Part shown: positions 1 to 64,000 of the stretch, one piece after another
How positions within the stretch are numbered: the first letter of the stretch is position 1
How the letters are laid out: the number at the start of each line of letters is the position of its first letter
Origin: Candidatus Magasanikiibacteriota bacterium
GTDB taxonomy: Bacteria > Patescibacteriota > Patescibacteriia > Magasanikbacterales > GWA2-37-8
Assembly (NCBI GenBank): GCA_041665405.1
Contig: JBAYIZ010000006.1
Span: 407-64,406, forward strand
Reading direction: 5' to 3'
Length of the DNA: 64,000 nt
Notes under the pieces: model-generated
What the model was told of the DNA's origin: nothing
Seen by the model: the letters and a program-made list of their open reading frames with translations, nothing else
Databases searched by the model: none
Position numbers and translations under genes: made by a program

Positions 1-630
1 TTTATAAACCAGCTCTCGTAATGGCACACCATCAGTAGCCTCCCCGTCTTCCCAAGAATATTTAAATAAACCAGAAAGCTCATCGCGACGAGCCACAAAC
101 ATTTCTCCGTGCTTTTTTACATCATGAGTACCATCCGCTACCACACCTTGACCTCCACTACTAATTTCTGCCAGAATTCTTCCTTTTGGGTCTACTATAA
201 TATTTCCACCATATTTTTGTGGGCGCATTTCAACGATTGAAACATCATAATCTCCTACGTTTAATTCGTGCTGATTTATTGTGCTCTTAACAAATTCCAA
301 TATTTCTTCACGTTTCAGAGGTGTCTTTCTATATCTCATACCATCTTTCTTTTTGGGTTCTAAAAGCACAAACCAATCACTATCTCCAACTTCCGGTAAA
401 ATCTCTTCTGGACTGTTTAATAAATGTTCCAAAGAGCAAATTCTAGGCACGTCATTTGGAAGGCCTAATTTTTGGATCCTGTCCCATCCTGAAAATCTCG
501 AAGCCCCCAATGCGTTTGATAATTCTCTGACATTATCAACTCTATTTTTATCTGGTGTATCCACAGACCCCAAAGCTTTACCCCAAGCGTACATATTAGT
601 TTCGAGTTTTTTGCCAGCGTTTTCATCCAT
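1..630 (-). CDS. hypothetical protein, partial (N-terminal 210 aa; continues beyond window start)
   Basis: Own translation of the minus strand from ATG at 628-630 gives an uninterrupted frame to position 1 (MDENAGKKLETNMYAWGKALG...GVPLRELVYK). It is absent from the ORF track because no stop lies in the window. Confidence 0.55.
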   Translation of the reverse strand, partial: MDENAGKKLETNMYAWGKALGSVDTPDKNRVDNVRELSNALGASRFSGWDRIQKLGLPNDVPRICSLEHLLNSPEEILPEVGDSDWFVLLEPKKKDGMRYRKTPLKREEILEFVKSTINQHELNVGDYDVSIVEMRPQKYGGNIIVDPKGRILAEISSGGQGVVADGTHDVKKHGEMFVARRDELSGLFKYSWEDGEATDGVPLRELVYK

Positions 631-713
631 ATATATAATATTAAAACTAATTTTAGTATAAACTTTTTAAACACCCTGGTCAACAAGGTAATTCAAATCA
701 AACATTTAAATAA

Positions 714-740
714 GCAAAAAGTGAGCGTTTAAACTCACTT
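714..740 (-). terminator. intrinsic terminator hairpin (GTGAGCGTTTAAACTCAC) with T-run on minus strand, downstream of tRNA-Ser
   Basis: Perfect 5-bp stem with 8-nt loop; AAAAA precedes it on the plus strand, which is a U-run on the minus strand. Confidence 0.5.
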
Positions 741-752
741 CGTTGCGAACTG

Positions 753-837
753 CGGAAGGGGCGGGATTCGAACTCGCGGTGCCTTTCGACACGACAGTTT
801 TCAAGACTGTTGCCGTAAACCACTTGGCTACCCTTCC
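753..837 (-). tRNA. tRNA-Ser (anticodon UGA), type II with long variable arm; CCA not encoded
   Basis: Reverse complement folds as GGAAGGG acceptor, anticodon stem ACAGT/ACTGT with loop CTTGAAA (anticodon TGA), long variable arm GTGTCGAAAGGCAC, and T-loop TTCGAAT. Confidence 0.78.
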
Positions 838-878
838 ACTGATTACAAGACATAAACTATCACATATATTAATCTAAA

Positions 879-3386
879 TCAACCCCTCTTTATAATTCCT
901 GTCGCCAAACTGGCTACTTTTTTAATTCCCGCCATTAACAACGCCCCACGTGCTTTGGCTACAAAGCCCAACAGTAACGCCGTCAAACCACCAGCTGTAG
1001 TTGTAAAATACATTTTGGATGTTTCGGTTTGTTTATTTTGATCATTCGCTATGCGACTGGCCAGCACTTCATCGCTATAACCAACTACTTTGATATCAGA
1101 CAACGCTCGTGGCAAAATCTGCCAACCGTCTTTACCTTGATTTAATATCCCAATTATTTCCACCTTGTCTCCTTCTTTCAACTCCTGTTTATTAATTTGC
1201 GCTCCTTTTTTGAAATAAACCGCGACCTCGGTCACACCGTCATCTACGTACATCAGCGTGCTTTTTATTTCCGTTATATCACCAGATATTTTTACCAATC
1301 CGCCTAACATTTCCTCTGAGATATCTTCAATTTTCAAATCAATCGGTTCAATAATTTTATTTGTTGATAAAACATTGATTGCATATTTATTTTTTATCCT
1401 GATTCTTTTTACGCCGCCAACGATAGCAGCCTCTCCCCCGACAGAAATGTAATCACCAATTTTTAATTCTGGAAAATCTTTTTTATATTGATAAATTTGA
1501 AAACCGTTTTGATCATCATCGCTAACATAAAAAAATTGTTGACCAAAAGTCTTTGGCTCTACGGTTACTGATCCGCGTACGGACAACCAATTTACTGTCG
1601 TCTTGGCAGAAGTTGTTTTTGTTTCTTTGGTTGCACTTTTTTCTGTTTTTAATACAACTTTATATACTTCTTTATCATTGGGTGATATTAAAATTATTTC
1701 ATCACCATCTTTATCAAAACTAAGATGGTGAACTGCTCTAAAAAATTTTAAAGTTCCTGAAGCCACTATAGTGGTGTTTACTGGTATCTCATATTCCTTG
1801 CCACTTTTATTTTTTATTTTCCAACCAGATATATTTTGTGACTTATCCAAATAATTGGTGAGTTCAATATACTCTTCCATATCTTCTGTACTGGTAGTAT
1901 ACCAACCACTAATTTTCATATTGGCATTAGCCACAGAAAAGTTTGGCCCAACATAAACTTTAAATTCTTTTTTACCAGTTGTACCAGCGCTACTAGAAGC
2001 CGTCACTGAAACCAAATATATTCCTGAAGTGGCAAATGAATGCCCAGATAAATATCCTGTACTACTAAAGTTATCACCAAAATTCCAAAAATAATTTACT
2101 TCGCCACCGCGTGGATCGGCACTACCTTTGACACTAAAGATTCCTATCTCACCCACATCCAAACCATATGGGAAATCATATTTCCAACTAATGTTGACTG
2201 GGTCTTTTGTTTCAACAATATTAGTTTTTGTAGTGGTCGATGTTTTTGTTGTTTTTGTTGTTTTGGTTGATGTGGTTGAAGTAATTATATGTCCGTTGGT
2301 GTTATCATTCGCTGAGCTACCACCACTATTACCGCCAGTATTCAGATTGACGATAGGAACCACTAACTCGTTGGCAGTTCCTAGAGTTATCTTGTTGGTG
2401 ACCGCCCAATCACTATCCGTGCCAGTATCAAAACCGTCTATTTTTCTAATTAACGACTGTCCTTTATCAGTAATAAGTGAGTTGCTTTCACTATAATCAA
2501 TTCTATCCACGACAGCACCATTGTCATCCTTTAATATCACCGAATCACCACCATTATTAAGATAGCCTCCAGTCAACAAATCAACTATTAGCCAGTCATA
2601 ACCACCGATTCTGCCATTTGCTGGTTTACAATTACTATCCGAAGAATCACAAATCAAACCACTAGATAAATCTACTGTACTTGAACTATTATTATATAGC
2701 TCAATCTGTTCGTTTCCCTCAACTGGATCTGATACAATTTCATTTAATTTTATAAAACTCCAATCAAAAATACTGTCAGAAGAGGTAGACATGTCCATAG
2801 TAGAAGACGACTCTGCTGTAGTAGTAGCGGTGGTAGTAGTGAAATTAATATCAACTATTGAATAATTGCTATTTTGTGCACCCACAGTATTGCCAACAGA
2901 ATTTTCCTGCCAATTATCCAAACTATAATTATCTAAAAATGGATTTCTTCTTTCTAATGAAAAATTTGTGGTAGATACATAACTAAACTTTTCTACAAAA
3001 TTATCCATTTCATCCTTTAAACCAATCTCTTCGCTGTTTTCACTCAAACTTGTCCAAGAAGAATCAAATACTGAACCGATAAAATTGGGATGATCTAACA
3101 TAAATATATCGGCGTCCTGACAAATCACCCCATATTCACCAGACAATATCATACTATCAGTTGAAGTCGTCGCCTTGAGATTGTGTTTGGTACTATTTTC
3201 CCAAAATTTCCAATCTTTAATATCAATCGAGTCTGCTCCCCGATTCCAAATCTCAATCCATTCATGAGTGCTCGTTGGATAGGCACCAATCTCATTTATG
3301 ATAATATCCGTATTGGCCGCCAATAATTTTTGCCCAATAAAAAAACTGCCAAATATAAAGACAGCAACCAAAATAAAATATTTCAT
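879..3386 (-). CDS. secreted cell-surface protein with two lamin-tail (LTD) domains and Thr-rich linkers (835 aa)
   Basis: Signal peptide MKYFILVAVFIFGSFFIG. LTD-like motifs IINEIGAYPTSTHEWIEIWN and LNEIVSDPVEGNEQIELYN. Long Thr/Ser tracts and a C-terminal hydrophobic segment. Confidence 0.7.
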   Translation of the reverse strand: MKYFILVAVFIFGSFFIGQKLLAANTDIIINEIGAYPTSTHEWIEIWNRGADSIDIKDWKFWENSTKHNLKATTSTDSMILSGEYGVICQDADIFMLDHPNFIGSVFDSSWTSLSENSEEIGLKDEMDNFVEKFSYVSTTNFSLERRNPFLDNYSLDNWQENSVGNTVGAQNSNYSIVDINFTTTTATTTAESSSTMDMSTSSDSIFDWSFIKLNEIVSDPVEGNEQIELYNNSSSTVDLSSGLICDSSDSNCKPANGRIGGYDWLIVDLLTGGYLNNGGDSVILKDDNGAVVDRIDYSESNSLITDKGQSLIRKIDGFDTGTDSDWAVTNKITLGTANELVVPIVNLNTGGNSGGSSANDNTNGHIITSTTSTKTTKTTKTSTTTKTNIVETKDPVNISWKYDFPYGLDVGEIGIFSVKGSADPRGGEVNYFWNFGDNFSSTGYLSGHSFATSGIYLVSVTASSSAGTTGKKEFKVYVGPNFSVANANMKISGWYTTSTEDMEEYIELTNYLDKSQNISGWKIKNKSGKEYEIPVNTTIVASGTLKFFRAVHHLSFDKDGDEIILISPNDKEVYKVVLKTEKSATKETKTTSAKTTVNWLSVRGSVTVEPKTFGQQFFYVSDDDQNGFQIYQYKKDFPELKIGDYISVGGEAAIVGGVKRIRIKNKYAINVLSTNKIIEPIDLKIEDISEEMLGGLVKISGDITEIKSTLMYVDDGVTEVAVYFKKGAQINKQELKEGDKVEIIGILNQGKDGWQILPRALSDIKVVGYSDEVLASRIANDQNKQTETSKMYFTTTAGGLTALLLGFVAKARGALLMAGIKKVASLATGIIKRG

Positions 3387-3440
3387 ACCCCCAATAAAAA
3401 ATATATTAATGGTTTTAATTATATCAAATTTTAATAAAAA

Positions 3441-3470
3441 AGAAAGCCTCTTATTTAAGAGGCTTTTTCT
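3441..3470. terminator. bidirectional intrinsic terminator (AAAGCCTCTTATTTAAGAGGCTTT, flanked by A-run and T-run)
   Basis: 8-bp GC-containing stem between convergently ending ORFs; A-run upstream and T-run downstream. Confidence 0.6.
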
Positions 3471-3900
3471 TTAATTTTTTTAATATGTCCATCGGTTTTT
3501 CTTTGTGCAAATTTCCCAAATAAACACACTTTATTTTTTTAACAAGCACAGCTGGTAATGTTTTTTTAATATCCAACATGATTTCGGTTGGAGCAAACAA
3601 ATACACCGCACTAAATTTTTGTTCACCAGATATTTGTTTCACAAAGTCTTTAACCAAAACTAGAAAATCGCTATGTTTTGATCTCTTCATTTTTTCTATC
3701 TTTGAGCCAGATTCAAACACCAATGATCCACGTCTGCCAAAGTTTTCACGATCAGAATAATGGCTTTTTAATAAAGTGACCTGCCCCGCTTGCGCAATCT
3801 CTCCTTCGCTGGCGATATAAAAATTTGCCGCTTGAGTACCTGATACTACCAATAAGGCACTTTCATTTATAAACTGATGTAATTGTGCTGAAATTTTCAT
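3451..3900 (-). CDS. hypothetical protein (149 aa)
   Basis: Complete ORF; no confident family assignment from the sequence. Confidence 0.45.
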   Translation of the reverse strand: MKISAQLHQFINESALLVVSGTQAANFYIASEGEIAQAGQVTLLKSHYSDRENFGRRGSLVFESGSKIEKMKRSKHSDFLVLVKDFVKQISGEQKFSAVYLFAPTEIMLDIKKTLPAVLVKKIKCVYLGNLHKEKPMDILKKLKKKPLK

Positions 3901-3921
3901 ATAATCAATTCGAGATATGAA

Positions 3922-4905
3922 TTAATTTAATGGTTCAACTAATGGCATATCAGTATTGGCTGGTTTTGGTTTGTATAATTCCGGATCAATTTTGCGGTTA
4001 AAACAAGTACGTTCTGCTTGATGGCTCCAATTCTGGTTGAAGGAATCAAATGGCTTAGGATAGGCCGGAAGAGTGTTGAAATTATTATCACTCACTGTTA
4101 CAAAGTTAGCACACAACTCAAAATTATATTGATTAATAATGCGATATTCATAATCTAGTTTAGTTTGAGGATCGGTCGGTACCACAAAACCAGAGATGCT
4201 GTCGTTTAGCTGTATTACCTCTCCAGGCAATTCAGACTTTTGAGTCCAATAATTTAAAATCTGATTTTGTATTGTCTGCAAATCCTGTATGCGTTGTTCA
4301 TCAAAGCGGCGATTGCGTTGTTCAAATGGAGTGCCTACAACAAAAAATCCGGCCACTACACTTCCCAGCGCCAAAACCAATAAAATCCCTGCCAAAAGTT
4401 TTGGAACACGAGAAATTAATTCTTTGCGTTTCAAATCCCACATATAATATCCAAAGACTGCTCCCGCTACCAACAACACTATCAAAATCTTTAAAAAGAA
4501 ACGGGTAGTAATCTCACCGCTTAAGAAATTATAAACCAGAATAATCAAATCAACAATTATAGTAACTGCGGAAACAAAAAGTGTAAAATACACTAACCAT
4601 TTTCTTAATTTGAATTCGCGCTTTTCTGGATTAGCATATAAATCTTTGGCCAACAACCAGGCTGTTATCAAATATGCCGGCACCGCAATCAATAAAATAG
4701 ATGACGCCACCCGTACCGACTCGGCAATACCAGTATAATAATAATTCAATGCATCAGGAAATAGCGCATTGATATACTGAAGATACAATGTAATAAAACC
4801 AATAACACTCAAATAAAAAGTCAAAATGTTAAATAGGTGCAAAAACACATCTTTTGGTGTACTGCTCGCTTTTACGACACTCGGTTGCATGTTTGAGTTT
4901 TCCAT
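3922..4905 (-). CDS. integral membrane protein (about 5 TM helices N-terminal, soluble C-terminal domain), hypothetical
   Basis: Multiple hydrophobic helices (FLHLFNILTFYLSVIGFITLYL, ILLIAVPAYLITAWLL, WLVYFTLFVSAVTIIVDLIILVY, etc.). Confidence 0.6.
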   Translation of the reverse strand: MENSNMQPSVVKASSTPKDVFLHLFNILTFYLSVIGFITLYLQYINALFPDALNYYYTGIAESVRVASSILLIAVPAYLITAWLLAKDLYANPEKREFKLRKWLVYFTLFVSAVTIIVDLIILVYNFLSGEITTRFFLKILIVLLVAGAVFGYYMWDLKRKELISRVPKLLAGILLVLALGSVVAGFFVVGTPFEQRNRRFDEQRIQDLQTIQNQILNYWTQKSELPGEVIQLNDSISGFVVPTDPQTKLDYEYRIINQYNFELCANFVTVSDNNFNTLPAYPKPFDSFNQNWSHQAERTCFNRKIDPELYKPKPANTDMPLVEPLN

Positions 4906-5046
4906 AAATTTATTTAATTATATTATAAGTTTATTATACCACAAATATAACTAGCCCACATCATGCTTGTGTGGGATAAATGGCTAACCATTGACAAAAG
5001 ACCGTTTTTATGCTATTATGGCAAGTTAATTTTAATCGTTATAACT

Positions 5047-6873
5047 ATGCGTTTTTCCTCTGTTTTAGTGACAATTTTGCTCTGTTTGGCCATAACATCT
5101 CCAGTAGAAGCAAAAATTGCTCTACCTGTTACACCAACTGGTTTTACCTATCAAGCTGTACCTACAGGCACTCTTTTGAAGTGGAGCAACCAAAAGTCCT
5201 CGATTGGATATTCTTGTCTTGTTTACAGATCAACATCGCCAAAAACCAAAGGAACCATGATAAAAAAACTTTCCTGTAAGAATGGCAACATGCTTGATAT
5301 TAGCGCGAAAAAGAACAAAGTATATTATTATTCAATTCAGGTACAAAATCTAAAATCATTTTCAAAGCTAACCAAAGCGACGAAGTTTGTTCCTAAAAAA
5401 ATATCCACAACAATTTTAAAAAAGGAATTACCAACGCCTAGTGATGTAAAAATATCAGCAACTCCAATTCCAACTACTACTGTTTTAATAAAGACGGCTG
5501 ACATAATCACTCCTCAACCGACAATCAGTGGTGGTGGCGGAGGCGGTGGTGGCGGATCATCTCAACCGGTTGCTACTCCAGAACCAGTTGTGGTTTCGGC
5601 CCCAGTCTCAAAACAGATTCCGCAAACTAATACCACCGTTATATTGGAGGTACCTAGCTCTACAATTGAAACTATAATTCCTTCCTCCACAACATCTACC
5701 ATTGTTGAGACAACATCGACACCTCCAGCACCAATCGTAGATACATCCGAAAAAACAATTTGCTCTTCTGCAAGCCAGAGAGTCGTTTTAATTGTTGATC
5801 CAAATTTAAGCACACAAATTCAATCAAATCTAACACAATTCGAAACTGATTTGTGTAAAGAATATAGTGTAATAGAAAAAACAAAAAAATTTAATAGCCC
5901 TCAGGAGCTGCGTTCCTATTTGAAGGACATTTATGACAAATCTTCTCTTGTTGGAACTATCTTAATTGGTGATTTTCCTCGCGTCTATCAAAATGTTTCA
6001 TTAAGTTTAGATTCACCAGAAGAAGCGCTAAGTCTTCAATATTACGAAGATTTGGATGGAAATTTTAGTACTTCCACAAACTATCAATCTCCAGGAAACC
6101 GTACATATTCTTATGATATTCATGACGGTGATGTTGATTGGGAAATATGGGTTGGTGTTTTGCCGTATTATAATGGTGACATCGATGCGACAGCTGACGC
6201 AATTAATCGCTTCCTTGTAAAAAACCATAATTATCGAACAAACGGGTCTCTCATACCAAGAGCATATGCTGAAATCGACGAACTTTCAGGGGCGAACCCG
6301 AAGGATTTGGCAGAATATGAACAAGCAAGAACATATCTACGTTCTGGCCAATACTCTTGGTCTCCATTCAGTCTCGCTACCACATCCAAAATATATTTTA
6401 ACGGAGATGGTGTCCCTGAGGAATTTTCAATCAGTAACGCCTACAAAGATTTGTCACTAGGTGTGGCTGATTTCACCGAGGTAGGTGCTCATGGTTATTG
6501 GGGTGGGAGCGGAAAAACTGATATCAGCTGGATAAACAATAATCCTATCAAAACAATATTTTATTGGAATGATGCGTGCTCTGTTGGAAATTTAGATTAT
6601 CAAGAAAACTTTTTGTCTTCCGTATTATATAATCAAAACAGCGAGGTTTTGGTAGCCAGAGGTTCGACTAATAGTTCCGGTGGTATGGGTAGTAATACTA
6701 ATGGTTATTTTGGCCACAACATTGCTACATCATTAACAAACGGAGAAAGCATCGGTCAGGCTATAGTCAACCATGTGAATGTTCCTTTGGTATCTCCATA
6801 TAATAAATCAAGAGAATTCCACTTTGCCCTATCTATCATTCTAGGCGACCCAACACTAAAACTAAGACAATAA
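5047..6873 (+). CDS. secreted clan-CD (gingipain/clostripain-like) cysteine peptidase candidate with Gly- and Thr-rich linker
   Basis: Signal peptide MRFSSVLVTILLCLAITSPVEA starts at the internal ATG at 5047. Poly-Gly run GGGGGGGGGSS. Putative catalytic dyad H-G (EVGAHGYWGG) then A-C (YWNDACSVGN) with caspase-fold spacing. Confidence 0.5.
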   Translation: MRFSSVLVTILLCLAITSPVEAKIALPVTPTGFTYQAVPTGTLLKWSNQKSSIGYSCLVYRSTSPKTKGTMIKKLSCKNGNMLDISAKKNKVYYYSIQVQNLKSFSKLTKATKFVPKKISTTILKKELPTPSDVKISATPIPTTTVLIKTADIITPQPTISGGGGGGGGGSSQPVATPEPVVVSAPVSKQIPQTNTTVILEVPSSTIETIIPSSTTSTIVETTSTPPAPIVDTSEKTICSSASQRVVLIVDPNLSTQIQSNLTQFETDLCKEYSVIEKTKKFNSPQELRSYLKDIYDKSSLVGTILIGDFPRVYQNVSLSLDSPEEALSLQYYEDLDGNFSTSTNYQSPGNRTYSYDIHDGDVDWEIWVGVLPYYNGDIDATADAINRFLVKNHNYRTNGSLIPRAYAEIDELSGANPKDLAEYEQARTYLRSGQYSWSPFSLATTSKIYFNGDGVPEEFSISNAYKDLSLGVADFTEVGAHGYWGGSGKTDISWINNNPIKTIFYWNDACSVGNLDYQENFLSSVLYNQNSEVLVARGSTNSSGGMGSNTNGYFGHNIATSLTNGESIGQAIVNHVNVPLVSPYNKSREFHFALSIILGDPTLKLRQ

Positions 6874-6892
6874 ATTCATAAACTGCAGACTT

Positions 6893-6918
6893 AAAAAGCA
6901 CCTTGATGGTGCTTTTTT
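6893..6918. terminator. bidirectional intrinsic terminator (AGCACCTTGATGGTGCT + T-run)
   Basis: 6-bp GC stem between convergent peptidase and trpS genes; A-run upstream and T-run downstream. Confidence 0.6.
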
Positions 6919-6984
6919 GTCCGCTCATGATCTTGATCCACTTTTACAACATGGTGTTGTACCGCTCATCTCCCCAGGAAATAA

Positions 6985-7965
6985 TCACCGAATACCAACC
7001 ATTTTTCGCACTGCTTTCATGTTGGTCATAGCTACCTTTTGAGCTTTTTTAGAACCACCAACTAAAATTTTATCCAATTTTTTAGTATCCTTTAATAGTT
7101 TGGCACGTTTTGTCCTAAACGATTCAAAATGGTCAGCAATCGCTTCACCAAGTACTTTTTTCAGGTCACCATAGCGAATGTTTCCTTGTTTTTCGGCTTG
7201 CAAAAATTGGTCATAAATTTTTTTATCACCAAATTCTTTTAGTAATCCAAGCAGATTGGCAACACCTGGAGTAATAGCTCCACCAACCGTGGCTGTAACT
7301 GCCTTTTTTAACTTGTTTTCTATTTCTTCTGGTGTTTCACAGAGTTGAATTACATGCCCAAACCCCAAACTCTTGCTCATCTTCTTTTCTGGTTCCAACA
7401 AACTCATTACTTTTGGAACATTGGTCAACAAGTGTTTAGTCTCAGGGAAAAATTCACCGTATTTATTATTAAACCAACGAGCAATGTCGCGAGTCAACTC
7501 AACATGTTGAACCTGATCCTGTCCAACCGGCACCATGTCGCCTTTATATATCAAAATGTCGGCGGCTTGCAAAATCGGATAAGTAAACAATCCGGCGGTA
7601 GCCGAAATGTGTTGGGCGGTCTTATCTTTGTACTGCGTCATGCGATCCAATTCACCCATTGGTGTCACACAATTAAATACCCAAGCCAATTCAGCATGTT
7701 CTTGCACATGAGATTGTACAAAAAAGGTGGTTTTCTTTGGGTCTATGCCAGCGGCCAATAGTTCGGCAACTGTAATTCGAGTTTGTTCCCTCAATTGATC
7801 GGCTGTTTGTTTGCCAGTCAAAGAATGTAGGTCCGCAACAAAAATATAAAGTTGATATCTACCATAATTTTGCAATTCCACCCAATTTTTTACCGCTCCT
7901 AGATAATTACCAATATGGAGATTGCCGGTCGGCTGAATACCAGAAACGATTACAGGTTTAGACAT
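6985..7965 (-). CDS. trpS: tryptophanyl-tRNA synthetase
   Basis: Class I aaRS motifs: GIQPTGNLHIGNY (HIGH-type) and KMSKS. Length 326 aa is typical of TrpRS. Confidence 0.9.
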   Translation of the reverse strand: MSKPVIVSGIQPTGNLHIGNYLGAVKNWVELQNYGRYQLYIFVADLHSLTGKQTADQLREQTRITVAELLAAGIDPKKTTFFVQSHVQEHAELAWVFNCVTPMGELDRMTQYKDKTAQHISATAGLFTYPILQAADILIYKGDMVPVGQDQVQHVELTRDIARWFNNKYGEFFPETKHLLTNVPKVMSLLEPEKKMSKSLGFGHVIQLCETPEEIENKLKKAVTATVGGAITPGVANLLGLLKEFGDKKIYDQFLQAEKQGNIRYGDLKKVLGEAIADHFESFRTKRAKLLKDTKKLDKILVGGSKKAQKVAMTNMKAVRKMVGIR

Positions 7966-8033
7966 AAAAAAACAAATATTATTACCTTAGTATTTTAAAC
8001 TACTTTACCTAGACTGTAAATGGCGACAAAAAA

Positions 8034-8513
8034 TTAATAATGATACTGTCGTCCACCAGATATCATAAAGGCTCGGTAAATCTGTTCCCACAAAAACACT
8101 CTCATCATTTGGTGGGTAAAAGTAAAAGCAGAAAAAGATAATTTTAAATTGGCCAATTGCAAAATCGATTGATCTAATCCACGCGGTCCGCCAATAATAA
8201 AAATAATTTCGCTAATCCCTTCATTGGATAGGCCAGATAATTTTTTAGAAAAGTCCACAGACGAAAATTGCTTACCATGCTCGTCCAACACGATAACATA
8301 CGCGCCCTTAGTTTTTTCTAGGGCGTTTTTTATTTTCTCTGCCTCTTTTGTTTTTATAATATCAGACGAGGTTTTTTCATCAAAACTTTCTTCTTTCAAT
8401 TCCAAAATTTCTACTTTTGCAAAAGCCTGTAAGCGTTTTAAATATTCTTCCTCTGCTTCACGCCAAAAACTTTCTTTCAATTTTCCCAAACAAATTAATT
8501 TCAAATGCAACAT
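8034..8513 (-). CDS. rlmH: 23S rRNA (pseudouridine1915-N3)-methyltransferase RlmH (SPOUT)
   Basis: 159 aa. The C-terminal region IIGGPRGLDQSIL...LSFSAFTFTHQMMRVFLWEQIYRAFMI aligns to the E. coli RlmH IGGPEGL...[25 protein letters not shown] motif. Confidence 0.85.
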   Translation of the reverse strand: MLHLKLICLGKLKESFWREAEEEYLKRLQAFAKVEILELKEESFDEKTSSDIIKTKEAEKIKNALEKTKGAYVIVLDEHGKQFSSVDFSKKLSGLSNEGISEIIFIIGGPRGLDQSILQLANLKLSFSAFTFTHQMMRVFLWEQIYRAFMISGGRQYHY

Positions 8514-8514
8514 A

Positions 8515-9525
8515 CTATTTCTTAACCAAGTTATTTATAAAACTCTTGCCAGATTCTTCCCAAGAAAATTGTAATGCTTTTTCGCGGCATTTTTCACGTG
8601 ATAAATTCAAACAAGCCATAGCTGCTGTCTTCAAATCATCGTCAATAAATCCGTCTACACCAGGAGTAATAATGTCGCGCGGCCCCATCACATTGTGAGC
8701 TGCCACTGGCACACCACAGGCCAAAGCTTCCAGTATCACCAAACCAAATGTTTCCGTTAAAGAAGGAAAAACAAAAACATCGCAAATGGATAATAAATTT
8801 ACCAAATCCTCACCTTTTTTATATCCAACAAATTTTACTCTGTCTCCATATTCTTTCTCCAGTTCGTGGCGTTGTGGGCCATCGCCTATAACAAGTTTGG
8901 TGCCTGGTAAATCACATTCCAAAAATTCTTTGATGTTTTTTTCAATCGCTACGCGTCCACAAAAAACAAATACCGGAGATGGATAAGAAGCCGTGTCTGT
9001 AACTAAATTGTCTCTGCGTTTAAAAAATTCTGCATCTACTCCCAAAGGGCATATCGTAATATTTTTGAAGCCACGTAACTCCAATTCGCTTTTTAAGCTT
9101 TGAGTACTCACCATTAATGATTCTGACACACTATGAAACCAACGCAAATAGGCGTAGGTGGTATCAAAAAGAAAGCCCGTTCTAATTTTTAAATATAATG
9201 GTACATTGGTGTGATAAGAAGTTGAAAATTTATATTTTTTATGTAGACAAACCAATCTGGCGGCCAGACCTAGTGTCCCCTCAGAAGTAATATGGATAAA
9301 ATCTGGTTTTTCTTCTTCAAGGATCTTCTCAATCTTTTTTTGCGCAAAAACCGCCAGCTTTACCTCTGGATAAAAAAATACTGGAATGCTATGAAACATG
9401 CCTGGATGTATCAGAACTACCTCAAAACCATTTTTTTTGAGAAGTTCGATAGTTCTTTCTAAGGAAACAATCACCCCACTAACCCATGGATGCCAACCAT
9501 CCGTAAAAATAACTATTTTTTTCAT
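8515..9525 (-). CDS. glycosyltransferase family 4 (GT-B fold)
   Basis: Motifs FVFCGRVAIEKNIKEFLE and FVFPSLTETFGLVILEALACGVPV (EX7E region). Confidence 0.8.
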   Translation of the reverse strand: MKKIVIFTDGWHPWVSGVIVSLERTIELLKKNGFEVVLIHPGMFHSIPVFFYPEVKLAVFAQKKIEKILEEEKPDFIHITSEGTLGLAARLVCLHKKYKFSTSYHTNVPLYLKIRTGFLFDTTYAYLRWFHSVSESLMVSTQSLKSELELRGFKNITICPLGVDAEFFKRRDNLVTDTASYPSPVFVFCGRVAIEKNIKEFLECDLPGTKLVIGDGPQRHELEKEYGDRVKFVGYKKGEDLVNLLSICDVFVFPSLTETFGLVILEALACGVPVAAHNVMGPRDIITPGVDGFIDDDLKTAAMACLNLSREKCREKALQFSWEESGKSFINNLVKK

Positions 9526-9554
9526 ACCAGGTAATTATATATTACTTTGGGGTT

Positions 9555-10769
9555 TTAAAAATTTATAAATTCTTTAAACCTATCTTCAAAAATAGCTTGC
9601 CGTGCCTGACGCATAAGCTCCAACATAAAATGCACATTATGGATGGTAGCCAAACGCAAACCAGTAATTTCTTGTGCTACAAATAAATGGTGTAAATAAG
9701 CGCGAGAATAATTTTTGCAAGTTGAACAAGCGCAGTCTTTACTAATTGGAGAAAAATCTTTGATAAACGCGGAGTTTTTTATATTCAAACGACGTTTCGG
9801 GTCCTCGGCAGTCGTAACAAACAACATACCGTGTCGAGCCAAACGAGTTGGTGCTACACAATCAAACATATCCGCACCACCAGCTACCACTTTGAGCAAA
9901 TCCTCTGGATCCAAACCGACACCCATAGTGTATCGTGGCTTATCTTTTGGTAATAATGGAGTAATCCAATCCAAAATATTTTTGGTAGCTTCCATGTTGT
10001 AGCCAATGCTTTCACCGCCAATTGCGATACCATCAAAATCTAAACTGGCAATATATTTAGCCGATTCTTTGCGCAGATCTTCATGATTGGCACCCTGAAT
10101 AATACCAAATAAAAATTGTTTGTATTCTTTCGGCACTGTCATCCCCGACTTGATCGGGGATCTATCATCACTAGATTCCCGCTTCTGCGGGAATGACAAA
10201 CGCTTATGTTCGTCCACACATCTTTTTGCCCAGCGATGAGTGCGATCCATAGCTTCCTTTGTATATTTATAATCTGCATCATCAGGGGTACATTCATCAA
10301 AAGCCATAATAATATCCGCACCAATCTTGTGTTGGCACAAAGTAGCGGACTCTGGTGTAAAACGATGAGTAGAGCCGTCAATATGAGATTGAAATGTCAC
10401 GCCGTCTTCATCTATTTTTACCAATTTACCTTGATCTTTGGTGTCGCTTTTTTCTTTTTGCAATCCTAATGAAAAAACCTGAAAACCACCAGAATCAGTC
10501 AAAATCGCCCGGTCCCAATTCATAAATTTGTGCAAACCACCAGATTGAGCAACCAAATCTTCACCCGGTCTCAAATGCAAATGATAGTTATTGGCCAAGA
10601 TAATTTTTGGGTCCAAAATAGCTAGGTCGTTTTGATCTAGGGTTTTAACTGTGGCCTGTGTGCCAACTGGCATAAAGACCGGAGTTTCAATATCTCCATG
10701 GTCGGTATGCAAAATACCGGCTCTGGCACCAGTTTTTTTATCTTCGTGGATTAGTTCAAAAAATGACAT
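9555..10769 (-). CDS. tgt: queuine tRNA-ribosyltransferase (tRNA-guanine transglycosylase) carrying an in-frame 57-nt palindromic-element insertion
   Basis: Tgt hallmarks: MSFFELIHEDKKTGARAG, DSGGFQVFSL, and the zinc site CACSTC...H. An extra segment SFPQKRESSDDRSPIKSGM is encoded by the palindromic repeat at 10141-10200. Confidence 0.9.
   Translation of the reverse strand: MSFFELIHEDKKTGARAGILHTDHGDIETPVFMPVGTQATVKTLDQNDLAILDPKIILANNYHLHLRPGEDLVAQSGGLHKFMNWDRAILTDSGGFQVFSLGLQKEKSDTKDQGKLVKIDEDGVTFQSHIDGSTHRFTPESATLCQHKIGADIIMAFDECTPDDADYKYTKEAMDRTHRWAKRCVDEHKRLSFPQKRESSDDRSPIKSGMTVPKEYKQFLFGIIQGANHEDLRKESAKYIASLDFDGIAIGGESIGYNMEATKNILDWITPLLPKDKPRYTMGVGLDPEDLLKVVAGGADMFDCVAPTRLARHGMLFVTTAEDPKRRLNIKNSAFIKDFSPISKDCACSTCKNYSRAYLHHLFVAQEITGLRLATIHNVHFMLELMRQARQAIFEDRFKEFINF
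10141..10200. repeat. palindromic repeat element R1 copy a (two hairpins: ATCCCCGA...TCGGGGAT and ATTCCCGC...GCGGGAATGACA), in-frame inside tgt
   Basis: The GGATTCCCG-loop-CGGGAATGACA family is also at 11917-11945, 39021-39070 and 44707-44733. Local GC is far above the flanking tgt sequence. Confidence 0.7.
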
Positions 10770-11006
10770 ACTAATTATATTTAAGCCAATACTACGCTAT
10801 TTTGCACAAAAAATCAAGACAAACAAAAAACTTCCTATAAGAAGAAGTTTTTTCTATTCTCATGTCGTTAACAACAACAGGAAAATGGATGCCTGCTTTT
10901 TTGTACCGTGAGCGCAGGCGAATCTCACATATTTTCCTTGCGGCGACTAGCCACGCATTAATCACATGCGCAACTTATCAAGCCGAATTGTGTTGGTACG
11001 GCGCGA

Positions 11007-11420
11007 TCAGCGCGCCTTGGGGGCGGCTGCTTCTCGCAGTTCGGCCAGCTTCCTGTCTACCTTTGGGGTGCCGAGGTGTTGCTTGGCCGCGAACACGAGC
11101 TTTGCGCGGGCAGATTGCACCGCCCTGTTCGAAGGACGACGGCCGGGTGGAGTCAAAGCCACCACCGCCTGCAACATTGCCTCCGTCGTCTGCTCGTCAC
11201 CCTGCTTGTACTCCCTGAGCGTGAACAGGACCTTCTCCACCTTCTCGTGGAGATCCCAGGACTCGCGCCAATACGGCCTGTCTTCGCCGGAATGGAACTT
11301 GTCGAGCATGGAGTGAGCCCTCCTCGACCTGAAGTAGCAAAGGACCAACACAAGCATCGACACGATGTTCACCGCAACACTGATACTGTGCCACATAGAA
11401 ATCCCCACTTCCTTCACCAT
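11007..11420 (-). CDS. small GC-rich protein with N-terminal TM helix (137 aa from MVKEV), hypothetical; GC island 1
   Basis: About 60% GC versus about 35% background; high GC3. Start at the internal ATG at 11420. The other overlapping ORFs in this island look like GC artefacts (S/R-rich). Confidence 0.45.
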   Translation of the reverse strand: MVKEVGISMWHSISVAVNIVSMLVLVLCYFRSRRAHSMLDKFHSGEDRPYWRESWDLHEKVEKVLFTLREYKQGDEQTTEAMLQAVVALTPPGRRPSNRAVQSARAKLVFAAKQHLGTPKVDRKLAELREAAAPKAR

Positions 11421-11571
11421 TGCTGACGAAGATGTTAGCTCTCTAGTTGGCGCGGGATGACACATCCACGCCCTTGCGACAAGCAAGCGGCAGCCCAGCT
11501 ACCTCTACTTTTTCCTTACCAAAAGAAAAACTAGCCGTAGCTTGGCCAAAATATATTTCAAAGAACGTGTA

Positions 11572-11600
11572 AATATAGCACAAAACAACAATTTTGTCAA
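11572..11600 (-). promoter_or_regulatory. sigma70-like promoter TTGACA-17-(TGc)TATATT reading into GC island 1 gene
   Basis: Reverse complement reads TTGACAAAATTGTTGTTTTGTGCTATATT: consensus -35, 17-nt spacer, extended -10. Confidence 0.5.
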
Positions 11601-11678
11601 CAATACTGAAATAATGCACCGCAAACATCCAGCGGCTTTTGATTTTCTCTTACAGGCATGTTAAAATGAAAACTCAAT

Positions 11679-13715
11679 ATGATAAATTTTGAACAAGAAC
11701 TCAACCCGCAACAGCTGGACGTCGTGAAAAATGGCGACGGGCCTTGTTTGGTTTTAGCTGGGGCGGGATCGGGGAAAACTCGCACTATTACTTATCGGGT
11801 TGCCTATTTGTTGGAACAAGGTGTTGGCCCAGAAAATATTTTGTTGGTAACTTTTACCAATCGAGCGGCGAATGAAATGATTGAACGGGTAAGAAATTTG
11901 ATGAGTGGGGATTCCCGTTTGCACGGGAATGACATGCCGTGGTCAGGAACATTTCACCACATTGCCAATAAAATTTTACGACACTACGCACCACATTTAG
12001 GATACAAAAATAATTTTACTGTTTTGGATTCCGACGACAGCCAGGCGTTGATAAAATTGTGTATCAAAGAATTTAAAACCACCGAAAAATTTCCTTCGGC
12101 GAAAGTTGTGGGCGCAATTATTAGTTTTGCTCGTAATTCTCAAAAAAGTATTGAAGAAGTAATTGAAGATAAATTTAATAGCTGGTGGCACCTGTCTAGA
12201 ACTATTGGCGATGTCAGCTCACGATACGAACAAAAGAAAAAAGAATCCAACGCAATGGATTTTGATGATCTACTAATTAATTTTGCATTGTTATTAAACA
12301 CCCCAGCAATTCAAGAAAAGTTTTCCAATCAATTCAAATATATTTTGGTAGATGAGTATCAAGACACCAACAAACTACAAGCGAATATTATTGATAAATT
12401 AGCCAAAATACACCGTAATTTGTTGGTAGTTGGTGATGACGCCCAAAGTATTTATTCTTTCCGTGCGGCTGATATAAAAAATATTTTAAATTTTGAAGAA
12501 AAATATTCTGATGCGAAAATTTTTCGTTTGGAAATAAATTATCGTTCTCACCAAGAAATTTTGTCTTTGGCCAATAATGTTATCGCCAACAATCGTCATC
12601 AATATCCAAAAAAATTAAAAGCAGTAAAAGAAAATGGCATAAAACCAAATTTATATCCAAAAAATGATCAATCCGACGAAGCGAGTTTTATTGTAAAAAA
12701 AATAAATGAACTGATTGAACAAGGAACTCCAGAACACAAAATCGCTGTGCTGTTTCGTGCCGCTCATCATTCTCAAATGCTCGAAATGGAATTAGCCAAA
12801 GCAGGAATCGCTTATGATTATCGTGGCGGTTTGCGATTTTTTGAACGCGCTCACATCAAAGATGTTTTGAGTTATCTCAGAATATTAAATAATTTATCTG
12901 ACACCTCTGCGTGGTTGCGTATTCTCCAACACGAAGAAGGAATCGGACCGTCGGCTGCCAATAAAATTATTTCTGCCGTGCAAAAACTAGAAAAAATTGA
13001 TGACATAAAAAATCTTGGGGAAGTTTTAGGTGGAAAAACCCAAACCGGTTTTAATAATTTCTTAAAAATTTTTAATGCTCTCTTGGAATCGTATATTCCA
13101 GAAAGCAGCCCTGGTGATTTAATCCAATCCATTATCAGTTCGAATTATAGCGACTATTTGGAAGCAGAATTCATAGATAGTGATGACCGAAAAAAGGATT
13201 TGGAACAAATGGCCACCTTTGCCACCAAACACAAAAATTTATCTGATTTTTTGGCCGAATCTAGTTTGCAAGAGTCGTTTGCCCACCCGACATCCAACCA
13301 AACACAGACAAACAACCAAAAAAGGTTGGTGCTTTCCACTATTCATCAGGCCAAAGGACTGGAGTGGGAAGCGGTTTTTATAATCAATGTAGCCAACGAC
13401 GCCTTTCCCAACAGTCGTGCTTTGGCCGAAAGTGAAGGTCTGGAAGAAGAACGCCGTTTGTTTTATGTCGCTATTACTCGTGCCAAAAAACACTTAATTT
13501 TGACTTATCCAATGTCAAATGAGGGTTGGGGCTCCTCGCTGGGCGGTCCAAGCTTGTTTTTGTCTGAAATTAGCCAAGATTTGATTGATGACCACTCATT
13601 ATTATCCTATAAAAGCACTGTTTTTGATAAAAATGAAGAAATTCAATATATTAACGAAGATGAACCAATAAATATCCAACCTGGTAGTTTTTTGCGCAGT
13701 ATTGATGACTTATAA
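11679..13715 (+). CDS. UvrD/PcrA-family ATP-dependent DNA helicase carrying an in-frame palindromic-element insertion
   Basis: Walker A LVLAGAGSGKTRTITYR, helicase motifs through TIHQAKGLEWEAVF. The extra SGDSRLHGNDM near GTFHHIANKIL is encoded by repeat R1 at 11917-11945. Confidence 0.9.
   Translation: MINFEQELNPQQLDVVKNGDGPCLVLAGAGSGKTRTITYRVAYLLEQGVGPENILLVTFTNRAANEMIERVRNLMSGDSRLHGNDMPWSGTFHHIANKILRHYAPHLGYKNNFTVLDSDDSQALIKLCIKEFKTTEKFPSAKVVGAIISFARNSQKSIEEVIEDKFNSWWHLSRTIGDVSSRYEQKKKESNAMDFDDLLINFALLLNTPAIQEKFSNQFKYILVDEYQDTNKLQANIIDKLAKIHRNLLVVGDDAQSIYSFRAADIKNILNFEEKYSDAKIFRLEINYRSHQEILSLANNVIANNRHQYPKKLKAVKENGIKPNLYPKNDQSDEASFIVKKINELIEQGTPEHKIAVLFRAAHHSQMLEMELAKAGIAYDYRGGLRFFERAHIKDVLSYLRILNNLSDTSAWLRILQHEEGIGPSAANKIISAVQKLEKIDDIKNLGEVLGGKTQTGFNNFLKIFNALLESYIPESSPGDLIQSIISSNYSDYLEAEFIDSDDRKKDLEQMATFATKHKNLSDFLAESSLQESFAHPTSNQTQTNNQKRLVLSTIHQAKGLEWEAVFIINVANDAFPNSRALAESEGLEEERRLFYVAITRAKKHLILTYPMSNEGWGSSLGGPSLFLSEISQDLIDDHSLLSYKSTVFDKNEEIQYINEDEPINIQPGSFLRSIDDL
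11917..11945. repeat. palindromic repeat element R1 copy b (GGGATTCCCGTTTGCACGGGAATGACA) in-frame inside uvrD/pcrA
   Basis: Same ATTCCCG...CGGGAATGACA inverted-repeat motif as in tgt and two intergenic sites. Confidence 0.7.
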
Positions 13716-13823
13716 AAAAACATAAATACCAACAATAAAACAAAAGGACTTCACTGAGGTCTTTTTTTATTCTAGTTTTCACATTTTTGTGGTATAATAT
13801 ATTCGTAATTAATTTATAATCAT

Positions 13824-14198
13824 GTGGCTGAAATTAAAAAACACATTTTGATTGTGGAGGATGAAAAACCGATGGCCAGAGCGCTCGAATTAAAGCTAAA
13901 TAAGTCCGGATATAATGCTATTGCTGTCTTTGATGGAGAGCAGGCATTGAATGCGCTCAAAAAAGAAAAGTTTGATTTGGTTTTGCTTGATTTAATTATT
14001 CCAAAAATTGACGGGTTCGGTGTTTTAGAAAAATTAAAAGACAATAATAACAAAACACCGGTAATTGTTTCTTCAAATCTTGGTCAGGAGGACGATATTA
14101 CTCGTGCCAAAGGACTTGGCGCCAAAGGATATTATGTAAAATCAAACACTTCTATCGCCGAAGTCATAGTACAAATCAAAAAAATATTAAACGCGTAA
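13824..14198 (+). CDS. stand-alone response regulator receiver (CheY-like REC) protein, GTG start
   Basis: ILIVEDEKPMARAL...LVLLDLIIPKIDGF...K phospho-acceptor architecture; 124 aa with no output domain. Confidence 0.8.
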   Translation: MAEIKKHILIVEDEKPMARALELKLNKSGYNAIAVFDGEQALNALKKEKFDLVLLDLIIPKIDGFGVLEKLKDNNNKTPVIVSSNLGQEDDITRAKGLGAKGYYVKSNTSIAEVIVQIKKILNA

Positions 14199-14210
14199 AC
14201 AACAAAAAAT

Positions 14211-15863
14211 ATGCAACTCGACGACAACAAAATTGAGAAAATTTTGCTTGACGGCAGTTATATTTCGGCGGATGACCTGAAAAAAGCACAACAATACGCC
14301 AAAGAGCATCATGCTACTTCATTGGTTTATTTACAAAACGAAGGGCTTATTAATCGCAATCTTTTGGGACAAGCAATTGCTGAATCACTTAATGTTGATT
14401 ACGCATCACTACCCGCACAACAACCAACCAAAGAACAAGTTTTGAAAATTCCCGAAGATATTGCCAACAAATATCATATTGTTTTATTTAAAGAAACACC
14501 AAAAGAAGTAGTTGTTGCTACCGACGATCCTGCGGCCACAGATTTATCCAAAGCATTAAAACAAATTTTCAAAACTCAAAAAATTTCTCTGGCTTATTCA
14601 TTGCCCGAAGATATTGATACTGCTTTTATTGCTTACCGCAAAACTTTGGAAACTCGTTTTGGTGATATTATAAAAAAACAAGAACACATTGCTCCGGAAA
14701 TTATTGATGAAATTATTGAAGATGCGATTGCCTACCACGCCTCGGATATTCACTTTGAACCACAAAGTAAAGAAGTGGTAATTCGTTTTCGTGTAGACGG
14801 CGTACTCAACGAAGCCGGCCGTATTCCCAAGGAATATTTTGGCAATGTTTTGAATCGTATCAAGGTACAATCACATTTACCGATCGATGAACATTATTCT
14901 GCTCAAGATGGGGCGATGCGTTTTGTCAAAGAAAACATGACGGCTGATTTGCGCGTGTCTATTTTGCCAACCTTGGACGGAGAAAAAGTGGTAATGCGTT
15001 TGTTGTCTCAATATGTGCGTGGTTTCAATTTACCGGATTTAGGATTATCGCCAGAAAATGAAATACTGTTAGAAAAAGCATACAAAAAACCGTTTGGGAT
15101 GATACTCATTACTGGCCCAACTGGCTCTGGAAAGACCACTTCTCTGTATGCACTACTTCGCATTTTGAATACTCCCAATGTAAACATCACCACCATTGAA
15201 GACCCGGTAGAATATCGAGTAGAAGGTATAAACCAAATTCAGGTTAACCCCAAAACCAATCTCACTTTTGCTGGCGGACTGCGTTCGATTGTACGCCAAG
15301 ATCCAGATATTATTTTGGTTGGTGAAATCCGCGACAATGAAACCGCTGAAATTGCCATCAATGCTTCACTCACAGGTCATTTATTATTATCCACTTTCCA
15401 TGCCAATGATTCTGCTACCGCTGTCCCGCGTTTACTCGACATGAAAATTGAACCATTCTTGTTGGCTTCAACTTTAGAATTACTTATCGCCCAGCGTTTG
15501 GTAAGAAAAATTTGTGAACAATGCAAAGTAAGTTCGGTGATAAAACAAATTGATATCAAAAAAACCGTGCCGGAATTAGCGAGAAAATATTTTACCGGCA
15601 AATCATATACTTTTTATAAAGGTAAAGGTTGTAGCGCGTGTGGCAATACTGGTTACAAAGGACGCCAAGCAATTTTTGAATTTATTCCCATCTCTCCGGA
15701 AATGAAAGAATTAATCTTAAAAAATCCTTCCACTCAAGAAATTTGGAAGGTTGCTCGCAAACAAGGATCAAAAACTTTGTTTGAAGATGGTTTAGAAAAA
15801 GTAAAAAACGGCATCACCACATTACAAGAATTATTACGCGTTGCAGAACCACCAAAATTTTAA
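14211..15863 (+). CDS. pilB: type IV pilus assembly ATPase PilB/GspE family
   Basis: N-terminal GSPII_E_N-like domain. Walker A ILITGPTGSGKTTSLYA, Asp box, Walker B, tetracysteine CEQCK...CSACGNTGYKGR. Confidence 0.9.
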   Translation: MQLDDNKIEKILLDGSYISADDLKKAQQYAKEHHATSLVYLQNEGLINRNLLGQAIAESLNVDYASLPAQQPTKEQVLKIPEDIANKYHIVLFKETPKEVVVATDDPAATDLSKALKQIFKTQKISLAYSLPEDIDTAFIAYRKTLETRFGDIIKKQEHIAPEIIDEIIEDAIAYHASDIHFEPQSKEVVIRFRVDGVLNEAGRIPKEYFGNVLNRIKVQSHLPIDEHYSAQDGAMRFVKENMTADLRVSILPTLDGEKVVMRLLSQYVRGFNLPDLGLSPENEILLEKAYKKPFGMILITGPTGSGKTTSLYALLRILNTPNVNITTIEDPVEYRVEGINQIQVNPKTNLTFAGGLRSIVRQDPDIILVGEIRDNETAEIAINASLTGHLLLSTFHANDSATAVPRLLDMKIEPFLLASTLELLIAQRLVRKICEQCKVSSVIKQIDIKKTVPELARKYFTGKSYTFYKGKGCSACGNTGYKGRQAIFEFIPISPEMKELILKNPSTQEIWKVARKQGSKTLFEDGLEKVKNGITTLQELLRVAEPPKF

Positions 15864-15872
15864 AATACGACC

Positions 15873-17336
15873 ATGGCCAAAATAAAGGAGCCAAAAATTA
15901 TCAAGAAAAAAGATAGTCGGGTATCACGATTTGATACTTTTGGTTTGGGTGAAGAAAAAGAATATTTGGTAGAAAATCTTGGTGTGCTTTTGGCCTCGGG
16001 CATGGATATTATCGACGCTTTGGAATCAATAAAAATTGAAATCCGTTCTAAAATCCTAAAAAAAATAATTACCAACATCCAGGATGATATCAATGGTGGG
16101 TCTAGCTTGTGGGAAGCGTTGGAGAAATCATATCTTCTACCAAAGCATATTATTTCGCTGATAAAAATCGGCGAGTCCAGCGGACAACTCCAAGAAAGTT
16201 TGGCCGTCATTGTCGTTCAACAACAAAAAAACCGTTCGTTCCGTTCCAAAATTCGTTCGGCCATGATGTATCCCGTGTTTGTGATGGCGCTAGCACTGAT
16301 TGTCGGAATTGGAATTTCCTGGTTTATTTTACCGCGTCTAGCGACAGTGTTTTCACAATTAAATTTAGAGCTTCCATTGGTCACGCGAATTCTTATCGGC
16401 TTTGGGTCATTTTTATCTGCTGAGGGTGTTTGGGCCGTTCCCTCTTCTATCGCTACATTGCTAGTAATAATATATTTTATTTTTATTTTCAAACCGACAA
16501 AATTTTTAGGCCAAAAAATATTATTTCATTTACCAGGAATTAAAAAATTGATTTTAGAAATTGAGTTGTCGCGCATGGGGTATATTGTTGGGACATTATT
16601 ACAAGCCGGATTGCCAATAGTGGACACCATCGAATCCCTAAGCGACGCTTCGCCGTTGCATAATTATAAAAAACTATACTCGCAATTAGCTTTGTTTTTG
16701 AAAGATGGAAAATCATTTCAAGAATTTTTTGCCGCTAACAAAAAAATTAAAAAGATGATTCCAATTCCAGTACAAGGATTAATTGTGGTGGGTGAACGCT
16801 CTGGCAGATTGTCAGAAATTTTTCTAAATGTTGGAAAAACCTACGAGGAACGAACCGATTTAACTACGAAAAATTTGAGTGTGATTTTGGAACCAATTTT
16901 ATTGATAGTAGTTTGGCTCGGAGTAGTGGCTGTCGCTCTAGCGGTTATCCTTCCTATATATAGCTTGGTTGGAGGGCTAAACAAAAAACCGGCTGCCCGC
17001 CCACCAAGACCGGTGTCTACTATAATAACAGAAACAAACACCTCTACGATTGCCGTTGTGGATTTTTCTACCTCGACCACCAGCACAATCAAATTACCAA
17101 CCACCCCACCAGAAATAATGGCGGTGCCTGGTACACAAATGGTAACAATTTTGGATACTGGCATCGGCTATCTCAATGTCCGTAGCGAACCATCCACCCA
17201 AGCCAAAATTTTACAAAAGGTAAATGTTGGAACATCTTATCCATATTTAGATAAACAAAATGGTTGGTATAACATCATATTACCAGACGGCCAAATCGGT
17301 TGGGTCAGCGAACGCTACACCAAGCTCGTGCCGTAA
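15873..17336 (+). CDS. pilC: type IV pilus platform protein PilC/GspF fused to a C-terminal SH3b-like domain
   Basis: Two T2SF repeats with TM helices. The C-terminal 100 aa are Thr-rich and end in GYLNVRSEPSTQAKILQKVNVGTSYPYLDKQNGWYNIILPDGQIGWVSERY, an SH3b-type motif. Confidence 0.85.
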   Translation: MAKIKEPKIIKKKDSRVSRFDTFGLGEEKEYLVENLGVLLASGMDIIDALESIKIEIRSKILKKIITNIQDDINGGSSLWEALEKSYLLPKHIISLIKIGESSGQLQESLAVIVVQQQKNRSFRSKIRSAMMYPVFVMALALIVGIGISWFILPRLATVFSQLNLELPLVTRILIGFGSFLSAEGVWAVPSSIATLLVIIYFIFIFKPTKFLGQKILFHLPGIKKLILEIELSRMGYIVGTLLQAGLPIVDTIESLSDASPLHNYKKLYSQLALFLKDGKSFQEFFAANKKIKKMIPIPVQGLIVVGERSGRLSEIFLNVGKTYEERTDLTTKNLSVILEPILLIVVWLGVVAVALAVILPIYSLVGGLNKKPAARPPRPVSTIITETNTSTIAVVDFSTSTTSTIKLPTTPPEIMAVPGTQMVTILDTGIGYLNVRSEPSTQAKILQKVNVGTSYPYLDKQNGWYNIILPDGQIGWVSERYTKLVP

Positions 17337-17760
17337 AGGTTTCACTCTGCTTGAAGTGATGCTGGTGCTCGCTTTTTTTGCCTTGCTCACTAGTATGTCG
17401 GTCCCGATTATAAATTCTTTTCAGGCGGAAAATAGTGTGAATTTAACGACAGCAACGATCACCCAGTCTATTCACCGTGCTATTTTACTATCACAAGGAT
17501 TAATGTTCGATTCAGCTTGGGGGGTGAATTTAACCACTGGAAAAATTACTATTTTCAAAGGCACTTCTTTTGCGGCACGCGATATTTCGTTTGATGAATA
17601 TTATGAAACGCCTGCCAATATTACTATCGCCGGATTAACTGAGATTACTTTTGCTCCGCTCACTGGGCAGCCACAAAACATTGGTACCATCACCATTACT
17701 GCTCCAGACAACGATCCAAGAGAAATAAATATCAACGCCCGGGGAATGGTCGACTACTAA
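17260..17760 (+). CDS. type IV pilin-like (pseudopilin) with class III signal KG/FTLLEVM; unusually long leader if ATG 17260 is used
   Basis: Prepilin peptidase motif RKGFTLLEVMLVLAFFALL overlaps the pilC stop. The only in-frame start is ATG 17260, giving a 26-aa leader and a 77-nt overlap with pilC. Confidence 0.55.
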   Translation: MVGITSYYQTAKSVGSANATPSSCRKGFTLLEVMLVLAFFALLTSMSVPIINSFQAENSVNLTTATITQSIHRAILLSQGLMFDSAWGVNLTTGKITIFKGTSFAARDISFDEYYETPANITIAGLTEITFAPLTGQPQNIGTITITAPDNDPREININARGMVDY

Positions 17761-17763
17761 TTT

Positions 17764-18234
17764 ATGCAAATATTAAAACAACAAAATAACCGTGGATTTT
17801 CTTTAATCGAAGTTATTCTAGCTAGCTCGGTTTTTGTTTTGTTGGGATTTATGTTGGTGGGTGGAATTGTATATGGCCAAGAAAGCTCGCTCAAAGGAGC
17901 TTTGCGATCCCGAGCGGCCATGTTGGCTGAGGAAGGGCTCGAGGCAGTGCGCAGTATTCGCAACCAAAATTTTTCTGATTTGAACGTTGGTACATTTGGT
18001 CTTTCTACTTCTACTGGACAATGGTCTCTGGTTGTAGCGGCGGAATATTCAGATAATTTTTTACGTGAAATCACTATCACAGACATAGATGTTCACCAAA
18101 AAAAAATTATTTCCAAAGTAATTTGGCTATCAGAAAATAATCTAGAAAATTCTGTTTCATTAACAACTTTTTTGACCGATTGGTCGTTTGTCACTCCTGA
18201 AAATTTGGATTCTGGTGTTTGTTCTACTTCATAA
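17764..18234 (+). CDS. type IV pilin-like minor pilin
   Basis: NRGFSLIEVILASSVFVLLGFML class III signal peptide. Confidence 0.7.
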   Translation: MQILKQQNNRGFSLIEVILASSVFVLLGFMLVGGIVYGQESSLKGALRSRAAMLAEEGLEAVRSIRNQNFSDLNVGTFGLSTSTGQWSLVVAAEYSDNFLREITITDIDVHQKKIISKVIWLSENNLENSVSLTTFLTDWSFVTPENLDSGVCSTS

Positions 18235-18236
18235 AT

Positions 18237-18731
18237 ATGAAAAATATTTACAATAAAAAATCTGGTTTTACACTTATCGAAGTTCTGCTATATGTGGGCA
18301 TTACTTCGTTTATGTTGTTAACTATAAACATTTTTATTGCCACTGTTTTACAATCACGGATAAAAAACCAAACTGTTTTGGTAGTTGAAAACAGCGGTGT
18401 TGCTATAATGCAAACTATCATACAGACATTGAGAAATGCGACACAAATAAATATTTCAAATCCACAAACAATTTCCGCCACTATGCCAGACGGCCAACAA
18501 ATAGTTTTTGGCCTAGAAAATCAAGTAATAAATTCAACTCAAAGTGGCACCATTTATCCACTAATACCAAGCGATGTTTCCGCCACCTCGCTACAGTTTA
18601 CTAATCTTGCACCCGCCGAAAAACCCGCTTCAATACAAATAATTTTTAATCTTGAGAACCTTAGTCCCGAAGGCAGAAACGAAACTACTTACTCACAAAC
18701 TTTTTATGATACTGCCACATTACGAAAATAA
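18237..18731 (+). CDS. type IV pilin-like minor pilin
   Basis: MKNIYNKKSGFTLIEVLLYVGITSFML; start moved to the second Met so the leader is canonical. Confidence 0.65.
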   Translation: MKNIYNKKSGFTLIEVLLYVGITSFMLLTINIFIATVLQSRIKNQTVLVVENSGVAIMQTIIQTLRNATQINISNPQTISATMPDGQQIVFGLENQVINSTQSGTIYPLIPSDVSATSLQFTNLAPAEKPASIQIIFNLENLSPEGRNETTYSQTFYDTATLRK

Positions 18732-19125
18732 TCCAACCGAAAAAAACGGCTTTGTAATATTACTGAGCGTGCTTATCATGGGCTCGGTTGGTTTGGCTGT
18801 GGCATTGTATTTATTATCTGCCGGCCTTACTTCCTCTCAAAACGGCTCAGTTTTAGAATTATCTAATCAGGCGAAAGCTCTCTCGAATGCATGTGCAGAA
18901 ATTGGTTTAGCAAAAATCGCCAACTGTACATCTACTGTTGGAACTTTTGAGACAATCATCGATGAAAGTAAATGTTCATATTCTATAATCCAAACCGGTG
19001 ACAATGGCCGAACTTTGACCAGCCAAGCGACTCAAAATGATTTAACTAGAAAAATTAAGATTGAAGTTGGACAAGTCAGCCCGATAATAACTATTAATTC
19101 ATGGCAAGAAGTCGCTGGTTTTTAA
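18706..19125 (+). CDS. PilX/GspK-like minor pilin (no Glu5)
   Basis: NGFVILLSVLIMGSVGLAVALYLL hydrophobic N-terminus lacking E at +5. The start is uncertain (18652 or 18706). Confidence 0.45.
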   Translation: MILPHYENNPTEKNGFVILLSVLIMGSVGLAVALYLLSAGLTSSQNGSVLELSNQAKALSNACAEIGLAKIANCTSTVGTFETIIDESKCSYSIIQTGDNGRTLTSQATQNDLTRKIKIEVGQVSPIITINSWQEVAGF

Positions 19126-19175
19126 AATAAATACAAACTCTCCAAATTATGATATAATTTGTATGAGAAAATTTT

Positions 19176-20888
19176 ATGAAAAATAAGTTTGGTTTTACAT
19201 TGTTAGAAATTTTATTGGTTGTAGCTACTATGAGTGTGCTGGCAGGTATTGTGATTGTCGCTGTTAATCCCAGCAGACAGCTTGGAGCCGCCCGCAACGC
19301 TACACGCCAAGCGGATATGGGTTCAATTTTGGGTGCGCTTTATCAATATTCACTTGATCATGATAATTTCTTCCCTACCTCTACTGACAACACTTTGAGA
19401 ATGTTGGGCACGAACACGGCTGGATGCGCGATAGATTGTAGTGGGGCGTCCGACCAGGGAGTAGGAGAAACTCCTGCTGTTACCATCACTGACCAGACTC
19501 AAGCAGATTTTCTTCTTGGACCAAAGGCCTCTACATACTATGATTCAACTGGGGGTTATCTAAAACTATCTGCCAATGCTATTTCTGGCACATACACATC
19601 CAATATAAAAAATTCAAATGAATCTTTGGCGATTTGGAATACTCTAGGATGGACAACCAATCGCCCTATTCAAAAAGAACTACCAAATAATGGCCAAACT
19701 GAAACTGGATATCCATCTGGCAACGCCAACATGTCTGACAATGTTTTATTACTACATTTCAACGAACCAAGCGGTGCGGCTAGCTTCACTGATAGCTCAG
19801 GTAATGGTAACGATGCAAGTTGTGGTGGAGTTTGCCCAAACACTATTAACAATGGACTATTTAATAATTCCATAAATTTTTCTGACACCGCAGATGATTA
19901 TTTAGTTGTTGCCGATAGTGATAGTTTAGATCTTACTAATAAGGCGACAATTGAATTTTGGATAAAACCTAGTAAATTAACAATACCTGTTGTTAATGGT
20001 AATCAGTATGCCATAATACTTTATAAAGGCGCTCTTTATGCAAACAGGTCTCTTAATTTTGATAAAATAGCTTTTTGGTTAACAAGTTTTGGACAACATT
20101 ATCTGCGTATATATGTTGGCAATCCTGCGGGAGGGACAAAAATTTTCGACATTAAATATATATCTCCAACCAAGTGGAATCATGTAGTATTTACTTTTGA
20201 TAATGGTACAGCAAAAGCTTATGTTAATGGCATAAAGGGACCTTCCAATTTGGTCGGCACACCAGTTCCTGAGGAAAATAATTTTGGTTTTCCAGCAATG
20301 CAAGCAAATAACCATAATTTATACATAGCTGGAATAATAAGTGATAGATTAGATGCGGCTCTCGATGATGTTGCGATGTATAAACGAGCATTAACTCAAA
20401 CAGAAATTACGGATCATTATATTCGTGGTGCCGCCAGATTAAAATTCCAAACACGATTCTGCCAAGACGAAATTTGTTCCTCCAACCCTGGTTTTATCGG
20501 CCCAGATGGTACATCCAATAGTTATTTTTCTAATTCGCTTAATCCCGCTACACTTAGCGGAATGAATGGACAATATTTTCAATATAAAGCAACCTTGGAA
20601 AGCGATAAAGCTGGAGTTTCCCCAGAATTAAAGACTGTTTCTGCGTCCTACAAAATAGGCAGTGCTGAACCACAAGTAATAGGCACTTTTAGCTCTTCCT
20701 CCACGGCCGAATCCTGTTTAGATCTTTCGCCAGAATTGGTCAGCGACTATTTAAGCGCCATTCCGTTTGATCCAAAATTTGGTAGTCCAGCCAAAACTTA
20801 TTATGCAGTCCAAAAAGGCGCTGGCGGGAGAATGATGATGCAGGCTTGTGGATCGGAAAACGGAGAGAGTATAATAGTGTCACGCTAA
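19176..20888 (+). CDS. large type IV pilin with C-terminal concanavalin/LamG-like domain (570 aa)
   Basis: MKNKFGFTLLEILLVVATMSVLAGIVIVAVNP class III signal with conserved pilin helix. Central LamG-like block (LVVADSDSLDLTNKATIEFWIKPSK...) followed by a Cys-containing C-terminus. Confidence 0.75.
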   Translation: MKNKFGFTLLEILLVVATMSVLAGIVIVAVNPSRQLGAARNATRQADMGSILGALYQYSLDHDNFFPTSTDNTLRMLGTNTAGCAIDCSGASDQGVGETPAVTITDQTQADFLLGPKASTYYDSTGGYLKLSANAISGTYTSNIKNSNESLAIWNTLGWTTNRPIQKELPNNGQTETGYPSGNANMSDNVLLLHFNEPSGAASFTDSSGNGNDASCGGVCPNTINNGLFNNSINFSDTADDYLVVADSDSLDLTNKATIEFWIKPSKLTIPVVNGNQYAIILYKGALYANRSLNFDKIAFWLTSFGQHYLRIYVGNPAGGTKIFDIKYISPTKWNHVVFTFDNGTAKAYVNGIKGPSNLVGTPVPEENNFGFPAMQANNHNLYIAGIISDRLDAALDDVAMYKRALTQTEITDHYIRGAARLKFQTRFCQDEICSSNPGFIGPDGTSNSYFSNSLNPATLSGMNGQYFQYKATLESDKAGVSPELKTVSASYKIGSAEPQVIGTFSSSSTAESCLDLSPELVSDYLSAIPFDPKFGSPAKTYYAVQKGAGGRMMMQACGSENGESIIVSR

Positions 20889-20920
20889 TAATTCAATTTA
20901 TAAATTAATAATTTTTATAT

Positions 20921-21367
20921 ATGCAAAATCAAAGAGGTTTTACGCTGTTGGAAATTTTGTTGGTGGTAGCGGCGATTGCCATCTTGGCAGGTATCGTCAT
21001 TGTGGCCATCAATCCAGCAAAACAATTGGCAGACACACGCAATGCGCAACGACGAGTGGATGTTAATACTATATTAAACGCCATTTACCAATATGCAATA
21101 GACAATAGAGGAAATATGCCTCCTGACATCACCACTACAAAAACTGAAATTTGTAAAAGTCAAAATGGTAGTGCGTGTGCAGACGCCGCCTTGGTTGATT
21201 TGTCTCCTGTAACTGTCAACGAGGTTTATATTACAGCCATCCCAAGCGATCCTAGCATTGCCACCACAAATGGCACCGGATATTTTATTTCTAAAACTGC
21301 CAATAATCGCATTACTGTTGAAGCAACCGGCGAACCAGCCAGTCAAATTATCTCCGTAACTAGATAA
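20921..21367 (+). CDS. type IV major pilin candidate (148 aa)
   Basis: MQNQRGFTLLEILLVVAAIAILAGIVIVAINPAKQLADTRNAQRRVDVNTILNAIYQYA; C-terminal disulfide pair. Confidence 0.8.
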   Translation: MQNQRGFTLLEILLVVAAIAILAGIVIVAINPAKQLADTRNAQRRVDVNTILNAIYQYAIDNRGNMPPDITTTKTEICKSQNGSACADAALVDLSPVTVNEVYITAIPSDPSIATTNGTGYFISKTANNRITVEATGEPASQIISVTR

Positions 21368-21369
21368 TT

Positions 21370-22734
21370 ATGCCCTCTCCGGCACAAAAAAGAATTGACG
21401 GCGACATCCACATCACCCTATTAATATTAGGGTGGGTGTTTTTGTTAATCAATTTGATGCTGGCCTATTCATTCAAAAATATTTTAGACAGACAATTATC
21501 AATGTTGGTCGGTGGCGCCTTTTTGATGCAGGGACTTTTTCTTTTATTAACTGCCACATACTTTTCTCACACCATAAAAGCGGCCAAAAAAGTTACTGAA
21601 GAATTGGAATTGGCAAAAATAAAAATAGAAACCGAAAAAGCCAAAGATGAGGCACTATTAAACAGCATTGGCGATGGTGTGGTAGCGACTGATAATACTG
21701 GGGCAATTATTTTTATTAACAAAGTCGCCGAAGAAATGTTGTCTTGGACGGGTGCAGTAATAGGAGAAAAATTGGGTGAGATTTCCTTGTTGACTAACGC
21801 CAATGGAGAACATATTTCAATAGAAAAACACCCACTACACCTGAGTTTAGAAACAAAAAAACAAGTAGTTACCAAGGACTATCGATTTGTGCGTGAAGGC
21901 AAAGTGGATCTGGCAGTATACATCAGTGCCACACCAGTAATTCTCAAAGACGAGGTTGTCGGGGCTATCGAAGTTTTCCGTGATATTACCAAAGAAAAAG
22001 AAATAGACCAAGCCAAAAGTGAATTCGTCTCGTTGGCCTCACACCAATTACGCACTCCCCTATCTACTGTAAATTGGTATACAGAAATGTTGTTGGCCGG
22101 TGATGCAGGAAAAATGAATGCTGAACAAAAAAAATATTTGCGCGAAATCTATGATAGTAACAATCGCATGATTGATTTGGTAAACACGTTGCTAAATGTA
22201 TCGCGTATTGAAATGGGGACCTTCAAAGTAAAACCAGAACCAATAAAAATCAGCGAAGTAATAGAATCGCTTTTAAGTGAATTGTCCGTACAAACTTCCC
22301 AACATAAATTAAAAGTGGAAAAAAAGTTTGGCAAGGATGTTCCAACTATCAATGCCGACCCTAGCTTGATTAGAATTATTATACAAAATCTTTTATCCAA
22401 TGCGGTGAAATATACACCCGATGGTGGAAAAATATCCGCCGAAGTGATGCGTCGTCCACACGATGTCATGATTGAAATAAAAGATAGCGGTTATGGTATT
22501 CCAAAAAACCAGCAAGATAAAATTTTTAATAAAATGTTTCGCGCCGAAAATGTGAAGGATAAAATTACGGATGGCAACGGGCTAGGGCTTTATTCCACTA
22601 AAGCAATAGTGGAACAATCCGGTGGAAAAATTTGGTTTGAATCAGAAGAAAACAAAGGCACTTCGTTTTTTGTTACTATTCCGCTAACAGATCCAAAGAA
22701 AAAAATCGGCAAGAAAAATTTATCGGCCTTTTAA
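21370..22734 (+). CDS. membrane sensor histidine kinase with PAS domain
   Basis: Two TM helices, PAS segment, H-box SHQLRTPLSTVNWYTEML, HATPase N/G boxes (LLSNAVKYT, GNGLGLYSTKAIVEQSGGKIW). Confidence 0.85.
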   Translation: MPSPAQKRIDGDIHITLLILGWVFLLINLMLAYSFKNILDRQLSMLVGGAFLMQGLFLLLTATYFSHTIKAAKKVTEELELAKIKIETEKAKDEALLNSIGDGVVATDNTGAIIFINKVAEEMLSWTGAVIGEKLGEISLLTNANGEHISIEKHPLHLSLETKKQVVTKDYRFVREGKVDLAVYISATPVILKDEVVGAIEVFRDITKEKEIDQAKSEFVSLASHQLRTPLSTVNWYTEMLLAGDAGKMNAEQKKYLREIYDSNNRMIDLVNTLLNVSRIEMGTFKVKPEPIKISEVIESLLSELSVQTSQHKLKVEKKFGKDVPTINADPSLIRIIIQNLLSNAVKYTPDGGKISAEVMRRPHDVMIEIKDSGYGIPKNQQDKIFNKMFRAENVKDKITDGNGLGLYSTKAIVEQSGGKIWFESEENKGTSFFVTIPLTDPKKKIGKKNLSAF

Positions 22735-22772
22735 TTTATTAAAAACTCCTACGGAGCTCGACCCTAGAAATT

Positions 22773-23159
22773 ATGAAAAATACCAAAAAAATTTTAATAG
22801 TGGAAGACGAAAAACCAATCGTCGAAGCTCTCACTATTAAACTTACTAAAGAAGGCTACGAGCCACATTTTGCCACAACTGGAGAAGCTGGGTTGGCTTT
22901 GACAAAAGATCTTCACCCAGACTTAATTTTGTTAGATTTCATTCTGCCAGATATGGACGGCTTGTCATTCCTCAAAACCCTGCGGCTGGATAAATGGGGC
23001 AAATCTGCTCAAGTGCTAATATTGACCAACCTCAGTGATGGCAAAATAGCCGACGAAGTGGCTGAATATGGGGTTTTTGACTATCTGATCAAAGCCGACT
23101 GGCGCCTAGACGATGTGGTGAAGAAGGTGAAAGAAAAAGTAGGCAGAGGAAACAAATAA
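22773..23159 (+). CDS. stand-alone response regulator receiver (REC-only)
   Basis: ILIVEDEKPIVEAL...LILLDFILPDMDGL; 128 aa; paralogous to 13824..14198. Confidence 0.8.
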   Translation: MKNTKKILIVEDEKPIVEALTIKLTKEGYEPHFATTGEAGLALTKDLHPDLILLDFILPDMDGLSFLKTLRLDKWGKSAQVLILTNLSDGKIADEVAEYGVFDYLIKADWRLDDVVKKVKEKVGRGNK

Positions 23160-23175
23160 CTCCACAAACAAAAAC

Positions 23176-23215
23176 ATCCCGACTAAATCGAGATGTTTTA
23201 TTTTTAAAGCGTTTA
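23176..23215 (+). terminator. intrinsic terminator after the REC gene (imperfect 8-bp stem + TTTTATTTTT)
   Basis: CATCCCGA-CTAAA-TCGAGATG followed by a T-run. Confidence 0.45.
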
Positions 23216-23348
23216 TATCACTCGCACAATCTGAAAACAAATTTTATTTTCAAATTGCGCGGCGAGTGACATCTACCGCGTCTGCCCCACCGCCCGCTTG
23301 TAGCGAGTGGGGCTACGATGGCTAGTCTCTACAAATTAGCCCTTCCAT

Positions 23349-23822
23349 CTAGAAGGTGCCCGCCCCCAAGGCGAGTTGGACCTCCCATCCGAAGGAGTTC
23401 TTCTCCACGACGTCCTGTTGCCAGCCGACAGGGGCTTTCAGGAAAACGCGGGCACGCCACAGCTTCATACTGACCATCGGACCAGCCCCGTACAACAGCC
23501 CGTCGTTGCCCTTCTGTCCAGAAAGGACCCCGCCGAAGTTGAACGTGAGCCCATCAACGATCACGTCATAGGTGACGCCGTAGGCCATGCCGTAGCCCGA
23601 TACTTGGGTCGGAACCCAGAACTGGGCGAAGTGGGTCGTGTGACCATCCGGCTGGACCAAGTAGAGGCCCATGCCGATGTCGGTGCCGTCCTCAAACCCG
23701 GCGTGTTGCACGAACAGGCCGGCCCCACCAGTCTCCGGACCAGGACCCTCAGCCAGGGCGACTGAAGGAACTGCGAAAAGGACGACGCTCACGATGACGA
23801 AAAACCACGCGATGTGCTTCAT
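23349..23822 (-). CDS. GC-rich secreted beta-barrel outer-membrane-protein-like protein (OmpW/OMP_b-brl-like), GC island 2
   Basis: About 62% GC. Signal peptide MKHIAWFFVIVSVVLFAVPSVALA. Gly/aromatic-rich alternating strands and a C-terminal aromatic ...LALGAGTF. Start taken at the internal ATG at 23822, where the GC content begins. Confidence 0.5.
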   Translation of the reverse strand: MKHIAWFFVIVSVVLFAVPSVALAEGPGPETGGAGLFVQHAGFEDGTDIGMGLYLVQPDGHTTHFAQFWVPTQVSGYGMAYGVTYDVIVDGLTFNFGGVLSGQKGNDGLLYGAGPMVSMKLWRARVFLKAPVGWQQDVVEKNSFGWEVQLALGAGTF

Positions 23823-23994
23823 GGATTTACTCCGAAAACTAGAGTTCATCGGTACCCAGCCGACACACCACGCGACAATCATTGTCGAGAGGTAAGGGTG
23901 ATTATTTATTCCTATATACATTAGAAATACATAATTTCCTTTACCTCTTTGAGACATTATTTATCCATTATAATTTAAAAAGAACTAACTGAAC

Positions 23995-24023
23995 AGTATC
24001 ACACAAAACAATCAAATTGTCAA
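23995..24023 (-). promoter_or_regulatory. promoter TTGACA-17-(TGt)GATACT reading leftward toward the GC island 2 gene
   Basis: Reverse complement TTGACAATTTGATTGTTTTGTGTGATACT. The spacer shares TTGTTTTGTG with the island 1 promoter. Confidence 0.45.
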
Positions 24024-24032
24024 CATCTCTAT

Positions 24033-24061
24033 TGACAAACCCGCCTAAATATTATATTATC
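24033..24061 (+). promoter_or_regulatory. promoter TTGACA-17-TATTAT for the rpsL-rpsG-fusA operon
   Basis: Consensus -35 and near-consensus -10, 150 nt upstream of rpsL. Confidence 0.5.
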
Positions 24062-24207
24062 TACACAGAACTAGTCCTAAACCATCGTATGTATCTGATA
24101 CTTTGGCTAGGGGCGGACCAAAAGAATCGTGGCTGATTATATATGGTCAGTTTTTTTGTTATATTAAATCCGGCAAATCATCTAAGATTAGCCAAATTAA
24201 TTAAATT

Positions 24208-24636
24208 ATGCCTACAGTAAACCAATTGGTTAAAAAGGGTCGCATTAGCAAAGCCCGCAAGACCAAAGTACCGGCATTGCAATTTACCATTGATAACTTG
24301 CACCGCCGAAAAACCGTATTCGCCAAAGGCTGCGCCTTCAAAAGAGGTGTTTGCACTAAGGTATATACAACAACTCCTAAAAAACCTAACTCTGCTTTGC
24401 GTAAAGTCGCCAAAGTTCGTATGAGCAATGGATCAGAAGTTATCGCATATATCCCAGGTGAAGGTCACAATCTACAGGAACACTCTATCGTGCTTTTGCG
24501 CGGTGGTCGTGTAAAAGATCTTCCAGGTGTACGTTACCATATTGTTCGTGGTGTTTATGATGCTCAAGGTATCGAAAAACGCCGCCGCAGTCGCAGTATT
24601 TATGGTACAAAACGTCCAAAAGCAGCAAAGAAATAA
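24208..24636 (+). CDS. rpsL: 30S ribosomal protein S12
   Basis: [12 protein letters not shown]...[11 protein letters not shown]...HNLQEHS; highly conserved. Confidence 0.95.
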
Positions 24637-24669
24637 TTTAGTCACCTAAAAATTTGAATTTATTAAAAT

Positions 24670-25146
24670 ATGAGAGGAAAGCAATCAAAACAACGAGTTA
24701 TTGCTCCGGATCCAAAATATGGAAGCGTATTGGTGGCTAAATTCACCAACTTCTTGATGGAACGAGGCAAGAAATCAGTGGCTCAAGATATTTTTTATTC
24801 TGCTATGGATAAAATCGCTACTGATACAAAGAAAGATCCAATCAAAATTTTTGAAGAGGCAATCAATGTCATCCGCCCACAGGTAGAGGTTCGTTCTCGC
24901 CGTGTTGGTGGTGCCAACTACCAAGTACCACTTCCAGTTCGTGGTGAACGTCAAAATGCTTTGGCTTTCCGCTGGATTATCGGTGCTGCTCGCAACAAAA
25001 AAGGCCAACCAATGTTCCAAAAGCTTGCAACTGTATTAATGGATGCTCAACAAAATACTGGTGATGCCGTAAAGAAACGCGATGACGTACATCGCATGGC
25101 CGAAGCCAACAAGGCTTTTGCGCATTTCGCACGCTTTGCTAAATAA
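24670..25146 (+). CDS. rpsG: 30S ribosomal protein S7
   Basis: C-terminus KKRDDVHRMAEANKAFAHF matches S7 closely. Confidence 0.95.
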   Translation: MRGKQSKQRVIAPDPKYGSVLVAKFTNFLMERGKKSVAQDIFYSAMDKIATDTKKDPIKIFEEAINVIRPQVEVRSRRVGGANYQVPLPVRGERQNALAFRWIIGAARNKKGQPMFQKLATVLMDAQQNTGDAVKKRDDVHRMAEANKAFAHFARFAK

Positions 25147-25155
25147 AAATTCCGC

Positions 25156-25240
25156 AAAGGGTAACTTTTTCGCTTTTTTTGCCCGCGAGGGCAAAAGGAT
25201 GAGCCTCGGCTCATAACCCGCTCAAAAGTAACCCTTTGCT
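25156..25240 (+). ncRNA. structured repeat R2 copy A: conserved 54-nt core (CGCUUUUUUUGCCCGCGAGGGCAAAAGGAUGAGCCUCGGCUCAUAACCCGCUC) closed by a copy-specific outer stem
   Basis: The core recurs at 38665-38718 and 48363-48415 with compensatory changes in two internal hairpins (GNRA loop GCGA; tetraloop CUCG/CGCG). The outer stem here is GGGUAAC.../...GUAACCC. Confidence 0.55.
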
Positions 25241-25266
25241 CCATTTTAAATTAACATAACAAACTT

Positions 25267-27342
25267 ATGCCTCGTGAATATTCACTAGACAAAACACGTA
25301 ACATTGGTATTGCAGCTCACATCGACGCTGGTAAAACAACCACCACAGAACGTGTGCTTTTTTATACCGGTAAAAAACACAAAATTGGTGAGGTGCACGA
25401 AGGTGCCGCTGAAATGGACTGGATGGAACAAGAAAAAGAACGTGGTATTACTATTACTTCTGCCGCCACTACTTGTTTCTGGAAAGATCACCGCATCAAC
25501 ATCATCGACACTCCTGGACACGTAGACTTTACCGTAGAAGTAGAGCGCTCTTTGCGCGTGCTTGACGGTGCTGTCGCTGTGTTTGATGGATCTCAAGGTG
25601 TAGAACCACAGTCTGAAACTGTGTGGCACCAAGCTGACAAATATAATGTACCTCGCGTTCCTTTTATTAATAAAATGGATAAGTTGGGTGCAGATTTTTA
25701 TATGTGCATGGACTCAATCCATGAGCGTTTATCAAAAAACGCCTACGCCATTCAGTTACCACTTGGCGCTGATAGTACTTTTGAAGGTTTGATTGATGTG
25801 ATCGAAAGCAAAGCTTACCATTTCGAAGGAAAAAATGGTGAAATTGTTGTTGAGATTCCAATTCCAGCCGACATGGTAGAAAAAGTAAAAGAATATCGCA
25901 CAAAGTTGGTAGAAAAAGTTTCAGAGGCTAGTGACGAATTGATGGAAAAGTATTTGAATGGTCAAGAACTATCTGTCGACGAAATCAAAAAAGCTATCCG
26001 CACTTTAACTTTGAAAAATTTATTGTACCCAGTTATCTGTGGTTCTGCTTTGGCAAACATCGGCGTCCAATTTATGTTGGATGCAGTTGTAAGTTATTTG
26101 CCAGCCCCAACAGATTTGCCTCCAACCAAAGGTATTAATCCTGACACTGATGCTGAAGAAGTTCGCAATCCATCTGATGACGAGCCTTTCTCCGCTTTGG
26201 CTTTCAAGATCATGACCGATCCTTTTGTTGGTAAGTTGGTTTTCTTCCGCGTATACTCAGGACATGTTTCTGCTGGCAGTTATTTGCACAACGCTACAAC
26301 TGGCGAACGCAGTCGTTTGGGTCGCATTGTTCGTATGCATGCCAATCACCGTGAAGATGTGACTGACGTTTACTCTGGTGAAATTGCAGCTGCCATCGGT
26401 CTCAAGGATGTCACTACTGGCGATACTCTTTGTGACGAAGAACATCCAATCGTCTTAGAAAAAATTATCTTCCCAGAACCAGTTATTTCTGTGGCTATCG
26501 AACCAAAAACAAAACAGGACCAAGAGCGTATTGGTATGGCTATGCAGAAATTGGCTGAAGAAGACCCAACCTTCCGCATCAAGACTGATGAAGAAACTTT
26601 GCAAACCATTATTTCCGGCATGGGCGAGTTGCATTTGGACATTATCGTGGATCGCATGAAACGCGAGTTCAAGGTAGAAGCCAATGTTGGTGCCCCTCAG
26701 GTTGCCTACAAAGAAACTATCCGCACTACTGCCGAAGCTGAAGGAAAATACATCAAACAGTCTGGTGGTAAGGGTCAATTTGGCCATTGTTATCTCACTG
26801 TTGAGCCCCAAGAAGCTGGCAAAGGATTCGAGTTTGTCGATGAAATCAAAGGCGGAACAATTCCTCGTGAATTTATCCCTGCCATTGAAAAAGGTGTTAA
26901 AGAATCCCTAACTCGCGGTATTCAAGCTGGTTACCCGGTAGTAGACATCAAAGTAACTGTTACTGATGGCTCATACCATGAGGTGGATTCCTCTGAAATG
27001 GCTTTCAAAATGGCCGGATCGATGGCTTTCCAGACAGCTTGTAAAAAGGCCAACCCGGTGATTATGGAGCCTATTATGAAAGTCGAGGTAGTTACCCCAG
27101 AACAATATATGGGTGACTGCATCGGCGACTTAAACAGTAAACGTGGCCAAATACAAGAAATGTTTGACCGTGGCCAGATGAAGGTTGTGAAGGCAATGGT
27201 GCCTCTTGCGTCCATGTTTGGCTATGTCACCTCTTTGCGCTCTATGTCACAAGGTCGCGCTAGTTCCTCTATGGAATTCGATCACTATGCAGATGTTCCA
27301 GGTAATGTGGCTCAAAACATTGTCGCTGGAAAACAGAAATAA
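25267..27342 (+). CDS. fusA: elongation factor G
   Basis: G1 [18 protein letters not shown]; 691 aa. Confidence 0.95.
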
Positions 27343-27365
27343 TACACAAATTCAACTAAACAATA

Positions 27366-27392
27366 CCCACTTTCTAGACGAGGTGGGTTTTT
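27366..27392 (+). terminator. intrinsic terminator after fusA (CCCACTTTCTAGACGAGGTGGG + TTTTT)
   Basis: 6-bp GC stem plus U-run, 24 nt after the fusA stop. Confidence 0.65.
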
Positions 27393-27419
27393 GTTTATCA
27401 AACAATGATAATTACTAAA

Positions 27420-27443
27420 TTTGTATACACTAGTCTATACAAA
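27420..27443. repeat. 24-bp near-palindrome TTTGTATACACTAGTCTATACAAA (left inverted repeat)
   Basis: The exact reverse complement recurs at 27544-27567. The two brackets enclose about 100 bp containing two hairpins. Confidence 0.7.
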
Positions 27444-27543
27444 AGTGGATAAGTGTGTGCACAACTCCACTCTTGTGTGTATAACTTTTAACTGTTCGCC
27501 TTCTTAGCCACCCTTTTCTTGGCTAACCACAAAAGAAACTCTG

Positions 27544-27567
27544 TTTGTATAGACTAGTGTATACAAA
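27544..27567. repeat. 24-bp near-palindrome TTTGTATAGACTAGTGTATACAAA (right inverted repeat, exact RC of 27420-27443)
   Basis: Perfect 24/24 match to the reverse complement of the left copy. Confidence 0.7.
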
Positions 27568-27570
27568 TGG

Positions 27571-27599
27571 TTGACAAAACTCCGTTTGTGTGCTATACT
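27571..27599 (+). promoter_or_regulatory. promoter TTGACA-17-(TGc)TATACT
   Basis: TTGACAAAACTCCGTTTGTGTGCTATACT: consensus -35, 17-nt spacer, extended -10, immediately after the right inverted repeat. Confidence 0.55.
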
Positions 27600-27606
27600 T
27601 AAATTG

Positions 27607-27935
27607 TAGTTCTTTACTACAATTTATATGTCCACTTATCAGTGGACCAAACCCATCGAACTGCTAAATAGAGAAGGGGATTCACAACTGCTGTACAAAT
27701 ATATTGAAGCGGTAGTGGCGAATCCAAACTTCTTGTCCGGTAACCTCAATCTTTGCGTCAATCTGACCTTTTGTGTCAGAATTACGCCTGAGGTATTACC
27801 TTCAAGCGGTCGGGGGTATCACTGTCTTGGTCTATGACAGCTCATCTATATGGTGACTGCTCTGATCATGTACAGCGCCTATAAGGGCAAGAGCCTTAAA
27901 ACTATGTTTATCGGGTTACTATGCCCTTATTTTTT
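27607..27935 (+). ncRNA. candidate transcript of unknown function (about 330 nt, promoter to terminator) in place of the expected tuf gene; may be ncRNA or carry a 69-aa ORF (27628..27837)
   Basis: Bounded by the consensus promoter at 27571-27599 and a hairpin + T7 terminator (about 27880-27935). Internal hairpins (AATTGTAG...CTACAATT, GTCCACT...AGTGGAC). GC is about 43%, above background. The ORF has no SD. Confidence 0.3.
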
Positions 27936-27950
27936 TATAAATATTTTTAC

Positions 27951-27978
27951 TTGACTACATCCGCTAATCTGTTATAAT
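27951..27978 (+). promoter_or_regulatory. promoter TTGACT-16-TATAAT upstream of the dksA/traR-like gene
   Basis: Consensus hexamers 27 nt upstream of ATG 28005. Confidence 0.5.
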
Positions 27979-28004
27979 TATCCCATTGAAAATAATTAAT
28001 ATAT

Positions 28005-28391
28005 ATGGCCAAAACGACTTTTAGCAAAGAATTTGTTACAAAAATAAAAACCTTACTACTAAAGGAAAAAGAGACCTTGGAAAAAGAACTAGGTAAATTT
28101 TCTCAAAAAAATAGTCGTGTAGCTGGAGATTATAATAGTAATTTCCCAGAATACGGTGACAAAGACGATGAGAATGCCGCTGAAGTTGCAGAATATGCCA
28201 CTGAACTTCCTTTAGAAGAAAGCTTTGAAAAAACTTTGCGCGATAACATCCAAGCCTTAACGCGCTTGGAAAATGATACTTACGGAATTTGCAAGTATTG
28301 CAAAAAACCAATCGATGAAAAACGATTGCTGGCTCGTCCAACTTCCAACGCTTGTATTACTTGTAAAAAAGCCATCACTCAAGAAATCTAA
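28005..28391 (+). CDS. DksA/TraR-family C4-type zinc-finger protein
   Basis: Coiled-coil N-terminus plus C-terminal CKYCKKPIDEKRLLARPTSNACITCKK (CxxC-x17-CxxC). Confidence 0.75.
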   Translation: MAKTTFSKEFVTKIKTLLLKEKETLEKELGKFSQKNSRVAGDYNSNFPEYGDKDDENAAEVAEYATELPLEESFEKTLRDNIQALTRLENDTYGICKYCKKPIDEKRLLARPTSNACITCKKAITQEI

Positions 28392-28392
28392 T

Positions 28393-28839
28393 ATGCAAAC
28401 AAAAGCCCGTCAGTTAATTATTTTTATTGGCGGCTTTTTTTTATTTTGTTTTGACCAAATATTAAAGTATTTTTCTTTACATACTCTCTCTGATGGTCAT
28501 GTGTTCTTCAACTTTTTTGGTTGGGGACCTTTTCAAAACCACGGGGTGGCTTTTAGTTTGCCGCTACCAAATACCCTTACTATAATATTCACTGCACCTA
28601 TAATTATAATTTTGTTGTGGTTTTTGATTAAATATTATTTTATTCCATCAAAACTAAATTTTTTTACAGGTCTGACATTAATTTTTTGGGGGGCTTTATC
28701 AAACCTAATCGACCGTGTTGTTTATCATGCGACCATTGATTATTTTGTGTTTGGAAGAGGGGTTATTAATTTGGCTGACATTCTAATCATTTTGGGTTTC
28801 CTTTTTTATTTATTACCATATAAATTTTTTAAACAATAA
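28393..28839 (+). CDS. lspA: lipoprotein signal peptidase (signal peptidase II)
   Basis: Four TM helices; motifs GALSNLIDRVVY and INLADILIILG. The start was moved to ATG 28393 immediately after the dksA stop. Confidence 0.8.
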   Translation: MQTKARQLIIFIGGFFLFCFDQILKYFSLHTLSDGHVFFNFFGWGPFQNHGVAFSLPLPNTLTIIFTAPIIIILLWFLIKYYFIPSKLNFFTGLTLIFWGALSNLIDRVVYHATIDYFVFGRGVINLADILIILGFLFYLLPYKFFKQ

Positions 28840-28841
28840 CT

Positions 28842-30350
28842 ATGTTCGTCAAACTTCGGTCGGCGGCTCCAGTGGGGTTGAGCTGTTTGCCGGTGGAGGT
28901 GGAGGTTGACATCAACAAGGGACAAACAAATTTTGGAATAATCGGACTCACAGACACTTCAATCCAAGAGGCAAAAGATAGAATTCATTCGGCTATAAAA
29001 AACTCTGGGTATAAATTCCCTTTTAATTTTCGAATTTTAATTAATCTTGCTCCAGCAAATTTGAACAAAGAGGGGTCGGCTTATGATTTGCCGATGGCCG
29101 TAGGAATTGTGATGGCCAGTATTGGGTCTGAAAAAAATATTTCTGACACACTGATGATTGGTGAACTGGCGCTGGATGGTTCTTTGCGTCCTGTAAATGG
29201 GATTTTACCTATTGCTTTATTTGCCAAAGAAAAAAATATTAAAAACTTAATTGTTCCTTTGGAAAATGCGGATGAGGCTGTGTTGATAGAGGGAGTTTGT
29301 GTTTTGCCAGCAAAAAATTTGAAAGAGGTGGCGCAACATATTTTAGACGAATCTTTGATCGCTCCATATACAAAAACACCGGAAACAGCCAACGAAGAAA
29401 TTTTTAGTCTAGACATGTCACAAGTAAAAGGACAGGAATTCACCAAACGAGCGCTGGAAATAGCGGCCAGTGGGGGACATAATATTTTACTTTCTGGTCC
29501 ACCTGGTTCGGGAAAAACATTGTTAGCTCGCACTCTTCCAACAATTTTGCCCCCTCTTATTGAAAAAGAAATACTAGAAATTACTAAAATATATTCTATC
29601 GCCGGACTGCTTCGTGGTGGATTAATTAAAAAGCGCCCCTTTCGTTCGCCCCATCATTCTATTTCAAACGTGGCTCTGGTGGGTGGCGGAAAATATCCGC
29701 GTCCTGGAGAAATTTCTTTAGCCCATCGTGGGGTTTTGTTTTTGGATGAATTTCCAGAATTTAGCAGAAGTGTTTTGGAGGCCTTGAGACAACCGCTCGA
29801 AGATGGAACTATTTCGATTTCACGTGCACGTGGTAGCCTGCAATTTCCCGCTCAATTTATTTTGGTCGCCAGCCAAAATCCTTGTCCGTGTGGATATGCC
29901 AGCGACCCCGATCAGTTTTGCAATTGTTCTGCATCTACACTTTTAAAATATCAAAAGAAAATTAGCGGACCAATATTGGATCGCATTGATTTACATGTAG
30001 AAGTTCCAAGATTAAAATTTGAAAAACTTTCTTCTAATGAAAGTGGGGAGTTGTCTAGCGACATTCGAAAACGAGTAGAGTCGGCTAGGAAAATTCAGGC
30101 GACTCGTTTTTCAAATTTAAATATTATCACCAACGCAGAAATGGGAAATAATGAAATAAAAAAATTCTGTCAGCTAAATTCTGAATCTATAAATTTATTA
30201 GGTGAAGCGGTAGAAAAAATGCATTTGTCTGCTCGCGCTTATAATAGAATTTTGAAAATCTCGCGAACCATCGCAGACCTAGCAGGTGAACAAAATATTT
30301 CTTTAAACCATCTGGCTGAAGCTCTACAGTTTCGGGTGAAAACTCAATAA
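28842..30350 (+). CDS. comM: YifB/ComM-family Mg-chelatase-like AAA+ ATPase
   Basis: N-terminal Lon-like/ChlI domain, Walker A LLSGPPGSGKTLLA, sensor motifs; 502 aa. Confidence 0.85.
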   Translation: MFVKLRSAAPVGLSCLPVEVEVDINKGQTNFGIIGLTDTSIQEAKDRIHSAIKNSGYKFPFNFRILINLAPANLNKEGSAYDLPMAVGIVMASIGSEKNISDTLMIGELALDGSLRPVNGILPIALFAKEKNIKNLIVPLENADEAVLIEGVCVLPAKNLKEVAQHILDESLIAPYTKTPETANEEIFSLDMSQVKGQEFTKRALEIAASGGHNILLSGPPGSGKTLLARTLPTILPPLIEKEILEITKIYSIAGLLRGGLIKKRPFRSPHHSISNVALVGGGKYPRPGEISLAHRGVLFLDEFPEFSRSVLEALRQPLEDGTISISRARGSLQFPAQFILVASQNPCPCGYASDPDQFCNCSASTLLKYQKKISGPILDRIDLHVEVPRLKFEKLSSNESGELSSDIRKRVESARKIQATRFSNLNIITNAEMGNNEIKKFCQLNSESINLLGEAVEKMHLSARAYNRILKISRTIADLAGEQNISLNHLAEALQFRVKTQ

Positions 30351-30389
30351 CTATTATATTGTTTATTTATAAATACAGAGCGGCCTAAA

Positions 30390-30420
30390 CAAAAAGACAC
30401 TCTCACAAAGGTGTCTTTTT
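30390..30420. terminator. bidirectional intrinsic terminator (AGACAC-loop-GTGTCT flanked by A-run and T-run)
   Basis: Lies between the convergent comM and 3D-domain genes. Confidence 0.55.
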
Positions 30421-30427
30421 AAATTTA

Positions 30428-30949
30428 TTATATACGATCAATCTTGGCCACCTTTATAGACTTTTCCACAAAATATATTTCTACTGGGGCACGTTTTACT
30501 CCAAACTTTTTTACCTGCGCTATCGGGGCATCCATCCAAATATCCATGCGGCCATAACCATAGCGAGGATTCATACGGTCATCTACCGTGAATACTTTAT
30601 CTCCATAAAGAGCCGGGATTTTAATTTTTGTTCCCAACGGCAACCAGTTGGCCGCCACCATACCGTCATAAACATGTTTCCCAGAAGCGGCTATAAACGG
30701 ATCGCTGTCTGTTTGGTCGGGGGTGCTAGAATAAGCAGTTAAAACGGTCATTACAGTTTTACTTGGAAGTTTGACAATTTGGGCTGGTTGAAATAGTTTA
30801 CCTCCTGAGCTTTCTGTGAACAAAAGCTCTGCCCCGCTATTTTTAGCCAAACTATCAGTTTCTGCAGCAATTACTATTACGGGAAAGACGTTTTGTAAAA
30901 GCAAAGAGGCCAAAACAAGTGTAATTTTGATTGTCTGAATTCTTTTCAT
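30428..30949 (-). CDS. secreted 3D-domain (RlpA/MltA-like double-psi beta-barrel) cell-wall protein
   Basis: Signal peptide. 3D motif region TAYSSTPDQTDSDPFIAASGKHVYDGMVAAN...DDRMNPRYGYGRMDIWMD with the three conserved Asp. Confidence 0.7.
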   Translation of the reverse strand: MKRIQTIKITLVLASLLLQNVFPVIVIAAETDSLAKNSGAELLFTESSGGKLFQPAQIVKLPSKTVMTVLTAYSSTPDQTDSDPFIAASGKHVYDGMVAANWLPLGTKIKIPALYGDKVFTVDDRMNPRYGYGRMDIWMDAPIAQVKKFGVKRAPVEIYFVEKSIKVAKIDRI

Positions 30950-31105
30950 CTTGCTTTTTGGCTAACCAAAGCCAGTTTTATGAATAAAAAAAGATACCTT
31001 CGTTGGGTACCCCTCCCTTAATACCGCATTATTGTAGGCCAAAAAGGCAAGTTTGTCAACAACGAAGGGGCGTAGTATAATGTAAGATATAATAATCAAA
31101 AATTC

Positions 31106-33946
31106 ATGCCTATCCAATTCTTAAAAATTAAACACCCATTCAATCGCCGTTTAGACGAAGGCAGAGAACCGGAGAACGGTCGTAAACAAAAACTGGGTGG
31201 CAAAAAACTGTTCTCCTTAATTGGAATAATTGTTCTGGCTAGTTTTATATTAGGGACGATAGCGGTCGTCTGGATTAGCAAAGACCTACCAGACCCAAAC
31301 CGCCTCAGCGACCGCCAGGTTGCTCAAAGCACCAAAATATACGATCGCACTGGCGAACATTTGTTATACGAAGTTTATCAAAACCAAAAAAGAACCTTGG
31401 TTGAACTCGACCAAATGTCTTCGTTTTTGCCAAAGGCGGTGGTATCGGTGGAAGATAAAAAATTTTATGAACACAGTGGTATCCGTGTAGTCAGTATTAT
31501 ACGTGCTGGTTTTAACAATTTGATTGGACGAAAGTCTGGGTCTGGGGGGGCATCCACTCTCACTCAACAGTTGATAAAAATAACTATGGTGGGTGATGAA
31601 CGTTCTATTTTTAGAAAAATCAAAGAAGCGGTTTTGGCTTTGCGTTTAGAAAAAAAATATACCAAAGACGAAATCATCAAAATGTATTTAAACGAAATAC
31701 CTTTTGGGTCAACTAATTATGGTGTTGAATCGGCCAGCCAGAGTTATTTTCATAAAAAAGCAAAAGATATCAGTTTGTCCGAATCGGCCACACTGGCGGC
31801 TCTGATTCAAGCCCCCAGTAGATATTTAAACGACATCAACACTTTGCGCAACCGCCGTGACACTATTTTACGTTTAATGAATGAACAAGGATATATTACA
31901 CTAGAAGAAAAAACCCAAGCCCAAAATGAAGCGTTAAGAATATACCGAAGTGGAGGAATTATGGATGCTCCTCATTTTGTATTATATGTAAAACAACTTT
32001 TGGCCGATCAGTTTGGAGAAAAAATAGTTGATGACGGCGGTTTAAAAGTTATTACCACAATTGATTATGAAAAACAAAAGGCGGCTGAAAAAATAGTAAA
32101 AGAAAATGGAGACAAGTTTGCCAAACAATATAATGCCAACAATGCTGCATTGGTAGCTCTCGATCCTAAAACAGGACAAATTTTGGCCATGGTCGGTTCT
32201 CGTGATTTTGAAAACGAAGAAATCGATGGGCAGTTTAATGTGGCCATACTAGGAAAACGCCAGCCGGGCTCATCCTTTAAACCATTTGTTTATGCCGCCG
32301 CTTTTGAAAAAGGATTTACTCCAGACACAGTTGTCTATGACACGGTGACTAATTTTGATCTTGGTGTCGGTGGTAATTACACACCAAAAAACTATGACGG
32401 CAAAGAACACGGGCTAGTTACTTTCCGAAAATCTCTACAAGGTTCTCTAAACATTCCTGCCGTAAAAGCATTATATTTGGTTGGAACAAATGAAACAATA
32501 GAATTTGCCAAACGGTTTGGTTACACAACCTTTACCGGCAACCCAGGACTAACTTTGGTTTTGGGTGGTGCTGAGGTGAATTTGCTTGAACACACCAATG
32601 CTTATGCCACTTTGGCTGACAATGGAGTCTACCACACTCCTGTAAGTATCCTGAAAGTTACCGATCCAAAAGAAAATGTCCTAGTAGAATGGAAAGAAAA
32701 TTCTGGTTCGGAAGCGATAAAACCAGAGCTCGCTGCCACTGTTTCAAACATACTTTCAGATGATCTGGCTCGTGCCTATATGTTTGGTAGAAATGGTTCG
32801 CTCACTTTGCCTGGCAGACCAGTCGCGGCCAAAACTGGTACTACCAATGATTATAAAGATGCCTGGACACTGGGGTATACTCCTTCGCTTGCCGCGGGTG
32901 TTTGGGTGGGAAATACTACTCCCTCAACAATGAAGGGCGGTGGAAATACTTTGGCTGGCCTTATTTGGAATCAATTTATGCGTGAGTCCACAAAAAATAC
33001 TCCTGTAGAAACTTTTCCAATTCCACCAGCAAACGATGCCACCAAACCAGTTCTACGCGGCGCCGATGGTGGAATTAAATTAAAAATAAATACTGTCAGC
33101 GGACGCATTGCTACCCCTTCTACTCCTTCTGCTTTGATTGTCGAAAAAACATATTTGCCACCGCATGACATTTTATATTATGTAAATAAAGACGATCCTC
33201 GTGGACCCGCGCTTATAAATCCTTTCTCAGACCCTCAATATCAAAACTGGGAAAATTCCTTAGCCGACTGGGTACAAAGAGAAAATAATGCTGGGCGCGA
33301 AGTGTCTTTTGAAGAACCTCCGACTGAATACGACGATGTAAATTATAGCCCTGAACTAATACCCCAAGTACAAATTATTTCACCCACTTCTAATGAAATC
33401 ATAAATGGCCGACAAATTGATATTGAAATAAAAGCCACTGCCCCCCGGGGAATAAAGCAGGTGTTTTACACCATAGACAAAGAACAGATTGGATCTAGTG
33501 AACAATTTCCTTTTAGCTTTTCCTATACACTTACAAAACTTTATTCTGAGCAACATGTTTTAAAGGTGTCCGCCATAGACGACCAGGGTAATGCCGGTCA
33601 AGCACAGGTGGTTTTTTTGACTAACACCCCTTATGACCCAGCTACTTTTAGTTGGACAGAAGAAGCTGGTATCAAGTTGGTAAAAGAAGATTTTCCACGA
33701 ACAATCCAAATCAAGCCGGTTCGTTGGGATGATATTAAAAATATCAAAATTCAACTTATCAACTCCAAAGGGGTGACAAAAAATATTTTTGATTTTAACC
33801 ACAAAGAAGATTCTTTGACCGACACTGGATTGCTCGAGTTTGTCTGGAAAACCTATCCTGGTGTCGGACAATACACACTCAAAGCAACCTTGTTAAACAA
33901 TGGGGGACAGACTGAAGAAAAAAGCATTATGGTTGAAATAAAATAA
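31106..33946 (+). CDS. class A penicillin-binding protein 1A (transglycosylase + transpeptidase) with C-terminal Ig-like extension
   Basis: GT51 motifs VSVEDKKFYEHSGI, GASTLTQQL. Transpeptidase SxxK (SSFKPF), SLN, KTGT. Extra 250 aa beta-rich C-terminus. Confidence 0.9.
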   Translation: MPIQFLKIKHPFNRRLDEGREPENGRKQKLGGKKLFSLIGIIVLASFILGTIAVVWISKDLPDPNRLSDRQVAQSTKIYDRTGEHLLYEVYQNQKRTLVELDQMSSFLPKAVVSVEDKKFYEHSGIRVVSIIRAGFNNLIGRKSGSGGASTLTQQLIKITMVGDERSIFRKIKEAVLALRLEKKYTKDEIIKMYLNEIPFGSTNYGVESASQSYFHKKAKDISLSESATLAALIQAPSRYLNDINTLRNRRDTILRLMNEQGYITLEEKTQAQNEALRIYRSGGIMDAPHFVLYVKQLLADQFGEKIVDDGGLKVITTIDYEKQKAAEKIVKENGDKFAKQYNANNAALVALDPKTGQILAMVGSRDFENEEIDGQFNVAILGKRQPGSSFKPFVYAAAFEKGFTPDTVVYDTVTNFDLGVGGNYTPKNYDGKEHGLVTFRKSLQGSLNIPAVKALYLVGTNETIEFAKRFGYTTFTGNPGLTLVLGGAEVNLLEHTNAYATLADNGVYHTPVSILKVTDPKENVLVEWKENSGSEAIKPELAATVSNILSDDLARAYMFGRNGSLTLPGRPVAAKTGTTNDYKDAWTLGYTPSLAAGVWVGNTTPSTMKGGGNTLAGLIWNQFMRESTKNTPVETFPIPPANDATKPVLRGADGGIKLKINTVSGRIATPSTPSALIVEKTYLPPHDILYYVNKDDPRGPALINPFSDPQYQNWENSLADWVQRENNAGREVSFEEPPTEYDDVNYSPELIPQVQIISPTSNEIINGRQIDIEIKATAPRGIKQVFYTIDKEQIGSSEQFPFSFSYTLTKLYSEQHVLKVSAIDDQGNAGQAQVVFLTNTPYDPATFSWTEEAGIKLVKEDFPRTIQIKPVRWDDIKNIKIQLINSKGVTKNIFDFNHKEDSLTDTGLLEFVWKTYPGVGQYTLKATLLNNGGQTEEKSIMVEIK

Positions 33947-33954
33947 AAATAAAA

Positions 33955-33990
33955 AAAACGCCGCATTTATTCTTGCGGCGTTTTTTTATA
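33955..33990. terminator. bidirectional intrinsic terminator (ACGCCGCATTTATTCTTGCGGCGT flanked by A/T runs)
   Basis: Lies between the convergent PBP1A and ribH genes. Confidence 0.65.
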
Positions 33991-34440
33991 TTATTTTTTT
34001 ATATTATCCAGCACAGTAATCATGGCCAGTGCGGTGTTGGCCGCTTCAACACCACGATTGTCTTTCACTTGAGTAGATCTGTCTATGGCGTCCTGGATAT
34101 CATATACCGCTAATACTTCAAAAATTACAGGAACCTCAAATTCCAAAGACAAATTCATACACGCTCGCGCGCACTCGTTGGCAACTAACTCGAAATGATA
34201 GGTTTTGCCTTTGTGTATAGCCCCAAAGGTGATTATCACATCATAGATGTTTTTCTCGGCCAGCTTTTTTACGGCCAATGGTATTTCAAATGAGCCTGGA
34301 ACTCGAAATATTTCTATTTGGGAAGCTTCCACCCCTTTACGCAACAGGGTTTCAACACAGTGTTTTTCCAAGTTTCCGACAATTTCTTCCCAGAAAGCCC
34401 CACTCACTATTACAATTTTTAGTTCTTTTTCTGCCTTCAT
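33991..34440 (-). CDS. ribH: 6,7-dimethyl-8-ribityllumazine synthase
   Basis: VPGSFEIP motif; 149 aa. Confidence 0.85.
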   Translation of the reverse strand: MKAEKELKIVIVSGAFWEEIVGNLEKHCVETLLRKGVEASQIEIFRVPGSFEIPLAVKKLAEKNIYDVIITFGAIHKGKTYHFELVANECARACMNLSLEFEVPVIFEVLAVYDIQDAIDRSTQVKDNRGVEAANTALAMITVLDNIKK

Positions 34441-34452
34441 AAAAGATAAAAA

Positions 34453-35034
34453 TTATTTTTCTAAAAACTTTTTTAAATATTTACCCAAAATGTCTGTTTC
34501 AATGTTTATTGAATCGCCAATTTTAATATCATGTAACATTGTCTTTTCCCATGTGAAGGGAATAATTCCAACCGTAAAAAACTTTGTATCTACGGAAATT
34601 ACTGTAAAAGAAATCCCGTTGATTGCGACTGATCCTTTTTTTACCACAAACTCTAAAACGTCACCAGGTGCTTTTATTTTTAACAAATGACTGTTGCCAT
34701 CACTTTCGATGGTTTGAACTGTCCCAACCCCATCCACGTGTCCTTGAACCACATGCCCAGACAAAAACGTGTTTACAGTTGCTGGTAGTTCGAAATTTAC
34801 CGTGTCTTTTATTTTTAATTTACCCAACATGGTTTTTTTCTGAGTTTCTGGCATTATTTCAACCAAAAAACTTTTTTTGCTTGGTTTTTTTACTATCGTC
34901 AAACAAACACCATTGATTGAAACGCTAGTTCCTTTTTTTAGTTTGTTACAAAAACTTTGGTCAGCAGAAAAAACAAACGACACGCCGTTCGTTTTTTCCA
35001 ACTTTCCCAAATTTTCTATAATTCCTGTAAACAT
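34453..35034 (-). CDS. ribE: riboflavin synthase alpha chain
   Basis: MFTGIIE N-terminus; duplicated lumazine-binding halves; 193 aa. Confidence 0.85.
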   Translation of the reverse strand: MFTGIIENLGKLEKTNGVSFVFSADQSFCNKLKKGTSVSINGVCLTIVKKPSKKSFLVEIMPETQKKTMLGKLKIKDTVNFELPATVNTFLSGHVVQGHVDGVGTVQTIESDGNSHLLKIKAPGDVLEFVVKKGSVAINGISFTVISVDTKFFTVGIIPFTWEKTMLHDIKIGDSINIETDILGKYLKKFLEK

Positions 35035-35047
35035 AAAGAAAAAAACA

Positions 35048-36172
35048 TTATTGTCTTATCGGCATCACTATATAAACAAAACTGTCGTCGTTGGTTGGTA
35101 CAAAGAGACACGGGCTGTCTGCGTTTATCATTTTCAGCATACTGGTTTCTGATTTAATATTATTTAAACCATCCAAAACATATCGGTGGTTCAACATAAT
35201 AGCATTGTCGTCGCCGTTTGTTTCCGCACTTATTTCAGAACTATATTCACCCGTCTGGGAAGAAGTGGAGGAAAGTTTTACGACGCCTTCTTTACTACTA
35301 ATTATACAAGATATAGCGTTTACACCTATTGTGGTAAACAAACTGGCCATTTTAATTTCTTTACTCATCTTTCCAGTATCAAACATCGCAGATGTTTTGA
35401 ATTCTTTTGGTATAATTTGTGCATAGTCTGGATAATTTCCTTCTACTAAGCGAGAAACTAGTTGAATATTACCGTAGTGCATAGCAATTTGATTCTCTCC
35501 AACTAATATTCTAACGTTTTTTTCTTTTTCTTCATTATCCGCTAACGACAGTATGTGGATTATTTCTTGAGCAGTTCTACCCGGAACAATAATTTTAAAA
35601 TCTCCTTCTCCTTGTTGAATTTTAATTTTCTTTTCAGCCAATCTATAACTATCTGTAGCCGCCAATATTAAACCGGCATAATATGAAGTATTAAATCCAA
35701 AATACATTCCTGATAATTCCGGTCTTATTTCTGATTTAGCCAAAGAGGAAACAGTTTGTCCTAGTCCGCTCTTTAGTTGTTCTGCATCAAACAAAAATCC
35801 ATTTCCATCACTTACAGAAGGAATAACTGGAAATTCGTCAGCTGGTATTCCTTTTATTTTCGTTGATGATTTTCCACAGGTTATAACTAGCTCATTTTCT
35901 TTTAATTCCATTTCAATCTTTTCGTCAGAAAGTAAACTAACAAATTCACTAAGTGTTTTGGAAGGAACTGTAAACGAACCAGATTCATCCACTTTTGATC
36001 TCACGTGAGCAACTATTGCCAATTCTAGATTGGTTGCAATTATTTCTGTTTTTTGATCATCTGCTTTAATCAATATATTTCCCAGTATTGGAAGATTCAC
36101 ATTTTTATTTGCTATCCCTCCTACTATAGAAAGTGCTTTCGATAAATTATCTTTTGTACAAGTTATTTTCAT
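35048..36172 (-). CDS. dnaN: DNA polymerase III beta sliding clamp
   Basis: Three-domain clamp, 374 aa, immediately downstream of dnaA. Confidence 0.9.
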   Translation of the reverse strand: MKITCTKDNLSKALSIVGGIANKNVNLPILGNILIKADDQKTEIIATNLELAIVAHVRSKVDESGSFTVPSKTLSEFVSLLSDEKIEMELKENELVITCGKSSTKIKGIPADEFPVIPSVSDGNGFLFDAEQLKSGLGQTVSSLAKSEIRPELSGMYFGFNTSYYAGLILAATDSYRLAEKKIKIQQGEGDFKIIVPGRTAQEIIHILSLADNEEKEKNVRILVGENQIAMHYGNIQLVSRLVEGNYPDYAQIIPKEFKTSAMFDTGKMSKEIKMASLFTTIGVNAISCIISSKEGVVKLSSTSSQTGEYSSEISAETNGDDNAIMLNHRYVLDGLNNIKSETSMLKMINADSPCLFVPTNDDSFVYIVMPIRQ

Positions 36173-36447
36173 AAAGGATGGTGCGGGTTACATTATTTAA
36201 TTAAGTATATATATAAAATAATAATAGTAATAAGGCTGTGGAAAGGGTTAATAAGTCGTTTTTTGTTTTCAAATTAGCCAAGTTTAAGGTGAATAATTTT
36301 TTAACAGTTTGGTATAAAAGTGTGTGTGAAAAACGATTTATTTAAGTTTATTTATTTTCTGTTGATAAGTGGTTGACTTGTTCTTTTTATATTAACAACT
36401 TATTAACATTCTTTGCACACCATTTAGCGAAGAAAAAAAACCATGTT
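36173..36447. other. dnaA-dnaN intergenic region, probable oriC segment with AT-rich unwinding element
   Basis: Very AT-rich tract TATATATATAAAATAATAATAGTAATAA plus a DnaA-box-like TGTTGATAA. Confidence 0.4.
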
Positions 36448-37842
36448 TTAGATATTATTGATATATAAACGCTGTCTTATTAATTCTAGTTCTTGTTTTA
36501 GTTTTAAATCATTATCTATTTCTTTGGTAATTTTTTCGTTGGCATGCATCGCTGTGGTGTGATCGCGTCCGCCCAGCTCATCGCCAATGGAAGGGAAAGA
36601 CATTTTAAGATCATTACGCAAAATATACATAATAATCTGGCGAGGATAAGAGAGCTTCTTTTCTCGGCTTTTACCACAAACATTTTCGGTGGAAACATTG
36701 AAAAAGGTGCAAACAGTCTCTATGGTCTGTTGTGATGTGACTGAACGTCTAGCCGAAGCAGAATCAAAACTAGAAAGAATTGATTTTACTGATTCGGCTG
36801 TCGGGGCCATATTTTTTAATTGATGATAAGCAATAATTTTATTTAGGGCGCCTTCAAGCTCACGAATGTTGCTCTGAACAATAGTAGCAACTGTATTTAG
36901 GGTTTTGTCGTCCAAAACAAAATTCTTTTCTTGGCACTTTTTGCCCAAAATAGCGACACGTGTTTCAAAATCAGGGGCAGAAACATCCACAATCATTCCC
37001 CACTCGAAGCGAGATTTGAGGCGATCCTCAAGGGCAGGGATGGCTTTTGGTGGGCGGTCAGAAGTTAAAATTACCTGCTTGTTTGCCTGGTGGAGCTCGT
37101 TAAAAGTATGAAAAAACGATTCTTGGCTGGCATCTTTGCCAGCGATGAACTGAATATCATCAATTAACAAAGCGTCGATAGTACGATAGCGGTTTTGGAA
37201 GTCTCTCGCTCCACCACTACGCAAAGAAGTAATAAAATCGTTGGTAAATTTCTCAGCACTAACATACAAGATATTGGTTTGAGGGTTTTTTTTCAACAAT
37301 TCATTGCCAACCGCCTGTAAAAGATGGGTTTTCCCCAAACCTACACCACCGTAGATAAACAGTGGATTGTAGGCCTCACCAGGACGGTCTGCCACTGCCT
37401 TGGCGGCGGTGAAAGCCAATTCGGAGCCTTTGCCAACCACAAAACTATCAAAATTGTATTTTGGGTTAATGGTAAATCCATGAGAAGCGACAGATTGGTG
37501 ACTAGTTTGTTGAGAGTATGAAGGTGTTTTTTCGTTTTCATGAGATACCGACGGGGAAGGAGGGGTGTTTATTGGTTGTTCCACAACATTTTTGATATTT
37601 TCGATCTTGTATTCCATCCTTCTAATAGGAAGGGCGGTGACCCTCTCTAAAGATTGGATGATTTGGTGGTGGTGTTTTTTTTCAATCCACGCCTGATTAA
37701 AGGTGTTTGGGACGCAGACAATAACATGGCCTTCTTGAAAACTAACAATACCAGTATTTTTGAACCAGGTGTTAAAATTCGCTTTGGAAATGGTTAATTC
37801 TAATTCAGATAAAACAGCCTGCCAAATTTCATTATTAGTCAT
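36448..37842 (-). CDS. dnaA: chromosomal replication initiator DnaA
   Basis: Walker A GGVGLGKTHLL and the C-terminal DNA-binding domain. Confidence 0.95.
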   Translation of the reverse strand: MTNNEIWQAVLSELELTISKANFNTWFKNTGIVSFQEGHVIVCVPNTFNQAWIEKKHHHQIIQSLERVTALPIRRMEYKIENIKNVVEQPINTPPSPSVSHENEKTPSYSQQTSHQSVASHGFTINPKYNFDSFVVGKGSELAFTAAKAVADRPGEAYNPLFIYGGVGLGKTHLLQAVGNELLKKNPQTNILYVSAEKFTNDFITSLRSGGARDFQNRYRTIDALLIDDIQFIAGKDASQESFFHTFNELHQANKQVILTSDRPPKAIPALEDRLKSRFEWGMIVDVSAPDFETRVAILGKKCQEKNFVLDDKTLNTVATIVQSNIRELEGALNKIIAYHQLKNMAPTAESVKSILSSFDSASARRSVTSQQTIETVCTFFNVSTENVCGKSREKKLSYPRQIIMYILRNDLKMSFPSIGDELGGRDHTTAMHANEKITKEIDNDLKLKQELELIRQRLYINNI

Positions 37843-38017
37843 AGATTGATAGTTTTATAAAACTTTTATGTTATTTTAGCACAGAAACACATCTATTAAA
37901 ACGTCGGAAATTAGCTAAAAGTGCAAAATATGTGGATAAACTGGGGATACTGTGGATTGTTGACTAAAAGCCGTTTATATGGTAATATATTCAACATAAT
38001 ACATTAAATAAAAAGGT
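37843..38017. promoter_or_regulatory. dnaA upstream region with DnaA boxes (TGTGGATAA at 37931-37939; TGTGGATTG at 37951-37959) and a divergent rpmH promoter TTGACT-17-TAATAT
   Basis: A perfect TTATCCACA (on the opposite strand) plus a 1-mismatch box; classic oriC/dnaA promoter arrangement. Confidence 0.5.
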
Positions 38018-38197
38018 ATGGCAACTAAACGAACTTATCAACCAAGTAAAAAACATCGTGCAAAAGCACACGGATTCATGGAAAGAATGTCCACAAAGAA
38101 TGGACGGACAGTACTTTCTAGACGTCGTGCCAAGGGGCGCAAGAAGCTAACAGTGTCAGATGAAAAATCTGGAAAATTGTTAAGAAAAGCCAAATAA
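38018..38197 (+). CDS. rpmH: 50S ribosomal protein L34
   Basis: Own translation: [46 protein letters not shown]... (59 aa, below the ORF-track cutoff). RBS AAAAGGT. Confidence 0.85.
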
Positions 38198-38202
38198 TCT
38201 TA

Positions 38203-38231
38203 AACCCCCGATTGAATCGGGGTTTTTATTT
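38203..38231 (+). terminator. intrinsic terminator after rpmH (AAACCCCCGATTGAATCGGGGGTTTTT)
   Basis: 8-bp GC stem plus T-run. Confidence 0.7.
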
Positions 38232-38245
38232 GGTATAATATTGTT

Positions 38246-38641
38246 ATGTATAGAAAAGAAAACCATTTGACCAAGGTGCGAGATTTCAATCTCGTTTTAA
38301 AACAAGGATATTGGATAAATGATCTGTTTTTTAGTTTAAAAGTATTAGACTTAGCCAAAAAAGAGGCTTATTTTCCACCCAAAGAAGATAAGGATAAGTT
38401 CAAAAAACAGCTTAAGTTAGCGGTGAATGTTGGGTTAAAGGTGTCTAAAAGTGCTGTTGTGCGCAATCGGGCAAAAAGGCAGGTTGTGGAGGTGTTGAGG
38501 GCGATGATGGCCAAAGATGAAATATTGGAAGGGTATTATTTGTTTTTTGTGGCGAAGCCGAATATCAAGGAGAAAAGTTTTGCTGAGATAAGCGATGAAG
38601 TGAAACTATTATTGCAAAAGGCAAACGTGCTAAAGAGGTAA
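38246..38641 (+). CDS. rnpA: ribonuclease P protein component
   Basis: Basic protein with RNR motif VVRNRAKRQVVEV; conserved rpmH-rnpA synteny. Confidence 0.85.
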   Translation: MYRKENHLTKVRDFNLVLKQGYWINDLFFSLKVLDLAKKEAYFPPKEDKDKFKKQLKLAVNVGLKVSKSAVVRNRAKRQVVEVLRAMMAKDEILEGYYLFFVAKPNIKEKSFAEISDEVKLLLQKANVLKR

Positions 38642-38743
38642 TTTAAAAAACTTTTATTTTATTTCGCTTTTTTTGCCCGCGAGGGCAAAAGGATGAAGCC
38701 GCGGCTTCATAACCCGCTCAATTAAAATAAAAGTTTTTTAAAT
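38640..38743 (+). ncRNA. structured repeat R2 copy B filling the whole rnpA-yidD spacer
   Basis: Same core as 25171-25224, with a compensatory extra A-U pair in hairpin 2 (AUGAAGC-CGCG-GCUUCAU). It sits inside a 22-bp AT-rich outer stem (AATTTAAAAAACTTTTATTTTA.../...TAAAATAAAAGTTTTTTAAATT) that reaches the yidD start. Confidence 0.55.
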
Positions 38744-38744
38744 T

Positions 38745-39020
38745 ATGCCTAAAAACCTTCTTTATTACATTAAACAAGCAACTATATTTTTGGGAATGCC
38801 GATTGTTTTTTTGATTTGGGTTTATCAAAAAACATTTTCGCCGGATCATGGGCCGTTGAAAAGATTTTTTCCTTATGGGTATTGTCGGTTTTATCCTAGT
38901 TGTAGTGAATATGGAAAACAATCTATAAAAAAACACGGCCTGTTTGTTGGAACAATCAAGGCCGGGTGGAGATTGCTAAGATGTAATCCATGGAATAAAG
39001 GGGGGATGGATTTGCCGTGA
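38745..39020 (+). CDS. yidD: membrane protein insertion efficiency factor YidD
   Basis: YQKTFSPDHGPLKRFFPYGYCRFYPSCSEYGKQSIKKHG; conserved Cys pair. Confidence 0.85.
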   Translation: MPKNLLYYIKQATIFLGMPIVFLIWVYQKTFSPDHGPLKRFFPYGYCRFYPSCSEYGKQSIKKHGLFVGTIKAGWRLLRCNPWNKGGMDLP

Positions 39021-39070
39021 TTGTCATTCCCGTGAAAGCTTGTCCCCACGAAAGTGGGGACGGGAATCCG
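39021..39070. repeat. palindromic repeat element R1 copy c (nested hairpins GTCATTCCCG...CGGGAATCC around GTCCCCAC-GAAA-GTGGGGAC)
   Basis: Fills the convergent yidD/yggU spacer; same ATTCCCG/CGGGAAT arms as the other copies. Confidence 0.65.
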
Positions 39071-39073
39071 TTC

Positions 39074-39301
39074 CTAATTTTCAATCTCAATCATTTTATT
39101 TTTGCTCGTGTTGCCGGACACGATTTTTATTTTGCTTTTTGAAATATTAAAATAATCGGCGAGTAATTTTATTAAGGCGTCGTTCGCTTTTCCATCGACG
39201 GGTGGAGCGGTGAGTTTTATTTTTAAAGTGCCATCGGACATTTTTCCGATGACTTCATTTTTTGAAGAGCGGGGGAGGACGCGGATTTTTAATTTTGGCA
39301 T
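39074..39301 (-). CDS. YggU/DUF167-family protein
   Basis: 75 aa, with VDGKAN and KIVSGNTSKNK motifs typical of UPF0235. Confidence 0.65.
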   Translation of the reverse strand: MPKLKIRVLPRSSKNEVIGKMSDGTLKIKLTAPPVDGKANDALIKLLADYFNISKSKIKIVSGNTSKNKMIEIEN

Positions 39302-39431
39302 ATGTTTTACGCTTTTGTAATATGAATTTTCTTGCGCTCAGACTTGCACCGAATTTATATTACTACAGACAGCCTAGTTTGGTTCTCGGTGCTTCAGACA
39401 ATTCGCGCGGCGAAAATTAATATTAAAAAAG

Positions 39432-40280
39432 CTATTTGTTATTCCTGATGTCTTTTAAAATTTGCAAATCTTCGCGGACTTTGTCGTGTTCGGTTTCTAA
39501 GTAGTAATTTATTTTTTGAAGTCGTTTGTTTGTCAACAGAGCCTCAAAACCCGTCTTGCCAATTAGGCCTTCGCCTAAATGTTCATGACGATCTTTGTGT
39601 CCGCCTAGCTCTATTTTGCTGTCGTTGCAGTGAGACATTTTTAGCTTGTCTATACCGATTAGTTGATCAAATTTTTTGAATGTTTCTTCAACTGCTTTTG
39701 GGGTGCGAATGTCATATCCTGAGGCAAAACCATGTTGGGTATCATAGCAGACACCGATATCATATTTTTTTAATTTTTTATGATTTATAATTTCGGCAAT
39801 TTCTTCAAAAGTGTCACCAATAATTGCGCCGGCACCAGCAGAAATTTCTATTAAAAATTGGGCGCTGCCTTTGTAGCCATTTAGCATTTTTTCTAAACCG
39901 TCTACGAGCTGTGTCAGTCCTTCTTTTTCGCCAAGGTCTTTGTAACTACCTAGATGAGCCATAACATACGCCGCGCCAAGTAGAGAAGCGCGTTCGAGCT
40001 CTTCACGAACAACAGTGATTGACCCATGTTTGATTCGTGGGTTGGCACTGGCGAAGTTTATAAAATATGGGGCGTGAACCACCCATTCTTTTTGGTTATA
40101 TTCCTTGCACAAACCTCTGAATTCGTCGGCAAGTTTCTTGTTTAACGGTGCGACAAAACCACCCTGTGGAGAACGGGTAAATATTTGAAAAACTTCACAG
40201 CCAAGAGCGGCCGAGTTTTTTGGGGCGTTGGTTAGTCCGCCAGCGATAGAGACGTGGGCGCCAAAATACATAGACAACAA
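39432..40280 (-). CDS. nfo: endonuclease IV (AP endonuclease family 2)
   Basis: MLSMYFGAHVSIAGG, HAPYFINFAS, and the TIM-barrel metal ligands. Confidence 0.85.
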   Translation of the reverse strand: MLSMYFGAHVSIAGGLTNAPKNSAALGCEVFQIFTRSPQGGFVAPLNKKLADEFRGLCKEYNQKEWVVHAPYFINFASANPRIKHGSITVVREELERASLLGAAYVMAHLGSYKDLGEKEGLTQLVDGLEKMLNGYKGSAQFLIEISAGAGAIIGDTFEEIAEIINHKKLKKYDIGVCYDTQHGFASGYDIRTPKAVEETFKKFDQLIGIDKLKMSHCNDSKIELGGHKDRHEHLGEGLIGKTGFEALLTNKRLQKINYYLETEHDKVREDLQILKDIRNNK

Positions 40281-40394
40281 GTTAAAACAGTGTTAAAATT
40301 AATCTACTTGTTTGTGAAACATGAAGTCAAACAGATATTGATATAATAACACAATATTCGAAATAATAAAAAATTAATTATTAATAATGAACAT

Positions 40395-40841
40395 ATGGAA
40401 GACACCTGCAAAGTGTGTGGTGGAAGGCATAAAACCGGCGAGTGTACCGAAAAATCGTCCAAAAAAGAAGGAAACAAAAAACGCGAACTATTTAAAGACG
40501 CCATCTGCAAAAAAATAGAAGAAAAGCTTGCCAAAATAAACTTTGGAAGTTATGATGCCGCCGAAAATTATGGTGGTGGTGATAGCGTAGACCTGTACGA
40601 TGAAGCCGACAACATAGAAGAGGTGTTAGACGAAGCAGAAGAGACTATTGATTTAGCATACAAAGAAGACTGGTCAACAGACAAGCTAATAGCAGAATTA
40701 AACAAAATAATAGTAAAGATAGACACCGAGCCCCAGGAAAAACACCTTAGCTTTGTTTCATATGGTATGGAAGAAAAACCGCTTTCGTATTATGTAGACA
40801 TAAGTGAAGAAGTGGAAAGTCACTACGGGAAACGCGGCTAG
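40395..40841 (+). CDS. small acidic protein with N-terminal CCHC-type zinc-knuckle-like motif, hypothetical
   Basis: CKVCGGRHKTGEC (C-x2-C-x3-H-x4-C) followed by a highly acidic low-complexity body. Confidence 0.45.
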   Translation: MEDTCKVCGGRHKTGECTEKSSKKEGNKKRELFKDAICKKIEEKLAKINFGSYDAAENYGGGDSVDLYDEADNIEEVLDEAEETIDLAYKEDWSTDKLIAELNKIIVKIDTEPQEKHLSFVSYGMEEKPLSYYVDISEEVESHYGKRG

Positions 40842-40845
40842 TTTT

Positions 40846-42840
40846 ATGAATCTTTTTTCAGGAATTAAAATTTTAGATCTCACGCGCGTTTTTAGCGGGC
40901 CTTTTGCGACCAGGCATTTTTCTGATTTTGGGGCAGAGGTGATCAAGATAGAGCCATCACAAGGAGATGACAGCCGAAAATTTCCGCCACACATTGGCAA
41001 TTGGAGCGGATATTTTGAGATTTTAAATAGGAACAAAAAATCTATTATATTGGATTTAAAAAACGACAAAGACTTGGAGAAGTTTTATAAGCTTTGCAAA
41101 AACTGCGATGTAGTGGTTGAAAATTTTTCGCCCGATGTTGCCAAAAGATTGAAAATCGATTATCAAACAATCGCAAAAATAAACTCGAACGTTATTTACG
41201 CCTCTATTTCTGGTGTCAGCGAAAATATTGTAAAAAAATATTATGATGTTATCGCGCAGGCTGAGTCTGGGTTGATATCGCTCAACGGAGAATGTGAGGA
41301 CATGAAAAATGCAACATCAGTCGTAGATGCATTTTCTGGCATGAAGTTGGCCTTTGCCATTTCATCGGCCTTGTATGGTAGAGAAAAAACAAAAAGAGGC
41401 TGTAAAATTAATGTTTCTATGAAAGGGACGGCTTTTGATCTGCTCGAACAAAACCTCATCAACACTTCAGTAACAAATATAAATCCAAAAAAAGTAGGAA
41501 ATATGGATAGTGCCATTGCACCATTTGGCGTGTTCAAAACAAAGAACGGGGCGGTAGTGGTTGCGATCGGGAACAATGATCAATGGGAAAGATTTGAAGC
41601 ATTTTTGTTAAAGCACGGACCCAAAAGAATTTTTAAACACTTTGCAACAAATATTCTTAGACTTAAAAATATTCAAAATTTAAAAACAGAAATAGAGCAG
41701 GTATTTTCTCTATATTTATCAAAAAATATAATAAAAATACTTGAAGAAAAAAATATACCATGCGGACAAGTAAAAACCATGCGCGACGTAATTAATGATG
41801 AGGAAAACTACGAGGAAAATTTGTTGGAAAAAATAAAGCACCCTATAGTGGGAGATATTGTGGTTCCAACTGGAGGTATATTTTTCTCAAAATTTAAAAA
41901 AGAAAAATATCGAATAGCCCCAGCTCTAAACATGGAATATAAGGAATATAAACAGGAACACACGAGCCAAGTGGTTGAATTACTTAACAAGTGTTTTCCT
42001 AATAAAAAAGTTACTGAAAAATCTTTCTTGTGGAAACACTTTGATAAATTTTTTAATAATAAATCAGTCGGCATAGTCGCACTCGAAGAGGGTGTGGTAT
42101 GTGCGTTTGTGTGTTTTACTCCAATTGCTATTGTAAATGGAGAAAATATTTATAATCATTTTTATTCTTGCGCGATTCAAGCCACTCACCCAGATTTCAG
42201 GCGCCAGGGGATTGTTTCCAAACTTACATTGATGGTTGAAGACAAACTTGGCCCCGCCGTTGAATATATAGGATTTTCCAATAGCGAAGGGGTTAAAATC
42301 GATAAATTTTCAAAAAAAATTAACTACGAAATTTTAGGACAAATGGCCACTAAATATGTTGTTTCGTTGCCATATTTTTCAAATTTTCATATAAAACAAA
42401 TAGACGAAATTAATTTCCAACCGAAATCTCAACACAACACAAGTGGGTTTCTTATATTGAAGAATAATGAATACTTAAAATGGAGATACAAAAATAACCC
42501 CAAAAATATATACGAATATTTTGAAATATCTAAAGAAGACGTTGTCGCCGGTTATATTATTTGTAAAAACAGCAAGTTGAAATACGAAGTTAACGAAGTG
42601 GCATTGTTTGAAAACAAAGAAAAGACATACAAAGAGGCTATTAAAGCATTTTCAAAATTTTCAATTAACAGGGGAAAGTTTTTTGTTTCTTATTCATATT
42701 TACAAAATAAATTTTGGAAGCAATGTTTTCCATTACTATCGTTTACAAAAAAAATCAACATTTATTTCACTATAAAGACCGCGGACACCAACCTAGAAGA
42801 TGTTGATAAGTGGAGAATTCAAGGCGGAGATGTCCAATAA
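40846..42840 (+). CDS. family III CoA-transferase (CaiB/BaiF-like) fused to a C-terminal GNAT-like acyltransferase domain
   Basis: N-terminus IKILDLTRVFSGPFATRHFSDFGAEVIKIEP is the canonical family III start. The C-terminal 300 aa carry a GNAT-like core (...SCAIQATHPDFRRQGIVSKL...). The start was moved to ATG 40846. Confidence 0.7.
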   Translation: MNLFSGIKILDLTRVFSGPFATRHFSDFGAEVIKIEPSQGDDSRKFPPHIGNWSGYFEILNRNKKSIILDLKNDKDLEKFYKLCKNCDVVVENFSPDVAKRLKIDYQTIAKINSNVIYASISGVSENIVKKYYDVIAQAESGLISLNGECEDMKNATSVVDAFSGMKLAFAISSALYGREKTKRGCKINVSMKGTAFDLLEQNLINTSVTNINPKKVGNMDSAIAPFGVFKTKNGAVVVAIGNNDQWERFEAFLLKHGPKRIFKHFATNILRLKNIQNLKTEIEQVFSLYLSKNIIKILEEKNIPCGQVKTMRDVINDEENYEENLLEKIKHPIVGDIVVPTGGIFFSKFKKEKYRIAPALNMEYKEYKQEHTSQVVELLNKCFPNKKVTEKSFLWKHFDKFFNNKSVGIVALEEGVVCAFVCFTPIAIVNGENIYNHFYSCAIQATHPDFRRQGIVSKLTLMVEDKLGPAVEYIGFSNSEGVKIDKFSKKINYEILGQMATKYVVSLPYFSNFHIKQIDEINFQPKSQHNTSGFLILKNNEYLKWRYKNNPKNIYEYFEISKEDVVAGYIICKNSKLKYEVNEVALFENKEKTYKEAIKAFSKFSINRGKFFVSYSYLQNKFWKQCFPLLSFTKKINIYFTIKTADTNLEDVDKWRIQGGDVQ

Positions 42841-42841
42841 A

Positions 42842-42870
42842 AAAACCACCGACTAAGCGGTGGTTTTTTG
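42842..42870. terminator. bidirectional intrinsic terminator (AAAAAACCACCGACTAAGCGGTGGTTTTTT)
   Basis: Perfect 7-bp stem with A-run and T-run, between convergent genes. Confidence 0.65.
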
Positions 42871-42876
42871 ATATTA

Positions 42877-44157
42877 TTATTTCAATATTTTTTCTTTCAG
42901 CCAGGCGACCACTTTTTTGTTTTGAATAGTGGCGGCTAGAGTGTCTAGGACTTCTTGGCGCTTGAGAGCCTCTTCTACTTTTGGATCGTTCTTGTATGTT
43001 ACTTTGATAAGTTCGATTTCTTTGTTGAGTTCTTCTTTTTCTACTTTGATATTGTTTTCTTTGGCGATCTGACGAGAAATAATGGCGGCCTTCACGCGAG
43101 TGAGAGCACGCTCGGCAAAATCATTGGCAATTTCTTCCTCAGTCTTTTTTACATCCTTCAAATATTTTTCAAATTCTATTCCTTGTTCCTGCAAACTGTT
43201 TTTTAATTCATAAAACATTTTTTGTTTTTCTGAAGTTATCAAAACATCTGGCACCTCACTAAACTCACTGGCCAAAATTACTTTTTCCAAAAGTTCCGCT
43301 TCGATGCGTTGGTCTTCTTTGCTCTCCGCTTCTTGTTTTAGGTTGGTCATCAAAATGTCTTTCAAAGCCTCAACGCTTTTTTGTCCAAGCTTGGCGGCAA
43401 GCTCGTCGTTGATTTCTGGGTATTCGATTGAATATACTTCGTTTACCTTGATATTGAAATCAACATTTTTTCCAGCCAAATGTTTTTGGTAATGTTCGTC
43501 TGGAAATTTTAGAGAAAATTCTTTAACTTCATCTTTTTTCAAACCAACCAATTGTTCAGCAAATCCTGGAATATAGTGTGGTTCGTTCAAATATACTTGA
43601 TGTTTTGGAGCTTGACCACCCTCAACACCCACTTTGTCGATAGACATGTTCATCGCTACTTCTACCTTATCTTCTTTGGTAGCGGAGCCTTCCTTGATCA
43701 CTTCTATCGCTTGCATTTTGCGCAAGTTGTCCAACACGTCATTAATTTCTTTGTCTCCAACCACCACTTCTTTTTTCTTGGCATTAATTTTTGTTAAGTC
43801 AGCCAATTTTACAGAAGGCAAAAGTGCGGCCACAGCTTTGAAAACAAAATCATTGTTTGGAGCCATTTTTTCAATAGTAATTTCTGGCATACCAACAGTT
43901 TCTAACTTTTCTGCCTTTACTGCTTCAAAAAAATTCTTTTCAACAATGGACTGTAACGCTTCTTCCAAAATTTTAATCTCACCAAGAGATTGTTTCACAA
44001 TATCATAAGGAGCTTTGCCTGGACGGAAACCGTGAATGGCGGCGCGCTGGGAAAGACGACCGGCGGCATCCTCCATGTTTTTTTGGTAATCGGTAGGAGT
44101 GACAGTGATCACCAGTTCTACTTGTGATTTTGGTAGTTGTTTTAAAACGTGAGCCAT
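42877..44157 (-). CDS. tig: trigger factor
   Basis: N-terminal ribosome-binding region GFRPGKAP, FKBP-like middle, C-terminal arm. The start was moved to the internal Met (MAHVLKQL). Confidence 0.85.
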   Translation of the reverse strand: MAHVLKQLPKSQVELVITVTPTDYQKNMEDAAGRLSQRAAIHGFRPGKAPYDIVKQSLGEIKILEEALQSIVEKNFFEAVKAEKLETVGMPEITIEKMAPNNDFVFKAVAALLPSVKLADLTKINAKKKEVVVGDKEINDVLDNLRKMQAIEVIKEGSATKEDKVEVAMNMSIDKVGVEGGQAPKHQVYLNEPHYIPGFAEQLVGLKKDEVKEFSLKFPDEHYQKHLAGKNVDFNIKVNEVYSIEYPEINDELAAKLGQKSVEALKDILMTNLKQEAESKEDQRIEAELLEKVILASEFSEVPDVLITSEKQKMFYELKNSLQEQGIEFEKYLKDVKKTEEEIANDFAERALTRVKAAIISRQIAKENNIKVEKEELNKEIELIKVTYKNDPKVEEALKRQEVLDTLAATIQNKKVVAWLKEKILK

Positions 44158-44330
44158 ATATGTATGATTAAAAATACTTCGCAATATTATCTTAAAACAC
44201 AAAAAAAGTCAATTTTATGGCTGTGGTATTGCTTTTTTGAGGATGTTGGTGTATATTTTTTAAATCCACCCGTGGCCAGGTCGTGTTATATAGACACAGC
44301 CTCGGCGACTATAGCGAAAGAGGGGAAACC

Positions 44331-44529
44331 ATGGCGCGAGCCAAACCGGCAACGGACACGTGTTGAGGTACATGTTCGATTCCAGTTCAACCTCAGGCCG
44401 CAACAACGGGCTGAGGAGGCCACGCAGAAGGCCAAGAAGTGGCAGAGGGACAACCCGGGCTGGGGCTGTGATCCCAACCCCACGACGATCGGCAACGGCT
44501 ACGCTACCTTCAGGGCTCGTCGCACCTGA
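44331..44529 (+). pseudogene. GC island 3: small GC-rich ORF apparently frameshifted (SD+ATG at 44331 gives 11 aa; the high-GC3 frame continues to TGA 44527-44529)
   Basis: Good RBS AGAGGGG-6-ATG. The long ORF with GC3 bias (EVHVRFQFNLRPQQRAEEATQKAKKWQRDNPGWGCDPNPTTIGNGYATF...) is in the +1 frame relative to that ATG and has no start codon of its own. Confidence 0.25.
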
Positions 44530-44667
44530 CGACGATCAACCTCTTCGACGCACACCCCCAGTCGAGCACAAGTTGCTCCTGGGGGCGGGGCTTAGATGAA
44601 ATTATCCTTCCTGTCCTAAGTAGAAAAAATATTTTCTTTTTAGGACAAGGATAATTTCTTAAAATAA

Positions 44668-44700
44668 AAAATCTCGACGTTATGGTCGAGATTTTTTTGT
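44668..44700. terminator. bidirectional intrinsic terminator (AAAAAATCTCGACGTTATGGTCGAGATTTTTTT)
   Basis: 8-bp stem flanked by A7 and T7; serves hppA on the minus strand. Confidence 0.6.
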
Positions 44701-44706
44701 GTTTGA

Positions 44707-44733
44707 GGATTCCCGCTTTCGCGGGAATGACAA
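44707..44733. repeat. palindromic repeat element R1 copy d (GGATTCCCGCTTTCGCGGGAATGACAA)
   Basis: Lies between the hppA stop and its terminator. It is translated in a spurious ORF as IPAFAGMTT. Confidence 0.65.
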
Positions 44734-44752
44734 CACACGAAGAATGGTGTTT

Positions 44753-46747
44753 TTATTTTAGTAATAACCCTACAATTAACAGTGCTACGATATTAGCCAC
44801 CTTTATCATCGGATTGATAGATGGACCAGCAGTGTCTTTATATGGATCACCAACAGTGTCACCAGTGACAGCGGCTTGATGTGCAAAAGAACCCTTGCCA
44901 CCATAATTTCCAAGTTCAATATATTTTTTTGCATTATCCCAAGCGGCACCACCAGTAGTCATAGAAATAGCTACGAAAATACCAGTGACAATTGTTCCTA
45001 CCAACAAACCACCCAACGCTTCGATACCCAAGAAGTAACCAACCAAAATTGGCACGACCACAGGAATCAAAGATGGCACAATCATTTGTCCGATAGCTCC
45101 TTTGGTAACAATATCTACAGCTTTGCCGTAGTCTGGTTTTCCAGTGCCCTCCATAATTCCAGCGATTTCACGGAACTGACGACGAACTTCTTCAACTACT
45201 TGTCCGGCAACTTTACCAACAGATTCCATCAACATAGCACCAAACAAATATGGCAACAAACCACCAATAAATAATCCAACTAAAACTTTTGGATCATTAA
45301 TTAAAAATTGATATGAATCAGGAAGCTTGTGAGTGAAGTCAGCAAACAAAACTAGTGAAGCCAAACCAGCAGAGGCAATCGCATATCCTTTGGTCACAGC
45401 TTTGGTAGTATTACCAACTGCGTCTAGAGGATCAGTAACATTGCGTACGTCTTGAGACAGCTCAGCCATCTCTGCGATACCACCAGCATTATCAGTGATA
45501 GGTCCAAAAGCATCAATAGTAACGATAATACCAGCCAAAGACAACATACTAACTGCGGCCACAGCCACGCCGTACAAACCAGCTAAATAGTGAGAACCCA
45601 TCATGGCGGCCATAATCAAAAGTACTGGCAAAGCAGTGGACTTCATGGAAACAGCCAAACCAGCAATCACATTGGTACCATGACCAGTAGTACTAGCTTT
45701 GGCAATATGTTGAACTGGAGAATATTTTGTTGAAGTATAATAATCTGTCAAAGCTACCATCAAAGCAGTGAGTACCAAACCGATAATAGCACAATAAAAA
45801 ATGTTCATTACACTATATCCAACCAAACCACTCATCAACCATTTTGTAGCTGGATAAAAACCAATCAAAGCAATTACGCCAGCGGCAATTAATCCCTTGT
45901 ACAATGCTTTCATTACATTTTTGTCTTCACCTAATCGGATGAAGAATGTTCCTAATATAGAAGCGACGATAGAAATACCACCAAGCACAATTGGATAAAC
46001 TGCAACTTTATCATTGCTTGGGAAAAGTAATCCGCCCAAAATCATTGCGGCGATAGTAGTGATAGCATAAGTTTCAAAAAGATCGGCGGCCATACCAGCA
46101 CAGTCACCAACATTGTCCCCGACGTTGTCGGCAATCACAGCTGGATTGCGTGGATCATCTTCTGGAATTCCTTTTTCTACTTTGCCAACCAAGTCTGCAC
46201 CCACATCAGCGGCTTTGGTAAAGATACCACCACCGATACGAGCAAAAATTGAAATTAAACTTCCGCCAAAACCTAAACCAATCAAAGCGGACAAATCATG
46301 TGTTAAATAATAAAAACCAGAAACACCGAGTAGCCCCAAACCAGAAACTAACAAGCCAGTAACCGAACCACCTTTTACAGCCACATCAAGCGCTGGTTTG
46401 AAACCTTTTTTTGCGGCCTCAGCAGTACGCACGTTGGCTTTGACCGAAACCAACATACCAATAGTACCTGCCAAGCCAGAAAATACTGCACCCACTACGA
46501 AACCAAAAGCAGTAATCCAATCGATAGATAGTCCTAATAAAATAAAAACGATTACAGCGACATAAGCGATTGTCTTGTATTGTCGAGAAAGATAAGCTTT
46601 GGCACCATCTTGGATGGCACGAGCGATTGCCTGCATGCGATCATCGCCAGCTGGCTGTTTGAGAACCCAACGAATAAGCACACCGCCGTAAATGATGGCG
46701 ATAAGTGCTGGTAAAATTCCGCCTAACACTATAATCATAAGTGTCAA
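44753..46747 (-). CDS. hppA: membrane-bound proton/sodium-translocating pyrophosphatase
   Basis: [19 protein letters not shown] and [21 protein letters not shown] signatures; 16 TM helices; 664 aa. Confidence 0.9.
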
Positions 46748-46843
46748 AGTTAAGATTTAAAAATTAAATTAAGAAGCAACGATGATTGGCTACAAGGTTG
46801 CCTCAGCCGATATCTTATGATAAAATAGCCCAATCGTCAAGGT

Positions 46844-48190
46844 ATGAAATATAACCTTTTATTAAAAATTTTGCGCTTTTTAGTGCATATTAAGCGATTC
46901 TCCTGGTGGATAGGTTCCGGCCTGTTTTTTGTGTCATCCGAGTTTATTGGGAAAACTTACCGGTTTTTTGCTTATTTTGGATTTAAAATCAATTTCTATT
47001 TAAAAAAAATAGGAATCGGTGGTGAGGCGGGATTGATAGCTCGCGACATTATTCAGCCCATAATTTTTATTTTATTGTTTATAGTAGCTATCCCACAAAC
47101 CAAACTTTTTACCCAAAAGAACGTTTTTTTGCCAGGCCAAAAAACACTAGCATTTAATTTGTTTGGTGGAACAGAAGAATATGAATTCGAGGAAGTGTCT
47201 GCCGAAGCCCCCCAGAGCAACATTACCCCTACTTACAATTGGAGAGCAGGTATAATTAGTGCAGATAATATTTCGAACCAATCCGAGCCAATAATTTTTG
47301 ATCAGGATTTGGCGGGGACATATGCTGGCGGTATGGCAATAAACAAACCACATATCATGACCGGAAGTATCACAACTGGTGGTTCTGGTAGAAAACAGAC
47401 GGTGGATTATGTGGTAGTGGCCGGCGATTCTCTCAGTGGTATTGCTAGTCGGTTTGGAGTGAACGTTGCCACTATTTTATGGGAAAATGGTCTGACATCA
47501 AAGGCTACATTAAAATTGGGACAAAAAATTAGTATTCCTCCTGCTAGTGGCGTGATGCATGTGGTGAAAAAGGGAGATACGCTTTTGAGAATTGCGAAAG
47601 TATACGGTGCCAAAGTTGAAGACATTGTTCAATTTAATAATTTGGATGAAGGCGGAAAAGATTTGCGTATTGGAGAAAAAATAATGGTGCCAGGTGGTGT
47701 GAAGGCAGAAGCAAAAGTGGCAGTGACGACGGTGAAGAATGGGAAAACTTATGTGACCGAACAAACAAGTTATAGTGCGGTGATTCGTCCGCCGGCTTCT
47801 TCACGTTCGGCTAGTGCGTCTGGTTTTGTGTGGCCGTCTGGAGTGAAAACTATTACTCAGTATTTTGGTTGGAAACACAATGGCCTAGATATTGCCGGTC
47901 CTTTTGAAACACCAAACTATGCCGCCAAAGCGGGCACGGTAGAATTTGCACAGTGTGGATGGAATCGCGGCTATGGTTGTTATGTGCAGATTAATCATGG
48001 CAATGGCGTGAAGACTTTGTATGGACACCACTCTCGTTTGTTAGTGTCGGCAGGTGAATATGTTGAGGCTGGACAGGTGATTGGTTTGATGGGCAATACT
48101 GGAAATGTACGCGGACGCACGGGTATTCATTTGCATTTTGAGGTGCAGGTGAATGGTGTGAGAGTGAATCCACTGGGGTATGTGAGATAG
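46844..48190 (+). CDS. cell-wall hydrolase with two LysM domains and C-terminal M23 (LytM) metallopeptidase
   Basis: LysM repeats (VVVAGDSLSGIASRFGV, VVKKGDTLLRIAKVYGA). M23 HxxxD/HxH region GLDIAG...HLHFEV. Confidence 0.8.
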   Translation: MKYNLLLKILRFLVHIKRFSWWIGSGLFFVSSEFIGKTYRFFAYFGFKINFYLKKIGIGGEAGLIARDIIQPIIFILLFIVAIPQTKLFTQKNVFLPGQKTLAFNLFGGTEEYEFEEVSAEAPQSNITPTYNWRAGIISADNISNQSEPIIFDQDLAGTYAGGMAINKPHIMTGSITTGGSGRKQTVDYVVVAGDSLSGIASRFGVNVATILWENGLTSKATLKLGQKISIPPASGVMHVVKKGDTLLRIAKVYGAKVEDIVQFNNLDEGGKDLRIGEKIMVPGGVKAEAKVAVTTVKNGKTYVTEQTSYSAVIRPPASSRSASASGFVWPSGVKTITQYFGWKHNGLDIAGPFETPNYAAKAGTVEFAQCGWNRGYGCYVQINHGNGVKTLYGHHSRLLVSAGEYVEAGQVIGLMGNTGNVRGRTGIHLHFEVQVNGVRVNPLGYVR

Positions 48191-48198
48191 TAAAAACT

Positions 48199-48226
48199 TT
48201 GACTTTTTATTTAAAAGTGGTATTAT
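48199..48226 (+). promoter_or_regulatory. promoter TTGACT-16-(TGg)TATTAT for tRNA-Cys
   Basis: Consensus-like hexamers 16 nt upstream of the tRNA 5' end. Confidence 0.5.
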
Positions 48227-48241
48227 TTGAATACAAAATTT

Positions 48242-48313
48242 GGTACCGTTGCCAAGCAGTAAGGCAGAGCTCTGCAAAAGCTCTATGCGTGGGTGCAATT
48301 CCCACCGGTACCT
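48242..48313 (+). tRNA. tRNA-Cys (anticodon GCA), discriminator U73, atypical T-loop (UGCAAUU); CCA not encoded
   Basis: Acceptor GGTACCG/CGGTACC, anticodon stem GAGCT/AGCTC with loop CTGCAAA, T-stem GTGGG/CCCAC. U73 is the Cys identity element. Confidence 0.65.
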
Positions 48314-48341
48314 CGAAATAGCAGTAGTGCTGTAGAACAAA

Positions 48342-48443
48342 CATCCCAGACAATGACTTTTTCGCTTTTTTCGACCGCGAGGTCGAAAGGATGAGCCTCG
48401 GCTCATAACCCGCTCAAAAGTAATTGTCTGGGATGTTTTTTTG
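48342..48443 (+). ncRNA. structured repeat R2 copy C immediately 3' of tRNA-Cys; outer stem + T7 acts as an intrinsic terminator
   Basis: Core 48363-48415 has compensatory hairpin-1 changes (CGACC-GCGA-GGUCG versus GCCC-GCGA-GGGC). It lies inside a 16-bp stem CATCCCAGACAATGAC/GTAATTGTCTGGGATG followed by TTTTTTT. Confidence 0.55.
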
Positions 48444-48453
48444 TACCATAAAA

Positions 48454-48482
48454 TTGACTTTGTGTTTTTTATCAAGTAAAAT
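48454..48482 (+). promoter_or_regulatory. promoter TTGACT-17-TAAAAT reading into GC island 4
   Basis: AT-rich host-type promoter; the GC-rich leader begins directly after the -10. Confidence 0.45.
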
Positions 48483-48576
48483 ATTTTTGTGTCCCAAACG
48501 ACCGACGGTTCGCCGTTCGGTCACAACGACCACTTGCACCGCTCATCGGTGGTGGTCTCGAAAAGGAGAGAGAGCC

Positions 48577-48798
48577 ATGCGTGTGCTTCCCTCGATCCTG
48601 AACCAGAGCCGGAGACGGAGCGACAATTCCGCCGATTGCGGGCAGGTCGCGAGCTCCGAGGCCGACTTCATCCACAGGCAACTGCTCGAGCATGGCTTCT
48701 GCTCGGACATGAAGGAGGGCGCCGTCGGCACCGCCAACATGGTCGGCATCGTCTGTTCGACCGCGGCCGGCCGCGGAGCAGTAGTCCTCCTGGTGTAG
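48577..48798 (+). CDS. small GC-rich protein (73 aa), hypothetical; GC island 4
   Basis: Strong SD AAAGGAGAGAG-5-ATG. About 65% GC with high GC3. Sequence MRVLPSILNQSRRRSDNSADCGQVASSEADFIHRQLLEHGFCSDMKEGAVGTANMVGIVCSTAAGRGAVVLLV. The longer overlapping track ORFs are GC artefacts. Confidence 0.5.
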   Translation: MRVLPSILNQSRRRSDNSADCGQVASSEADFIHRQLLEHGFCSDMKEGAVGTANMVGIVCSTAAGRGAVVLLV

Positions 48799-48827
48799 GG
48801 CTCAGCTTCGTACGAGACAACCAGTGC

Positions 48828-48881
48828 GGCCGGACCGGGAGCTCCTTCGGGGGTTTCTGGTCCGGCCGTCGTTTCCTTTTT
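48828..48881 (+). terminator. GC-rich intrinsic terminator of island 4 (GGCCGGACC...GGTCCGGCC + T-run)
   Basis: 9-bp GC stem enclosing a second hairpin, followed by TTTCCTTTTTATT. Confidence 0.6.
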
Positions 48882-48962
48882 ATTATATTTAATACTCAAA
48901 GCGGGTATTTTTTTATTGCTCAAAAAAGGGTTTGCGTGTAAAATAAGAACGAATAATATTTT

Positions 48963-51638
48963 ATGTCAAAATTTGTAATTATTGATGGGAACGCTATTGT
49001 GCATCGTGCTTATCACGCTTTGCCTCCGATGAACACCAAAGACGGGGTGATGGTGAATGCGGTGTATGGATTTACTTCCATGTTGCTCAAGGTTTGGAAA
49101 GATTTGAGGCCCACGCATTTGTGTGTGAGTTTTGATGTGGCCGGTGGGACTTTTCGTCATGAGAAATTTGAGCAATACAAAGGTACGCGCGTGAAGGCGG
49201 ATCAGGAATTGTATGATCAGATGCCTTTGGTGCATGAAGTGGTGGAGGCGTTTAGTATTCCGATTTATGAAATGAAAGGGTATGAGGCGGATGATGTGAT
49301 TGGAACTGTGGTGCGTAGGATTGAAAACGAAGTGGACGAGGTGTATATTGTGACGGGTGATATGGACACCCTGCAATTGGTGGATGAAAAAATAAAAGTT
49401 TATACTTTGCGCAAAGGCATGAGCGATATTGTGATATATAATCCAGAAGAAGTAAAAAAGCGTTTTGGTTTTGGACCGGAATTGGTAATAGATTACAAAG
49501 CTTTGCGCGGAGATCCTTCGGATAATATTCCGGGGGTGCCTGGAATTGGTGAAAAAACAGCGACGGATTTGATTTTGAAATTTGGTGATTTGAAAGAAAT
49601 ATATAAAGTGGTAAACGCAGAAAAAGATAAAAAGAAAAGTGATTTATTTAGTTCGTCGGTTTTGAATAAATTATCGCAGGGTGAAAAAAGTGCACAGATG
49701 AGTTATGAATTGGCGACGATAGATTGTGCCGTACCGGGTTTGAATTTTAGTTTGGAAAATTGTGCGATGAGTGAATTTGATCATGATAAAATTTTGAAAT
49801 TATTTCAGAAATTTGAGTTTGTGTCTTTGATGAAACGGATTCCTGGGTTTGATAAGTATGATGTGGTGGAACCAGAAAAAACTACGACAGTAAAAAGCAA
49901 GAAAATGGCTGAATTAAATTTTAAAGAACTAGGGAATAAAAGCGAGGCAAAAGAATTGGTGGAGAAAATAAAAAAGAACGGGCAGTTTGCCTGTCGGGCG
50001 GCGATGAGTGGGAAAGATGTTTTGACCAGTGACTTTTTTGGGTTGGTGGTGATTGTGGAAAGTGAAGGGTATTTTGTTAAAAATAATTTGGTGGAAGAAT
50101 TTTTGCCGATTTTTGACGATGAAAAAATTGAATTGGTGGGGCATGATTTGAAACAATTGGTGAAGGTTTTATTATTGCAAAAACAGGAAATAAAAAACTC
50201 TTTGTTTGATGTAATGGTGGGGTCGTATCTGCTCAACCCAGGCAGTCGTGCTCATGATAGTGCCAGTGTGGTGTTGAAAATATTGGATAAAGAATTAAAG
50301 GTGGGTAGTGGGCAAGAAAGTTTATTCGGGGTAGATGCAAAAGCGTTGGCGGCGGAGTTATATTTAATATTACAAACTGTTGAAAAAATTAAAACTGAAT
50401 TGAACAAGACAGATAATTTGGGTTTGTTACAAAAAATAGAAATGCCGTTACTTTTGGTGTTGGCACAGATGGAATTAAATGGGATTGCGGTGGATTTGGA
50501 GATGCTCCAAAAATTATCGGTAGAAGTAAATGATAGTATTAAAAAAGTTTCCAAAAAGATTTTTGATTTAGCCGGAATGGAATTTAATATTTCTTCACCG
50601 TTGCAATTGAGGGAAGTATTATTTGAAAAACTGGATATTCCTGTCGAGGGAATAAAAAAAGGCAAGACCGGTTTATCTACTTCGGCTGAACAATTGGAAA
50701 AAATGCACGGGCTACATCCGATTATTAAAGAAATTGAAATTTATCGTGAGTTGGCTAAATTGCAAAATACTTATGTGGACGTATTACCGACTTTGATTAA
50801 TAAAAAAACAGGACGAATTCACACCACCTTTAATCAGGCGGTGACGGCCACCGGCAGGCTGTCTAGTTCTGAACCGAATTTACAGAACATTCCAATTCGT
50901 ACCGAGATCGGTCGTGAAGTGCGCAAGGCGTTTGTGTCTGAAAAGGGTAACGTGTTGATTAGTGCAGATTACTCACAGATTGAATTGCGAATTGTGGCTT
51001 CGATGGCGCAAGACAAACGGATGATGGAAATTTTTGAAAAAGATTTAGATATTCATAGAGCCACAGCGGCGGCGATCAATGGAGTTCCGCTAGAAGAAGT
51101 CACCAAAGAAATGCGTCGCGCGGCCAAAGAAATTAATTTTGGTGTGTTGTATGGTATGGGAACATACGGTCTAAGTTGGCGCGCGGAAATTTCTCATGCT
51201 CAGGCGAAAGAATTTATCCAAAAATATTTTGAACAATTTAGCGGGGTAAAGCAGTATATAGATCAGACATTGGAATTCACTAAGACAGAAGGATATTGTG
51301 AAACGCTATTTGGGCGCCGAAGATATTTGCCAGAATTGAGATCACAAAATTTTCAGATGCGCAGTGCGGCCGAACGCATGGCGATTAACCACCCTATCCA
51401 AGGCACAGCTGCCGATCTGATCAAGATGGCGATGATTGAAGTGGGAAAAAAATTGAAAGAATATCCAGAGGTAAGAATGCTTTTGCAAGTACACGACGAA
51501 TTGGTGTTAGAAGTGAAAAAAGGTGAAGAAGAAAAGATCGGCAAGATTCTCAAAGAGACGATGGAAAATGTGGTGAAGCTGAGGGTGCCGGTAAAGGTAG
51601 AGGTGAACATCGGACATAGTTGGGGGGAGATGAAATAA
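48963..51638 (+). CDS. polA: DNA polymerase I
   Basis: N-terminal 5'-3' exonuclease (FEN) domain. Pol A motifs DYSQIELR, RRAAKEINFGVLYG, HDELV. Confidence 0.9.
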   Translation: MSKFVIIDGNAIVHRAYHALPPMNTKDGVMVNAVYGFTSMLLKVWKDLRPTHLCVSFDVAGGTFRHEKFEQYKGTRVKADQELYDQMPLVHEVVEAFSIPIYEMKGYEADDVIGTVVRRIENEVDEVYIVTGDMDTLQLVDEKIKVYTLRKGMSDIVIYNPEEVKKRFGFGPELVIDYKALRGDPSDNIPGVPGIGEKTATDLILKFGDLKEIYKVVNAEKDKKKSDLFSSSVLNKLSQGEKSAQMSYELATIDCAVPGLNFSLENCAMSEFDHDKILKLFQKFEFVSLMKRIPGFDKYDVVEPEKTTTVKSKKMAELNFKELGNKSEAKELVEKIKKNGQFACRAAMSGKDVLTSDFFGLVVIVESEGYFVKNNLVEEFLPIFDDEKIELVGHDLKQLVKVLLLQKQEIKNSLFDVMVGSYLLNPGSRAHDSASVVLKILDKELKVGSGQESLFGVDAKALAAELYLILQTVEKIKTELNKTDNLGLLQKIEMPLLLVLAQMELNGIAVDLEMLQKLSVEVNDSIKKVSKKIFDLAGMEFNISSPLQLREVLFEKLDIPVEGIKKGKTGLSTSAEQLEKMHGLHPIIKEIEIYRELAKLQNTYVDVLPTLINKKTGRIHTTFNQAVTATGRLSSSEPNLQNIPIRTEIGREVRKAFVSEKGNVLISADYSQIELRIVASMAQDKRMMEIFEKDLDIHRATAAAINGVPLEEVTKEMRRAAKEINFGVLYGMGTYGLSWRAEISHAQAKEFIQKYFEQFSGVKQYIDQTLEFTKTEGYCETLFGRRRYLPELRSQNFQMRSAAERMAINHPIQGTAADLIKMAMIEVGKKLKEYPEVRMLLQVHDELVLEVKKGEEEKIGKILKETMENVVKLRVPVKVEVNIGHSWGEMK

Positions 51639-51683
51639 AATTAAAAAAATCGACCACACAAAGTAGTCGGTTTTTTTGTTTGT

Positions 51684-53282
51684 TTATTTTTTTATACTTC
51701 TCAACATTATTCTTTTAAAATCTTGCGCAATTTCATAACGCAAGCCTTTTCTATTTAAGTTAACCTTGTTTCTAAGAGTTTCTAAGTATGTTTTATGTTC
51801 TGAACTTGTTAAGTATTCTCGCATGATTTCATCCCTTAATTTTGCCCAATCCTCAGAGTTTTTAAGCCATTGTTTTTCTAGAGGGACACCTAATGTTTTG
51901 TACATTTTTGCTGGATCCATTACGCTATGCATAGTATCATGTTTTCTAAAAAGTTTTGGATTCTCTCGGGCGTTTTTTTCTTTTTCAAACATGTTACTAT
52001 ACATACCAAAATCGATAGTTCCAACGATAGGTGTCCAAATATTTATACGGTAGTTGGTTTGAGGATTTTTTTTCATAAATGTAAGCATGGTCTTCTTTAT
52101 TTCATCTTTTGTATATCGAAAATGTTCGGGTAACCCTAAGATTAGCAAGGTTCTCACCATGAGAAATTTTTTTGCAGAATTAATAAACTCTGTAGCCACT
52201 TCAAGACTATCGCCTTTTGCTAAATCTTTTCTATTGCCGATAACATCTTCTACACCAACGGCAATTTCAATACAGCCAGCTTCAGCCATTTCTTTAAATT
52301 TTCTTAAACCCTCAAACTGCTTGACGCTCATAAAAGCAACCCACCCCATCTTATTTTTATGTTGCTGATTGAAGTGTTTCATAAAATTTATAAAATCTTC
52401 AAAGTGTTTCGGGTTGGCATTTAGTAAGGCATCACGTACAAAAACAAAATCCTTACCTTGTTTATAAAGTTTTTTTATTTCATTTTTGGCTGTGTCAAGA
52501 CAAGACACATATCCACCATAAAAAGAATCACTAGTGCAGAAAGTGCATTTATGAATACATCCGGCGCTAGTAGCTGTCGAACCGGCATTTTTGAAGTGTT
52601 TGTCTAATTCTAAAAAAGGCATTTTATTTATTTGAGAGCCATCGGTAGAAGCCGCTACAGGTATCAATATCTCAAGAGCATTGTTTTCTGTTAGCCGAGG
52701 AAAATTTTTACCAGTTTTTTTAGTGTTTTCAACAATACATAAATTTGTGTTTGTATCCTTTGTTGTATACGCAATTGAGCCTATTTTTTTCAAAGGAACC
52801 CCTAACGATAGAGCCAACATTGGCAATTCTCCTTGTCCGGTACAACAAATATCTATCCCAGTAATTTCTGGGTGTTGTAAAATCCATTTATAATCAAGCG
52901 CAAAATGTTCAGCCCCTCCGATTACTGTTTTTTGAGGATACTTGTTTTTTATTTTACGACACAACTCAAAGGATTCATTTATACTAGTAGACTGACTACT
53001 AATGCCAATAATTTCGGATTGTTGAATAAGATTTTCCATTGCGGACGTTTTTTGGTCTTGAAGATATGCTATGTCCACCGATATGCCAAATTTTTTTAAG
53101 TATCCAGCTATTCTTTTGATGCCGAGATTTTCTAATCTTAAATGATATTCGTCGGCTTCATATTTGGATTCGGTTATGTTGCCGTCAATAAGTAGAACCC
53201 TTTTTCTGGGTAGTTTTTTGTTGAAAGCCATTTTTTGCAGAGCATTCAATGAAATAATTTGTGTTGTTGTCGAAGTTTCCAT
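51684..53282 (-). CDS. B12-binding-domain radical SAM protein
   Basis: N-terminal Rossmann-like B12-binding-type region. Radical SAM cluster motif CIHKCTFC (Cx3Cx2C); 532 aa. Confidence 0.7.
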   Translation of the reverse strand: METSTTTQIISLNALQKMAFNKKLPRKRVLLIDGNITESKYEADEYHLRLENLGIKRIAGYLKKFGISVDIAYLQDQKTSAMENLIQQSEIIGISSQSTSINESFELCRKIKNKYPQKTVIGGAEHFALDYKWILQHPEITGIDICCTGQGELPMLALSLGVPLKKIGSIAYTTKDTNTNLCIVENTKKTGKNFPRLTENNALEILIPVAASTDGSQINKMPFLELDKHFKNAGSTATSAGCIHKCTFCTSDSFYGGYVSCLDTAKNEIKKLYKQGKDFVFVRDALLNANPKHFEDFINFMKHFNQQHKNKMGWVAFMSVKQFEGLRKFKEMAEAGCIEIAVGVEDVIGNRKDLAKGDSLEVATEFINSAKKFLMVRTLLILGLPEHFRYTKDEIKKTMLTFMKKNPQTNYRINIWTPIVGTIDFGMYSNMFEKEKNARENPKLFRKHDTMHSVMDPAKMYKTLGVPLEKQWLKNSEDWAKLRDEIMREYLTSSEHKTYLETLRNKVNLNRKGLRYEIAQDFKRIMLRSIKK

Positions 53283-53288
53283 AGTATT

Positions 53289-53978
53289 TTATTTTTTACA
53301 CACAATCAAAGCGGTGTTGGTGCGCAAGAATTTGAGTTCGACTTTGAATCCGACATTCTTTAACCATTTAATCTGATCTTCAATTGGAGCAAGATCGTTT
53401 AAGAACATGTGGTGGTATGCCCACTCGGTCAAAGTTTTTTTGTCTGTCGCATTTTCCACCAAGTGATGAAAGTGCAAAGCGTTATTAAGCGCGGCGGTAT
53501 GTTTGTCTTGGTAAGTCACCAAATCTCCAAAAATAAATACGCCGCCTGATTTAAGCAAAGAATATATTTTTTTGAATAATTTCTTTTTACCGGCTGTGTT
53601 TTGGTGATGAATGCCGATTACTGAAACTATTAAATCATATTTAATATCAAATTTAATTTTGGAGTAATCACCATAAACATATTTTACATTTTTGCCAAGT
53701 TTTTTCTTGGCACTGTTTATCATTTGTCTGGAGAAATCCACCACCGTTAGTTTGCTATTTGGTAGAACATCTTTTATTAATTTGCTAGTAAGACCAGTAC
53801 CAACTCCAAGATCCAACATTTTAATATTTTTGTTCACAAAAGCTTTTTTTGCGTAATTCAAAATATTATAATGAATTTCTAAGTGGTGCGGAATGGAATT
53901 TACAATATCTCGGTCATATTTGTTTAATGAATAATGGTCGTAATTCAACTGAGACGGTTTTACATTGGTTGTTTTCAT
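53289..53978 (-). CDS. class I SAM-dependent methyltransferase
   Basis: Motif I LDLGVGTGLTS; post-I acidic residue; 229 aa. Confidence 0.8.
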   Translation of the reverse strand: MKTTNVKPSQLNYDHYSLNKYDRDIVNSIPHHLEIHYNILNYAKKAFVNKNIKMLDLGVGTGLTSKLIKDVLPNSKLTVVDFSRQMINSAKKKLGKNVKYVYGDYSKIKFDIKYDLIVSVIGIHHQNTAGKKKLFKKIYSLLKSGGVFIFGDLVTYQDKHTAALNNALHFHHLVENATDKKTLTEWAYHHMFLNDLAPIEDQIKWLKNVGFKVELKFLRTNTALIVCKK

Positions 53979-53980
53979 AT

Positions 53981-55336
53981 TTATGAGGTTATTTTATTTA
54001 TAGCGACGATCAACCGTTCGATATCATTGTTTGTATTGCATAGAGCGATAGAGGCGCGAATTAGGGCTGGAATGGTTTTGACGTTGCCATGTTTAACTGA
54101 ATCGACAATGGCATTATCGTTCTTTATTCCTAAAAGTTTTCGTATTACGTGATAGGTACAGAAACTTCCCGCTCTTACACCGATTCCGTATTCGCTATTA
54201 AGTCTTTCGGCCACTTCGTTGGAATCCATATTTTTTATACGAAACGGTATAACGGTTCCTAATTTTTCTTTTTTAACAAACATTTCTACGTTGGGGTTTT
54301 TCTTTAGTGCATCAAACAGTTTGTTTGTTAAAGTTGATTCATACTGACAAATTTTATCTATGCCAATTTTTTTGAGTTGCTCAAGTGCAATAGCCATGGT
54401 AACCGCACCGATAGCATTAGGCGTGCCTGGATCGTGTGCGAGTTGATTTCTGTATCGCAAGAACTCGCCAGTTTTTGTTATGTAAGGAAGATTACCGCCA
54501 CCAATTTGATAAGGTAAAAAAGAATCAAGAAAGTTTTTTGGTCCGATTAAGAAACCTCCGCCATATGGGGCGTAAAACTTATGACCAGAAGCGGCCAAAA
54601 AATCTATTCCCATTTCTTTCATATCCAATTTGTGATGTTGTAAAAATTGGCAGGCGTCAACCAGAAAATATGCGCCATATCGGTGAGCAAGCATTCCAAT
54701 TTTTTTAATATCAGGACAATATCCCGTAACATTTGAAGAAGCAGTAAGAACTAATACTTTGATATGATTTTTTTTGAGTAAATTTTCTATTATGTCTAAA
54801 TCAAATTCAAAATTTTCATTAACATCATATTGTAATACTTGGCGACGTCCTAAGTATTGAATTTGTTCGTTGACGCTATCCATTTCTCCAAAAGTATTTT
54901 GTTGTCCACCCAAAGCTTTGATACCTTCAGATTTTATCCAAGGCAACCAAGATGAACTATGCTCAATAGACGACACAGCGATTTTTCCTTTTAGGAAAGA
55001 AAAAAAGTGGGCGGCTGTATTGATTGCCCCAGTAGTATTATTGGTAAACAAAACATATGAATCAGACGGAGCATTAACAAAGGATTTGATTATCTCGCGA
55101 CTGTTTTCATATACATCGGTGGAGATTTTTGATTTTTTCCCCGCGCCACGATGTACCGATCCGTAGCTAGTTATGTATTTTGATAGTCCGCGTTCGACTG
55201 TTTTAAGGGGAGGAGTGGTGGCAGCATTGTCCAAGTTCACATAATCAACTTTTCCTAAAATTGAGGTTGTGACTGCGTATTTTAGGATTTTGGTTGAAAA
55301 CAGTTTGGTAGGGTCAATTTGGCTTGGTTTGTTCAT
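53981..55336 (-). CDS. class V aminotransferase / cysteine desulfurase-family PLP enzyme
   Basis: YVNLDNAATTPP N-terminus, NTTGAINTAA, PLP-lysine motif ASGHKFYAPYGGG. Confidence 0.8.
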   Translation of the reverse strand: MNKPSQIDPTKLFSTKILKYAVTTSILGKVDYVNLDNAATTPPLKTVERGLSKYITSYGSVHRGAGKKSKISTDVYENSREIIKSFVNAPSDSYVLFTNNTTGAINTAAHFFSFLKGKIAVSSIEHSSSWLPWIKSEGIKALGGQQNTFGEMDSVNEQIQYLGRRQVLQYDVNENFEFDLDIIENLLKKNHIKVLVLTASSNVTGYCPDIKKIGMLAHRYGAYFLVDACQFLQHHKLDMKEMGIDFLAASGHKFYAPYGGGFLIGPKNFLDSFLPYQIGGGNLPYITKTGEFLRYRNQLAHDPGTPNAIGAVTMAIALEQLKKIGIDKICQYESTLTNKLFDALKKNPNVEMFVKKEKLGTVIPFRIKNMDSNEVAERLNSEYGIGVRAGSFCTYHVIRKLLGIKNDNAIVDSVKHGNVKTIPALIRASIALCNTNNDIERLIVAINKITS

Positions 55337-55485
55337 ATATGCTATTTGTTATTAAATAACGCGTTATAATAGCATTTTTTACACATTCCGTCAATCATTT
55401 GGGACACACAAACTTGACAAAAGATAGTAAATAAGCTAAAATACAGAATATATTATTCCGTGTCGTAAATTATTGACAACTAAAT

Positions 55486-56220
55486 ATGGAAAATTTGAAT
55501 ATTCTAAAAGAACTCGGTTTAGACGACCAAGAAGCGAGTGTATATATGGCTTTATTAAAATTGGGTGGATCTCAAGCCAGTGTTGTAGCCAAAGATGTTG
55601 GCATTAAACGGACAACAGTTTACCCTGTTTTGCAGGCGTTGGCGGCCAAAGGGATGGTAAATGTTTATTTTCGAAAAAACCGCCATTTCTATTATGCTCA
55701 AAAACCAAATAGAGTGGTGGGTATTTTCAAAAAGAAAATAGAATCATTTGAAAGTATTATTCCAATGTTGGAACTAGTTGAAAAAAAACAAGTGATGGCC
55801 ACGGGTTTGCGCTTTATTGAAACAGTTGAAGAATTAAAACAATTTTATAACGGAATTTTAGATGAGTATAAAGGGAAGCAATATCTGGCAATTGGAAATA
55901 CGGCGGCATGGGAGGGATTGGAACCAGAATTTTTTGTAAACTTTCGTAGACAAAGAGCAGAAAATAAAATTAAAACGAAATTACTATTAACATTTAATTC
56001 TGTCGAAATAAATCCAATAGAAACCTCGCTATTAAGAGAGTGGAAATATCTTCCTGAAAAATATAAATTTCAAAGTACGATAGATATTTTTAATGATAAA
56101 ATTTTGATTGTGAGTCCGGAGCTAAGTTCGTTGGCGGTGGTGATCGCGGTGCCGGCGATGACGGATATTTTTAAATCTGTTTTTGAGATGTTGTGGCAGA
56201 TGTTGCCGGAGGTGAAATAA
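55486..56220 (+). CDS. TrmB-like winged-helix transcriptional regulator (short paralog, 244 aa)
   Basis: N-terminal LKELGLDDQEASVYMALLKLGGSQASVVAKDVGIKRTTVYPVLQALAAKGMV matches the TrmB wHTH. Divergent from the aminotransferase operon. Confidence 0.7.
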   Translation: MENLNILKELGLDDQEASVYMALLKLGGSQASVVAKDVGIKRTTVYPVLQALAAKGMVNVYFRKNRHFYYAQKPNRVVGIFKKKIESFESIIPMLELVEKKQVMATGLRFIETVEELKQFYNGILDEYKGKQYLAIGNTAAWEGLEPEFFVNFRRQRAENKIKTKLLLTFNSVEINPIETSLLREWKYLPEKYKFQSTIDIFNDKILIVSPELSSLAVVIAVPAMTDIFKSVFEMLWQMLPEVK

Positions 56221-56226
56221 TTAAAA

Positions 56227-56260
56227 CAAAAAACCGATTGCAATATGCAGTCGGTTTTTT
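56227..56260 (+). terminator. conserved intrinsic terminator AAAAAACCGATTGCAATATGCAGTCGGTTTTTTT (family shared by TrmB paralogs)
   Basis: 8-bp stem with a G-U pair plus T-run. Near-identical copies at 61128-61162 and 63041-63076. Confidence 0.65.
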
Positions 56261-56269
56261 TAGTTTATT

Positions 56270-57910
56270 TTACTCAATAAAAAGATTTTCCGTAGAATAA
56301 TTATTTTTTATTAATTTATCATTTATTAAAACTTTTATAATTTCATCAACCACTGAATTAAAATCATCTGGAATTGTATCAAAGAATTCTATCTTTTTTA
56401 ATGATTCGGTTAATTCGCGCTCAGGTATCCCAACATGAGATGAGGCAATATTTATTACCTCTTTTTCTTGTTTTTTCCATATCGCGACGGATTGATTCCA
56501 CACCTTCTTAATTTTTTCAATCTCTTTGGTTTTTTGTTGTAGTAATTTATTGTTTACAATCAATACATCATATAGGATAGGATAATCGTTTGTGGTTTTT
56601 AAAATATTTATATTTGAAAGTTCAAGCGCTTTTTCAAGCCATGGCTCCCAAATAATTCCAGCTTCAATATTACCCGCGATAATTCCAGCTCCAATTTCAG
56701 AGCATTGCATATCTTTAATTTTTACATCTTTAGAGGTCATCCCTTCTTTTTGGAGAATATATGAGAGAAAAAATTCCGCCACCGATCCTTTTTCGAGTCC
56801 TATGGTTTTACCTTTTAATTCAATTACGGATTTTATATTTGACTGTGCAACTAACGCATCGCCACCGACGGAGCGATTCAATACCTTTACTATTCTAAGA
56901 TCTGTTATTTTTGAGTGTAATTCGATGGCTTTATCTAGGGTAACATTTATTGCGTCTAGCTTTCCTTGCTCCCACAGCTCAACTTTTTTCTTGTTATCTT
57001 CAAAATTGATTTGTTCCACATCAAGCGACTCGTCGATAAACAGACCGCTATCTTTTGCATAGTAAAGGGGGGTGTTTCCAGACCAAATATATAATCCCAT
57101 TTTGAAAACATCAGTATCAGTAACAATCCCTTCTTCCAAGCTCGCCTTGATTGATTCTGAACGAATAATGTAACTGATGAACTTTTTTAGTTTTATAAAA
57201 TCTTCATGGAATCTGATTTCAGGTTTTCGTGGTCGTTTGATATTTACTTTTACTACCTGTTTGACAGTTCCTGGATTTAGTCCTAAGACAATAATTCTAT
57301 CCGCTAAGTATATTGCTTCATCAATGTCATGGGTGACTAAAATCATTGTTTTTTGTTCTTCTTCCCATAGTCTTGCTAAAAATTCTTGCATTTGAGATCT
57401 CGTTTGTACATCAAGAGCGCCAAAAGGTTCGTCAAATGCAATTAGGTCAGTCTGTTGTGCTATTGCTCTGGCAATAGCGATTCTTTGTTGCATGCCTCCT
57501 GAAAGCTTGTTGGGGAAATAATCTTTGACCTTGTAAAGGCCAACTCGTTTAAGTAATTTGTTAGTTTCAGTACGTACTTCAGTCTCAGACATATTTTTAC
57601 CGTAAAATCCAATGGCAATATTTTCGAAAACATTCAACCAAGGAAAATTAGAGTATTGCTGAGAAACTAATGCAATTCTATTATTTTCTAAATATTTGGA
57701 GCTGTCTAAACCATTGATTTTTATATTTCCTTCGAATACAGTGTCCAAACCTGTTACGCATTTTAAAATAGTGCTTTTACCTGAGCCGCTTGGGCCAACT
57801 ATACACACTATCTCCCCCTTTTTTATATCAAAAGAGATATCATTTATTGCGATAAAAGATTTATTTTCGCGATCATAATAATGTTTAGTTAGTTTGTGGA
57901 CTTCAATCAT
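56270..57910 (-). CDS. ABC transporter ATPase (NitT/TauT family) fused to a C-terminal NMT1/THI5-like domain
   Basis: Walker A GPSGSGKST, signature LSGGMQQR, Walker B IAFDEP. An extra 300-aa C-terminal periplasmic-binding-like domain. Start set to ATG 57910, 5 nt after the permease stop. Confidence 0.8.
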   Translation of the reverse strand: MIEVHKLTKHYYDRENKSFIAINDISFDIKKGEIVCIVGPSGSGKSTILKCVTGLDTVFEGNIKINGLDSSKYLENNRIALVSQQYSNFPWLNVFENIAIGFYGKNMSETEVRTETNKLLKRVGLYKVKDYFPNKLSGGMQQRIAIARAIAQQTDLIAFDEPFGALDVQTRSQMQEFLARLWEEEQKTMILVTHDIDEAIYLADRIIVLGLNPGTVKQVVKVNIKRPRKPEIRFHEDFIKLKKFISYIIRSESIKASLEEGIVTDTDVFKMGLYIWSGNTPLYYAKDSGLFIDESLDVEQINFEDNKKKVELWEQGKLDAINVTLDKAIELHSKITDLRIVKVLNRSVGGDALVAQSNIKSVIELKGKTIGLEKGSVAEFFLSYILQKEGMTSKDVKIKDMQCSEIGAGIIAGNIEAGIIWEPWLEKALELSNINILKTTNDYPILYDVLIVNNKLLQQKTKEIEKIKKVWNQSVAIWKKQEKEVINIASSHVGIPERELTESLKKIEFFDTIPDDFNSVVDEIIKVLINDKLIKNNYSTENLFIE

Positions 57911-57914
57911 AATT

Positions 57915-58664
57915 TTAAATTTTGTATTTGAAGATGTGTGGGTATAGTTTTTTGAAAATATAATCTGAGAAAAAACCAATTATTCCAATGACAACGATTC
58001 CGACATATAAATCCGGTATATTAGAAAACCTTTGTGCTTCCTTGATCATGTGACCAATACCAGAATTTGCGGCAACCAACTCTGCAATTACGAGATAAGT
58101 CCAACACCACCCCAATGTTATTCGGGAATTATTAAATAATTGCGGAGCGATACTCGATAGTTTTATCTTTAGCACTTTATATTTACTAAAATTTAAGGTA
58201 TGAGATAAATCTAGATATTCTTTAGGAACATTATTTAAATCATCTATTACTAATAAGATAAGTTGAAAAAAAGTGCCAATGAATAAAAGTGATATTTTAG
58301 CACCTTCTCCTATACCAAAAAATAAAATTGTTAATGGGATTAAGGCTGGCACGGGTAAATATCTAATAAAGTCTATATATGGCGAAAGTAAATCGTGTAG
58401 TTTTTTCCACGAACTCATCAATAGCGCGAGCGAAAGAGCAATAACAAAAGCTAACAAGAACGCTACTAAAACTCGAAAAATAGAAATACCAATATCTAAC
58501 ACAAAGGATTTTTCTAAAAACAATTTTTGTGTCGCTGTTAAAAAATCCTGTATTGTCGGAAAGAATATGGGGTTTATAAGTTTAATCCATGAACCCAAAA
58601 TCCACAGTGATAATAAAATCACTATGGAAATTGGGAAGATATAATTTCCTCTAAACAGTTTCAT
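57915..58664 (-). CDS. ABC transporter permease (BPD inner-membrane component)
   Basis: Six TM helices, EAA-like loop; 249 aa. Confidence 0.8.
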   Translation of the reverse strand: MKLFRGNYIFPISIVILLSLWILGSWIKLINPIFFPTIQDFLTATQKLFLEKSFVLDIGISIFRVLVAFLLAFVIALSLALLMSSWKKLHDLLSPYIDFIRYLPVPALIPLTILFFGIGEGAKISLLFIGTFFQLILLVIDDLNNVPKEYLDLSHTLNFSKYKVLKIKLSSIAPQLFNNSRITLGWCWTYLVIAELVAANSGIGHMIKEAQRFSNIPDLYVGIVVIGIIGFFSDYIFKKLYPHIFKYKI

Positions 58665-58676
58665 GGAGATATTAAT

Positions 58677-59678
58677 TTACTTATAACTTGTAATTGTCTT
58701 GTCTGATAATTTATCGCTTGATTTTACCCTTACTCCTGCCGAGTTGTTGCTTTCTAAAATATTACCCACAAGATCAAAAGTTAAATAAGCATTGTTGACT
58801 TGTTTCTTGTCAAACAATTTTTGATTATCTTCTAGCGTCAGCCAACTAACTCCTGATTTGATATCATTCATTTCAGCCTTATCTACACCAAAGGCGTCAG
58901 CCATAATTTGCATTGATTCATCTGGATTCTTTTGCCAATAATCGACAGCTGAAAACCAACCATCCGAAATCTTTTTAAGAACTTCTTGGTCGTTTTTAAC
59001 TAAATTTTCTGAGGCAAATAATAAATCGACAATTAAACCTGGTGTATCTGCACTTGAAACCAATATCTTTGCTCCGGCTCTTTTATCTGCGCTAATAGAT
59101 AAATAAGGTTCATAAGTAGCAGCAACATCTACCTGGCTCGCAACAAATGCATTTCCTGCGTCTGCTGAAGGAAGGTCTTTGAAGCTTACATCTGCCAAGC
59201 TTAATCCTTCTTTATTTAACAAATATTGTAAGATGAAATAAGGAGGAAAACCAGGTTCAGCGGCGACTGTTTTACCTTTTAAGTCTTTCAGTTCTGAAAT
59301 GTTACTAGAAACAACCACGCCATCGCCACCATGTGATTCGTCTATAGCAAGGAATCCAACCCCTGGAGGTTCATTACCTTCTACAGCTTGAAAAATATCA
59401 TACGTTGCAGCGTACATGTCGATCTGTCCGCTGTTCATAGCGGCCCTAAGATCACCGATTGATTCAATTCGAACCAAATTTACATCTACATCATTAAAAA
59501 AATTTTTTTCTTTTGCTAAGTATAGCGGTGCATATCCAGGAAATGTAACCATCCCGATAGTAACTGATTTTTTAGATTGTAGATTTTTTGTGTCATTCTT
59601 GTTACTTTGTGTAAAAACAATTACTAACACAACCACGACGAATAGGGCAACGATTGTCCTGATGATTTTCTTATTCAT
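58677..59678 (-). CDS. ABC transporter substrate-binding protein, NMT1/THI5/SsuA-like
   Basis: Signal/TM anchor MNKKIIRTIVALFVVVVLVIVF followed by a type II PBP fold (GYAPLYLAKEKNFF). Confidence 0.75.
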   Translation of the reverse strand: MNKKIIRTIVALFVVVVLVIVFTQSNKNDTKNLQSKKSVTIGMVTFPGYAPLYLAKEKNFFNDVDVNLVRIESIGDLRAAMNSGQIDMYAATYDIFQAVEGNEPPGVGFLAIDESHGGDGVVVSSNISELKDLKGKTVAAEPGFPPYFILQYLLNKEGLSLADVSFKDLPSADAGNAFVASQVDVAATYEPYLSISADKRAGAKILVSSADTPGLIVDLLFASENLVKNDQEVLKKISDGWFSAVDYWQKNPDESMQIMADAFGVDKAEMNDIKSGVSWLTLEDNQKLFDKKQVNNAYLTFDLVGNILESNNSAGVRVKSSDKLSDKTITSYK

Positions 59679-59789
59679 ACTTTTTATGTTAATTAAGGAA
59701 TTATTTGATTATGTGTTTATTGTAGCATTTTTTTTGGCAGTTGAAAAACAGCGGTAGACGTTAACATTGTTAACAGAACATAATATCAC

Positions 59790-59930
59790 AAAACTAAGGT
59801 TTTGTCAATGGTGTCACTTGACTTATGGTGACACTTATGATATGATAGTATTGCCTCTGTAAAGAGCAAAAACAACACAGTGTGTCACTGGTATGGTGAC
59901 AAATGTGACAAAAACCATGTTATTCTATAA
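59790..59930. promoter_or_regulatory. divergent control region with operator-like inverted repeats GTGTCAC-N10-GTGACAC and GTGTCAC-N7-GTGACA-N3-GTGACA
   Basis: The palindromes lie between the minus-strand ABC operon and the plus-strand TrmB-like gene at 59949. Confidence 0.4.
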
Positions 59931-59948
59931 TTTTTATCCACACCATTT

Positions 59949-61118
59949 ATGCTGATAAAAGACCTCCAATCTATCGGTTTTACCAAGAATCTATCTGAGG
60001 TTTATTTGTCTTTAGCCCAATTGGGAGGCCAGGCCAAAGCTGGGGAAATCATCAAAAAGACAGGTTTACACCGAAATATCGTTTATATTTGTTTAGACAA
60101 ACTAATAGAAAAGCAATTATTAACTAAAACCGAAGAACGCGGTGTTACTATTTATAAAACACTAGATCCAGCCCGACTAATGAATGAAATTCGAGAAAAA
60201 GAACAATTAACAACAAATATTATTGAAGAAATTGAAGCATTAAAAAAGCATCCAGACACTCAAGAAATAATTGTCCACGAAGGTTTGGAAGGTTTTAGAA
60301 ATTTCAATCTCTATACTTTGAAAAAAATCGAAGAAGGTGGCACATTGCAAGTGCTTGGTTCCATTGGAGATAAATGGTTTGAATACATGGGTGAAGAAAA
60401 GTACAAAGAATATATAAAAATACAAAACAAGAAAAAAATTAAGTGGGAGATGATTACTTATTTTGATTCAAAACGCGACAAACAATTTATTAATGACTAT
60501 CCAGAATTATGCGAGGTAAAATTATTACCGCAGACATATGATAATCCGGCCAGCATTTATATTTTTGGAGATACAATTTCAATAAATATTTTTACCGAAC
60601 CATTTTCGGTGATTGAAATAAAAAATCGCGCGGTGGCGGATGTATATAGAAATTATTTTAGTTTGTTGTGGAACCAAGAAGTGTTTACCTATCGCGGTTG
60701 GGATGCGATTGATAAAATTTTGTGTGCGAATTTGGAAGATGGATTTACTTATGATGTTTTTGGGGCAACATATGGTGTGGGTACAAAAGAGGAACAAGAT
60801 CGCGTGTTGGAATTTTTTATGGAGAACCACAGAAAGACCGCACACTTTAAACCAAATAGACGATTGATATTTTTTGAACAAGATCGTGAGCAGGCGGCTA
60901 AAGAAGTTTCTCCGTTGGATGCAGACACTCGTAAAAATGTTCGTTTGCGTTTTCTGTCAGACAAATATTTTTCGCCGATGGAGACACATTTGTTTAAAGA
61001 TAAAGTAATTTTAATTTTTTCTTTTGGCGAACCAATCGCGACAGTTTATACCAATCCAAAAATAATTGAAGTTTACAAAAAACAATTTGAGTTGTGGTGG
61101 GGGATGTCGGTGGAATAA
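59949..61118 (+). CDS. TrmB-like regulator, long paralog (389 aa)
   Basis: N-terminal wHTH IGFTKNLSEVYLSLAQLGGQAKAGEIIKKTGLHRNIVYICLDKLIEKQLL plus a C-terminal effector-like domain. Paralogous to 61919 and 63976. Confidence 0.7.
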   Translation: MLIKDLQSIGFTKNLSEVYLSLAQLGGQAKAGEIIKKTGLHRNIVYICLDKLIEKQLLTKTEERGVTIYKTLDPARLMNEIREKEQLTTNIIEEIEALKKHPDTQEIIVHEGLEGFRNFNLYTLKKIEEGGTLQVLGSIGDKWFEYMGEEKYKEYIKIQNKKKIKWEMITYFDSKRDKQFINDYPELCEVKLLPQTYDNPASIYIFGDTISINIFTEPFSVIEIKNRAVADVYRNYFSLLWNQEVFTYRGWDAIDKILCANLEDGFTYDVFGATYGVGTKEEQDRVLEFFMENHRKTAHFKPNRRLIFFEQDREQAAKEVSPLDADTRKNVRLRFLSDKYFSPMETHLFKDKVILIFSFGEPIATVYTNPKIIEVYKKQFELWWGMSVE

Positions 61119-61127
61119 AATTTAAAA

Positions 61128-61162
61128 ACAAAAAACCGATTGCAGATTGCAGTCGGTTTTTT
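61128..61162 (+). terminator. conserved TrmB-paralog terminator AAAAAACCGATTGCAGATTGCAGTCGGTTTTTT
   Basis: Same family as 56227 and 63041. Confidence 0.65.
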
Positions 61163-61308
61163 GATAACTTCTTGAGCTCAACAAGATGTTGGAGTGAATG
61201 AGCGGTCACTACCAGCCGCGTGACTTTTTGTTTTACCGGTAGTCACAAACCGGATGATCCCAGACCCCTCATCAGCGGACCATTGAATTGTCCTGAAACT
61301 TTGCACCT

Positions 61309-61707
61309 CTACGCCTGTTCGCGACAGGGCAGGCATTCGTAGCCCACCCAAAGGCCGTTGGCAAAGGTGAAGTCGAAGTCCCAGCGGTTGTCACCACCGT
61401 ACCAGCAGAGGCTGGCAGTGTATTTGAATCCATTGGGGGCGAGAAGAGTGGTGCCAGTGAGCACGATCTTCTTCTTACGCATTTTCATCGGAATCTGGTC
61501 TTGGTGGTCAAGCAGTTGCTGGCCGTCACGCACTCCAAGGACGCCATTCCGACGACGTGCGCGTTCGCGCAATTCGGAGCCCTTGATGCATTCCTCGCCA
61601 CGCTTGAGGCACGACTCGATCCGGAGCTTGTTGATGTGAAGATCTGCAATTGGATCACAGTCTTCCACAACCTTAAACTCCACCCTGTTCCAAACGAATG
61701 TATTCAC
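61309..61707 (-). CDS. GC-rich Cys-rich small protein (132 aa, GTG start), hypothetical; GC island 5
   Basis: SD AAGGAGGTGA-4-GTG. About 58% GC. Contains CxxC-like pairs (ESCLKRGEEC, ECLPCRE). Divergent from the TrmB paralog at 61919. Confidence 0.45.
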   Translation of the reverse strand: MNTFVWNRVEFKVVEDCDPIADLHINKLRIESCLKRGEECIKGSELRERARRRNGVLGVRDGQQLLDHQDQIPMKMRKKKIVLTGTTLLAPNGFKYTASLCWYGGDNRWDFDFTFANGLWVGYECLPCREQA

Positions 61708-61918
61708 CTTTCACCTCCTTGCGGTTCTGACAGGTTGGTTGCTCTGAAGAGAGCAATTGTTGTTAACAACTCAATAAAATATCATATTTCACTTTATTGG
61801 TCAATCATTTTATCCCTAAAATTAGCAAAAAAATCAGATAAAAGCTGACAAAATTATGTTGGGGGTTGACTTTTTGGCTAAATTCATATAAAATAATCAT
61901 CATAAATAATATGACAAT

Positions 61919-63031
61919 ATGTTAGAACAAAAACTAGAAAAACTTGGTTTTGGAAAAAACGAAGTGAAAGTATATCTAGCTCTTTTTGATTTGGGTAAAT
62001 GTAAAGCCAAACAAATCATTGATAACACAGGTCTTCATCGTAATCTTGTCTACACGGCACTTGATGATTTGATTGGAAAGAAATTAATTTCAAAAGTCGA
62101 GAGTAATGGAATTTTTTTATTTTGGGTTAATAGCCCTGAACTTTTGAACGAAATAATAGAAGAAAAAGCTATAACGGCAAAAGAAGTGATTGAACAATTA
62201 AAAAAGAAAAGCGCCAGTCAACCTCGTGAGATATTAATTTATGAAGGTGAAGAGGGTGTGAAGAAAAGTCGCACCAAAGTTTTAACATATGGAAAAGGAG
62301 ATACATTTTATATGTTAGGAACAAAAGCGAGTTTCTCGCCTTCGATGGAAAAATTTTCAAAGGAGTTTGATTCGCTAAGAATTAAAAAGGGAATTTATTC
62401 AAAAATTTTAGTCGAACATGATGTGAATAAAGATGAACTTAAACATCTTAATAAAATGCCACTTAGTGAAGCCAAGCACCTTCCTCTTGATTTGGAAATG
62501 CCTATTTGGTTTTCAGTTATTCAAGATTATTTGGAAATTGGCATCCCAGGCGTTGATCCACTGATTTTTTCGATAAAAAATAAAGCGGTGGCTGGGGCAA
62601 TAAAAAAATTTATAGATTTTTTCTGGAATCAAGAATCCGAAGTTGTTACAGGCGCAAAGGCTTTACAAGAGATTATGTTGGAATCCATTGATTATGGTGA
62701 GTTGAAAGGTATCGGCGCAAAAGGCAATTTTTTTGAAAATTATCCGGGATTTTTTAATGATATAAAAAAGCGAGCAGTAATGAAACAAGGACTGGTCTGG
62801 AGAAACATTGTTGATCCAAGTATGAAAGGGCATGAGATTACAAAATTTTTGTGGACTAAAACAAAATATAATTTATCCGATACAAAAAATCCCAATGTTG
62901 TTTGGTTGTATGGCCCGAAAGCTGTGATTATAAATTGGGCGGATAAAGAACCTGTGATGTTTGTTTCTACAAATAAGGCGCTAGTGCAAAGTTATAATGA
63001 TTATTTTGAGGAGATGTGGGGTAAAGATTAA
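61919..63031 (+). CDS. TrmB-like regulator, long paralog (370 aa)
   Basis: LGFGKNEVKVYLALFDLGKCKAKQIIDNTGLHRNLVYTALDDLIGKKLI wHTH. Its 5' leader and terminator are duplicated with the next unit. Confidence 0.7.
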   Translation: MLEQKLEKLGFGKNEVKVYLALFDLGKCKAKQIIDNTGLHRNLVYTALDDLIGKKLISKVESNGIFLFWVNSPELLNEIIEEKAITAKEVIEQLKKKSASQPREILIYEGEEGVKKSRTKVLTYGKGDTFYMLGTKASFSPSMEKFSKEFDSLRIKKGIYSKILVEHDVNKDELKHLNKMPLSEAKHLPLDLEMPIWFSVIQDYLEIGIPGVDPLIFSIKNKAVAGAIKKFIDFFWNQESEVVTGAKALQEIMLESIDYGELKGIGAKGNFFENYPGFFNDIKKRAVMKQGLVWRNIVDPSMKGHEITKFLWTKTKYNLSDTKNPNVVWLYGPKAVIINWADKEPVMFVSTNKALVQSYNDYFEEMWGKD

Positions 63032-63040
63032 CACTAAGAA

Positions 63041-63076
63041 CAAAAAACCGATTGCGATATGCAGTCGGTTTTTTAA
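63041..63076 (+). terminator. conserved TrmB-paralog terminator AAAAAACCGATTGCGATATGCAGTCGGTTTTTT
   Basis: Same family as 56227 and 61128. Confidence 0.65.
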
Positions 63077-63168
63077 TTACTTCTTGAACCAAAATGATTT
63101 AGTTCGAAAAGTAGCTGCGCGTCTTTTTGACCGGGACGCGCAACCGGGTGAGAGGGTGGAACCGGACG

Positions 63169-63660
63169 TCACAGGAATGCGATTCCCAGTGACGGCTGGA
63201 ACAGCAACGAGTAATCGCCGCCATCCAGGGTCTTCGCCAGTCCAAATGCCATGGACAGCGACAGACCGTTTCCGATTCCGTAGGCCAGGCCGGTGCCCAG
63301 ACCAACCAAGTCGGAAGACGGCTTGCCGCCGTAACCGACATTGCGCTGGTAGAGCACGCTGGCCTGGGTGGACCAACGATCAGTCAGTCCCAGCGACACA
63401 CCTGCAGAGAGGCGTGGGCTGGGCTTGCAACTGTCGTTGGGGGTGGCCAGCCCGATTCCGCCCGCGATGGACACCTTGTTGGAGACCTTCTCCGACAGCG
63501 AGATGTCGTAGCGGGTGGAGGCCGAGGCGGGGGTGAGCCCGTCCTTCAGGAGGACGACGTAGCCCTCCCGGATGTTGAAGACCGGGGTCAGGGCGCTGGC
63601 CGAAGCCGAGACACCGCTCAGAACCACGGCCACCAGGACGATCAGGGTGGAGATCTTCAT
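63169..63660 (-). CDS. GC-rich secreted beta-barrel OMP-like protein (163 aa); GC island 6
   Basis: Signal peptide MKISTLIVLVAVVLSGVSASASA, Gly-rich amphipathic strands, C-terminal ...LGIAFL aromatic terminus; SD GAGGTG. About 62% GC. Confidence 0.5.
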   Translation of the reverse strand: MKISTLIVLVAVVLSGVSASASALTPVFNIREGYVVLLKDGLTPASASTRYDISLSEKVSNKVSIAGGIGLATPNDSCKPSPRLSAGVSLGLTDRWSTQASVLYQRNVGYGGKPSSDLVGLGTGLAYGIGNGLSLSMAFGLAKTLDGGDYSLLFQPSLGIAFL

Positions 63661-63728
63661 GGGACACCTCTGCAGACCAGAAGGCCTGCCATCTGCATTA
63701 GTCAGTCAGGTTGCATTTGCGAACCCAT

Positions 63729-63776
63729 ACTGCTTTTGCCAGACGAAATAGTTCACAATAGATCTTATGGACTATT
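63729..63776 (-). promoter_or_regulatory. long perfect 16-bp inverted repeat (TGCCAGACGAAATAGT...ACTATTTCGTCTGGCA) in the 5' leader of the island 6 gene
   Basis: It sits between the minus-strand promoter at 63829-63857 and the ATG at 63660. Confidence 0.5.
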
Positions 63777-63828
63777 TCGTCTGGCAGTTGTAAAGAACAG
63801 TGTTACGGGTTATTGATCGTAACAAGCC

Positions 63829-63857
63829 AGTATATCATATATTTGTATACTTGTCAA
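63829..63857 (-). promoter_or_regulatory. promoter TTGACA-17-TATACT (perfect consensus) driving the island 6 gene
   Basis: Reverse complement TTGACAAGTATACAAATATATGATATACT. The homologous position in the preceding unit (61770-61798) reads TTGACC-17-TATTTT. Confidence 0.5.
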
Positions 63858-63920
63858 GGGTTTTTTGGCTAAAACTAGCTAAAAACAAGCATAAATAAGG
63901 ATGACAAAAAAATCATAAAC

Positions 63921-63949
63921 TTGACAAATTTGGCTAATCATAGTATAAT
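63921..63949 (+). promoter_or_regulatory. promoter TTGACA-17-TATAAT for the fourth TrmB-like paralog
   Basis: Homologous to TTGACT...TAAAAT upstream of 61919. Confidence 0.5.
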
Positions 63950-63975
63950 AATATTGTCATAAATAATATGATAAT

Positions 63976-64000
63976 ATGTTAGAAAACGAGCTTTTAAAAC
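63976..64000 (+). CDS. TrmB-like regulator paralog, 5' end only (runs off window)
   Basis: ATGTTAGAAAACGAGCTTTTAAAAC (MLENELLK) with the same conserved leader TCATAAATAATATGAYAAT-ATGTTAGAA as 61919. Confidence 0.45.

Follow-up and report, generated by a model that had tools for sequence, protein, structure and literature searches.

A candidate CGTC-tagged REP doublet carried in frame by the tgt gene of a Patescibacteria genome

The stretch of DNA analysed here (64 kb, hereafter the window) contains a tgt gene whose coding sequence is occupied, in one place, by a double hairpin. This locus raises the question of what the hairpins are, how they came to lie in a housekeeping gene, and whether the gene has any need of them. 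A preliminary description, made from the letters alone, regarded them as a palindromic element of 57 nt that had been inserted without breaking the frame, in the manner of the palindromic elements of Rickettsia (RPEs). The element is real and its sequence was given correctly, but the limits were too narrow, because the unpaired TGTC tags of both hairpins lie outside them. We therefore prefer the limits shown in Table 1, in which the other features of the window are also collected.

Table 1. Positions in the window of the tgt element and its parts, of the other perfect units and of the host genes, with putative unit types
Feature	Position	Strand	Length	Description
tgt (queuine/tRNA-guanine transglycosylase)	9555-10769	-	404 aa	intact; element in frame
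Whole element	10137-10198		62 nt	two CGTC-type REP hairpins; inverted heterodimer, tags outward
Unit B	10137-10161	+		TGTC tag; 8-bp stem ATCCCCGA/TCGGGGAT; 5-nt loop CTTGA; tail CTA
Spacer	10162-10174		13 nt	CTATCATCACTAG; ends complementary (CTA...TAG)
Unit A	10175-10198	- (tag strand)		TGTC; 8-bp stem ATTCCCGC/GCGGGAAT; loop AGAA; tail CTA
uvrD/pcrA-like helicase gene	11679-13715	+		host of the 11911-11934 unit
Single CGTC-1 unit	11911-11934	-		TGTC ATTCCCGT GCAA ACGGGAAT; lies in frame within the gene of the preceding row
CGTC-1 unit	39022-39067	+		TGTC ATTCCCGT ... ACGGGAAT; intergenic, between convergent genes
Single CGTC-1 unit	44709-44732	-		TGTC ATTCCCGC GAAA GCGGGAAT; intergenic

The stems of both tgt hairpins are perfect and GC-rich. 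When a 76-nt stretch with the element was folded as single-stranded DNA, the energy was -17.8 kcal/mol (z = -4.9), and none of 200 shuffled sequences folded as well. In the fold of the element, the tags TGTCAT and ATGACA pair with each other and close a three-way structure. Searches of the window for the arms gave one exact match of ATCCCCGA-N5-TCGGGGAT against 0.00 expected, three matches of TTCCCG-N(2-14)-CGGGAA against 0.01 expected, and five of CGGGAATGACA with at most one mismatch against 0.97 expected. The frame is kept, as had been claimed. That is, the tgt ORF reads through the element (...RWAKRCVDEHKRLSFPQKRESSDDRSPIKSGMTVPKEYKQFLFGIIQG...), and the peptide encoded by the element on the minus strand is (L)SFPQKRESSDDRSPIKSGMT.

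We examined the host protein with respect to the place that the extra residues occupy. The Tgt homologs carry PF01702 (E down to 1e-244), and the window Tgt aligns with the Z. mobilis TGT structures at E = 3e-96. The columns equated with D92, D303, C346, C348, C351 and H377, which we take to be those of the catalytic Asp and the Zn ligands of Z. mobilis TGT, are invariant across the Tgt alignment. The segment from RTHxWA to LFGIIQG has 38 aa in the window Tgt, compared with 19 aa in 74 of the 120 nearest homologs. In the family the length of this loop ranges from 14 to 60 aa, and about 27 of the 120 homologs have other palindrome-like inserts in it. The preliminary description had expected the roughly 19 extra residues to map to a surface loop. 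In the alignment they stand opposite a gap in Z. mobilis TGT and the solved TGT structures, and in the AlphaFold prediction residues 195-213 are a low-confidence coil (pLDDT below 50) that links the helix 167-192 to the strand 219-224. These results indicate that the element is positioned in a loop of Tgt that tolerates extra residues and is predicted to be disordered.

The comparison with relatives shows what the site looks like when it is empty. The closest insert-free ortholog (P0001/L001) has 94% aa identity to the window Tgt and a loop 19 aa shorter, and the two proteins are sisters in the tree with 99.5% bootstrap. An ancestral loop, present independently of the element, is thus not what was found, the loop being short both in this sister and in the majority of homologs mentioned above. 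Compared with P0001/L001, 8 codons (AAT AAA AAT ACT TCC TAT CAC GGC) are replaced by 27 codons, meaning that the flanks were remodelled too and that the insertion was not clean. There is neither a target-site duplication nor a recognisable remnant of the old loop. The claim of an insertion is borne out by the additional 19 aa, but not in the sense of a simple addition to an otherwise unchanged gene.

It could be argued from the wide range of loop lengths in the family that no mobile element is involved, and that we see a lineage-specific variable loop of Tgt that is palindromic by chance, or an error of assembly. We regard this as extremely improbable. For each arm, public genomes and metagenomes contain a matching repeat family of at least 120 loci, the window has four further units against about 0.01 expected, and the sister ortholog is without the segment. 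As to an artefact, an independently assembled metagenome contig (L247, 98.7% nt identity) has the identical 62-nt element, and given this copy the element is not an artefact of assembly.

The same arms had been reported at three more sites of the window. All three were confirmed, so that the palindrome is not unique to tgt: five perfect units are present at four sites, and further copies occur in five contigs derived from relatives. A scan that allowed one stem mismatch found 5 units against 1.4 expected, with a shuffle maximum of 7; since it was not discriminating, we restricted the count to perfect units. A hairpin with two mismatches at 38204-38224 was considered as a member and rejected, being terminator-like with a T-run and having no TGTC tag; the short basic ORF before it presumably encodes ribosomal protein L34. 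In the Rfam search nothing across the window reached the gathering score except two tRNAs, and the matches around the element were at the level of chance (FtrB, 24 bits against a threshold of 66).

The 39022-39067 copy begins directly after the stop codon of a yidD-like gene, and a second small hairpin, GTCCCCAC GAAA GTGGGGAC, is nested in its loop. The 44709-44732 copy directly follows a terminator-like hairpin and is located 20 nt from the 3' end of a convergent gene (44753-46747) for a 664-aa membrane protein, which from reading its sequence we take to be a putative proton-pumping pyrophosphatase. The unit in the uvrD/pcrA-like gene encodes DSRLHGND between the helicase motifs Ia and Ib, at a position where the loop of the PcrA structure is 5 aa shorter. 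This site is also occupied in the orthologs on L001, with an identical unit, and on L003, with ATTCCCGC TTTC GCGGGAAT. Counting the window, three lineages whose proteins are as little as 81% identical have the copy in this place. The L003 unit shows a compensatory C:G to T:A difference and encodes DSRFRGND.

The persistence of the uvrD copy leads to an alternative, namely that the hairpins are kept as a cis-acting mRNA or DNA element and that the peptide is a by-product. Possible roles of such an element are RNase III cleavage or stability, a pause in transcription or translation, and a site for recombination or protein binding. The perfect uvrD palindromes, maintained through compensatory change, could mean that there is selection on structure and not pure neutrality. 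However, the T:A variant of the stem also occurs at 39022, and re-copying from a family member could mimic compensation, so that the apparent compensation is explicable without selection. The perfect stems and the stable fold of the tgt element likewise suit a cis-acting role, but this copy is missing from the sister lineage and from most homologs, and is therefore dispensable for tgt. The intergenic copies lie within about 20 nt of convergent 3' ends, a placement that has been taken to mean a role as an RNA element (PMC3733652), while no Rfam family was at or near threshold. Taken comprehensively, we think it quite improbable that the hairpins are kept for such a role.

We then compared the units with the CGTC-tagged REPs defined by Di Nocera, De Gregorio and Rocco (2013, BMC Genomics 14:522; PMC3733652). 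According to that definition, an unpaired terminal tag, CGTC or often TGTC or CCTC, is found at one end of a hairpin; the stem, which opens with a complementary A and T at positions 1-2, is 8 bp in families 1 and 2 and 9 bp in families 3 and 4; the loop is 4 nt in family 1 and 5 nt in families 2-4; and a short tail has the consensus CCA. All five units of the window have the tag TGTC, and their stems (ATTCCCGC, ATTCCCGT and ATCCCCGA) are perfect, 8 bp long and start with AT. The loops are AGAA, GCAA and GAAA (4 nt) and CTTGA (5 nt), the exception being the 39022 copy with its nested hairpin. The tails (CTA, CTA, CCC, CCG and CCT) have only the first C in common, in contrast to the consensus CCA, which is also the tail of wider samples. 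Among 173 related units from 120 loci of many phyla, the base before GTC was C in 110 and T in 57, and the tags of inverted pairs pointed outward in 23 cases versus 3, so that the orientation of the tgt doublet is also the prevailing one elsewhere. The CGTC-1 core was found at no fewer than 120 genome loci in many phyla, and the unit-B type, searched as TGTCATCCCCGA-N3-7-TCGGGGAT, at no fewer than 120 metagenome loci, where CCTGA and CTTGA are the commonest loops and the tail is CCA in 74 of 126 units. Judged by these features of sequence, the units of the window belong to the CGTC-tagged REPs, a family that is known and very widespread in bacteria. Unit A, which matches the dRS3 pattern ATTCCC-N8-GGGAAT, is by the same features a CGTC-1 unit, and unit B is CGTC-2-like. 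As a separate observation, Neisseria, Rickettsia, Dehalococcoidia, Bacteroidota and Patescibacteria have one 24-nt hairpin in almost the same form.

The pairing of the two unit types is also not confined to tgt. An inverted partner accompanies 53 of the 126 unit-B copies; it is CGTC-1 in 34 and the same type in 2, and the spacers of these 34 other unit-B/CGTC-1 dimers are 4-42 nt long. The same heterodimer lies in frame in ORFs for a Mur ligase, FtsZ, PGK and ribosomal protein L1 on metagenome contigs, and further unit-B copies are in frame in MurT, LeuRS, PGI and a glycosyltransferase. The CGTC-1 plus unit-B heterodimer is a recurrent unit. The exact 22-mer across the spacer had no match in the metagenome contigs, a collection that is incomplete, as the existence of the near-identical L247 shows.

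The route by which the doublet entered tgt needs a separate consideration. REP-derived inserts in this loop are present in three separate Tgt clades (the window; P0003/4; P0005/6), each with insert-free relatives, and the insert clades have some flanking bases in common, for example ATGACAGTGCC. This scattered distribution and the common flanking bases make a simple one-off transposition insufficient as an explanation. An attempt to trace the window insert and the P0003-6 inserts to one event did not succeed; the carriers are polyphyletic in the tree and the likeness of the flanks is short. It is also conceivable, although we consider it unlikely, that the tgt copy arrived by homologous recombination or gene conversion from a REP-bearing tgt allele, in a homing-like manner, and not by de novo transposition. 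Consistent with this, the six insert-bearing Tgt form one clade in 0.5% of the bootstrap replicates, the window Tgt groups firmly with the insert-free P0001, and the ancestral NTxYHG codons are missing in all insert carriers. The L124 and L126 inserts have ATGACAGTGCC as in the window, and L125 and L126 share TTGTC on the 5' side, but the common flank extends only 5-6 nt beyond the tag. Moreover, the inner parts are unlike, a single degenerate hairpin in L124-126 versus the perfect heterodimer in the window, and the starts of unrelated loop inserts vary by a few codons, which fits independent hits filtered by selection.

Taking these findings together, we think that the element is very probably a non-autonomous doublet of a CGTC-1 and a CGTC-2-like REP that was inserted in the tgt gene of a Patescibacteria (Magasanikbacteria-like) genome and is carried there as a tolerated passenger. 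By analogy with GTAG REPs/REPINs and the ends of IS200/IS605, we would expect a trans-acting enzyme that works on single-stranded DNA, where it would recognise the hairpin together with the (C/T)GTC tag, and that leaves no target-site duplication; REPINs are the likely model for the movement of a doublet. To our knowledge, no such mobilising enzyme is known for CGTC REPs. Clustering of the ORFs (120 aa or longer) from 120 CGTC-1 loci showed no enriched family, and the largest clusters across loci (ABC transporters, short-chain dehydrogenases and sigma-54 activators, 6-8 loci each) correspond to background. Pfam scans of the ORFs in the GC-rich islands, run in case one of them encoded a transposase, gave no match. 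Once inserted, the doublet may persist through three properties: five of the six unit reading frames are open, the net change in length is a multiple of three, and the landing site is a helix-to-strand loop of the TIM barrel in which extra residues are tolerated in many lineages. The outcome would be a Tgt with about 19 extra hydrophilic, probably disordered residues for which no function is required.

With these results the in-frame insertion of REPs/RPEs in essential genes is seen in the Candidate Phyla Radiation (CPR) as well. The behaviour as such was known, and what is new is the group of hosts and not the kind of element; a full-text literature search found no prior report of such insertions in CPR, and it is on this search that the claim of novelty rests. 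Unexplained insertions in proteins and rRNAs are a recognised oddity of CPR, and insertions of this kind would account in a simple way for many of the length variants and odd low-complexity peptides of CPR proteins (VIPAKAGIQ, DSRFRGND, SFPRKRES and SPIKSGMT), which helps in annotation, in the calling of start codons and in alignment. It may even be that in-frame CGTC REP doublets are common decorations of housekeeping proteins across CPR and hit a few permissive loops repeatedly, but we hold this wider idea to be rather doubtful. On this view Tgt would have at least three hot spots of inserts, with about one-fifth of its nearest homologs bearing one at the site studied here. The scattered insert alleles suggest that doublets may spread from one related genome to another, by recombination or in a homing-like manner. 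CPR genomes have only around a thousand genes and apparently no RAYT. A comparison between those rich in REPs and those free of them could for this reason reveal the enzyme or pathway that propagates CGTC REPs. The near-identical hairpin across phyla and the preferred heterodimer partner make the question of what propagates these REPs a sharper one.

Compared with the known systems, the element closely follows the published CGTC REPs (PMC3733652). Inverted dimers are common among the latter, those of CGTC-2 being typically heterodimers, and the tgt doublet is such a pair. Shared features are the intergenic placement of some copies near convergent 3' ends; the presence of others in frame inside genes, where the published dimers encode 20-30 aa; hosts that include UvrD/REP helicases and tRNA-modification genes; and the lack of a known dedicated transposase. 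It differs, apart from the tails, in that tgt is absent from the published host list and that its spacer is shorter than the usual 20-100 nt (PMC3733652).

With REPINs/GTAG REPs the element has in common an inverted doublet that can fold as one, an unpaired tetranucleotide tag and the absence of a target-site duplication, but its tag is (C/T)GTC and not GTAG. Membership in the REPIN/RAYT system, in which GTAG-tagged doublets flank a gene for a RAYT (a Y1 HUH transposase), was rejected on the TGTC tag and because there is no RAYT match in the window, where tblastn with two RAYT sequences gave nothing below E = 1.6. Its inverted ends (TGTCAT(T/C)CCCG) recall a MITE, an element with terminal inverted repeats of 15-30 bp, a target-site duplication and a related autonomous IS, yet this candidate was also rejected, as no related transposase was found around the 120 loci examined and no flanking direct repeat at the tgt copy or at 10 other heterodimer copies. 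Mitochondrial GC clusters and double-hairpin elements, cyanobacterial small dispersed repeats and Coxiella QMITEs are likewise short GC-rich hairpins, some of them double; the AT-rich genomes that have them accommodate them in frame within coding or structural genes. All of these have other hosts and no sequence relationship to the element; QMITE1 and RPE cases are covered in a review of MITEs (PMC10969869).

The Neisseria dRS3 is a 20-bp repeat with the pattern given above for unit A (PMC3898611). Unit A reads ATTCCCGCAGAAGCGGGAAT, and the pattern is seen again in the units at 11911 and 44709. N. lactamica copies (CGTCATTCCCGCGCAGGCGGGAATCCAG) have the same core as the window (TGTCATTCCCGCAGAAGCGGGAATCTAG). 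However, Neisseria has about 700 units per genome, in intergenic arrays (NIME) with RS elements, and the units serve Nf filamentous prophages as integration sites. The copies of the window, in contrast, are few, dispersed, single or in a doublet, and partly intragenic, and no NIME-type array is present in its 64 kb.

CGTC-1 has been equated with both Neisseria dRS3 and R. conorii RPE-6, and CGTC-4 with RPE-4 (PMC3733652). Intragenic CGTC-1 copies of R. conorii encode SFLRKQES...DSRFRGND, VIPAKAGI and DSRLRGND, and in-frame copies are listed for UvrD/REP helicases too (PMC3733652). The units studied here encode SFPQKRES in tgt, DSRLHGND in uvrD and DSRFRGND in the L003 uvrD. Peptides of the type SF.RK.ES, VIPAKAGI and DSRFRGND are shared with RPE-6, a link that is made through the published statement and the listed peptides and not through a DNA alignment. 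Also shared with RPEs is the frame-preserving insertion of a palindrome in housekeeping genes of a host-dependent bacterium with a small genome, although the host phylum is different. Classical RPE-1 is a separate and longer type of insertion (PMC3733652), of 100-150 bp and with its own consensus and encoded peptide, versus 62 nt made from two REP units of 24-25 nt, and on this described size the element was not assigned to it. The RPE reading of the preliminary description is supported by the agreement with the CGTC definition, the identity of CGTC-1 with RPE-6 and the same in-frame peptides (PMC3733652). Judged from these likenesses, the comparison with RPEs is more than an analogy, although the element itself lies outside the classical RPE-1 type.

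The preliminary description reported a palindrome in frame inside tgt, and our analysis confirmed it: the 404-aa ORF reads through both of two perfect hairpins with 8-bp stems (translation through the element, KRLSFPQKRESSDDRSPIKSGMTVPKE). The position it gave, 10141-10200, misses 4 nt on the left; both hairpins have an unpaired TGTC tag, and with these the length of the element comes to 62 nt. On the coding strand it reads TGTC-ATTCCCGC-AGAA-GCGGGAAT-CTA (unit A, a CGTC-1-type hairpin), a short spacer, and the reverse complement of TGTC-ATCCCCGA-CTTGA-TCGGGGAT-CTA. The two hairpins, related yet different, thus form an inverted doublet with their tags outward. When folded as single-stranded DNA, the element reached -17.8 kcal/mol (z = -4.9), and its TGTCAT/ATGACA tags paired together, closing a three-way structure. 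At 10111-10216 on the minus strand, Rfam gave a match below threshold to FtrB (Francisella sRNA B; 24 bits, the gathering score being 66; E = 0.03), which may reflect only a similar double-hairpin shape. An assembly artefact was excluded as the source of the element, because the identical 62 nt occur in an independent JGI contig (L247; 98.7% nucleotide identity over 1333 bp).

Homologs of the window Tgt contain PF01702 (E down to 1e-244), and the protein matched the Z. mobilis TGT structures at E = 3e-96. The alignment columns that we take to be equivalent to the catalytic aspartates and zinc ligands of Z. mobilis TGT are invariant, and on this basis the gene looks functional. The roughly 19 extra amino acids fall in a predicted loop: in the AlphaFold2 model (mean pLDDT 82), residues 195-213 form a coil of pLDDT < 50 that joins helix 167-192 to strand 219-224, and Z. 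mobilis TGT is gapped opposite them. In TIM barrels the loops that lead from helix to strand are on the side away from the active site, and the insert loop would be expected there too.

That the palindrome is an addition to the gene was borne out by the relatives. The nearest insert-free ortholog (P0001, on locus L001; 94% identical) is the sister of the window Tgt in a neighbour-joining tree with 99.5% bootstrap, and the spacing from RTHxWA to LFGIIQG is a short 19 aa in 74 of the 120 nearest homologs. At the site of the element P0001 has EHNKNTSYHGYKQF, and 27 codons in the window replace 8. The change is not a clean insertion, as the ancestral loop codons are gone, and comparison of the flanks gave no target-site duplication.

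The same loop carries unrelated palindrome-like inserts in about 27 of the 120 homologs, and further hot spots follow reference residues ~103-108 and ~303. Inserts derived from REPs are found in this loop in three Tgt clades, which the tree does not group as closest relatives; common to all three are a few bases of the flanks and the absence of the ancestral codons. Such scattered inserts with common flanks could come from recombination between alleles, or from repeated hits at one spot. Across Patescibacteria, homologs P0026-P0117 have inserts of 6-40 aa concentrated in three or four loops (following reference residues ~103-108, 190-194, 303 and 332 in the alignment), and many contain the kind of peptide that a translated GC-rich palindrome gives (VILSETKDP, VIPAKAGIQ..DSRLHGND, SFANAQDD); P0054 has inserts in three loops simultaneously.

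The same arms had been noted at three more sites in the window, and we found a CGTC-1-type unit at each. Pattern searches of the window gave, for one pattern, one exact match and one with 2 mismatches (0.00 expected), for another 3 matches (0.01 expected), and for the CGGGAATGACA arm 5 matches (0.97 expected). That is, hairpin-related patterns are far more frequent in the window than by chance.

Features of the window discussed in the text
Feature	Position	Strand	Remarks
tgt ORF	9555-10769	minus	404 aa, full-length Tgt; contains the tgt element
tgt element	10137-10198	plus-strand reading	TGTC ATCCCCGA cttga TCGGGGAT ctatcatcactag ATTCCCGC ttct GCGGGAAT GACA
CGTC-1 unit	11911-11934		in frame in UvrD/PcrA-type helicase (gene type from Pfam)
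CGTC-1 unit	39022-39067		begins directly behind a yidD-like stop codon; flanking genes convergent; loop holds a second small hairpin
CGTC-1 unit	44709-44732		20 nt from 3' end of convergent membrane protein gene
~55-nt motif TTTCGCTTTTTTTGCCCGCGAGGGCAAAAGGATGAGCCTCGGCTCATAACCCGCTCAA	25168-25225, 38662-38721, 48360-48417	+	
Six GC islands	10850-11560, 23200-23990, 44300-44660, 48420-48960, 61150-61720, 63080-63720		

The helicase copy encodes DSRLHGND between motifs Ia and Ib. In L001 an identical unit occupies this site, and the site is also filled in L003 (GCA_036172155.1; protein 81% identical). Because the L001 organism has the uvrD copy without the tgt copy, the uvrD copy is the older. The stems of L003 (ATTCCCGC/GCGGGAAT) and the window (ATTCCCGT/ACGGGAAT) form a compensatory pair, so that perfect pairing is preserved across a double change. 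This could reflect selection on structure; it could also reflect re-copying from a family member such as the unit at 39022, where this variant stem is present.

In the tgt loop of L003 (gene 10001-11278), an extra 24 nt encoding TEFTLSGAEG lies inside an older, degenerate REP, in the same loop as in locus L124, and a second hairpin within the loop of a CGTC-1 unit was seen in L237 (~2941-4827) as well as at 39022-39067. Further palindromes seem to land preferentially in REP loops. The annotated L003 Tgt, P0005, starts 20 codons before the conserved MSFFEL start (10001-10060), and these codons read through a CGTC-1 unit (MLFIKKKTDSRFRGNNRKIF); the start is probably miscalled, with an intergenic REP directly upstream of tgt. 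On L126, a contig from a relative, a perfect CGTC-1 unit, TGTC ATTCCCGC GAAA GCGGGAAT (3-26, minus strand), lies at the extreme contig end inside a called 473-aa gene of no known family. It is a candidate intragenic copy, and its position hints that such repeats may break assemblies.

Two other features were seen in the window. The TTTCGCTTTTTTTGCCCGCGAGGGCAAAAGGATGAGCCTCGGCTCATAACCCGCTCAA motif (core, 3 matches against 0.01 expected) has two small hairpins with compensatory variation in both stems (GCCC/GGGC vs GACC/GGTC; GAGCC/GGCTC vs GAAGCC/GGCTTC), and lies 40-70 nt upstream of a 691-aa ORF at 25267 (EF-G by synteny with L003), the yidD-like ORF at 38745 and a GC-rich ORF at 48489. It matched no Rfam family, and may act as a leader or as a small RNA, or be an element associated with promoters. 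The six islands of 0.4-0.8 kb have 53-61% GC, against mostly 33-43% elsewhere. Their ORFs of 120-200 aa had no Pfam match in any island, and neither blastn nor tblastx showed kinship among them. One lies between tgt and uvrD, where relatives have other small genes (AbiEii in L003). The islands may be small horizontally acquired genes or elements of an unknown kind.

The core GTCATTCCCG-N4-8-CGGGAATC occurs at at least 120 loci in species-representative genomes, the hosts among the matches listed being Bacteroidota, Alpha-, Beta-, Gamma- and Deltaproteobacteria, Dehalococcoidia, Planctomycetes, Nitrospirales, Saccharibacteria, Paceibacteria and Neisseria lactamica. Among these matches, 173 CGTC-1 units had C (110) or T (57) before GTC and the tail CCA, and inverted pairs had their tags outward in 23 cases versus 3. 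The second hairpin type, TGTCATCCCCGA-N3-7-TCGGGGAT, was found at at least 120 loci in metagenome contigs; the matches listed had a median GC of 45.5%, loops CCTGA/CTTGA and the tail CCA. Among them, 53 of 126 units had an inverted partner, which was of the ATTCCCG(C/T) type in 34 of the 53 and of the same type in only 2. This makes the tgt element one instance of a heterodimer that recurs elsewhere. A Mur ligase on L160 contains the heterodimer TGTCATTCCCGCGAAAGCGGGAATC-TA-GATCCCCGATCAAGTCGGGGATGACA, encoding SFPRKRESRSPIKSGMT, and copies also lie within ORFs of FtsZ, phosphoglycerate kinase and ribosomal protein L1. The second type is in frame in MurT, LeuRS, glucose-6-phosphate isomerase and a glycosyltransferase; at loci below 45% GC, 12 of 61 units among the matches listed were within ORFs of at least 200 aa.

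At tgt we observed two known REP types joined in a doublet that keeps the reading frame and that some close relatives have and others lack. Most probably a trans-acting enzyme recognizing hairpin and tag moves or copies the doublet as single-stranded DNA, as has been proposed for GTAG REPs/RAYTs and IS200/IS605 ends; such movement would explain the missing target-site duplication. Neither the ORFs listed near CGTC-1 loci nor a RAYT search of the window gave a candidate enzyme. From its sequence, a CGTC-1 unit is open in five of six frames, being closed only in the frame that reads the tag as TGA, so that most in-phase insertions would survive translation. Selection would afterwards retain only copies in tolerant loops.

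CGTC-tagged REPs were defined by Di Nocera, De Gregorio and Rocco (2013; PMC3733652) by a CGTC, often TGTC, tag, 8-9 bp stems whose first bases are AT, a loop of 4 nt in family 1 and of 5 nt in families 2-4, short tails, frequent dimers (heterodimers in CGTC-2) and no dedicated transposase. They reported them from five phyla, CPR not among them, and our full-text literature search turned up no account of REPs, MITEs or palindromic inserts in CPR/Patescibacteria, in agreement with the preliminary description. New here are Patescibacteria as a host group, tgt as a host gene hit repeatedly, and the documented recurrence of the CGTC-1/CGTC-2-like heterodimer inside genes in metagenomes. The element itself is a member of an already described pan-bacterial superfamily that includes RPE-6, and its behaviour, the in-frame addition of peptides to housekeeping proteins such as UvrD-type helicases, had been reported in 2000-2013. 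Among the intragenic in-frame CGTC REPs, whose dimers encode 20-30 aa, many are in genes for repair (UvrD/REP helicases included) or for RNA modification (PMC3733652). The same paper equates CGTC-1 with Neisseria dRS3 and with R. conorii RPE-6, and CGTC-4 with RPE-4; unit A fits the dRS3 pattern (ATTCCC-N8-GGGAAT), and N. lactamica copies have the same core. The likeness to Rickettsia palindromic elements proposed at the outset is thus supported, and the tabulated R. conorii peptides (SFLRKQES...DSRFRGND, VIPAKAGI, DSRLRGND, CHSRESGDP; PMC3733652) are the translations found in this study.

Follow-up and report, generated by a model that had tools for sequence, protein, structure and literature searches.

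Short GC-rich single-gene islands in an AT-rich Magasanikbacteria genome resemble moron-like accessory modules

Among the closest described counterparts of the loci analysed here is the phage moron of Juhala and Hendrix (its definition is reviewed in PMC3594210), a single extra gene lying between two conserved genes, equipped with its own promoter and terminator, differing in GC content from its neighbours and absent from close relatives. Six GC-rich islands (58% GC against 37%) in a 64-kb window, by which is meant the whole 64,000-nucleotide stretch of Candidatus Magasanikiibacteriota DNA under analysis, share these features. They also recall replacement-type flexible genomic islands and islets, which occupy fixed sites among core genes, have unrelated contents among relatives and need no recombinase; and integron cassettes, which can be exchanged at a site and are small, for the most part with one gene each, their functions being varied and frequently unknown. 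In addition, sharp intergenic GC peaks in an AT-rich genome are the signal used in GC-island screens for non-coding RNA (ncRNA). A search of the literature found no description of GC-rich modules of this kind.

The window has an overall GC content of 38.4%. A 100-nt GC scan picked out six long high-GC segments, with 58.0% GC within them and 37.4% outside: island 1 (I1, 10931-11550, 56.6% GC), island 2 (I2, 23221-23880, 58.3%), island 3 (I3, 44251-44620, 57.3%), island 4 (I4, 48481-48900, 59.8%), island 5 (I5, 61181-61660, 54.6%) and island 6 (I6, 63081-63740, 60.6%). All are intergenic, 0.37-0.66 kb in length and of 55-61% GC against 37% elsewhere. Their peak 300-nt GC is 0.57-0.66 (robust z 4.0-5.8), and no other 300-nt window within the 64 kb reaches 0.50 GC. 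All six occupy gaps separating long host ORFs, and their neighbours are the core genes tgt, uvrD, rpsL, tig, H+-PPase and polA, with dnaA and dnaN in the same window. Each island houses one small ORF (that of I3 is frameshifted) whose GC3 of 0.67-0.85 is to be set against a mean of 0.33 (range 0.23-0.41) for 29 host genes. The initial annotation, which had described six short GC-rich single-gene islands in an AT-rich genome, was therefore correct in this respect.

That annotation had also named misassembly or contamination as the finding that would undo its account. The source is indeed a metagenome-assembled genome with sharp compositional borders, as might be seen if GC-rich fragments of other organisms had been joined into an AT-rich contig during assembly or binning. 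In another JGI sample, however, a contig (L001) matches the window at 99.8% identity over 2412 nt that span I2 and both its borders, and identical junctions recur in independent assemblies and samples. Orthologous islands are present at orthologous sites in other species, recovered in other studies, and each island is abutted by host-type promoters or terminators. Judged by these sequence comparisons the islands are not assembly chimeras, and the chance that they are artefacts is negligible.

The islands have the anatomy of small expression units. The I1 module (10931..11600, minus strand) comprises a predicted promoter (11600-11572, TTGACA-17-TATATT, 11/12 consensus matches, with TG extension), a GC-rich leader, and a coding sequence (11007-11420, 137 aa, GC3 0.77) whose product has one N-terminal hydrophobic helix. 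The I2 module (23200..24023, minus strand) has its predicted promoter at 24023-23995 (TTGACA-17-GATACT, 10/12, TG extension), a coding sequence (23349-23822, 157 aa, GC3 0.78) for a beta-rich protein with a signal-peptide-like N-terminus and a terminal Phe, and a structured 3' module at 23200-23330. In I4 (48454..48880, plus strand) a predicted promoter (48454-48482, TTGACT-17-TAAAAT, 10/12, without TG extension) is followed by a GC-rich leader, a Shine-Dalgarno (SD) site, a coding sequence (48577-48798, 73 aa, GC3 0.85) and a terminator (48826-48869) with a 20-bp stem containing 13 G-C pairs and then a T run. The I5 module (61165..61804, minus strand) fills a slot between two TrmB-like genes; its predicted promoter (61804-61776, TTGACC-17-TATTTT, 9/12, TG extension) precedes a GTG-initiated coding sequence (61309-61707, 132 aa, GC3 0.67) for a Cys-rich product, and a 3' module lies at 61165-61265. 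Finally, the I6 module (63081..63857, minus strand) has a predicted promoter (63857-63829, TTGACA-17-TATACT, 11/12, TG extension), a leader hairpin (63737-63786), a coding sequence (63169-63660, 163 aa, GC3 0.82) and an 11-bp terminator hairpin (63113-63145). Island 3 (44251..44620, plus strand), for which inspection gave no convincing promoter, bears a frameshifted small gene, as had been claimed: an SD site and an ATG at 44331 open a frame (44331-44366) that stops after 11 codons, and the high-GC3 frame (GC3 0.76) runs on from 44368 to 44529 in another register.

Moron-type anatomy in the window therefore consists of predicted promoters, with 9-11/12 consensus matches, for I1, I2, I4, I5 and I6, and of terminator hairpins for I4 and I6. 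Near-consensus promoters had been assigned to islands 1, 2, 4 and 6 and are present there at 10-11/12; the accompanying TG extension is confirmed for I1, I2 and I6 and is absent from I4. Among the five intact products, three have a hydrophobic N-terminus, which is a membrane helix in I1 and signal-peptide-like in I2 and I6.

The near coincidence of each GC-rich block with a transcribed unit would also be expected of structured ncRNA genes, in which the ORFs were mere by-products of a scarcity of stop codons. Island 6 lends itself to this idea, with folding z-scores against shuffled sequences of -10.5 (whole transcript) and -5.8 (coding sequence), and with compensatory changes in its leader hairpin. 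It is countered by the way in which the islands evolve. In all six orthologous island pairs third-position divergence is the highest; in four of them the order is position 3 > position 1 > position 2, and in the other two positions 1 and 2 are tied or nearly so. Island genes have dN/dS values of 0.23-0.32 (flanking core genes, 0.035-0.09), so that several island families are under purifying selection. The SD sites, the signal peptides and a family of 37 protein sequences with an AF2 model of pLDDT 94 likewise speak for protein-coding genes, and folding z-scores of the coding sequences are close to 0 for I1, I2 and I4. Rfam searches, over the whole window at the gathering threshold and over three island regions at E <= 1, gave tRNAs and chance hairpin matches only, so that even permissive thresholds assign the islands to no RNA family. 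An ncRNA origin is accordingly very improbable.

Relatives of the island proteins are few. Neither I2 nor I5 has any among 5.8 billion protein clusters; a cluster look-up placed I1 in a 90% cluster of four members, of which the sole named one comes from a Magasanikbacteria metagenome-assembled genome, and I4 in a cluster of one. Searches of Pfam, PHROG, NCBIfam and PADLOC gave no above-threshold family for the island proteins, and scans of viral contigs with I1, I2, I5 and I6 found no relatives. No homologue outside the candidate phyla radiation (CPR), to which this genome belongs along with other ultra-small bacteria, was found for the proteins searched (I2, I5 and I6), nor any donor lineage in which they would have native composition, I1 and I4 being covered here by cluster look-up alone. 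The sole match on GC-rich DNA, P0066 on a contig of 77% GC, was also the weakest (E 4e-4). Thus, among the five intact products, four are orphans or confined to a single species, and they are short and in some cases have no predicted fold, as might be expected if small genes had been born de novo within GC-rich spacer DNA poor in stop codons. Such an origin leaves the source of the GC-rich DNA itself unexplained, and it sits badly with the purifying selection on several island families and with the old family and sophisticated conserved fold of I6, so that we consider it decidedly improbable.

The I6 product is the best understood of the set. It has a signal peptide, its AF2 model (pLDDT 94) shows an 8-stranded barrel, and with this model in hand the protein is confidently predicted to be a barrel of outer-membrane type. 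The match to the Pfam family OMP_b-brl (PF13505), at 19.4 bits (E 1.3e-3), does not reach the cut-off of 28.7 bits. The family, whose 37 aligned sequences share conserved motifs, is small, with 35 clusters in a search of 1.84 billion representatives; its named members all belong to Magasanikbacteria or Parcubacteria, that is, to the CPR; a metagenome scan with the family alignment returned the L017 contig again and nothing else. Patescibacteria have been proposed to have no outer membrane (PMC12102498), and the type IV pilus operon of the window contains no secretin gene. Two barrels of outer-membrane type had been suggested on first inspection, in I2 and I6, and the second has been upheld. 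For I2 the suggestion is not confirmed: the hints are limited to its signal-peptide-like N-terminus and C-terminal Phe, and a single-sequence AF2 model, mostly beta, is poor (pLDDT 49). Distant kinship of I2 with the I6 family was also considered and finds no backing from hhalign, which gave a probability of 1.3%; the I2 model was too poor for use.

Island 6 and the slot of I5 lie among genes for TrmB-like helix-turn-helix proteins. The first of these (59949..61118, plus strand, 389 aa, Pfam TrmB E 2.6e-8) ends in a terminator that abuts I5; a search of PDB sequences with it found nothing. The second (61919..63031, plus strand, 370 aa, E 2.7e-10) is divergent from I5, and its terminator (63042-63074) abuts I6. 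A third starts at 63977 on the plus strand, divergent from I6, and is cut by the window end. The intergenic region on this side of I6 (63867..64000) contains, on the plus strand, a consensus promoter (63921-63949) upstream of the third gene and, at 63867-63879, the palindrome GGCTAAAACTAGC, which in L017 has the perfect form GGCTAACTTTAGCC. The TrmB gene and the small gene form a divergent pair, and the palindrome of their shared intergenic region is seen in alignment A3. On this sequence evidence the GGCTAA-N2-TTAGCC palindrome is probably an operator, and it is put forward as a candidate site for TrmB-type control of the small gene.

The partnership with TrmB is a general one. In all eight informative contexts a TrmB-family gene lies near the I6-family gene on the opposite strand, directly adjacent in seven, with one small ORF intervening in the eighth (L072). 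Family members from other CPR genomes with as little as 25-29% identity are still GC-rich islands beside a TrmB gene. Between the window and the related strain L054, dS is 0.60 for I6 and 0.88 for the flanking TrmB gene, and values of the same order fit co-inheritance of the two. The finding of the same GC-rich genes in all relatives with normal synteny had been named in advance as evidence against capture. This is borne out in part, in that relatives share the GC-rich gene and its conserved local synteny for I6 only. In the explanation that we prefer, I6 and the slot of I5 form part of an old two-gene unit, in which a TrmB-type regulator is transcribed divergently from a small gene and probably controls it.

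Comparison with related species, made at loci around polA, rpsL and the barrel genes and not over whole genomes, showed how changeable the contents of the sites are. Four single-gene sites were compared; each is empty in some species, and at three of the four other relatives have unrelated GC-rich inserts. The empty sites show that the islands are inserted between conserved genes. The gap between tRNA-Cys and polA, which holds I4 and measures 648 nt in the window, is 625 nt in L017 and 410 nt in L004, both with unrelated GC-rich inserts, and is empty (79-167 nt) in five related species (L002, L003, L008, L013 and L041). The gap between tig and H+-PPase, site of I3, is filled in the window, L004 and L041 with cores unrelated to each other, and is empty in five species (L002, L003, L008, L013 and L018). 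The gaps between tgt and uvrD (I1) and between a response regulator gene and rpsL are likewise unoccupied in some relatives, the former being merely 70 nt in L065-L067. The I2 site is empty in L059 and in L060-L064 is occupied by a different gene, for a small membrane protein, and the I5 slot in L054 holds an I6-like gene.

Slot borders are conserved despite this difference in cargo. The 3' module of I2 is 77% identical to one beside an unrelated island gene in L017, and that of I5 is 79-92% identical to those which follow barrel genes in L013, L004 and L002; a metagenome scan for the I5 3' module gave no match. L034 carries a module of about 1 kb that is extra relative to L010, the PolA proteins of the pair being 92.5% identical; between the same two, a 153-aa island gene has a dS of 0.15 against 1.2 for polA, and this low value may be counted as exchange between lineages. 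In total, 36 islands were found in 377 kb of Magasanikbacteria-like loci (9.5 per 100 kb), against none in 230 kb of control loci of similar GC from outside the CPR. No integrase or transposase domain was detected in the window ORFs scanned, the island junctions show no target-site duplication, terminal repeats or common end motifs, and an all-against-all island comparison found no attC-like or MITE-like ends, in agreement with the earlier statement that no integrase, attC-like array or transposase accompanies the islands. The islands are real and protein-coding, they are lineage-wide and variably occupied, and their GC-richness is conserved.

How that GC-richness arose is a separate matter. 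The initial annotation proposed repeated capture of foreign cassettes into promoter-equipped slots, the donors being GC-rich organisms such as the host of an epibiont. Replaceable cargo at fixed sites has been borne out; a foreign high-GC donor has not been found. The composition of the islands does resemble that of a genome of about 60% GC, at all three codon positions and in the untranslated regions, close relatives have vacant sites, one of the inserts has already become a pseudogene, and outer-membrane-type barrels would not be anticipated in a supposedly single-membraned lineage. Against recent capture, no homologue lies beyond the CPR for the proteins searched, the one match on GC-rich DNA is the weakest of all, and for I6, where the idea is already weakened, dS is of the same order as that of the TrmB partner. 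Being real, lineage-wide, gained and lost, and GC-rich over the long term, the islands have not newly arrived from some GC-rich donor, and recent capture is unlikely. GC3 exceeds the GC content of the untranslated parts, exactly as in a gene from a genome of about 60% GC, so that I1-I5 may yet stem from repeated import, the donors being a clade not so far sampled. A more radical idea, which we consider improbable, is that a single-membraned CPR epibiont makes the proteins, for example barrels of outer-membrane type whose C-terminal assembly signal is conserved, to be inserted or expressed in a double-membraned host of high GC; the conserved GC-rich codon usage would then mirror that host and not the symbiont.

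Members of the I6 family from ten species-level contexts, with 25-78% identity, have 52-63% GC and GC3 of 0.62-0.82 in backgrounds of 36-46% GC, and the family shows no amelioration toward recipient composition. Since it remains both GC-rich and paired with TrmB down to 25% identity, its GC-richness is a maintained trait and not the legacy of a donor. Polarised third-position changes in I6 number 12 from AT to GC against 21 from GC to AT, from 33 informative GC-changing sites and with a saturated outgroup; as about three-quarters of the sites are G or C, these counts imply an equilibrium GC3 of about 0.63. Untranslated parts of the islands are likewise of 49-63% GC, and in four of four pairs dS is lower for the island genes than for flanking genes. 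Extra mRNA structure was rejected as a general cause because folding z-scores of the coding sequences are near 0 for I1, I2 and I4, and are consistently negative (-1.8 to -5.8) in the I6 family alone. Translational selection of host type was also discarded, since C and A are the preferred third-position bases of host genes with high expression, whereas the islands prefer C and G there and avoid A. A tentative proposal, which we rate slightly below even odds, is that some 4-5% of this AT-rich genome is kept at about 60% GC by a force that raises GC locally, either biased gene conversion in hot spots of recombination or selection acting on DNA or mRNA.

The explanation we prefer, with a probability of about 0.6, is that the islands are moron-like accessory modules from a lineage-restricted pool, which recombination exchanges and some force keeps GC-rich. 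Each would be an autonomous single-gene expression module, with a sigma-70-type promoter, an SD leader, a small coding sequence and a hairpin terminator, drawn from an accessory gene pool apparently confined to Candidatus Magasanikbacteria and close CPR relatives. Modules would be gained, lost and replaced at the seams between core genes, past the terminator of one gene and ahead of the promoter of the next. They might enter by rare illegitimate insertion, after which homologous recombination within the conserved flanks or the slot borders would spread them, presumably with no dedicated recombinase taking part. Their composition would be persistent and far above genome equilibrium through a force acting on the nucleic acid, the candidates being GC-biased gene conversion at recombination-prone loci and selection on DNA or mRNA composition.

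If so, atypical GC content is not proof of recent import, as an old lineage-restricted family has kept an excess of about 20% GC and a GC3 of 0.6-0.8, and the usual logic of island detection would mislabel such a family in genomes of 36-46% GC. Within such a genome dozens of small units, together some 4-5% of the DNA, lie far from compositional equilibrium, and this internal contrast could help to discriminate between selection and biased gene conversion as the determinant of bacterial GC content. For a lineage believed to have no outer membrane, a conserved barrel of outer-membrane type with a TrmB partner is relevant to the way in which these ultra-small bacteria build their envelope or attach to hosts. 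More broadly, the modules give otherwise minimal genomes an accessory gene set that turns over quickly; their small products, several of them membrane or secreted proteins, are plausible candidates for factors in interaction with hosts or phages.

Set beside known systems, the islands differ from integron cassettes, which are usually promoterless, in that each unit has its own predicted promoter, and no IntI, attI, attC or tandem cassette array accompanies them in the window ORFs scanned; nor do they follow attC architecture, their 3' modules being different and common to small subsets only. They are unlike IS elements and MITEs in having no transposase domain and no terminal repeats or duplications at their junctions, and unlike the targets of GC-island screens for ncRNA in coding for protein and matching no Rfam family. 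The I6 product resembles small 8-stranded outer-membrane barrels (NspA, the N-domains of OmpX/OmpA, OprF-N, OmpW and PagL) in its signal peptide, its eight antiparallel strands with alternating hydrophobic and small residues, and a C-terminal aromatic end like an assembly signal; it differs in that its family is CPR-only, lies below the PF13505 cut-off and is paired with TrmB in every informative context. Replacement-type flexible islands are multi-gene clusters, whereas each unit here has one small gene and measures 0.3-1 kb, such units being present about ten times per 100 kb and sharing a systematic GC shift of about +20%. Lastly, in contrast to phage morons, the islands are located not in a prophage but in a cellular core chromosome near oriC, beside polA, rpsL, tig and uvrD, with no phage genes or PHROG matches; and where moron composition is read as a sign of recent transfer, at least one island family has kept its odd GC content over deep divergence.

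The source of the window is a metagenome-assembled genome from Candidatus Magasanikbacteria, part of the candidate phyla radiation (CPR, or Patescibacteria). Its genes carry NCBI locus tags from WCV83_02290 onward, and its proteins are found also on an NCBI/JGI contig of 64.8 kb, an ENA contig of 97.6 kb and short contigs from Logan. It comprises the replication-origin region (dnaA, dnaN, rnpA, yidD) and core genes; further genes include tgt, uvrD, a type IV pilus operon, a two-component system, rpsL-rpsG-fusA, tig, tRNA-Cys, polA and those for a class A penicillin-binding protein, H+-pyrophosphatase, an M23 peptidase, an ABC transporter and several TrmB-like HTH proteins. No window ORF contains an integrase or transposase domain. 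The GC content is 38.4% overall and 37.4% outside six islands of 55-61% GC, located at 10931-11550 (island 1), 23221-23880 (island 2), 44251-44620 (island 3), 48481-48900 (island 4), 61181-61660 (island 5) and 63081-63740 (island 6). In a window-wide scan, 300-nt windows of at least 50% GC fell exclusively within these six, whose peak values of 0.57-0.66 correspond to a robust z of 4.0-5.8.

All six islands occupy gaps separating long host ORFs, and each houses one small ORF with a GC3 of 0.67-0.85, entirely outside the range of the host genes (0.23-0.41, mean 0.33, n = 29). The coding sequences are 11007-11420 (-) in island 1, for 137 aa with one hydrophobic helix; 23349-23822 (-) in island 2, for 157 aa with a signal-peptide-like N-terminus and a terminal Phe; 44331-44366 followed in a different frame by 44368-44529 (+) in the frameshifted island 3; 48577-48798 (+) in island 4, for 73 aa; 61309-61707 (-) in island 5, for a Cys-rich protein of 132 aa starting at GTG; and 63169-63660 (-) in island 6, for 163 aa. 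Islands 1, 2, 4, 5 and 6 are preceded by promoter-like sites that match the consensus at 9-11 of 12 positions, four of these sites with a TG extension, and no convincing promoter was found for island 3. Strong G+C-rich hairpins mark the 3' ends of islands 4 and 6. By GC scan, ORFs, promoters and hairpins, the initial annotation had described the islands accurately, save for minor coordinate details.

L001, a contig from a different JGI sample, matches the window at 99.8% identity across 2412 nt that include island 2 and both its borders, and unrelated studies yielded orthologous islands in other species; on this sequence evidence the islands are not an artefact. In six orthologous pairs of island genes codon position 3 is the most divergent in every case, and the order 3 > 1 > 2 holds in four, while dN/dS is 0.23-0.32 vs 0.035-0.09 in flanking polA or TrmB genes. 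This pattern argues that the island genes are translated, under purifying selection that is relaxed compared with that on core genes. Searches of the island regions against Rfam, even at permissive thresholds, returned no family.

The islands are a property of the lineage. In polA neighbourhoods taken from GTDB species representatives, 377 kb of Magasanikbacteria-like loci contained 36 GC islands, a density of 9.5 per 100 kb that amounts to 4.5% of bases, and thirteen non-CPR control loci with GC below 48% contained none in 230 kb. Occupancy varies from site to site. The interval from tRNA-Cys to polA measures 648 nt in the window (island 4), 625 nt in L017 and 410 nt in L004, the latter two with unrelated GC-rich cores, and is empty (79-167 nt) in L002, whose PolA is 85% identical, and in L003, L008, L013 and L041. 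Each insert at this site has its own TTGACT-17-TAnnAT promoter and terminator, and the polA promoter is kept downstream. The tig to H+-PPase site (550 nt in the window, island 3) has unrelated cores in L004 and L041 and is empty in L002, L003, L008, L013 and L018. Between the response regulator gene and rpsL (1048 nt, island 2), L059 is empty (174 nt) and L060-L064 have about 573-600 nt with a gene for a small two-helix membrane protein; the tgt to uvrD site (909 nt, island 1) is empty (70 nt) in L065-L067. Even L010 and L034, whose PolA proteins are 92.5% identical, differ in several islands; one of these is a roughly 1-kb module whose insertion point is 2-4 nt upstream of the tig -35 box. 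Neither target-site duplications nor shared end motifs were seen at the junctions and islands compared.

Two conserved elements lie near these sites, neither with an Rfam match. Upstream of rpsL, the leader at 24090-24170 (+) contains a hairpin and a T run; well conserved in L060, L063 and L064, it might serve as a ribosomal-protein leader or attenuator. Immediately 3' of tRNA-Cys (48242-48314), a structured element of about 105 nt at 48341-48443 (+) folds into a long closing stem enclosing two hairpins; RNAalifold gave 39 pairs, with compensatory changes in 18. It is kept in L017, L002, L013, L008 and L041 and absent from L004 and L003, and may represent a small RNA that has escaped annotation, or a tRNA-linked processing or terminator element.

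The borders of some sites are homologous where their cargo is not. Islands 5 and 6 are each flanked by two TrmB-like paralogues, and the upstream-gene terminator and divergent promoter region of the two slots are homologous, with unrelated cargo. In the related strain L054, a gene with 78% amino acid identity to that of island 6 lies directly 3' of the orthologue of the 389-aa TrmB-like gene, the position held here by island 5. The 3' module behind the island 5 gene (61165-61265) is 79-92% identical to its counterpart behind barrel genes in L013, L004 and L002, and that of island 2 is 77% identical to a module that in L017 accompanies an unrelated island gene at another site. Homologous borders around unrelated cargo suggest that cargo may be exchanged via such borders or flanks. 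A 153-aa GC-rich island gene shared by L010 (7745-8206) and L034 (8448-8909) has a dS of 0.15, against 1.2 for polA, and the 832-nt module containing it is 91% identical between them, with flanks at 79-86%; these values indicate recent inter-lineage exchange. The 153-aa product shows weak similarity to that of island 5 (31% over 61 aa). The initial annotation had proposed that foreign gene cassettes filled promoter-equipped slots, and its slots and cargo are upheld by the conserved borders and by the empty and filled sites.

Its foreign origin is not, since no donor was found. Islands 2 and 5 had no relative beyond themselves among 5.8 billion clusters, and the clusters of islands 1 and 4 had conspecific members only. 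The island proteins matched no family in PHROG, NCBIfam or PADLOC, and four scans of viral contigs gave no relatives. With island 6 as query, an exhaustive HMMER search across 1.84 billion representatives recovered only 35 clusters, mostly of 160-180 aa (range 93-229, fragments included), and the named members are all Magasanikbacteria or Parcubacteria. The sole hit on GC-rich DNA was also the weakest (P0066, L071 1446-1976, E 4e-4); it adjoins an ABC permease on a contig of 77% GC, and probably represents a small barrel that is unrelated or only very remotely related, not a donor.

Donor legacy also fails to account for the persistence of the bias. Across ten species-level contexts (the window, L054, L017, L002, L004, L013, L055/56, L057/58, L072 and L073), island 6 family genes with 25-78% identity to island 6 all have 52-63% GC and a GC3 of 0.62-0.82, on backgrounds of 36-46% GC. 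Synonymous sites are saturated at such divergence, so a one-off import would have decayed toward host composition; the GC-richness is therefore maintained. Island-gene dS was below that of flanking core genes in all four pairs compared: 0.60 and 0.88 for the window vs L054, 0.87 and 1.77 for L002 vs L004, and, for L010 vs L034, 0.73 (147-aa gene) and 0.15 (153-aa gene) against 1.20. When window and L054 were compared with L017 as outgroup, polarised third-position changes in island 6 numbered 12 AT-to-GC and 21 GC-to-AT, which at a GC3 near 0.75 implies an equilibrium of about 0.63, though from small numbers. Untranslated parts of islands are also GC-rich (49-63%), so codon-level selection is insufficient as sole explanation. 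Translational selection of the host type is unlikely, since fusA and rpsL prefer C3 and A3 and the islands prefer C3 and G3 and shun A3. Extra mRNA structure is rejected as a general cause: the folding z of the coding sequence is about 0 in islands 1, 2 and 4, and negative in the island 6 family alone (-1.8 to -5.8). The strongest values, -5.2 to -5.8, belong to the window gene (63169-63660), L017 12801-13286 and L057 6001-6489; the whole island 6 transcript has a z of -10.5 vs dinucleotide shuffles, and complementary repeats of Gly and Ala codons may add to this stability. The most likely candidates for the cause of the GC-richness are GC-biased gene conversion in loci prone to recombination, or selection acting on the composition of the nucleic acid.

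Of the two outer-membrane-type barrels proposed initially, that of island 2 was not confirmed, and that of island 6 is supported by an AlphaFold2 model (37-sequence alignment, pLDDT 94, pTM 0.81) with a signal helix and eight long strands of alternating hydrophobic and small residues. The match to Pfam OMP_b-brl is under threshold, and the family's conserved C-terminal motif, Q-P-x-x-x-[YF]-x-F, resembles the outer-membrane protein assembly signal. Patescibacteria are thought to be without an outer membrane (PMC12102498). The pilus operon at 13824-22734 comprises genes for a response regulator, a PilB-like ATPase, a PilC-like protein carrying an SH3 domain, a protein with a LamG domain, a pilin bearing an N-methylation motif, and a histidine kinase, plus four small ORFs; it contains no secretin gene, which fits a single-membrane envelope.

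All eight island 6 family contexts with a readable neighbour have a TrmB-family gene close by on the other strand; in seven it is directly adjacent and divergent, in L072 one small ORF intervenes, and even members of 25-29% identity retain it. Together with a GGCTAA-N2-TTAGCC palindrome between the promoters of the island 6 gene and its divergent TrmB gene, this argues that the pair is an old unit, probably of regulator and target. At least four TrmB-like HTH paralogues fall within 9 kb (55486-56220, 59949-61118, 61919-63031, and 63977 to the window end), and such palindromes recur in their divergent promoter regions; in the long ones (370-389 aa) the C-terminal 300 aa or so have no PDB or Pfam match. 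The island 6 leader has a hairpin with 22-nt arms at 63737-63786 (-), which shows compensatory changes in L017 (GAAATAG/CTATTTC to GAGGTAG/CTACTCC) and could act as a regulatory hairpin in the RNA or as a palindrome bound by a protein.

The GC-island feature is thus real and unusual. The units do not pass the tests that define integron cassettes, IS elements or MITEs, ncRNA genes and donor-traceable horizontal transfer. Their anatomy is that of the phage moron, an extra gene of deviant GC with its own promoter and terminator between conserved genes (PMC3594210), but they lie in a cellular core chromosome, without phage context; their dynamics are similar to those of replacement-type flexible islets. 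What appears to be new here is how densely such units occur in a minimal genome, their systematic and conserved GC excess, and the pairing of a barrel family with TrmB.

Follow-up and report, generated by a model that had tools for sequence, protein, structure and literature searches.

RPE-1 and its relatives, reportedly described by Ogata and colleagues in 2000, are said to be palindromic repeats that lie in frame within conserved genes. Such elements (RPEs) in Rickettsia are tolerated in surface regions of proteins, and their presence varies between related genomes. RPE-1 measures 100-150 bp and codes for about 30-50 residues. A family of hairpin repeats is known under several names: dRS3 or NTS in Neisseria, RPE-6 in Rickettsia, and Ssn-related motif (SRM) generally, with CGTC-1, dRS3 and RPE-6 being equated in the literature (PMC3733652). 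The CGTC tag has TGTC as a listed variant (Di Nocera et al. 2013, PMC3733652), and CGTC-tagged REPs occur in frame in UvrD/Rep, UvrABC, RecBCD, PolA and tRNA-modification genes, where they encode 8-30 residues (PMC3733652). SRM hairpins are cut by SsnA, a GIY-YIG single-strand DNA nuclease (PMC11893778, 2025), and the C immediately 3' of the palindrome is reported to be the most important base for SsnA binding (PMC11893778). A search pattern for the motif, HGTCWYN(0-2)YYVSBRHN(0-5)WNVSBRGN(0-2)RNCYNB, has been published (PMC11893778).

The copy described here occurs in a 64-kb stretch of DNA, referred to as the window, from a metagenome-assembled genome (MAG) of Candidatus Magasanikbacteria, a bacterium of the Candidate Phyla Radiation (CPR) with 38% GC. 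It is a single hairpin unit within a helicase gene (11907..11934, minus strand), recognized by its match to the SRM pattern, its fold, and its absence from most orthologues. The unit comprises 28 bases, with a TGTC tag, an 8-bp stem, a 4-nt loop and an ATC tail. Its minus strand reads TGTCATTCCCGT-GCAA-ACGGGAATCCCC with a C after the palindrome, and the perfect palindrome consists of ATTCCCGT (11911-11918) and ACGGGAAT (11923-11930) separated by the loop TTGC. The string quoted in the first-pass annotation, GGGATTCCCGTTTGCACGGGAATGACA, is located at 11908-11934, so that the interval once assigned to it (11917-11945) is shifted by about 10 nt. The repeat hairpin reads TGTCATTCCCGY...RCGGGAATC, or TGTCATTCCCGTGCAAACGGGAATC as single-stranded DNA. 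On a single strand, the helicase copy has a folding energy of -7.7 to -7.8 kcal/mol (z = -3.3 to -3.6).

The host gene (11679..13715, plus strand) is an intact ORF for a UvrD/PcrA-family helicase of 678 aa that carries the insert at residues ~76-86. On the sense strand of the gene, the unit is read as G-DSRLHGND, and the protein accordingly runs S-G-D-S-R-L-H-G-N-D-M and then at once PWSGTFHH (the stretch across the insert is SGDSRLHGNDMPW), as was originally proposed when SGDSRLHGNDM was placed in frame just before the GTFH motif. The insert occupies a surface loop that joins the motif Ia helix (TFTNRAANEM...) to the W-x-GTFH strand. In an AlphaFold2 model, residues 76-88 are coil with a lowered pLDDT (~72-76), and an alignment to PcrA (1PJR) leaves a 5-residue gap at the insert point. 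The helicase gene, for which pseudogene status had been named as a reason to abandon the initial reading, is not a pseudogene, because its ORF is intact, its full-length identity to the nearest orthologues is 79-82%, and no helicase motif has lost its conservation. Just downstream of the helicase are type IV pilus genes (T2SSE/T2SSF and pilins).

Five copies of the repeat are present at four loci of the window, three in genes and two in intergenic regions. Two of the intragenic copies form a dimer, 1.7 kb from the helicase copy, in the gene for queuine tRNA-ribosyltransferase (tgt; 9555..10769, minus strand), whose product, at 404 aa, exceeds its orthologues by 19 residues where the dimer lies. 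The left unit (10171..10198, minus strand) reads TGTCATTCCCGC-AGAA-GCGGGAATCTAG and encodes SFPQKRES, while the right unit (10137..10165, plus strand) has the variant stem TGTCATCCCCGA-CTTGA-TCGGGGATCTAT and encodes SPIKSGMT. Together they constitute a 62-nt inverted dimer with TGTCAT tags at its outer ends and a fold of -17.7 kcal/mol (z = -6.2). Since the helicase copy is read GAT TCC CGT... (DSRLHGND) and the tgt copy TCA TTC CCG... (SFPQKRES, then SPIKSGMT), the encoded peptides do differ through orientation and frame, as had been argued. Of the intergenic copies, a single unit, TGTCATTCCCGC-GAAA-GCGGGAATCCTC (44705..44732, minus strand), adjoins a terminator-like hairpin and lies immediately beyond the 3' end of an H+-pyrophosphatase gene (44753..46747, minus strand). 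The other is a long form (39022..39071, plus strand) with the same outer stem and a nested GTCCCCAC-GAAA-GTGGGGAC hairpin; it fills the 53 nt that separate two convergent genes, yidD and DUF167. This long form recurs at positions 955-1000 of the CPR locus L001, whose 22 kb contain five clear units and one further, AT-rich match from the scan. At gathering thresholds, Rfam returned only two tRNAs in the window, and Pfam searches of small ORFs that adjoin the intergenic copies or lie between tgt and the helicase returned YidD, DUF167, the RNase P protein, or nothing.

Judged by tag, stem and flanking base, the element is a member of the known dRS3/NTS/SRM family of CGTC-tagged REPs and not a new kind of system, although no earlier report was found for this host group (CPR). 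The published SRM pattern has three matches in the window (the helicase copy, tgtB, and the unit at 44705) versus 0.1 expected. Relative to the 28-nt Neisseria NTS/dRS3 consensus, the left tgt copy (tgtA) has two mismatches and the helicase copy five. The tag TGTCAT... is found in all five window copies and in the CPR copies of loci L001, L099 and L104, and a C directly follows the palindrome in each of the five (...GGGAAT-C or ...GGGGAT-C). Window units have perfect 8-bp stems and loops of 4 or 5 nt, with folding energies between -7.7 and -9 kcal/mol (z between -3.3 and -5). Compensatory double changes occur at three of the eight stem pairs among 11 copies compared, and inverted dimers are found in tgt, at L001:955-1042, and in L099.

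Comparison with relatives shows that the unit was inserted into a pre-existing loop. In roughly 110 of 120 helicase orthologues, the loop at this position consists of six residues (e.g., NTELPL) without the element. A motif scan of genome contigs based on the helicase alignment relied on universal helicase motifs, and the matches listed were almost all non-CPR. The same helicase insert is found in L104, an independently assembled metagenome contig (JGI Ga0172379), and the insert is therefore not an assembly artefact. At 89% nucleotide identity, L104 and the window have the helicase copy in common, with all 24 positions of the core unchanged, and the tgt site of L104 is empty. Because L104 shares the helicase copy and lacks the tgt dimer, the two are separate insertion events, with the tgt dimer being the younger; the earlier view of independent insertions of one family is thereby supported. 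By the same comparison, the unit entered the loop in an ancestor common to the L104 population and this Magasanikbacteria one. Insertion into the helicase replaced ~12 nt of the ancestral loop, which made the gene longer by 15 nt here and by 21 nt in L104, and insertion into tgt replaced 24 nt of target sequence. Neither filled site shows a target-site duplication relative to the empty one, a comparison between genomes ~11% diverged in which later changes are possible. Insertion thus does not look like simple cut-and-paste, since duplication is absent and target codons were replaced at both filled sites. In a neighbor-joining tree, insert-bearing L001 is nested in an insert-free clade (support 0.91-1.0). 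Related elements are found in the same helicase loop of L004/L088, L099/P0054 and P0043/P0060; the helicase lineages with such elements there number at least five, and orthologue inserts at this position reach up to ~35 residues. The initial description of an active mini-element can be retained in so far as a dispersed repeat of variable presence between related genomes has been mobile in the clade; novelty is the part that falls, as the element is of the dRS3/NTS/SRM type.

The overall best explanation, and one considered likely, is that a CGTC/TGTC-tagged palindromic unit was inserted into these genes, survives there as a passenger, and is spread in trans by an Ssn nuclease. Survivorship is the best explanation for frame preservation, which was once attributed to possible selection for frame. 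Of the six frames of the repeat core, five are stop-free, and essential genes retain only those insertions that are free of stops and a net multiple of three in length, so selection for frame is not needed. A copy would persist where its net length is a multiple of three, its frame is free of stops, and it enters a disordered surface loop tolerant of extra residues. Under these three conditions, DSRLHGND would be a passenger peptide rather than a designed one, and its presence in the helicase is presumably neutral. A small GIY-YIG nuclease from the Ssn family of single-strand DNA nucleases probably drives the spread in trans, and would bind the hairpin on single-stranded DNA and cut beside the GTC tag. 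The geometry of the tgt dimer would correspond to that of an SRM-ssnA-SRM cassette minus its gene. The link to Ssn is supported by three IMG/VR viral contigs in which the identical core flanks a GIY-YIG gene with tags facing outward, so that the association of repeat and gene typical of the family is reproduced there. Contig positions 1-77450 and ~460 kb of related CPR loci yielded no GIY-YIG/Ssn (cd10448) gene in searches by regular expression, phmmer, tblastn from three real Ssn proteins, and a small HMM, or among Pfam annotations; matches were at noise level only (E >= 0.45). A weak tblastn match at window positions 63150-63311 was rejected as an Ssn gene, as it has no GIY-YIG domain in Pfam. 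Given that the presumed GIY-YIG Ssn partner was not found in 77 kb of contig, this mode of spread is offered as a probable one. Likewise, no RAYT, Y1 or IS transposase is among the Pfam-annotated genes of contig positions 1-77450, and the ~460 kb of related loci yielded neither a RAYT nor any other transposase.

Several other origins can be weighed against this explanation. Short length is all that speaks for a chance palindrome, ancestral helicase sequence or an assembly artefact. These readings have virtually no probability left and are already refuted: ATTCCCG-N(2-32)-CGGGAAT occurs four times in the window versus 0.01 expected from shuffles, the insert is absent from most orthologues and present in an independent assembly, and it matches a published repeat family. 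The original judgment that coincidence is insufficient thus holds, on these counts, the SRM matches and the hairpin z scores. Mobilization of a classical GTAG REP or a MITE by a RAYT (IS200/IS605-type) or IS transposase would fit the short hairpin form, the inverted dimers and the intergenic copies near gene 3' ends. It is nevertheless very improbable, as the tag is TGTC in all copies and not GTAG, neither a Y1 nor an IS transposase is seen in the 77 kb, CGTC REPs are reported to have no RAYT association (PMC3733652), and the helicase and tgt sites have no target-site duplication; the tgt dimer does have the inverted ends of a MITE, without that duplication. A different history for the helicase loop would invoke one old insertion at the base of the clade, followed by several losses or by recombination or transformation of allele patches, with no hotspot. 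ARG-GTG directly 3' of the unit in both L104 and L001 (ARG-GTG-(L)-P-W) is consistent with it, and could reflect common ancestry or allele transfer as opposed to independent insertion. Two of the three insert-bearing lineages, those of the window and L004, are also the two deepest branches of the clade, and the window and L004 contigs are from the same sample. On the right side of the insert, L001 has 88% identity to the window over 120 nt, and the window ties there for its best match; the left flank is 76% identical, with no rise in identity. An old insertion is still judged unlikely. The insert-free orthologues keep the 6-residue loop of the outgroups, so at least three losses that restored it exactly would be needed, and the altered flanks of filled sites make exact restoration harder to accommodate. 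Moreover, the insert forms differ (single versus dimer, stem C-G versus T-A, different subfamilies), and the tgt site demonstrates at least one recent gain.

Alternatively, the intragenic copies could be kept for a function, either as Ssn-recognized marks on transforming DNA or through altered activity of the repair helicase. NTS in Neisseria are reported to modulate the integration of transforming DNA, and repair genes tagged with REPs have been discussed as possible mutators. Between the window and L104 the 24-nt core shows no difference, against 9 differences in the 18 nt upstream and 89% identity over the gene as a whole; 24 identical positions would, however, arise by chance with a probability of ~6% at that identity, and are only suggestive. 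The stem is kept through compensatory changes, although recent copying could also yield perfect stems. REPs recur in UvrD/Rep, UvrABC, RecBCD, PolA and tRNA-modification genes across phyla, and the pilus genes downstream of the helicase recall the reported prevalence of competence and pilus genes in Patescibacteria. Against this, most orthologues, close ones included, have a short loop with no insert, and the loci searched yielded no Ssn gene. Such a function is considered distinctly unlikely. Still less probable is that insertion is targeted and not merely filtered, or that the copies in repair and tRNA-modification genes are Ssn-read marks controlling uptake-driven recombination in CPR bacteria that are naturally competent and genome-reduced. 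The helicase Ia-Ib loop and the tgt loop before LFGIIQG have been hit repeatedly in different CPR lineages, which may be because the element or nuclease recognizes something there. If the copies were such marks, the repeat would be part of a host genome-maintenance system and not a passenger.

These copies extend the dRS3/NTS/SRM hairpin family to the CPR, and would by implication extend its Ssn nucleases as well, with a core almost unchanged between CPR copies and those of Neisseria and Alphaproteobacteria. Essential genes in which the site is clearly filled in one genome and empty in another (e.g., tgt, filled here and empty in L104) offer a route to the copying mechanism. Furthermore, odd loop insertions in CPR housekeeping proteins (DSRxxGND, SFPxxRES, VIPAxAGI, IPAxAGMT) can be repeat-derived, which bears on annotation, alignments, and phylogenies built from such proteins.

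Among described systems, the NTS core, CGTCATTCCCGCGMAVGCGGGAATCYRG, is nearly identical to that of the window tgt copy, TGTCATTCCCGCAGAAGCGGGAATCTAG, although the Neisseria dRS3/NTS tag is CGTC and that of the window copies TGTC. The outward-facing tags of the Neisseria NTS-ssnA-NTS arrangement are likewise seen in the CPR inverted pairs. In contrast, three of the five window copies are intragenic, versus 2% reported for N. meningitidis (PMC11893778). GTAG REPs and REPINs are also short hairpins, often in inverted pairs and thought to be recognized as single-stranded DNA, but they have a GTAG tag, which none of the window copies carries, and an HUH Y1 transposase, which was not found in contig positions 1-77450. 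RPE-1 of Rickettsia behaves similarly; it is set apart by size, since the window unit is 24-28 nt and the dimer 62 nt, as opposed to an in-frame unit of 100-150 bp. The CGTC REPs resemble the window units in their 8-9-bp stem, 4-5-nt loop, short tail and common inverted dimers (PMC3733652), and in having no dedicated transposase nearby (PMC3733652). What the orthologues add to that report is the direct comparison of empty with filled sites and the repeated use of a single loop.

The palindrome that the first-pass annotation placed in the UvrD/PcrA helicase gene is present, but its true place is 11908-11934, about 10 nt earlier than described. It contains an inverted repeat of 8 bp with no mismatches, ATTCCCGT (11911-11918) and ACGGGAAT (11923-11930), around a TTGC loop, with a folding energy as single-stranded DNA of about -7.8 kcal/mol (z about -3.5). 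It does lie in frame, as claimed, within a 678-aa ORF (11679..13715, plus strand), where it contributes the residues SGDSRLHGNDM immediately ahead of PWSGTFHH. An NCBI protein of a Candidatus Magasanikbacteria MAG (Candidate Phyla Radiation, CPR/Patescibacteria) matches the ORF at 100% identity. Given full-length identities of 79-82% to its nearest orthologues and the conservation of every helicase motif, the gene is not a pseudogene.

In the 60 of 120 listed helicase orthologues that were aligned in this region, nearly all possess a loop of six residues linking the motif Ia helix to the W-x-GTFH strand (e.g., LT-NTELPL-PW or LT-GTEQPL-PW), where the window helicase reads LM-SGDSRLHGNDM-PW. 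Relative to the orthologue loop, the helicase repeat is an insertion. At the DNA level, a 24-nt core (GAT TCC CGT TTG CAC GGG AAT GAC) takes the place, together with a few adjacent bases, of ~12 nt of ancestral loop. The identical core (24/24 positions) is carried as LT-NK-DSRLHGND-KVL-PW by L104, a JGI metagenome contig of independent assembly whose helicase shares 95% protein and 89% nucleotide identity with that of the window. Compared with L104, the window copy shows a loss of 6 nt 3′ of the core and differences at 9 of the 18 nt 5′ of it. Across L104:6542-6655 and window 11850-11957, the codons flanking the identical core are far more diverged than the 89% gene average, resembling the raised diversity reported next to dRS3 repeats in Neisseria. 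Modelling of the helicase, which the first-pass annotation had proposed, predicts the insert to be coil: in an AlphaFold2 model (mean pLDDT 83.8), residues 61-75 are helix, 76-88 coil and 89-90 strand, with pLDDT falling to 72-76 across the insert from 85-94 on both sides. Alignment to PcrA (1PJR/3PJR) opens a 5-residue gap exactly at the insert, and in orthologues this position accommodates inserts as long as ~35 residues. Insertions are clearly tolerated in this loop.

Five units of the repeat family occur at four loci of the window. Besides the single helicase unit (11907-11934, minus strand), the tgt gene contains an inverted dimer, with a left unit (tgtA; 10171-10198, minus) and a right unit of variant stem (tgtB; 10137-10165, plus). 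The 62-nt dimer carries its tags on the outside, lengthens the gene by a net 57 nt, and encodes SFPQKRES-SDDR-SPIKSGMT. An intergenic unit (44705-44732, minus) adjoins a terminator-like hairpin, and an intergenic long form with a nested hairpin (39022-39071, plus) lies between convergent yidD and DUF167 genes. All five follow the pattern TGTCAT-stem-loop-stem-ATC, with no variation in the TGTC tag or in the C that follows the palindrome. The window has four matches to ATTCCCG-N(2-32)-CGGGAAT versus 0.01 expected. Among 11 aligned copies, compensatory double changes are found at three of the eight stem pairs (T-A to C-G, G-C to A-T, C-G to T-A), and 96.6% of stem cells are paired, versus 16-56% with the partner column slid.

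The long form directly follows yidD in the chromosomal origin region (35048-39301), which comprises dnaN (35048..36172, minus), dnaA (36448..37842, minus), rnpA (38246..38641, plus) and yidD (38745..39020, plus), with a cumulative GC skew minimum near 36 kb. Other hairpins are also found in the window. Identical 20-nt hairpins, TTTTGCCC-GCGA-GGGCAAAA, occupy the S7/EF-G gap (25177-25196) and the rnpA/yidD gap (38671-38690), and a similar one, TTTCGACC-GCGA-GGTCGAAA, follows tRNA-Cys (48369-48388); either a second family of small hairpin repeats or conservation of terminators could explain them. A cluster of paralogous TrmB-family regulators contains three nearly identical hairpins that resemble terminators (AAAAAACCGATTGC...GCAGTCGGTTTTTT; 56228-56260, 61129-61163 and 63042-63074); the second and third each come directly after one of the paralogues.

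The tgt site is empty in L104 (DEHNK-NTSYHGYKQFLFG, versus DEHKRL-SFPQKRESSDDRSPIKSGMT-VPKEYKQFLFG in the window). Since L104 shares the helicase copy, the two insertions were separate events, as the first-pass annotation had held, and the tgt dimer is the younger. A different insert occupies the same tgt loop in L001, a related locus. Repeat-type inserts also recur in the helicase loop: DSRLHGND in the window and L104, DSRFRGND in the same frame in L001/P0006, a decayed dimer in L004/L088, a dimer encoding VIPAASGNP...WIPNQVGND in L099/P0054, and a dimer of the ATCCTGAGCG subfamily encoding CHPERSEGS...DSSHTQND in P0043/P0060. Another CPR orthologue, P0048, carries the repeat peptide GDSRFRGNDS at a different site in its C-terminal half (residue 447).

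These inserts could descend from one gain followed by at least three exact losses. In a neighbour-joining helicase tree, the window branches first, followed by L004. L001 is nested in an insert-free clade (support 0.91-1.0), and insert-free helicases keep the outgroup loop length. Because of this nesting and loop length, several independent gains into the loop fit better than a single gain with repeated exact loss. For L104 and L001, whose units share ARG-GTG just 3′ of the repeat, shared ancestry or allele-patch transfer could account for the inserts. Repeat content is uneven among close relatives, with five clear units in the 22 kb of L001, five in the 64 kb of the window, and none found in L002 or L003. 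The repeat is genuine, is recent in evolutionary terms and has been inserted repeatedly.

ENA sample ERZ27249449 is the source of both the window contig (k141_170678, 97.6 kb; window = 4420-68419) and the L004 contig (k141_1257714), an 81%-identical relative. One metagenome thus contains two coexisting Magasanikbacteria populations that are related but differ in the insert of this helicase loop.

Selection of the element for frame, also suggested in the first-pass annotation, is not required. Translation of the five window units shows the repeat core to be open in five of six frames, the sole closed frame reading GAA-TGA across the tag. As ~91% of the window is ORF, most random insertions would fall in genes, and those visible in essential genes would be the survivors: stop-free, of net length divisible by three, and in tolerant loops. 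Observed net gains are +15, +21, +33, +57 and +66 nt. Survivorship accounts for frame preservation, and a special frame-keeping property is unnecessary. The helicase and tgt peptides differ owing to orientation and frame, as originally noted.

The gap between tgt and the helicase gene looks like an integration hotspot. It spans 910 bp in the window versus ~75 bp in L002, L003 and L004, and is filled by a ~600-bp GC-rich island (10900-11500; 57-67% GC versus ~38% for the genome) whose 159-aa ORF (11007..11486, minus) has no Pfam match. The corresponding gap in L001 is occupied by a 101-aa ORF, an AbiEi/AbiEii pair and a single repeat unit.

The Neisseria NTS consensus, CGTCATTCCCGCGMAVGCGGGAATCYRG, contains the older dRS3 (ATTCCC-N8-GGGAAT), and a degenerate Ssn-related motif (SRM) was defined alongside it (PMC11893778, 2025). 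Exact SRM matches in the window number three (helicase copy, tgtB and the 44705 copy) versus 0.1 expected, and tgtA has two mismatches to the NTS consensus. In Neisseria, the 94-aa GIY-YIG protein SsnA requires single-stranded DNA to bind the hairpin and cleaves at a position upstream of it; cleavage depends most on the upstream three bases and binding most on the C after the palindrome. The ssnA gene is typically repeat-flanked (NTS-ssnA-NTS), and only 2% of NTS are intragenic in N. meningitidis (PMC11893778).

A scan of IMG/VR for GTCATTCCCGY-N4-RCGGGAATC found exact matches in at least 120 viral or proviral contigs (L110-L229). Among the listed matches, three contigs of 66-68% GC DNA have a GIY-YIG (Ssn-type) ORF that is either enclosed by or immediately adjacent to units sharing this core: L112:2778-3493 (Pfam PF01541, E = 1.7e-14), L152:880-1280 and L213:7780-8340. 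The clearest is L213, with one unit on either side of the gene and tags outward. This is also the geometry of the tgt dimer, the L001:955-1042 pair and the L099 pair, so these dimers look like cassettes without the gene. In a further IMG/VR contig, L127, 13.5 kb hold at least 13 units. The repeat does not occur everywhere, since ~1 Mb of unrelated bacterial loci (L008-L087) yielded just two hairpins of broadly this type. Searches of contig positions 1-77450 and of ~460 kb from related CPR loci turned up neither a GIY-YIG/Ssn gene nor a RAYT or IS transposase. A possible homing endonuclease is encoded just beyond the window by a 331-aa ORF (L006:13725-14720; contig 3086-4081) that matches LAGLIDADG_3 weakly. 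Between genomes ~11% diverged, target codons are replaced at both filled sites (helicase and tgt) and no target-site duplication is visible at either. This pattern hints at insertion through break repair or recombination and not through simple transposition; in the two papers on the family (PMC11893778, PMC3733652), no copying mechanism is established for any member.

dRS3 and Rickettsia RPE-6 were already united in 2013 as CGTC-tagged REPs, which have 8-9-bp stems, 4-5-nt loops, a TGTC variant tag, frequent inverted dimers and no dedicated transposase. In-frame intragenic copies encode up to 20-30 residues and are strikingly concentrated in UvrD/Rep, UvrABC, RecBCD, PolA and tRNA-modification genes (PMC3733652). 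The window case matches this description point by point. By its sequence, the repeat is a member of the described family, and its in-frame occurrence in UvrD-type helicases was already known. The survey covered five phyla and no CPR, to which the present host belongs, and a literature search for a link between CGTC-tagged/NTS/SRM repeats and CPR found none. New relative to the known systems are the CPR host, the near-identical core across very distant phyla, the pair of empty and filled tgt sites, and the repeated use of the same loops.
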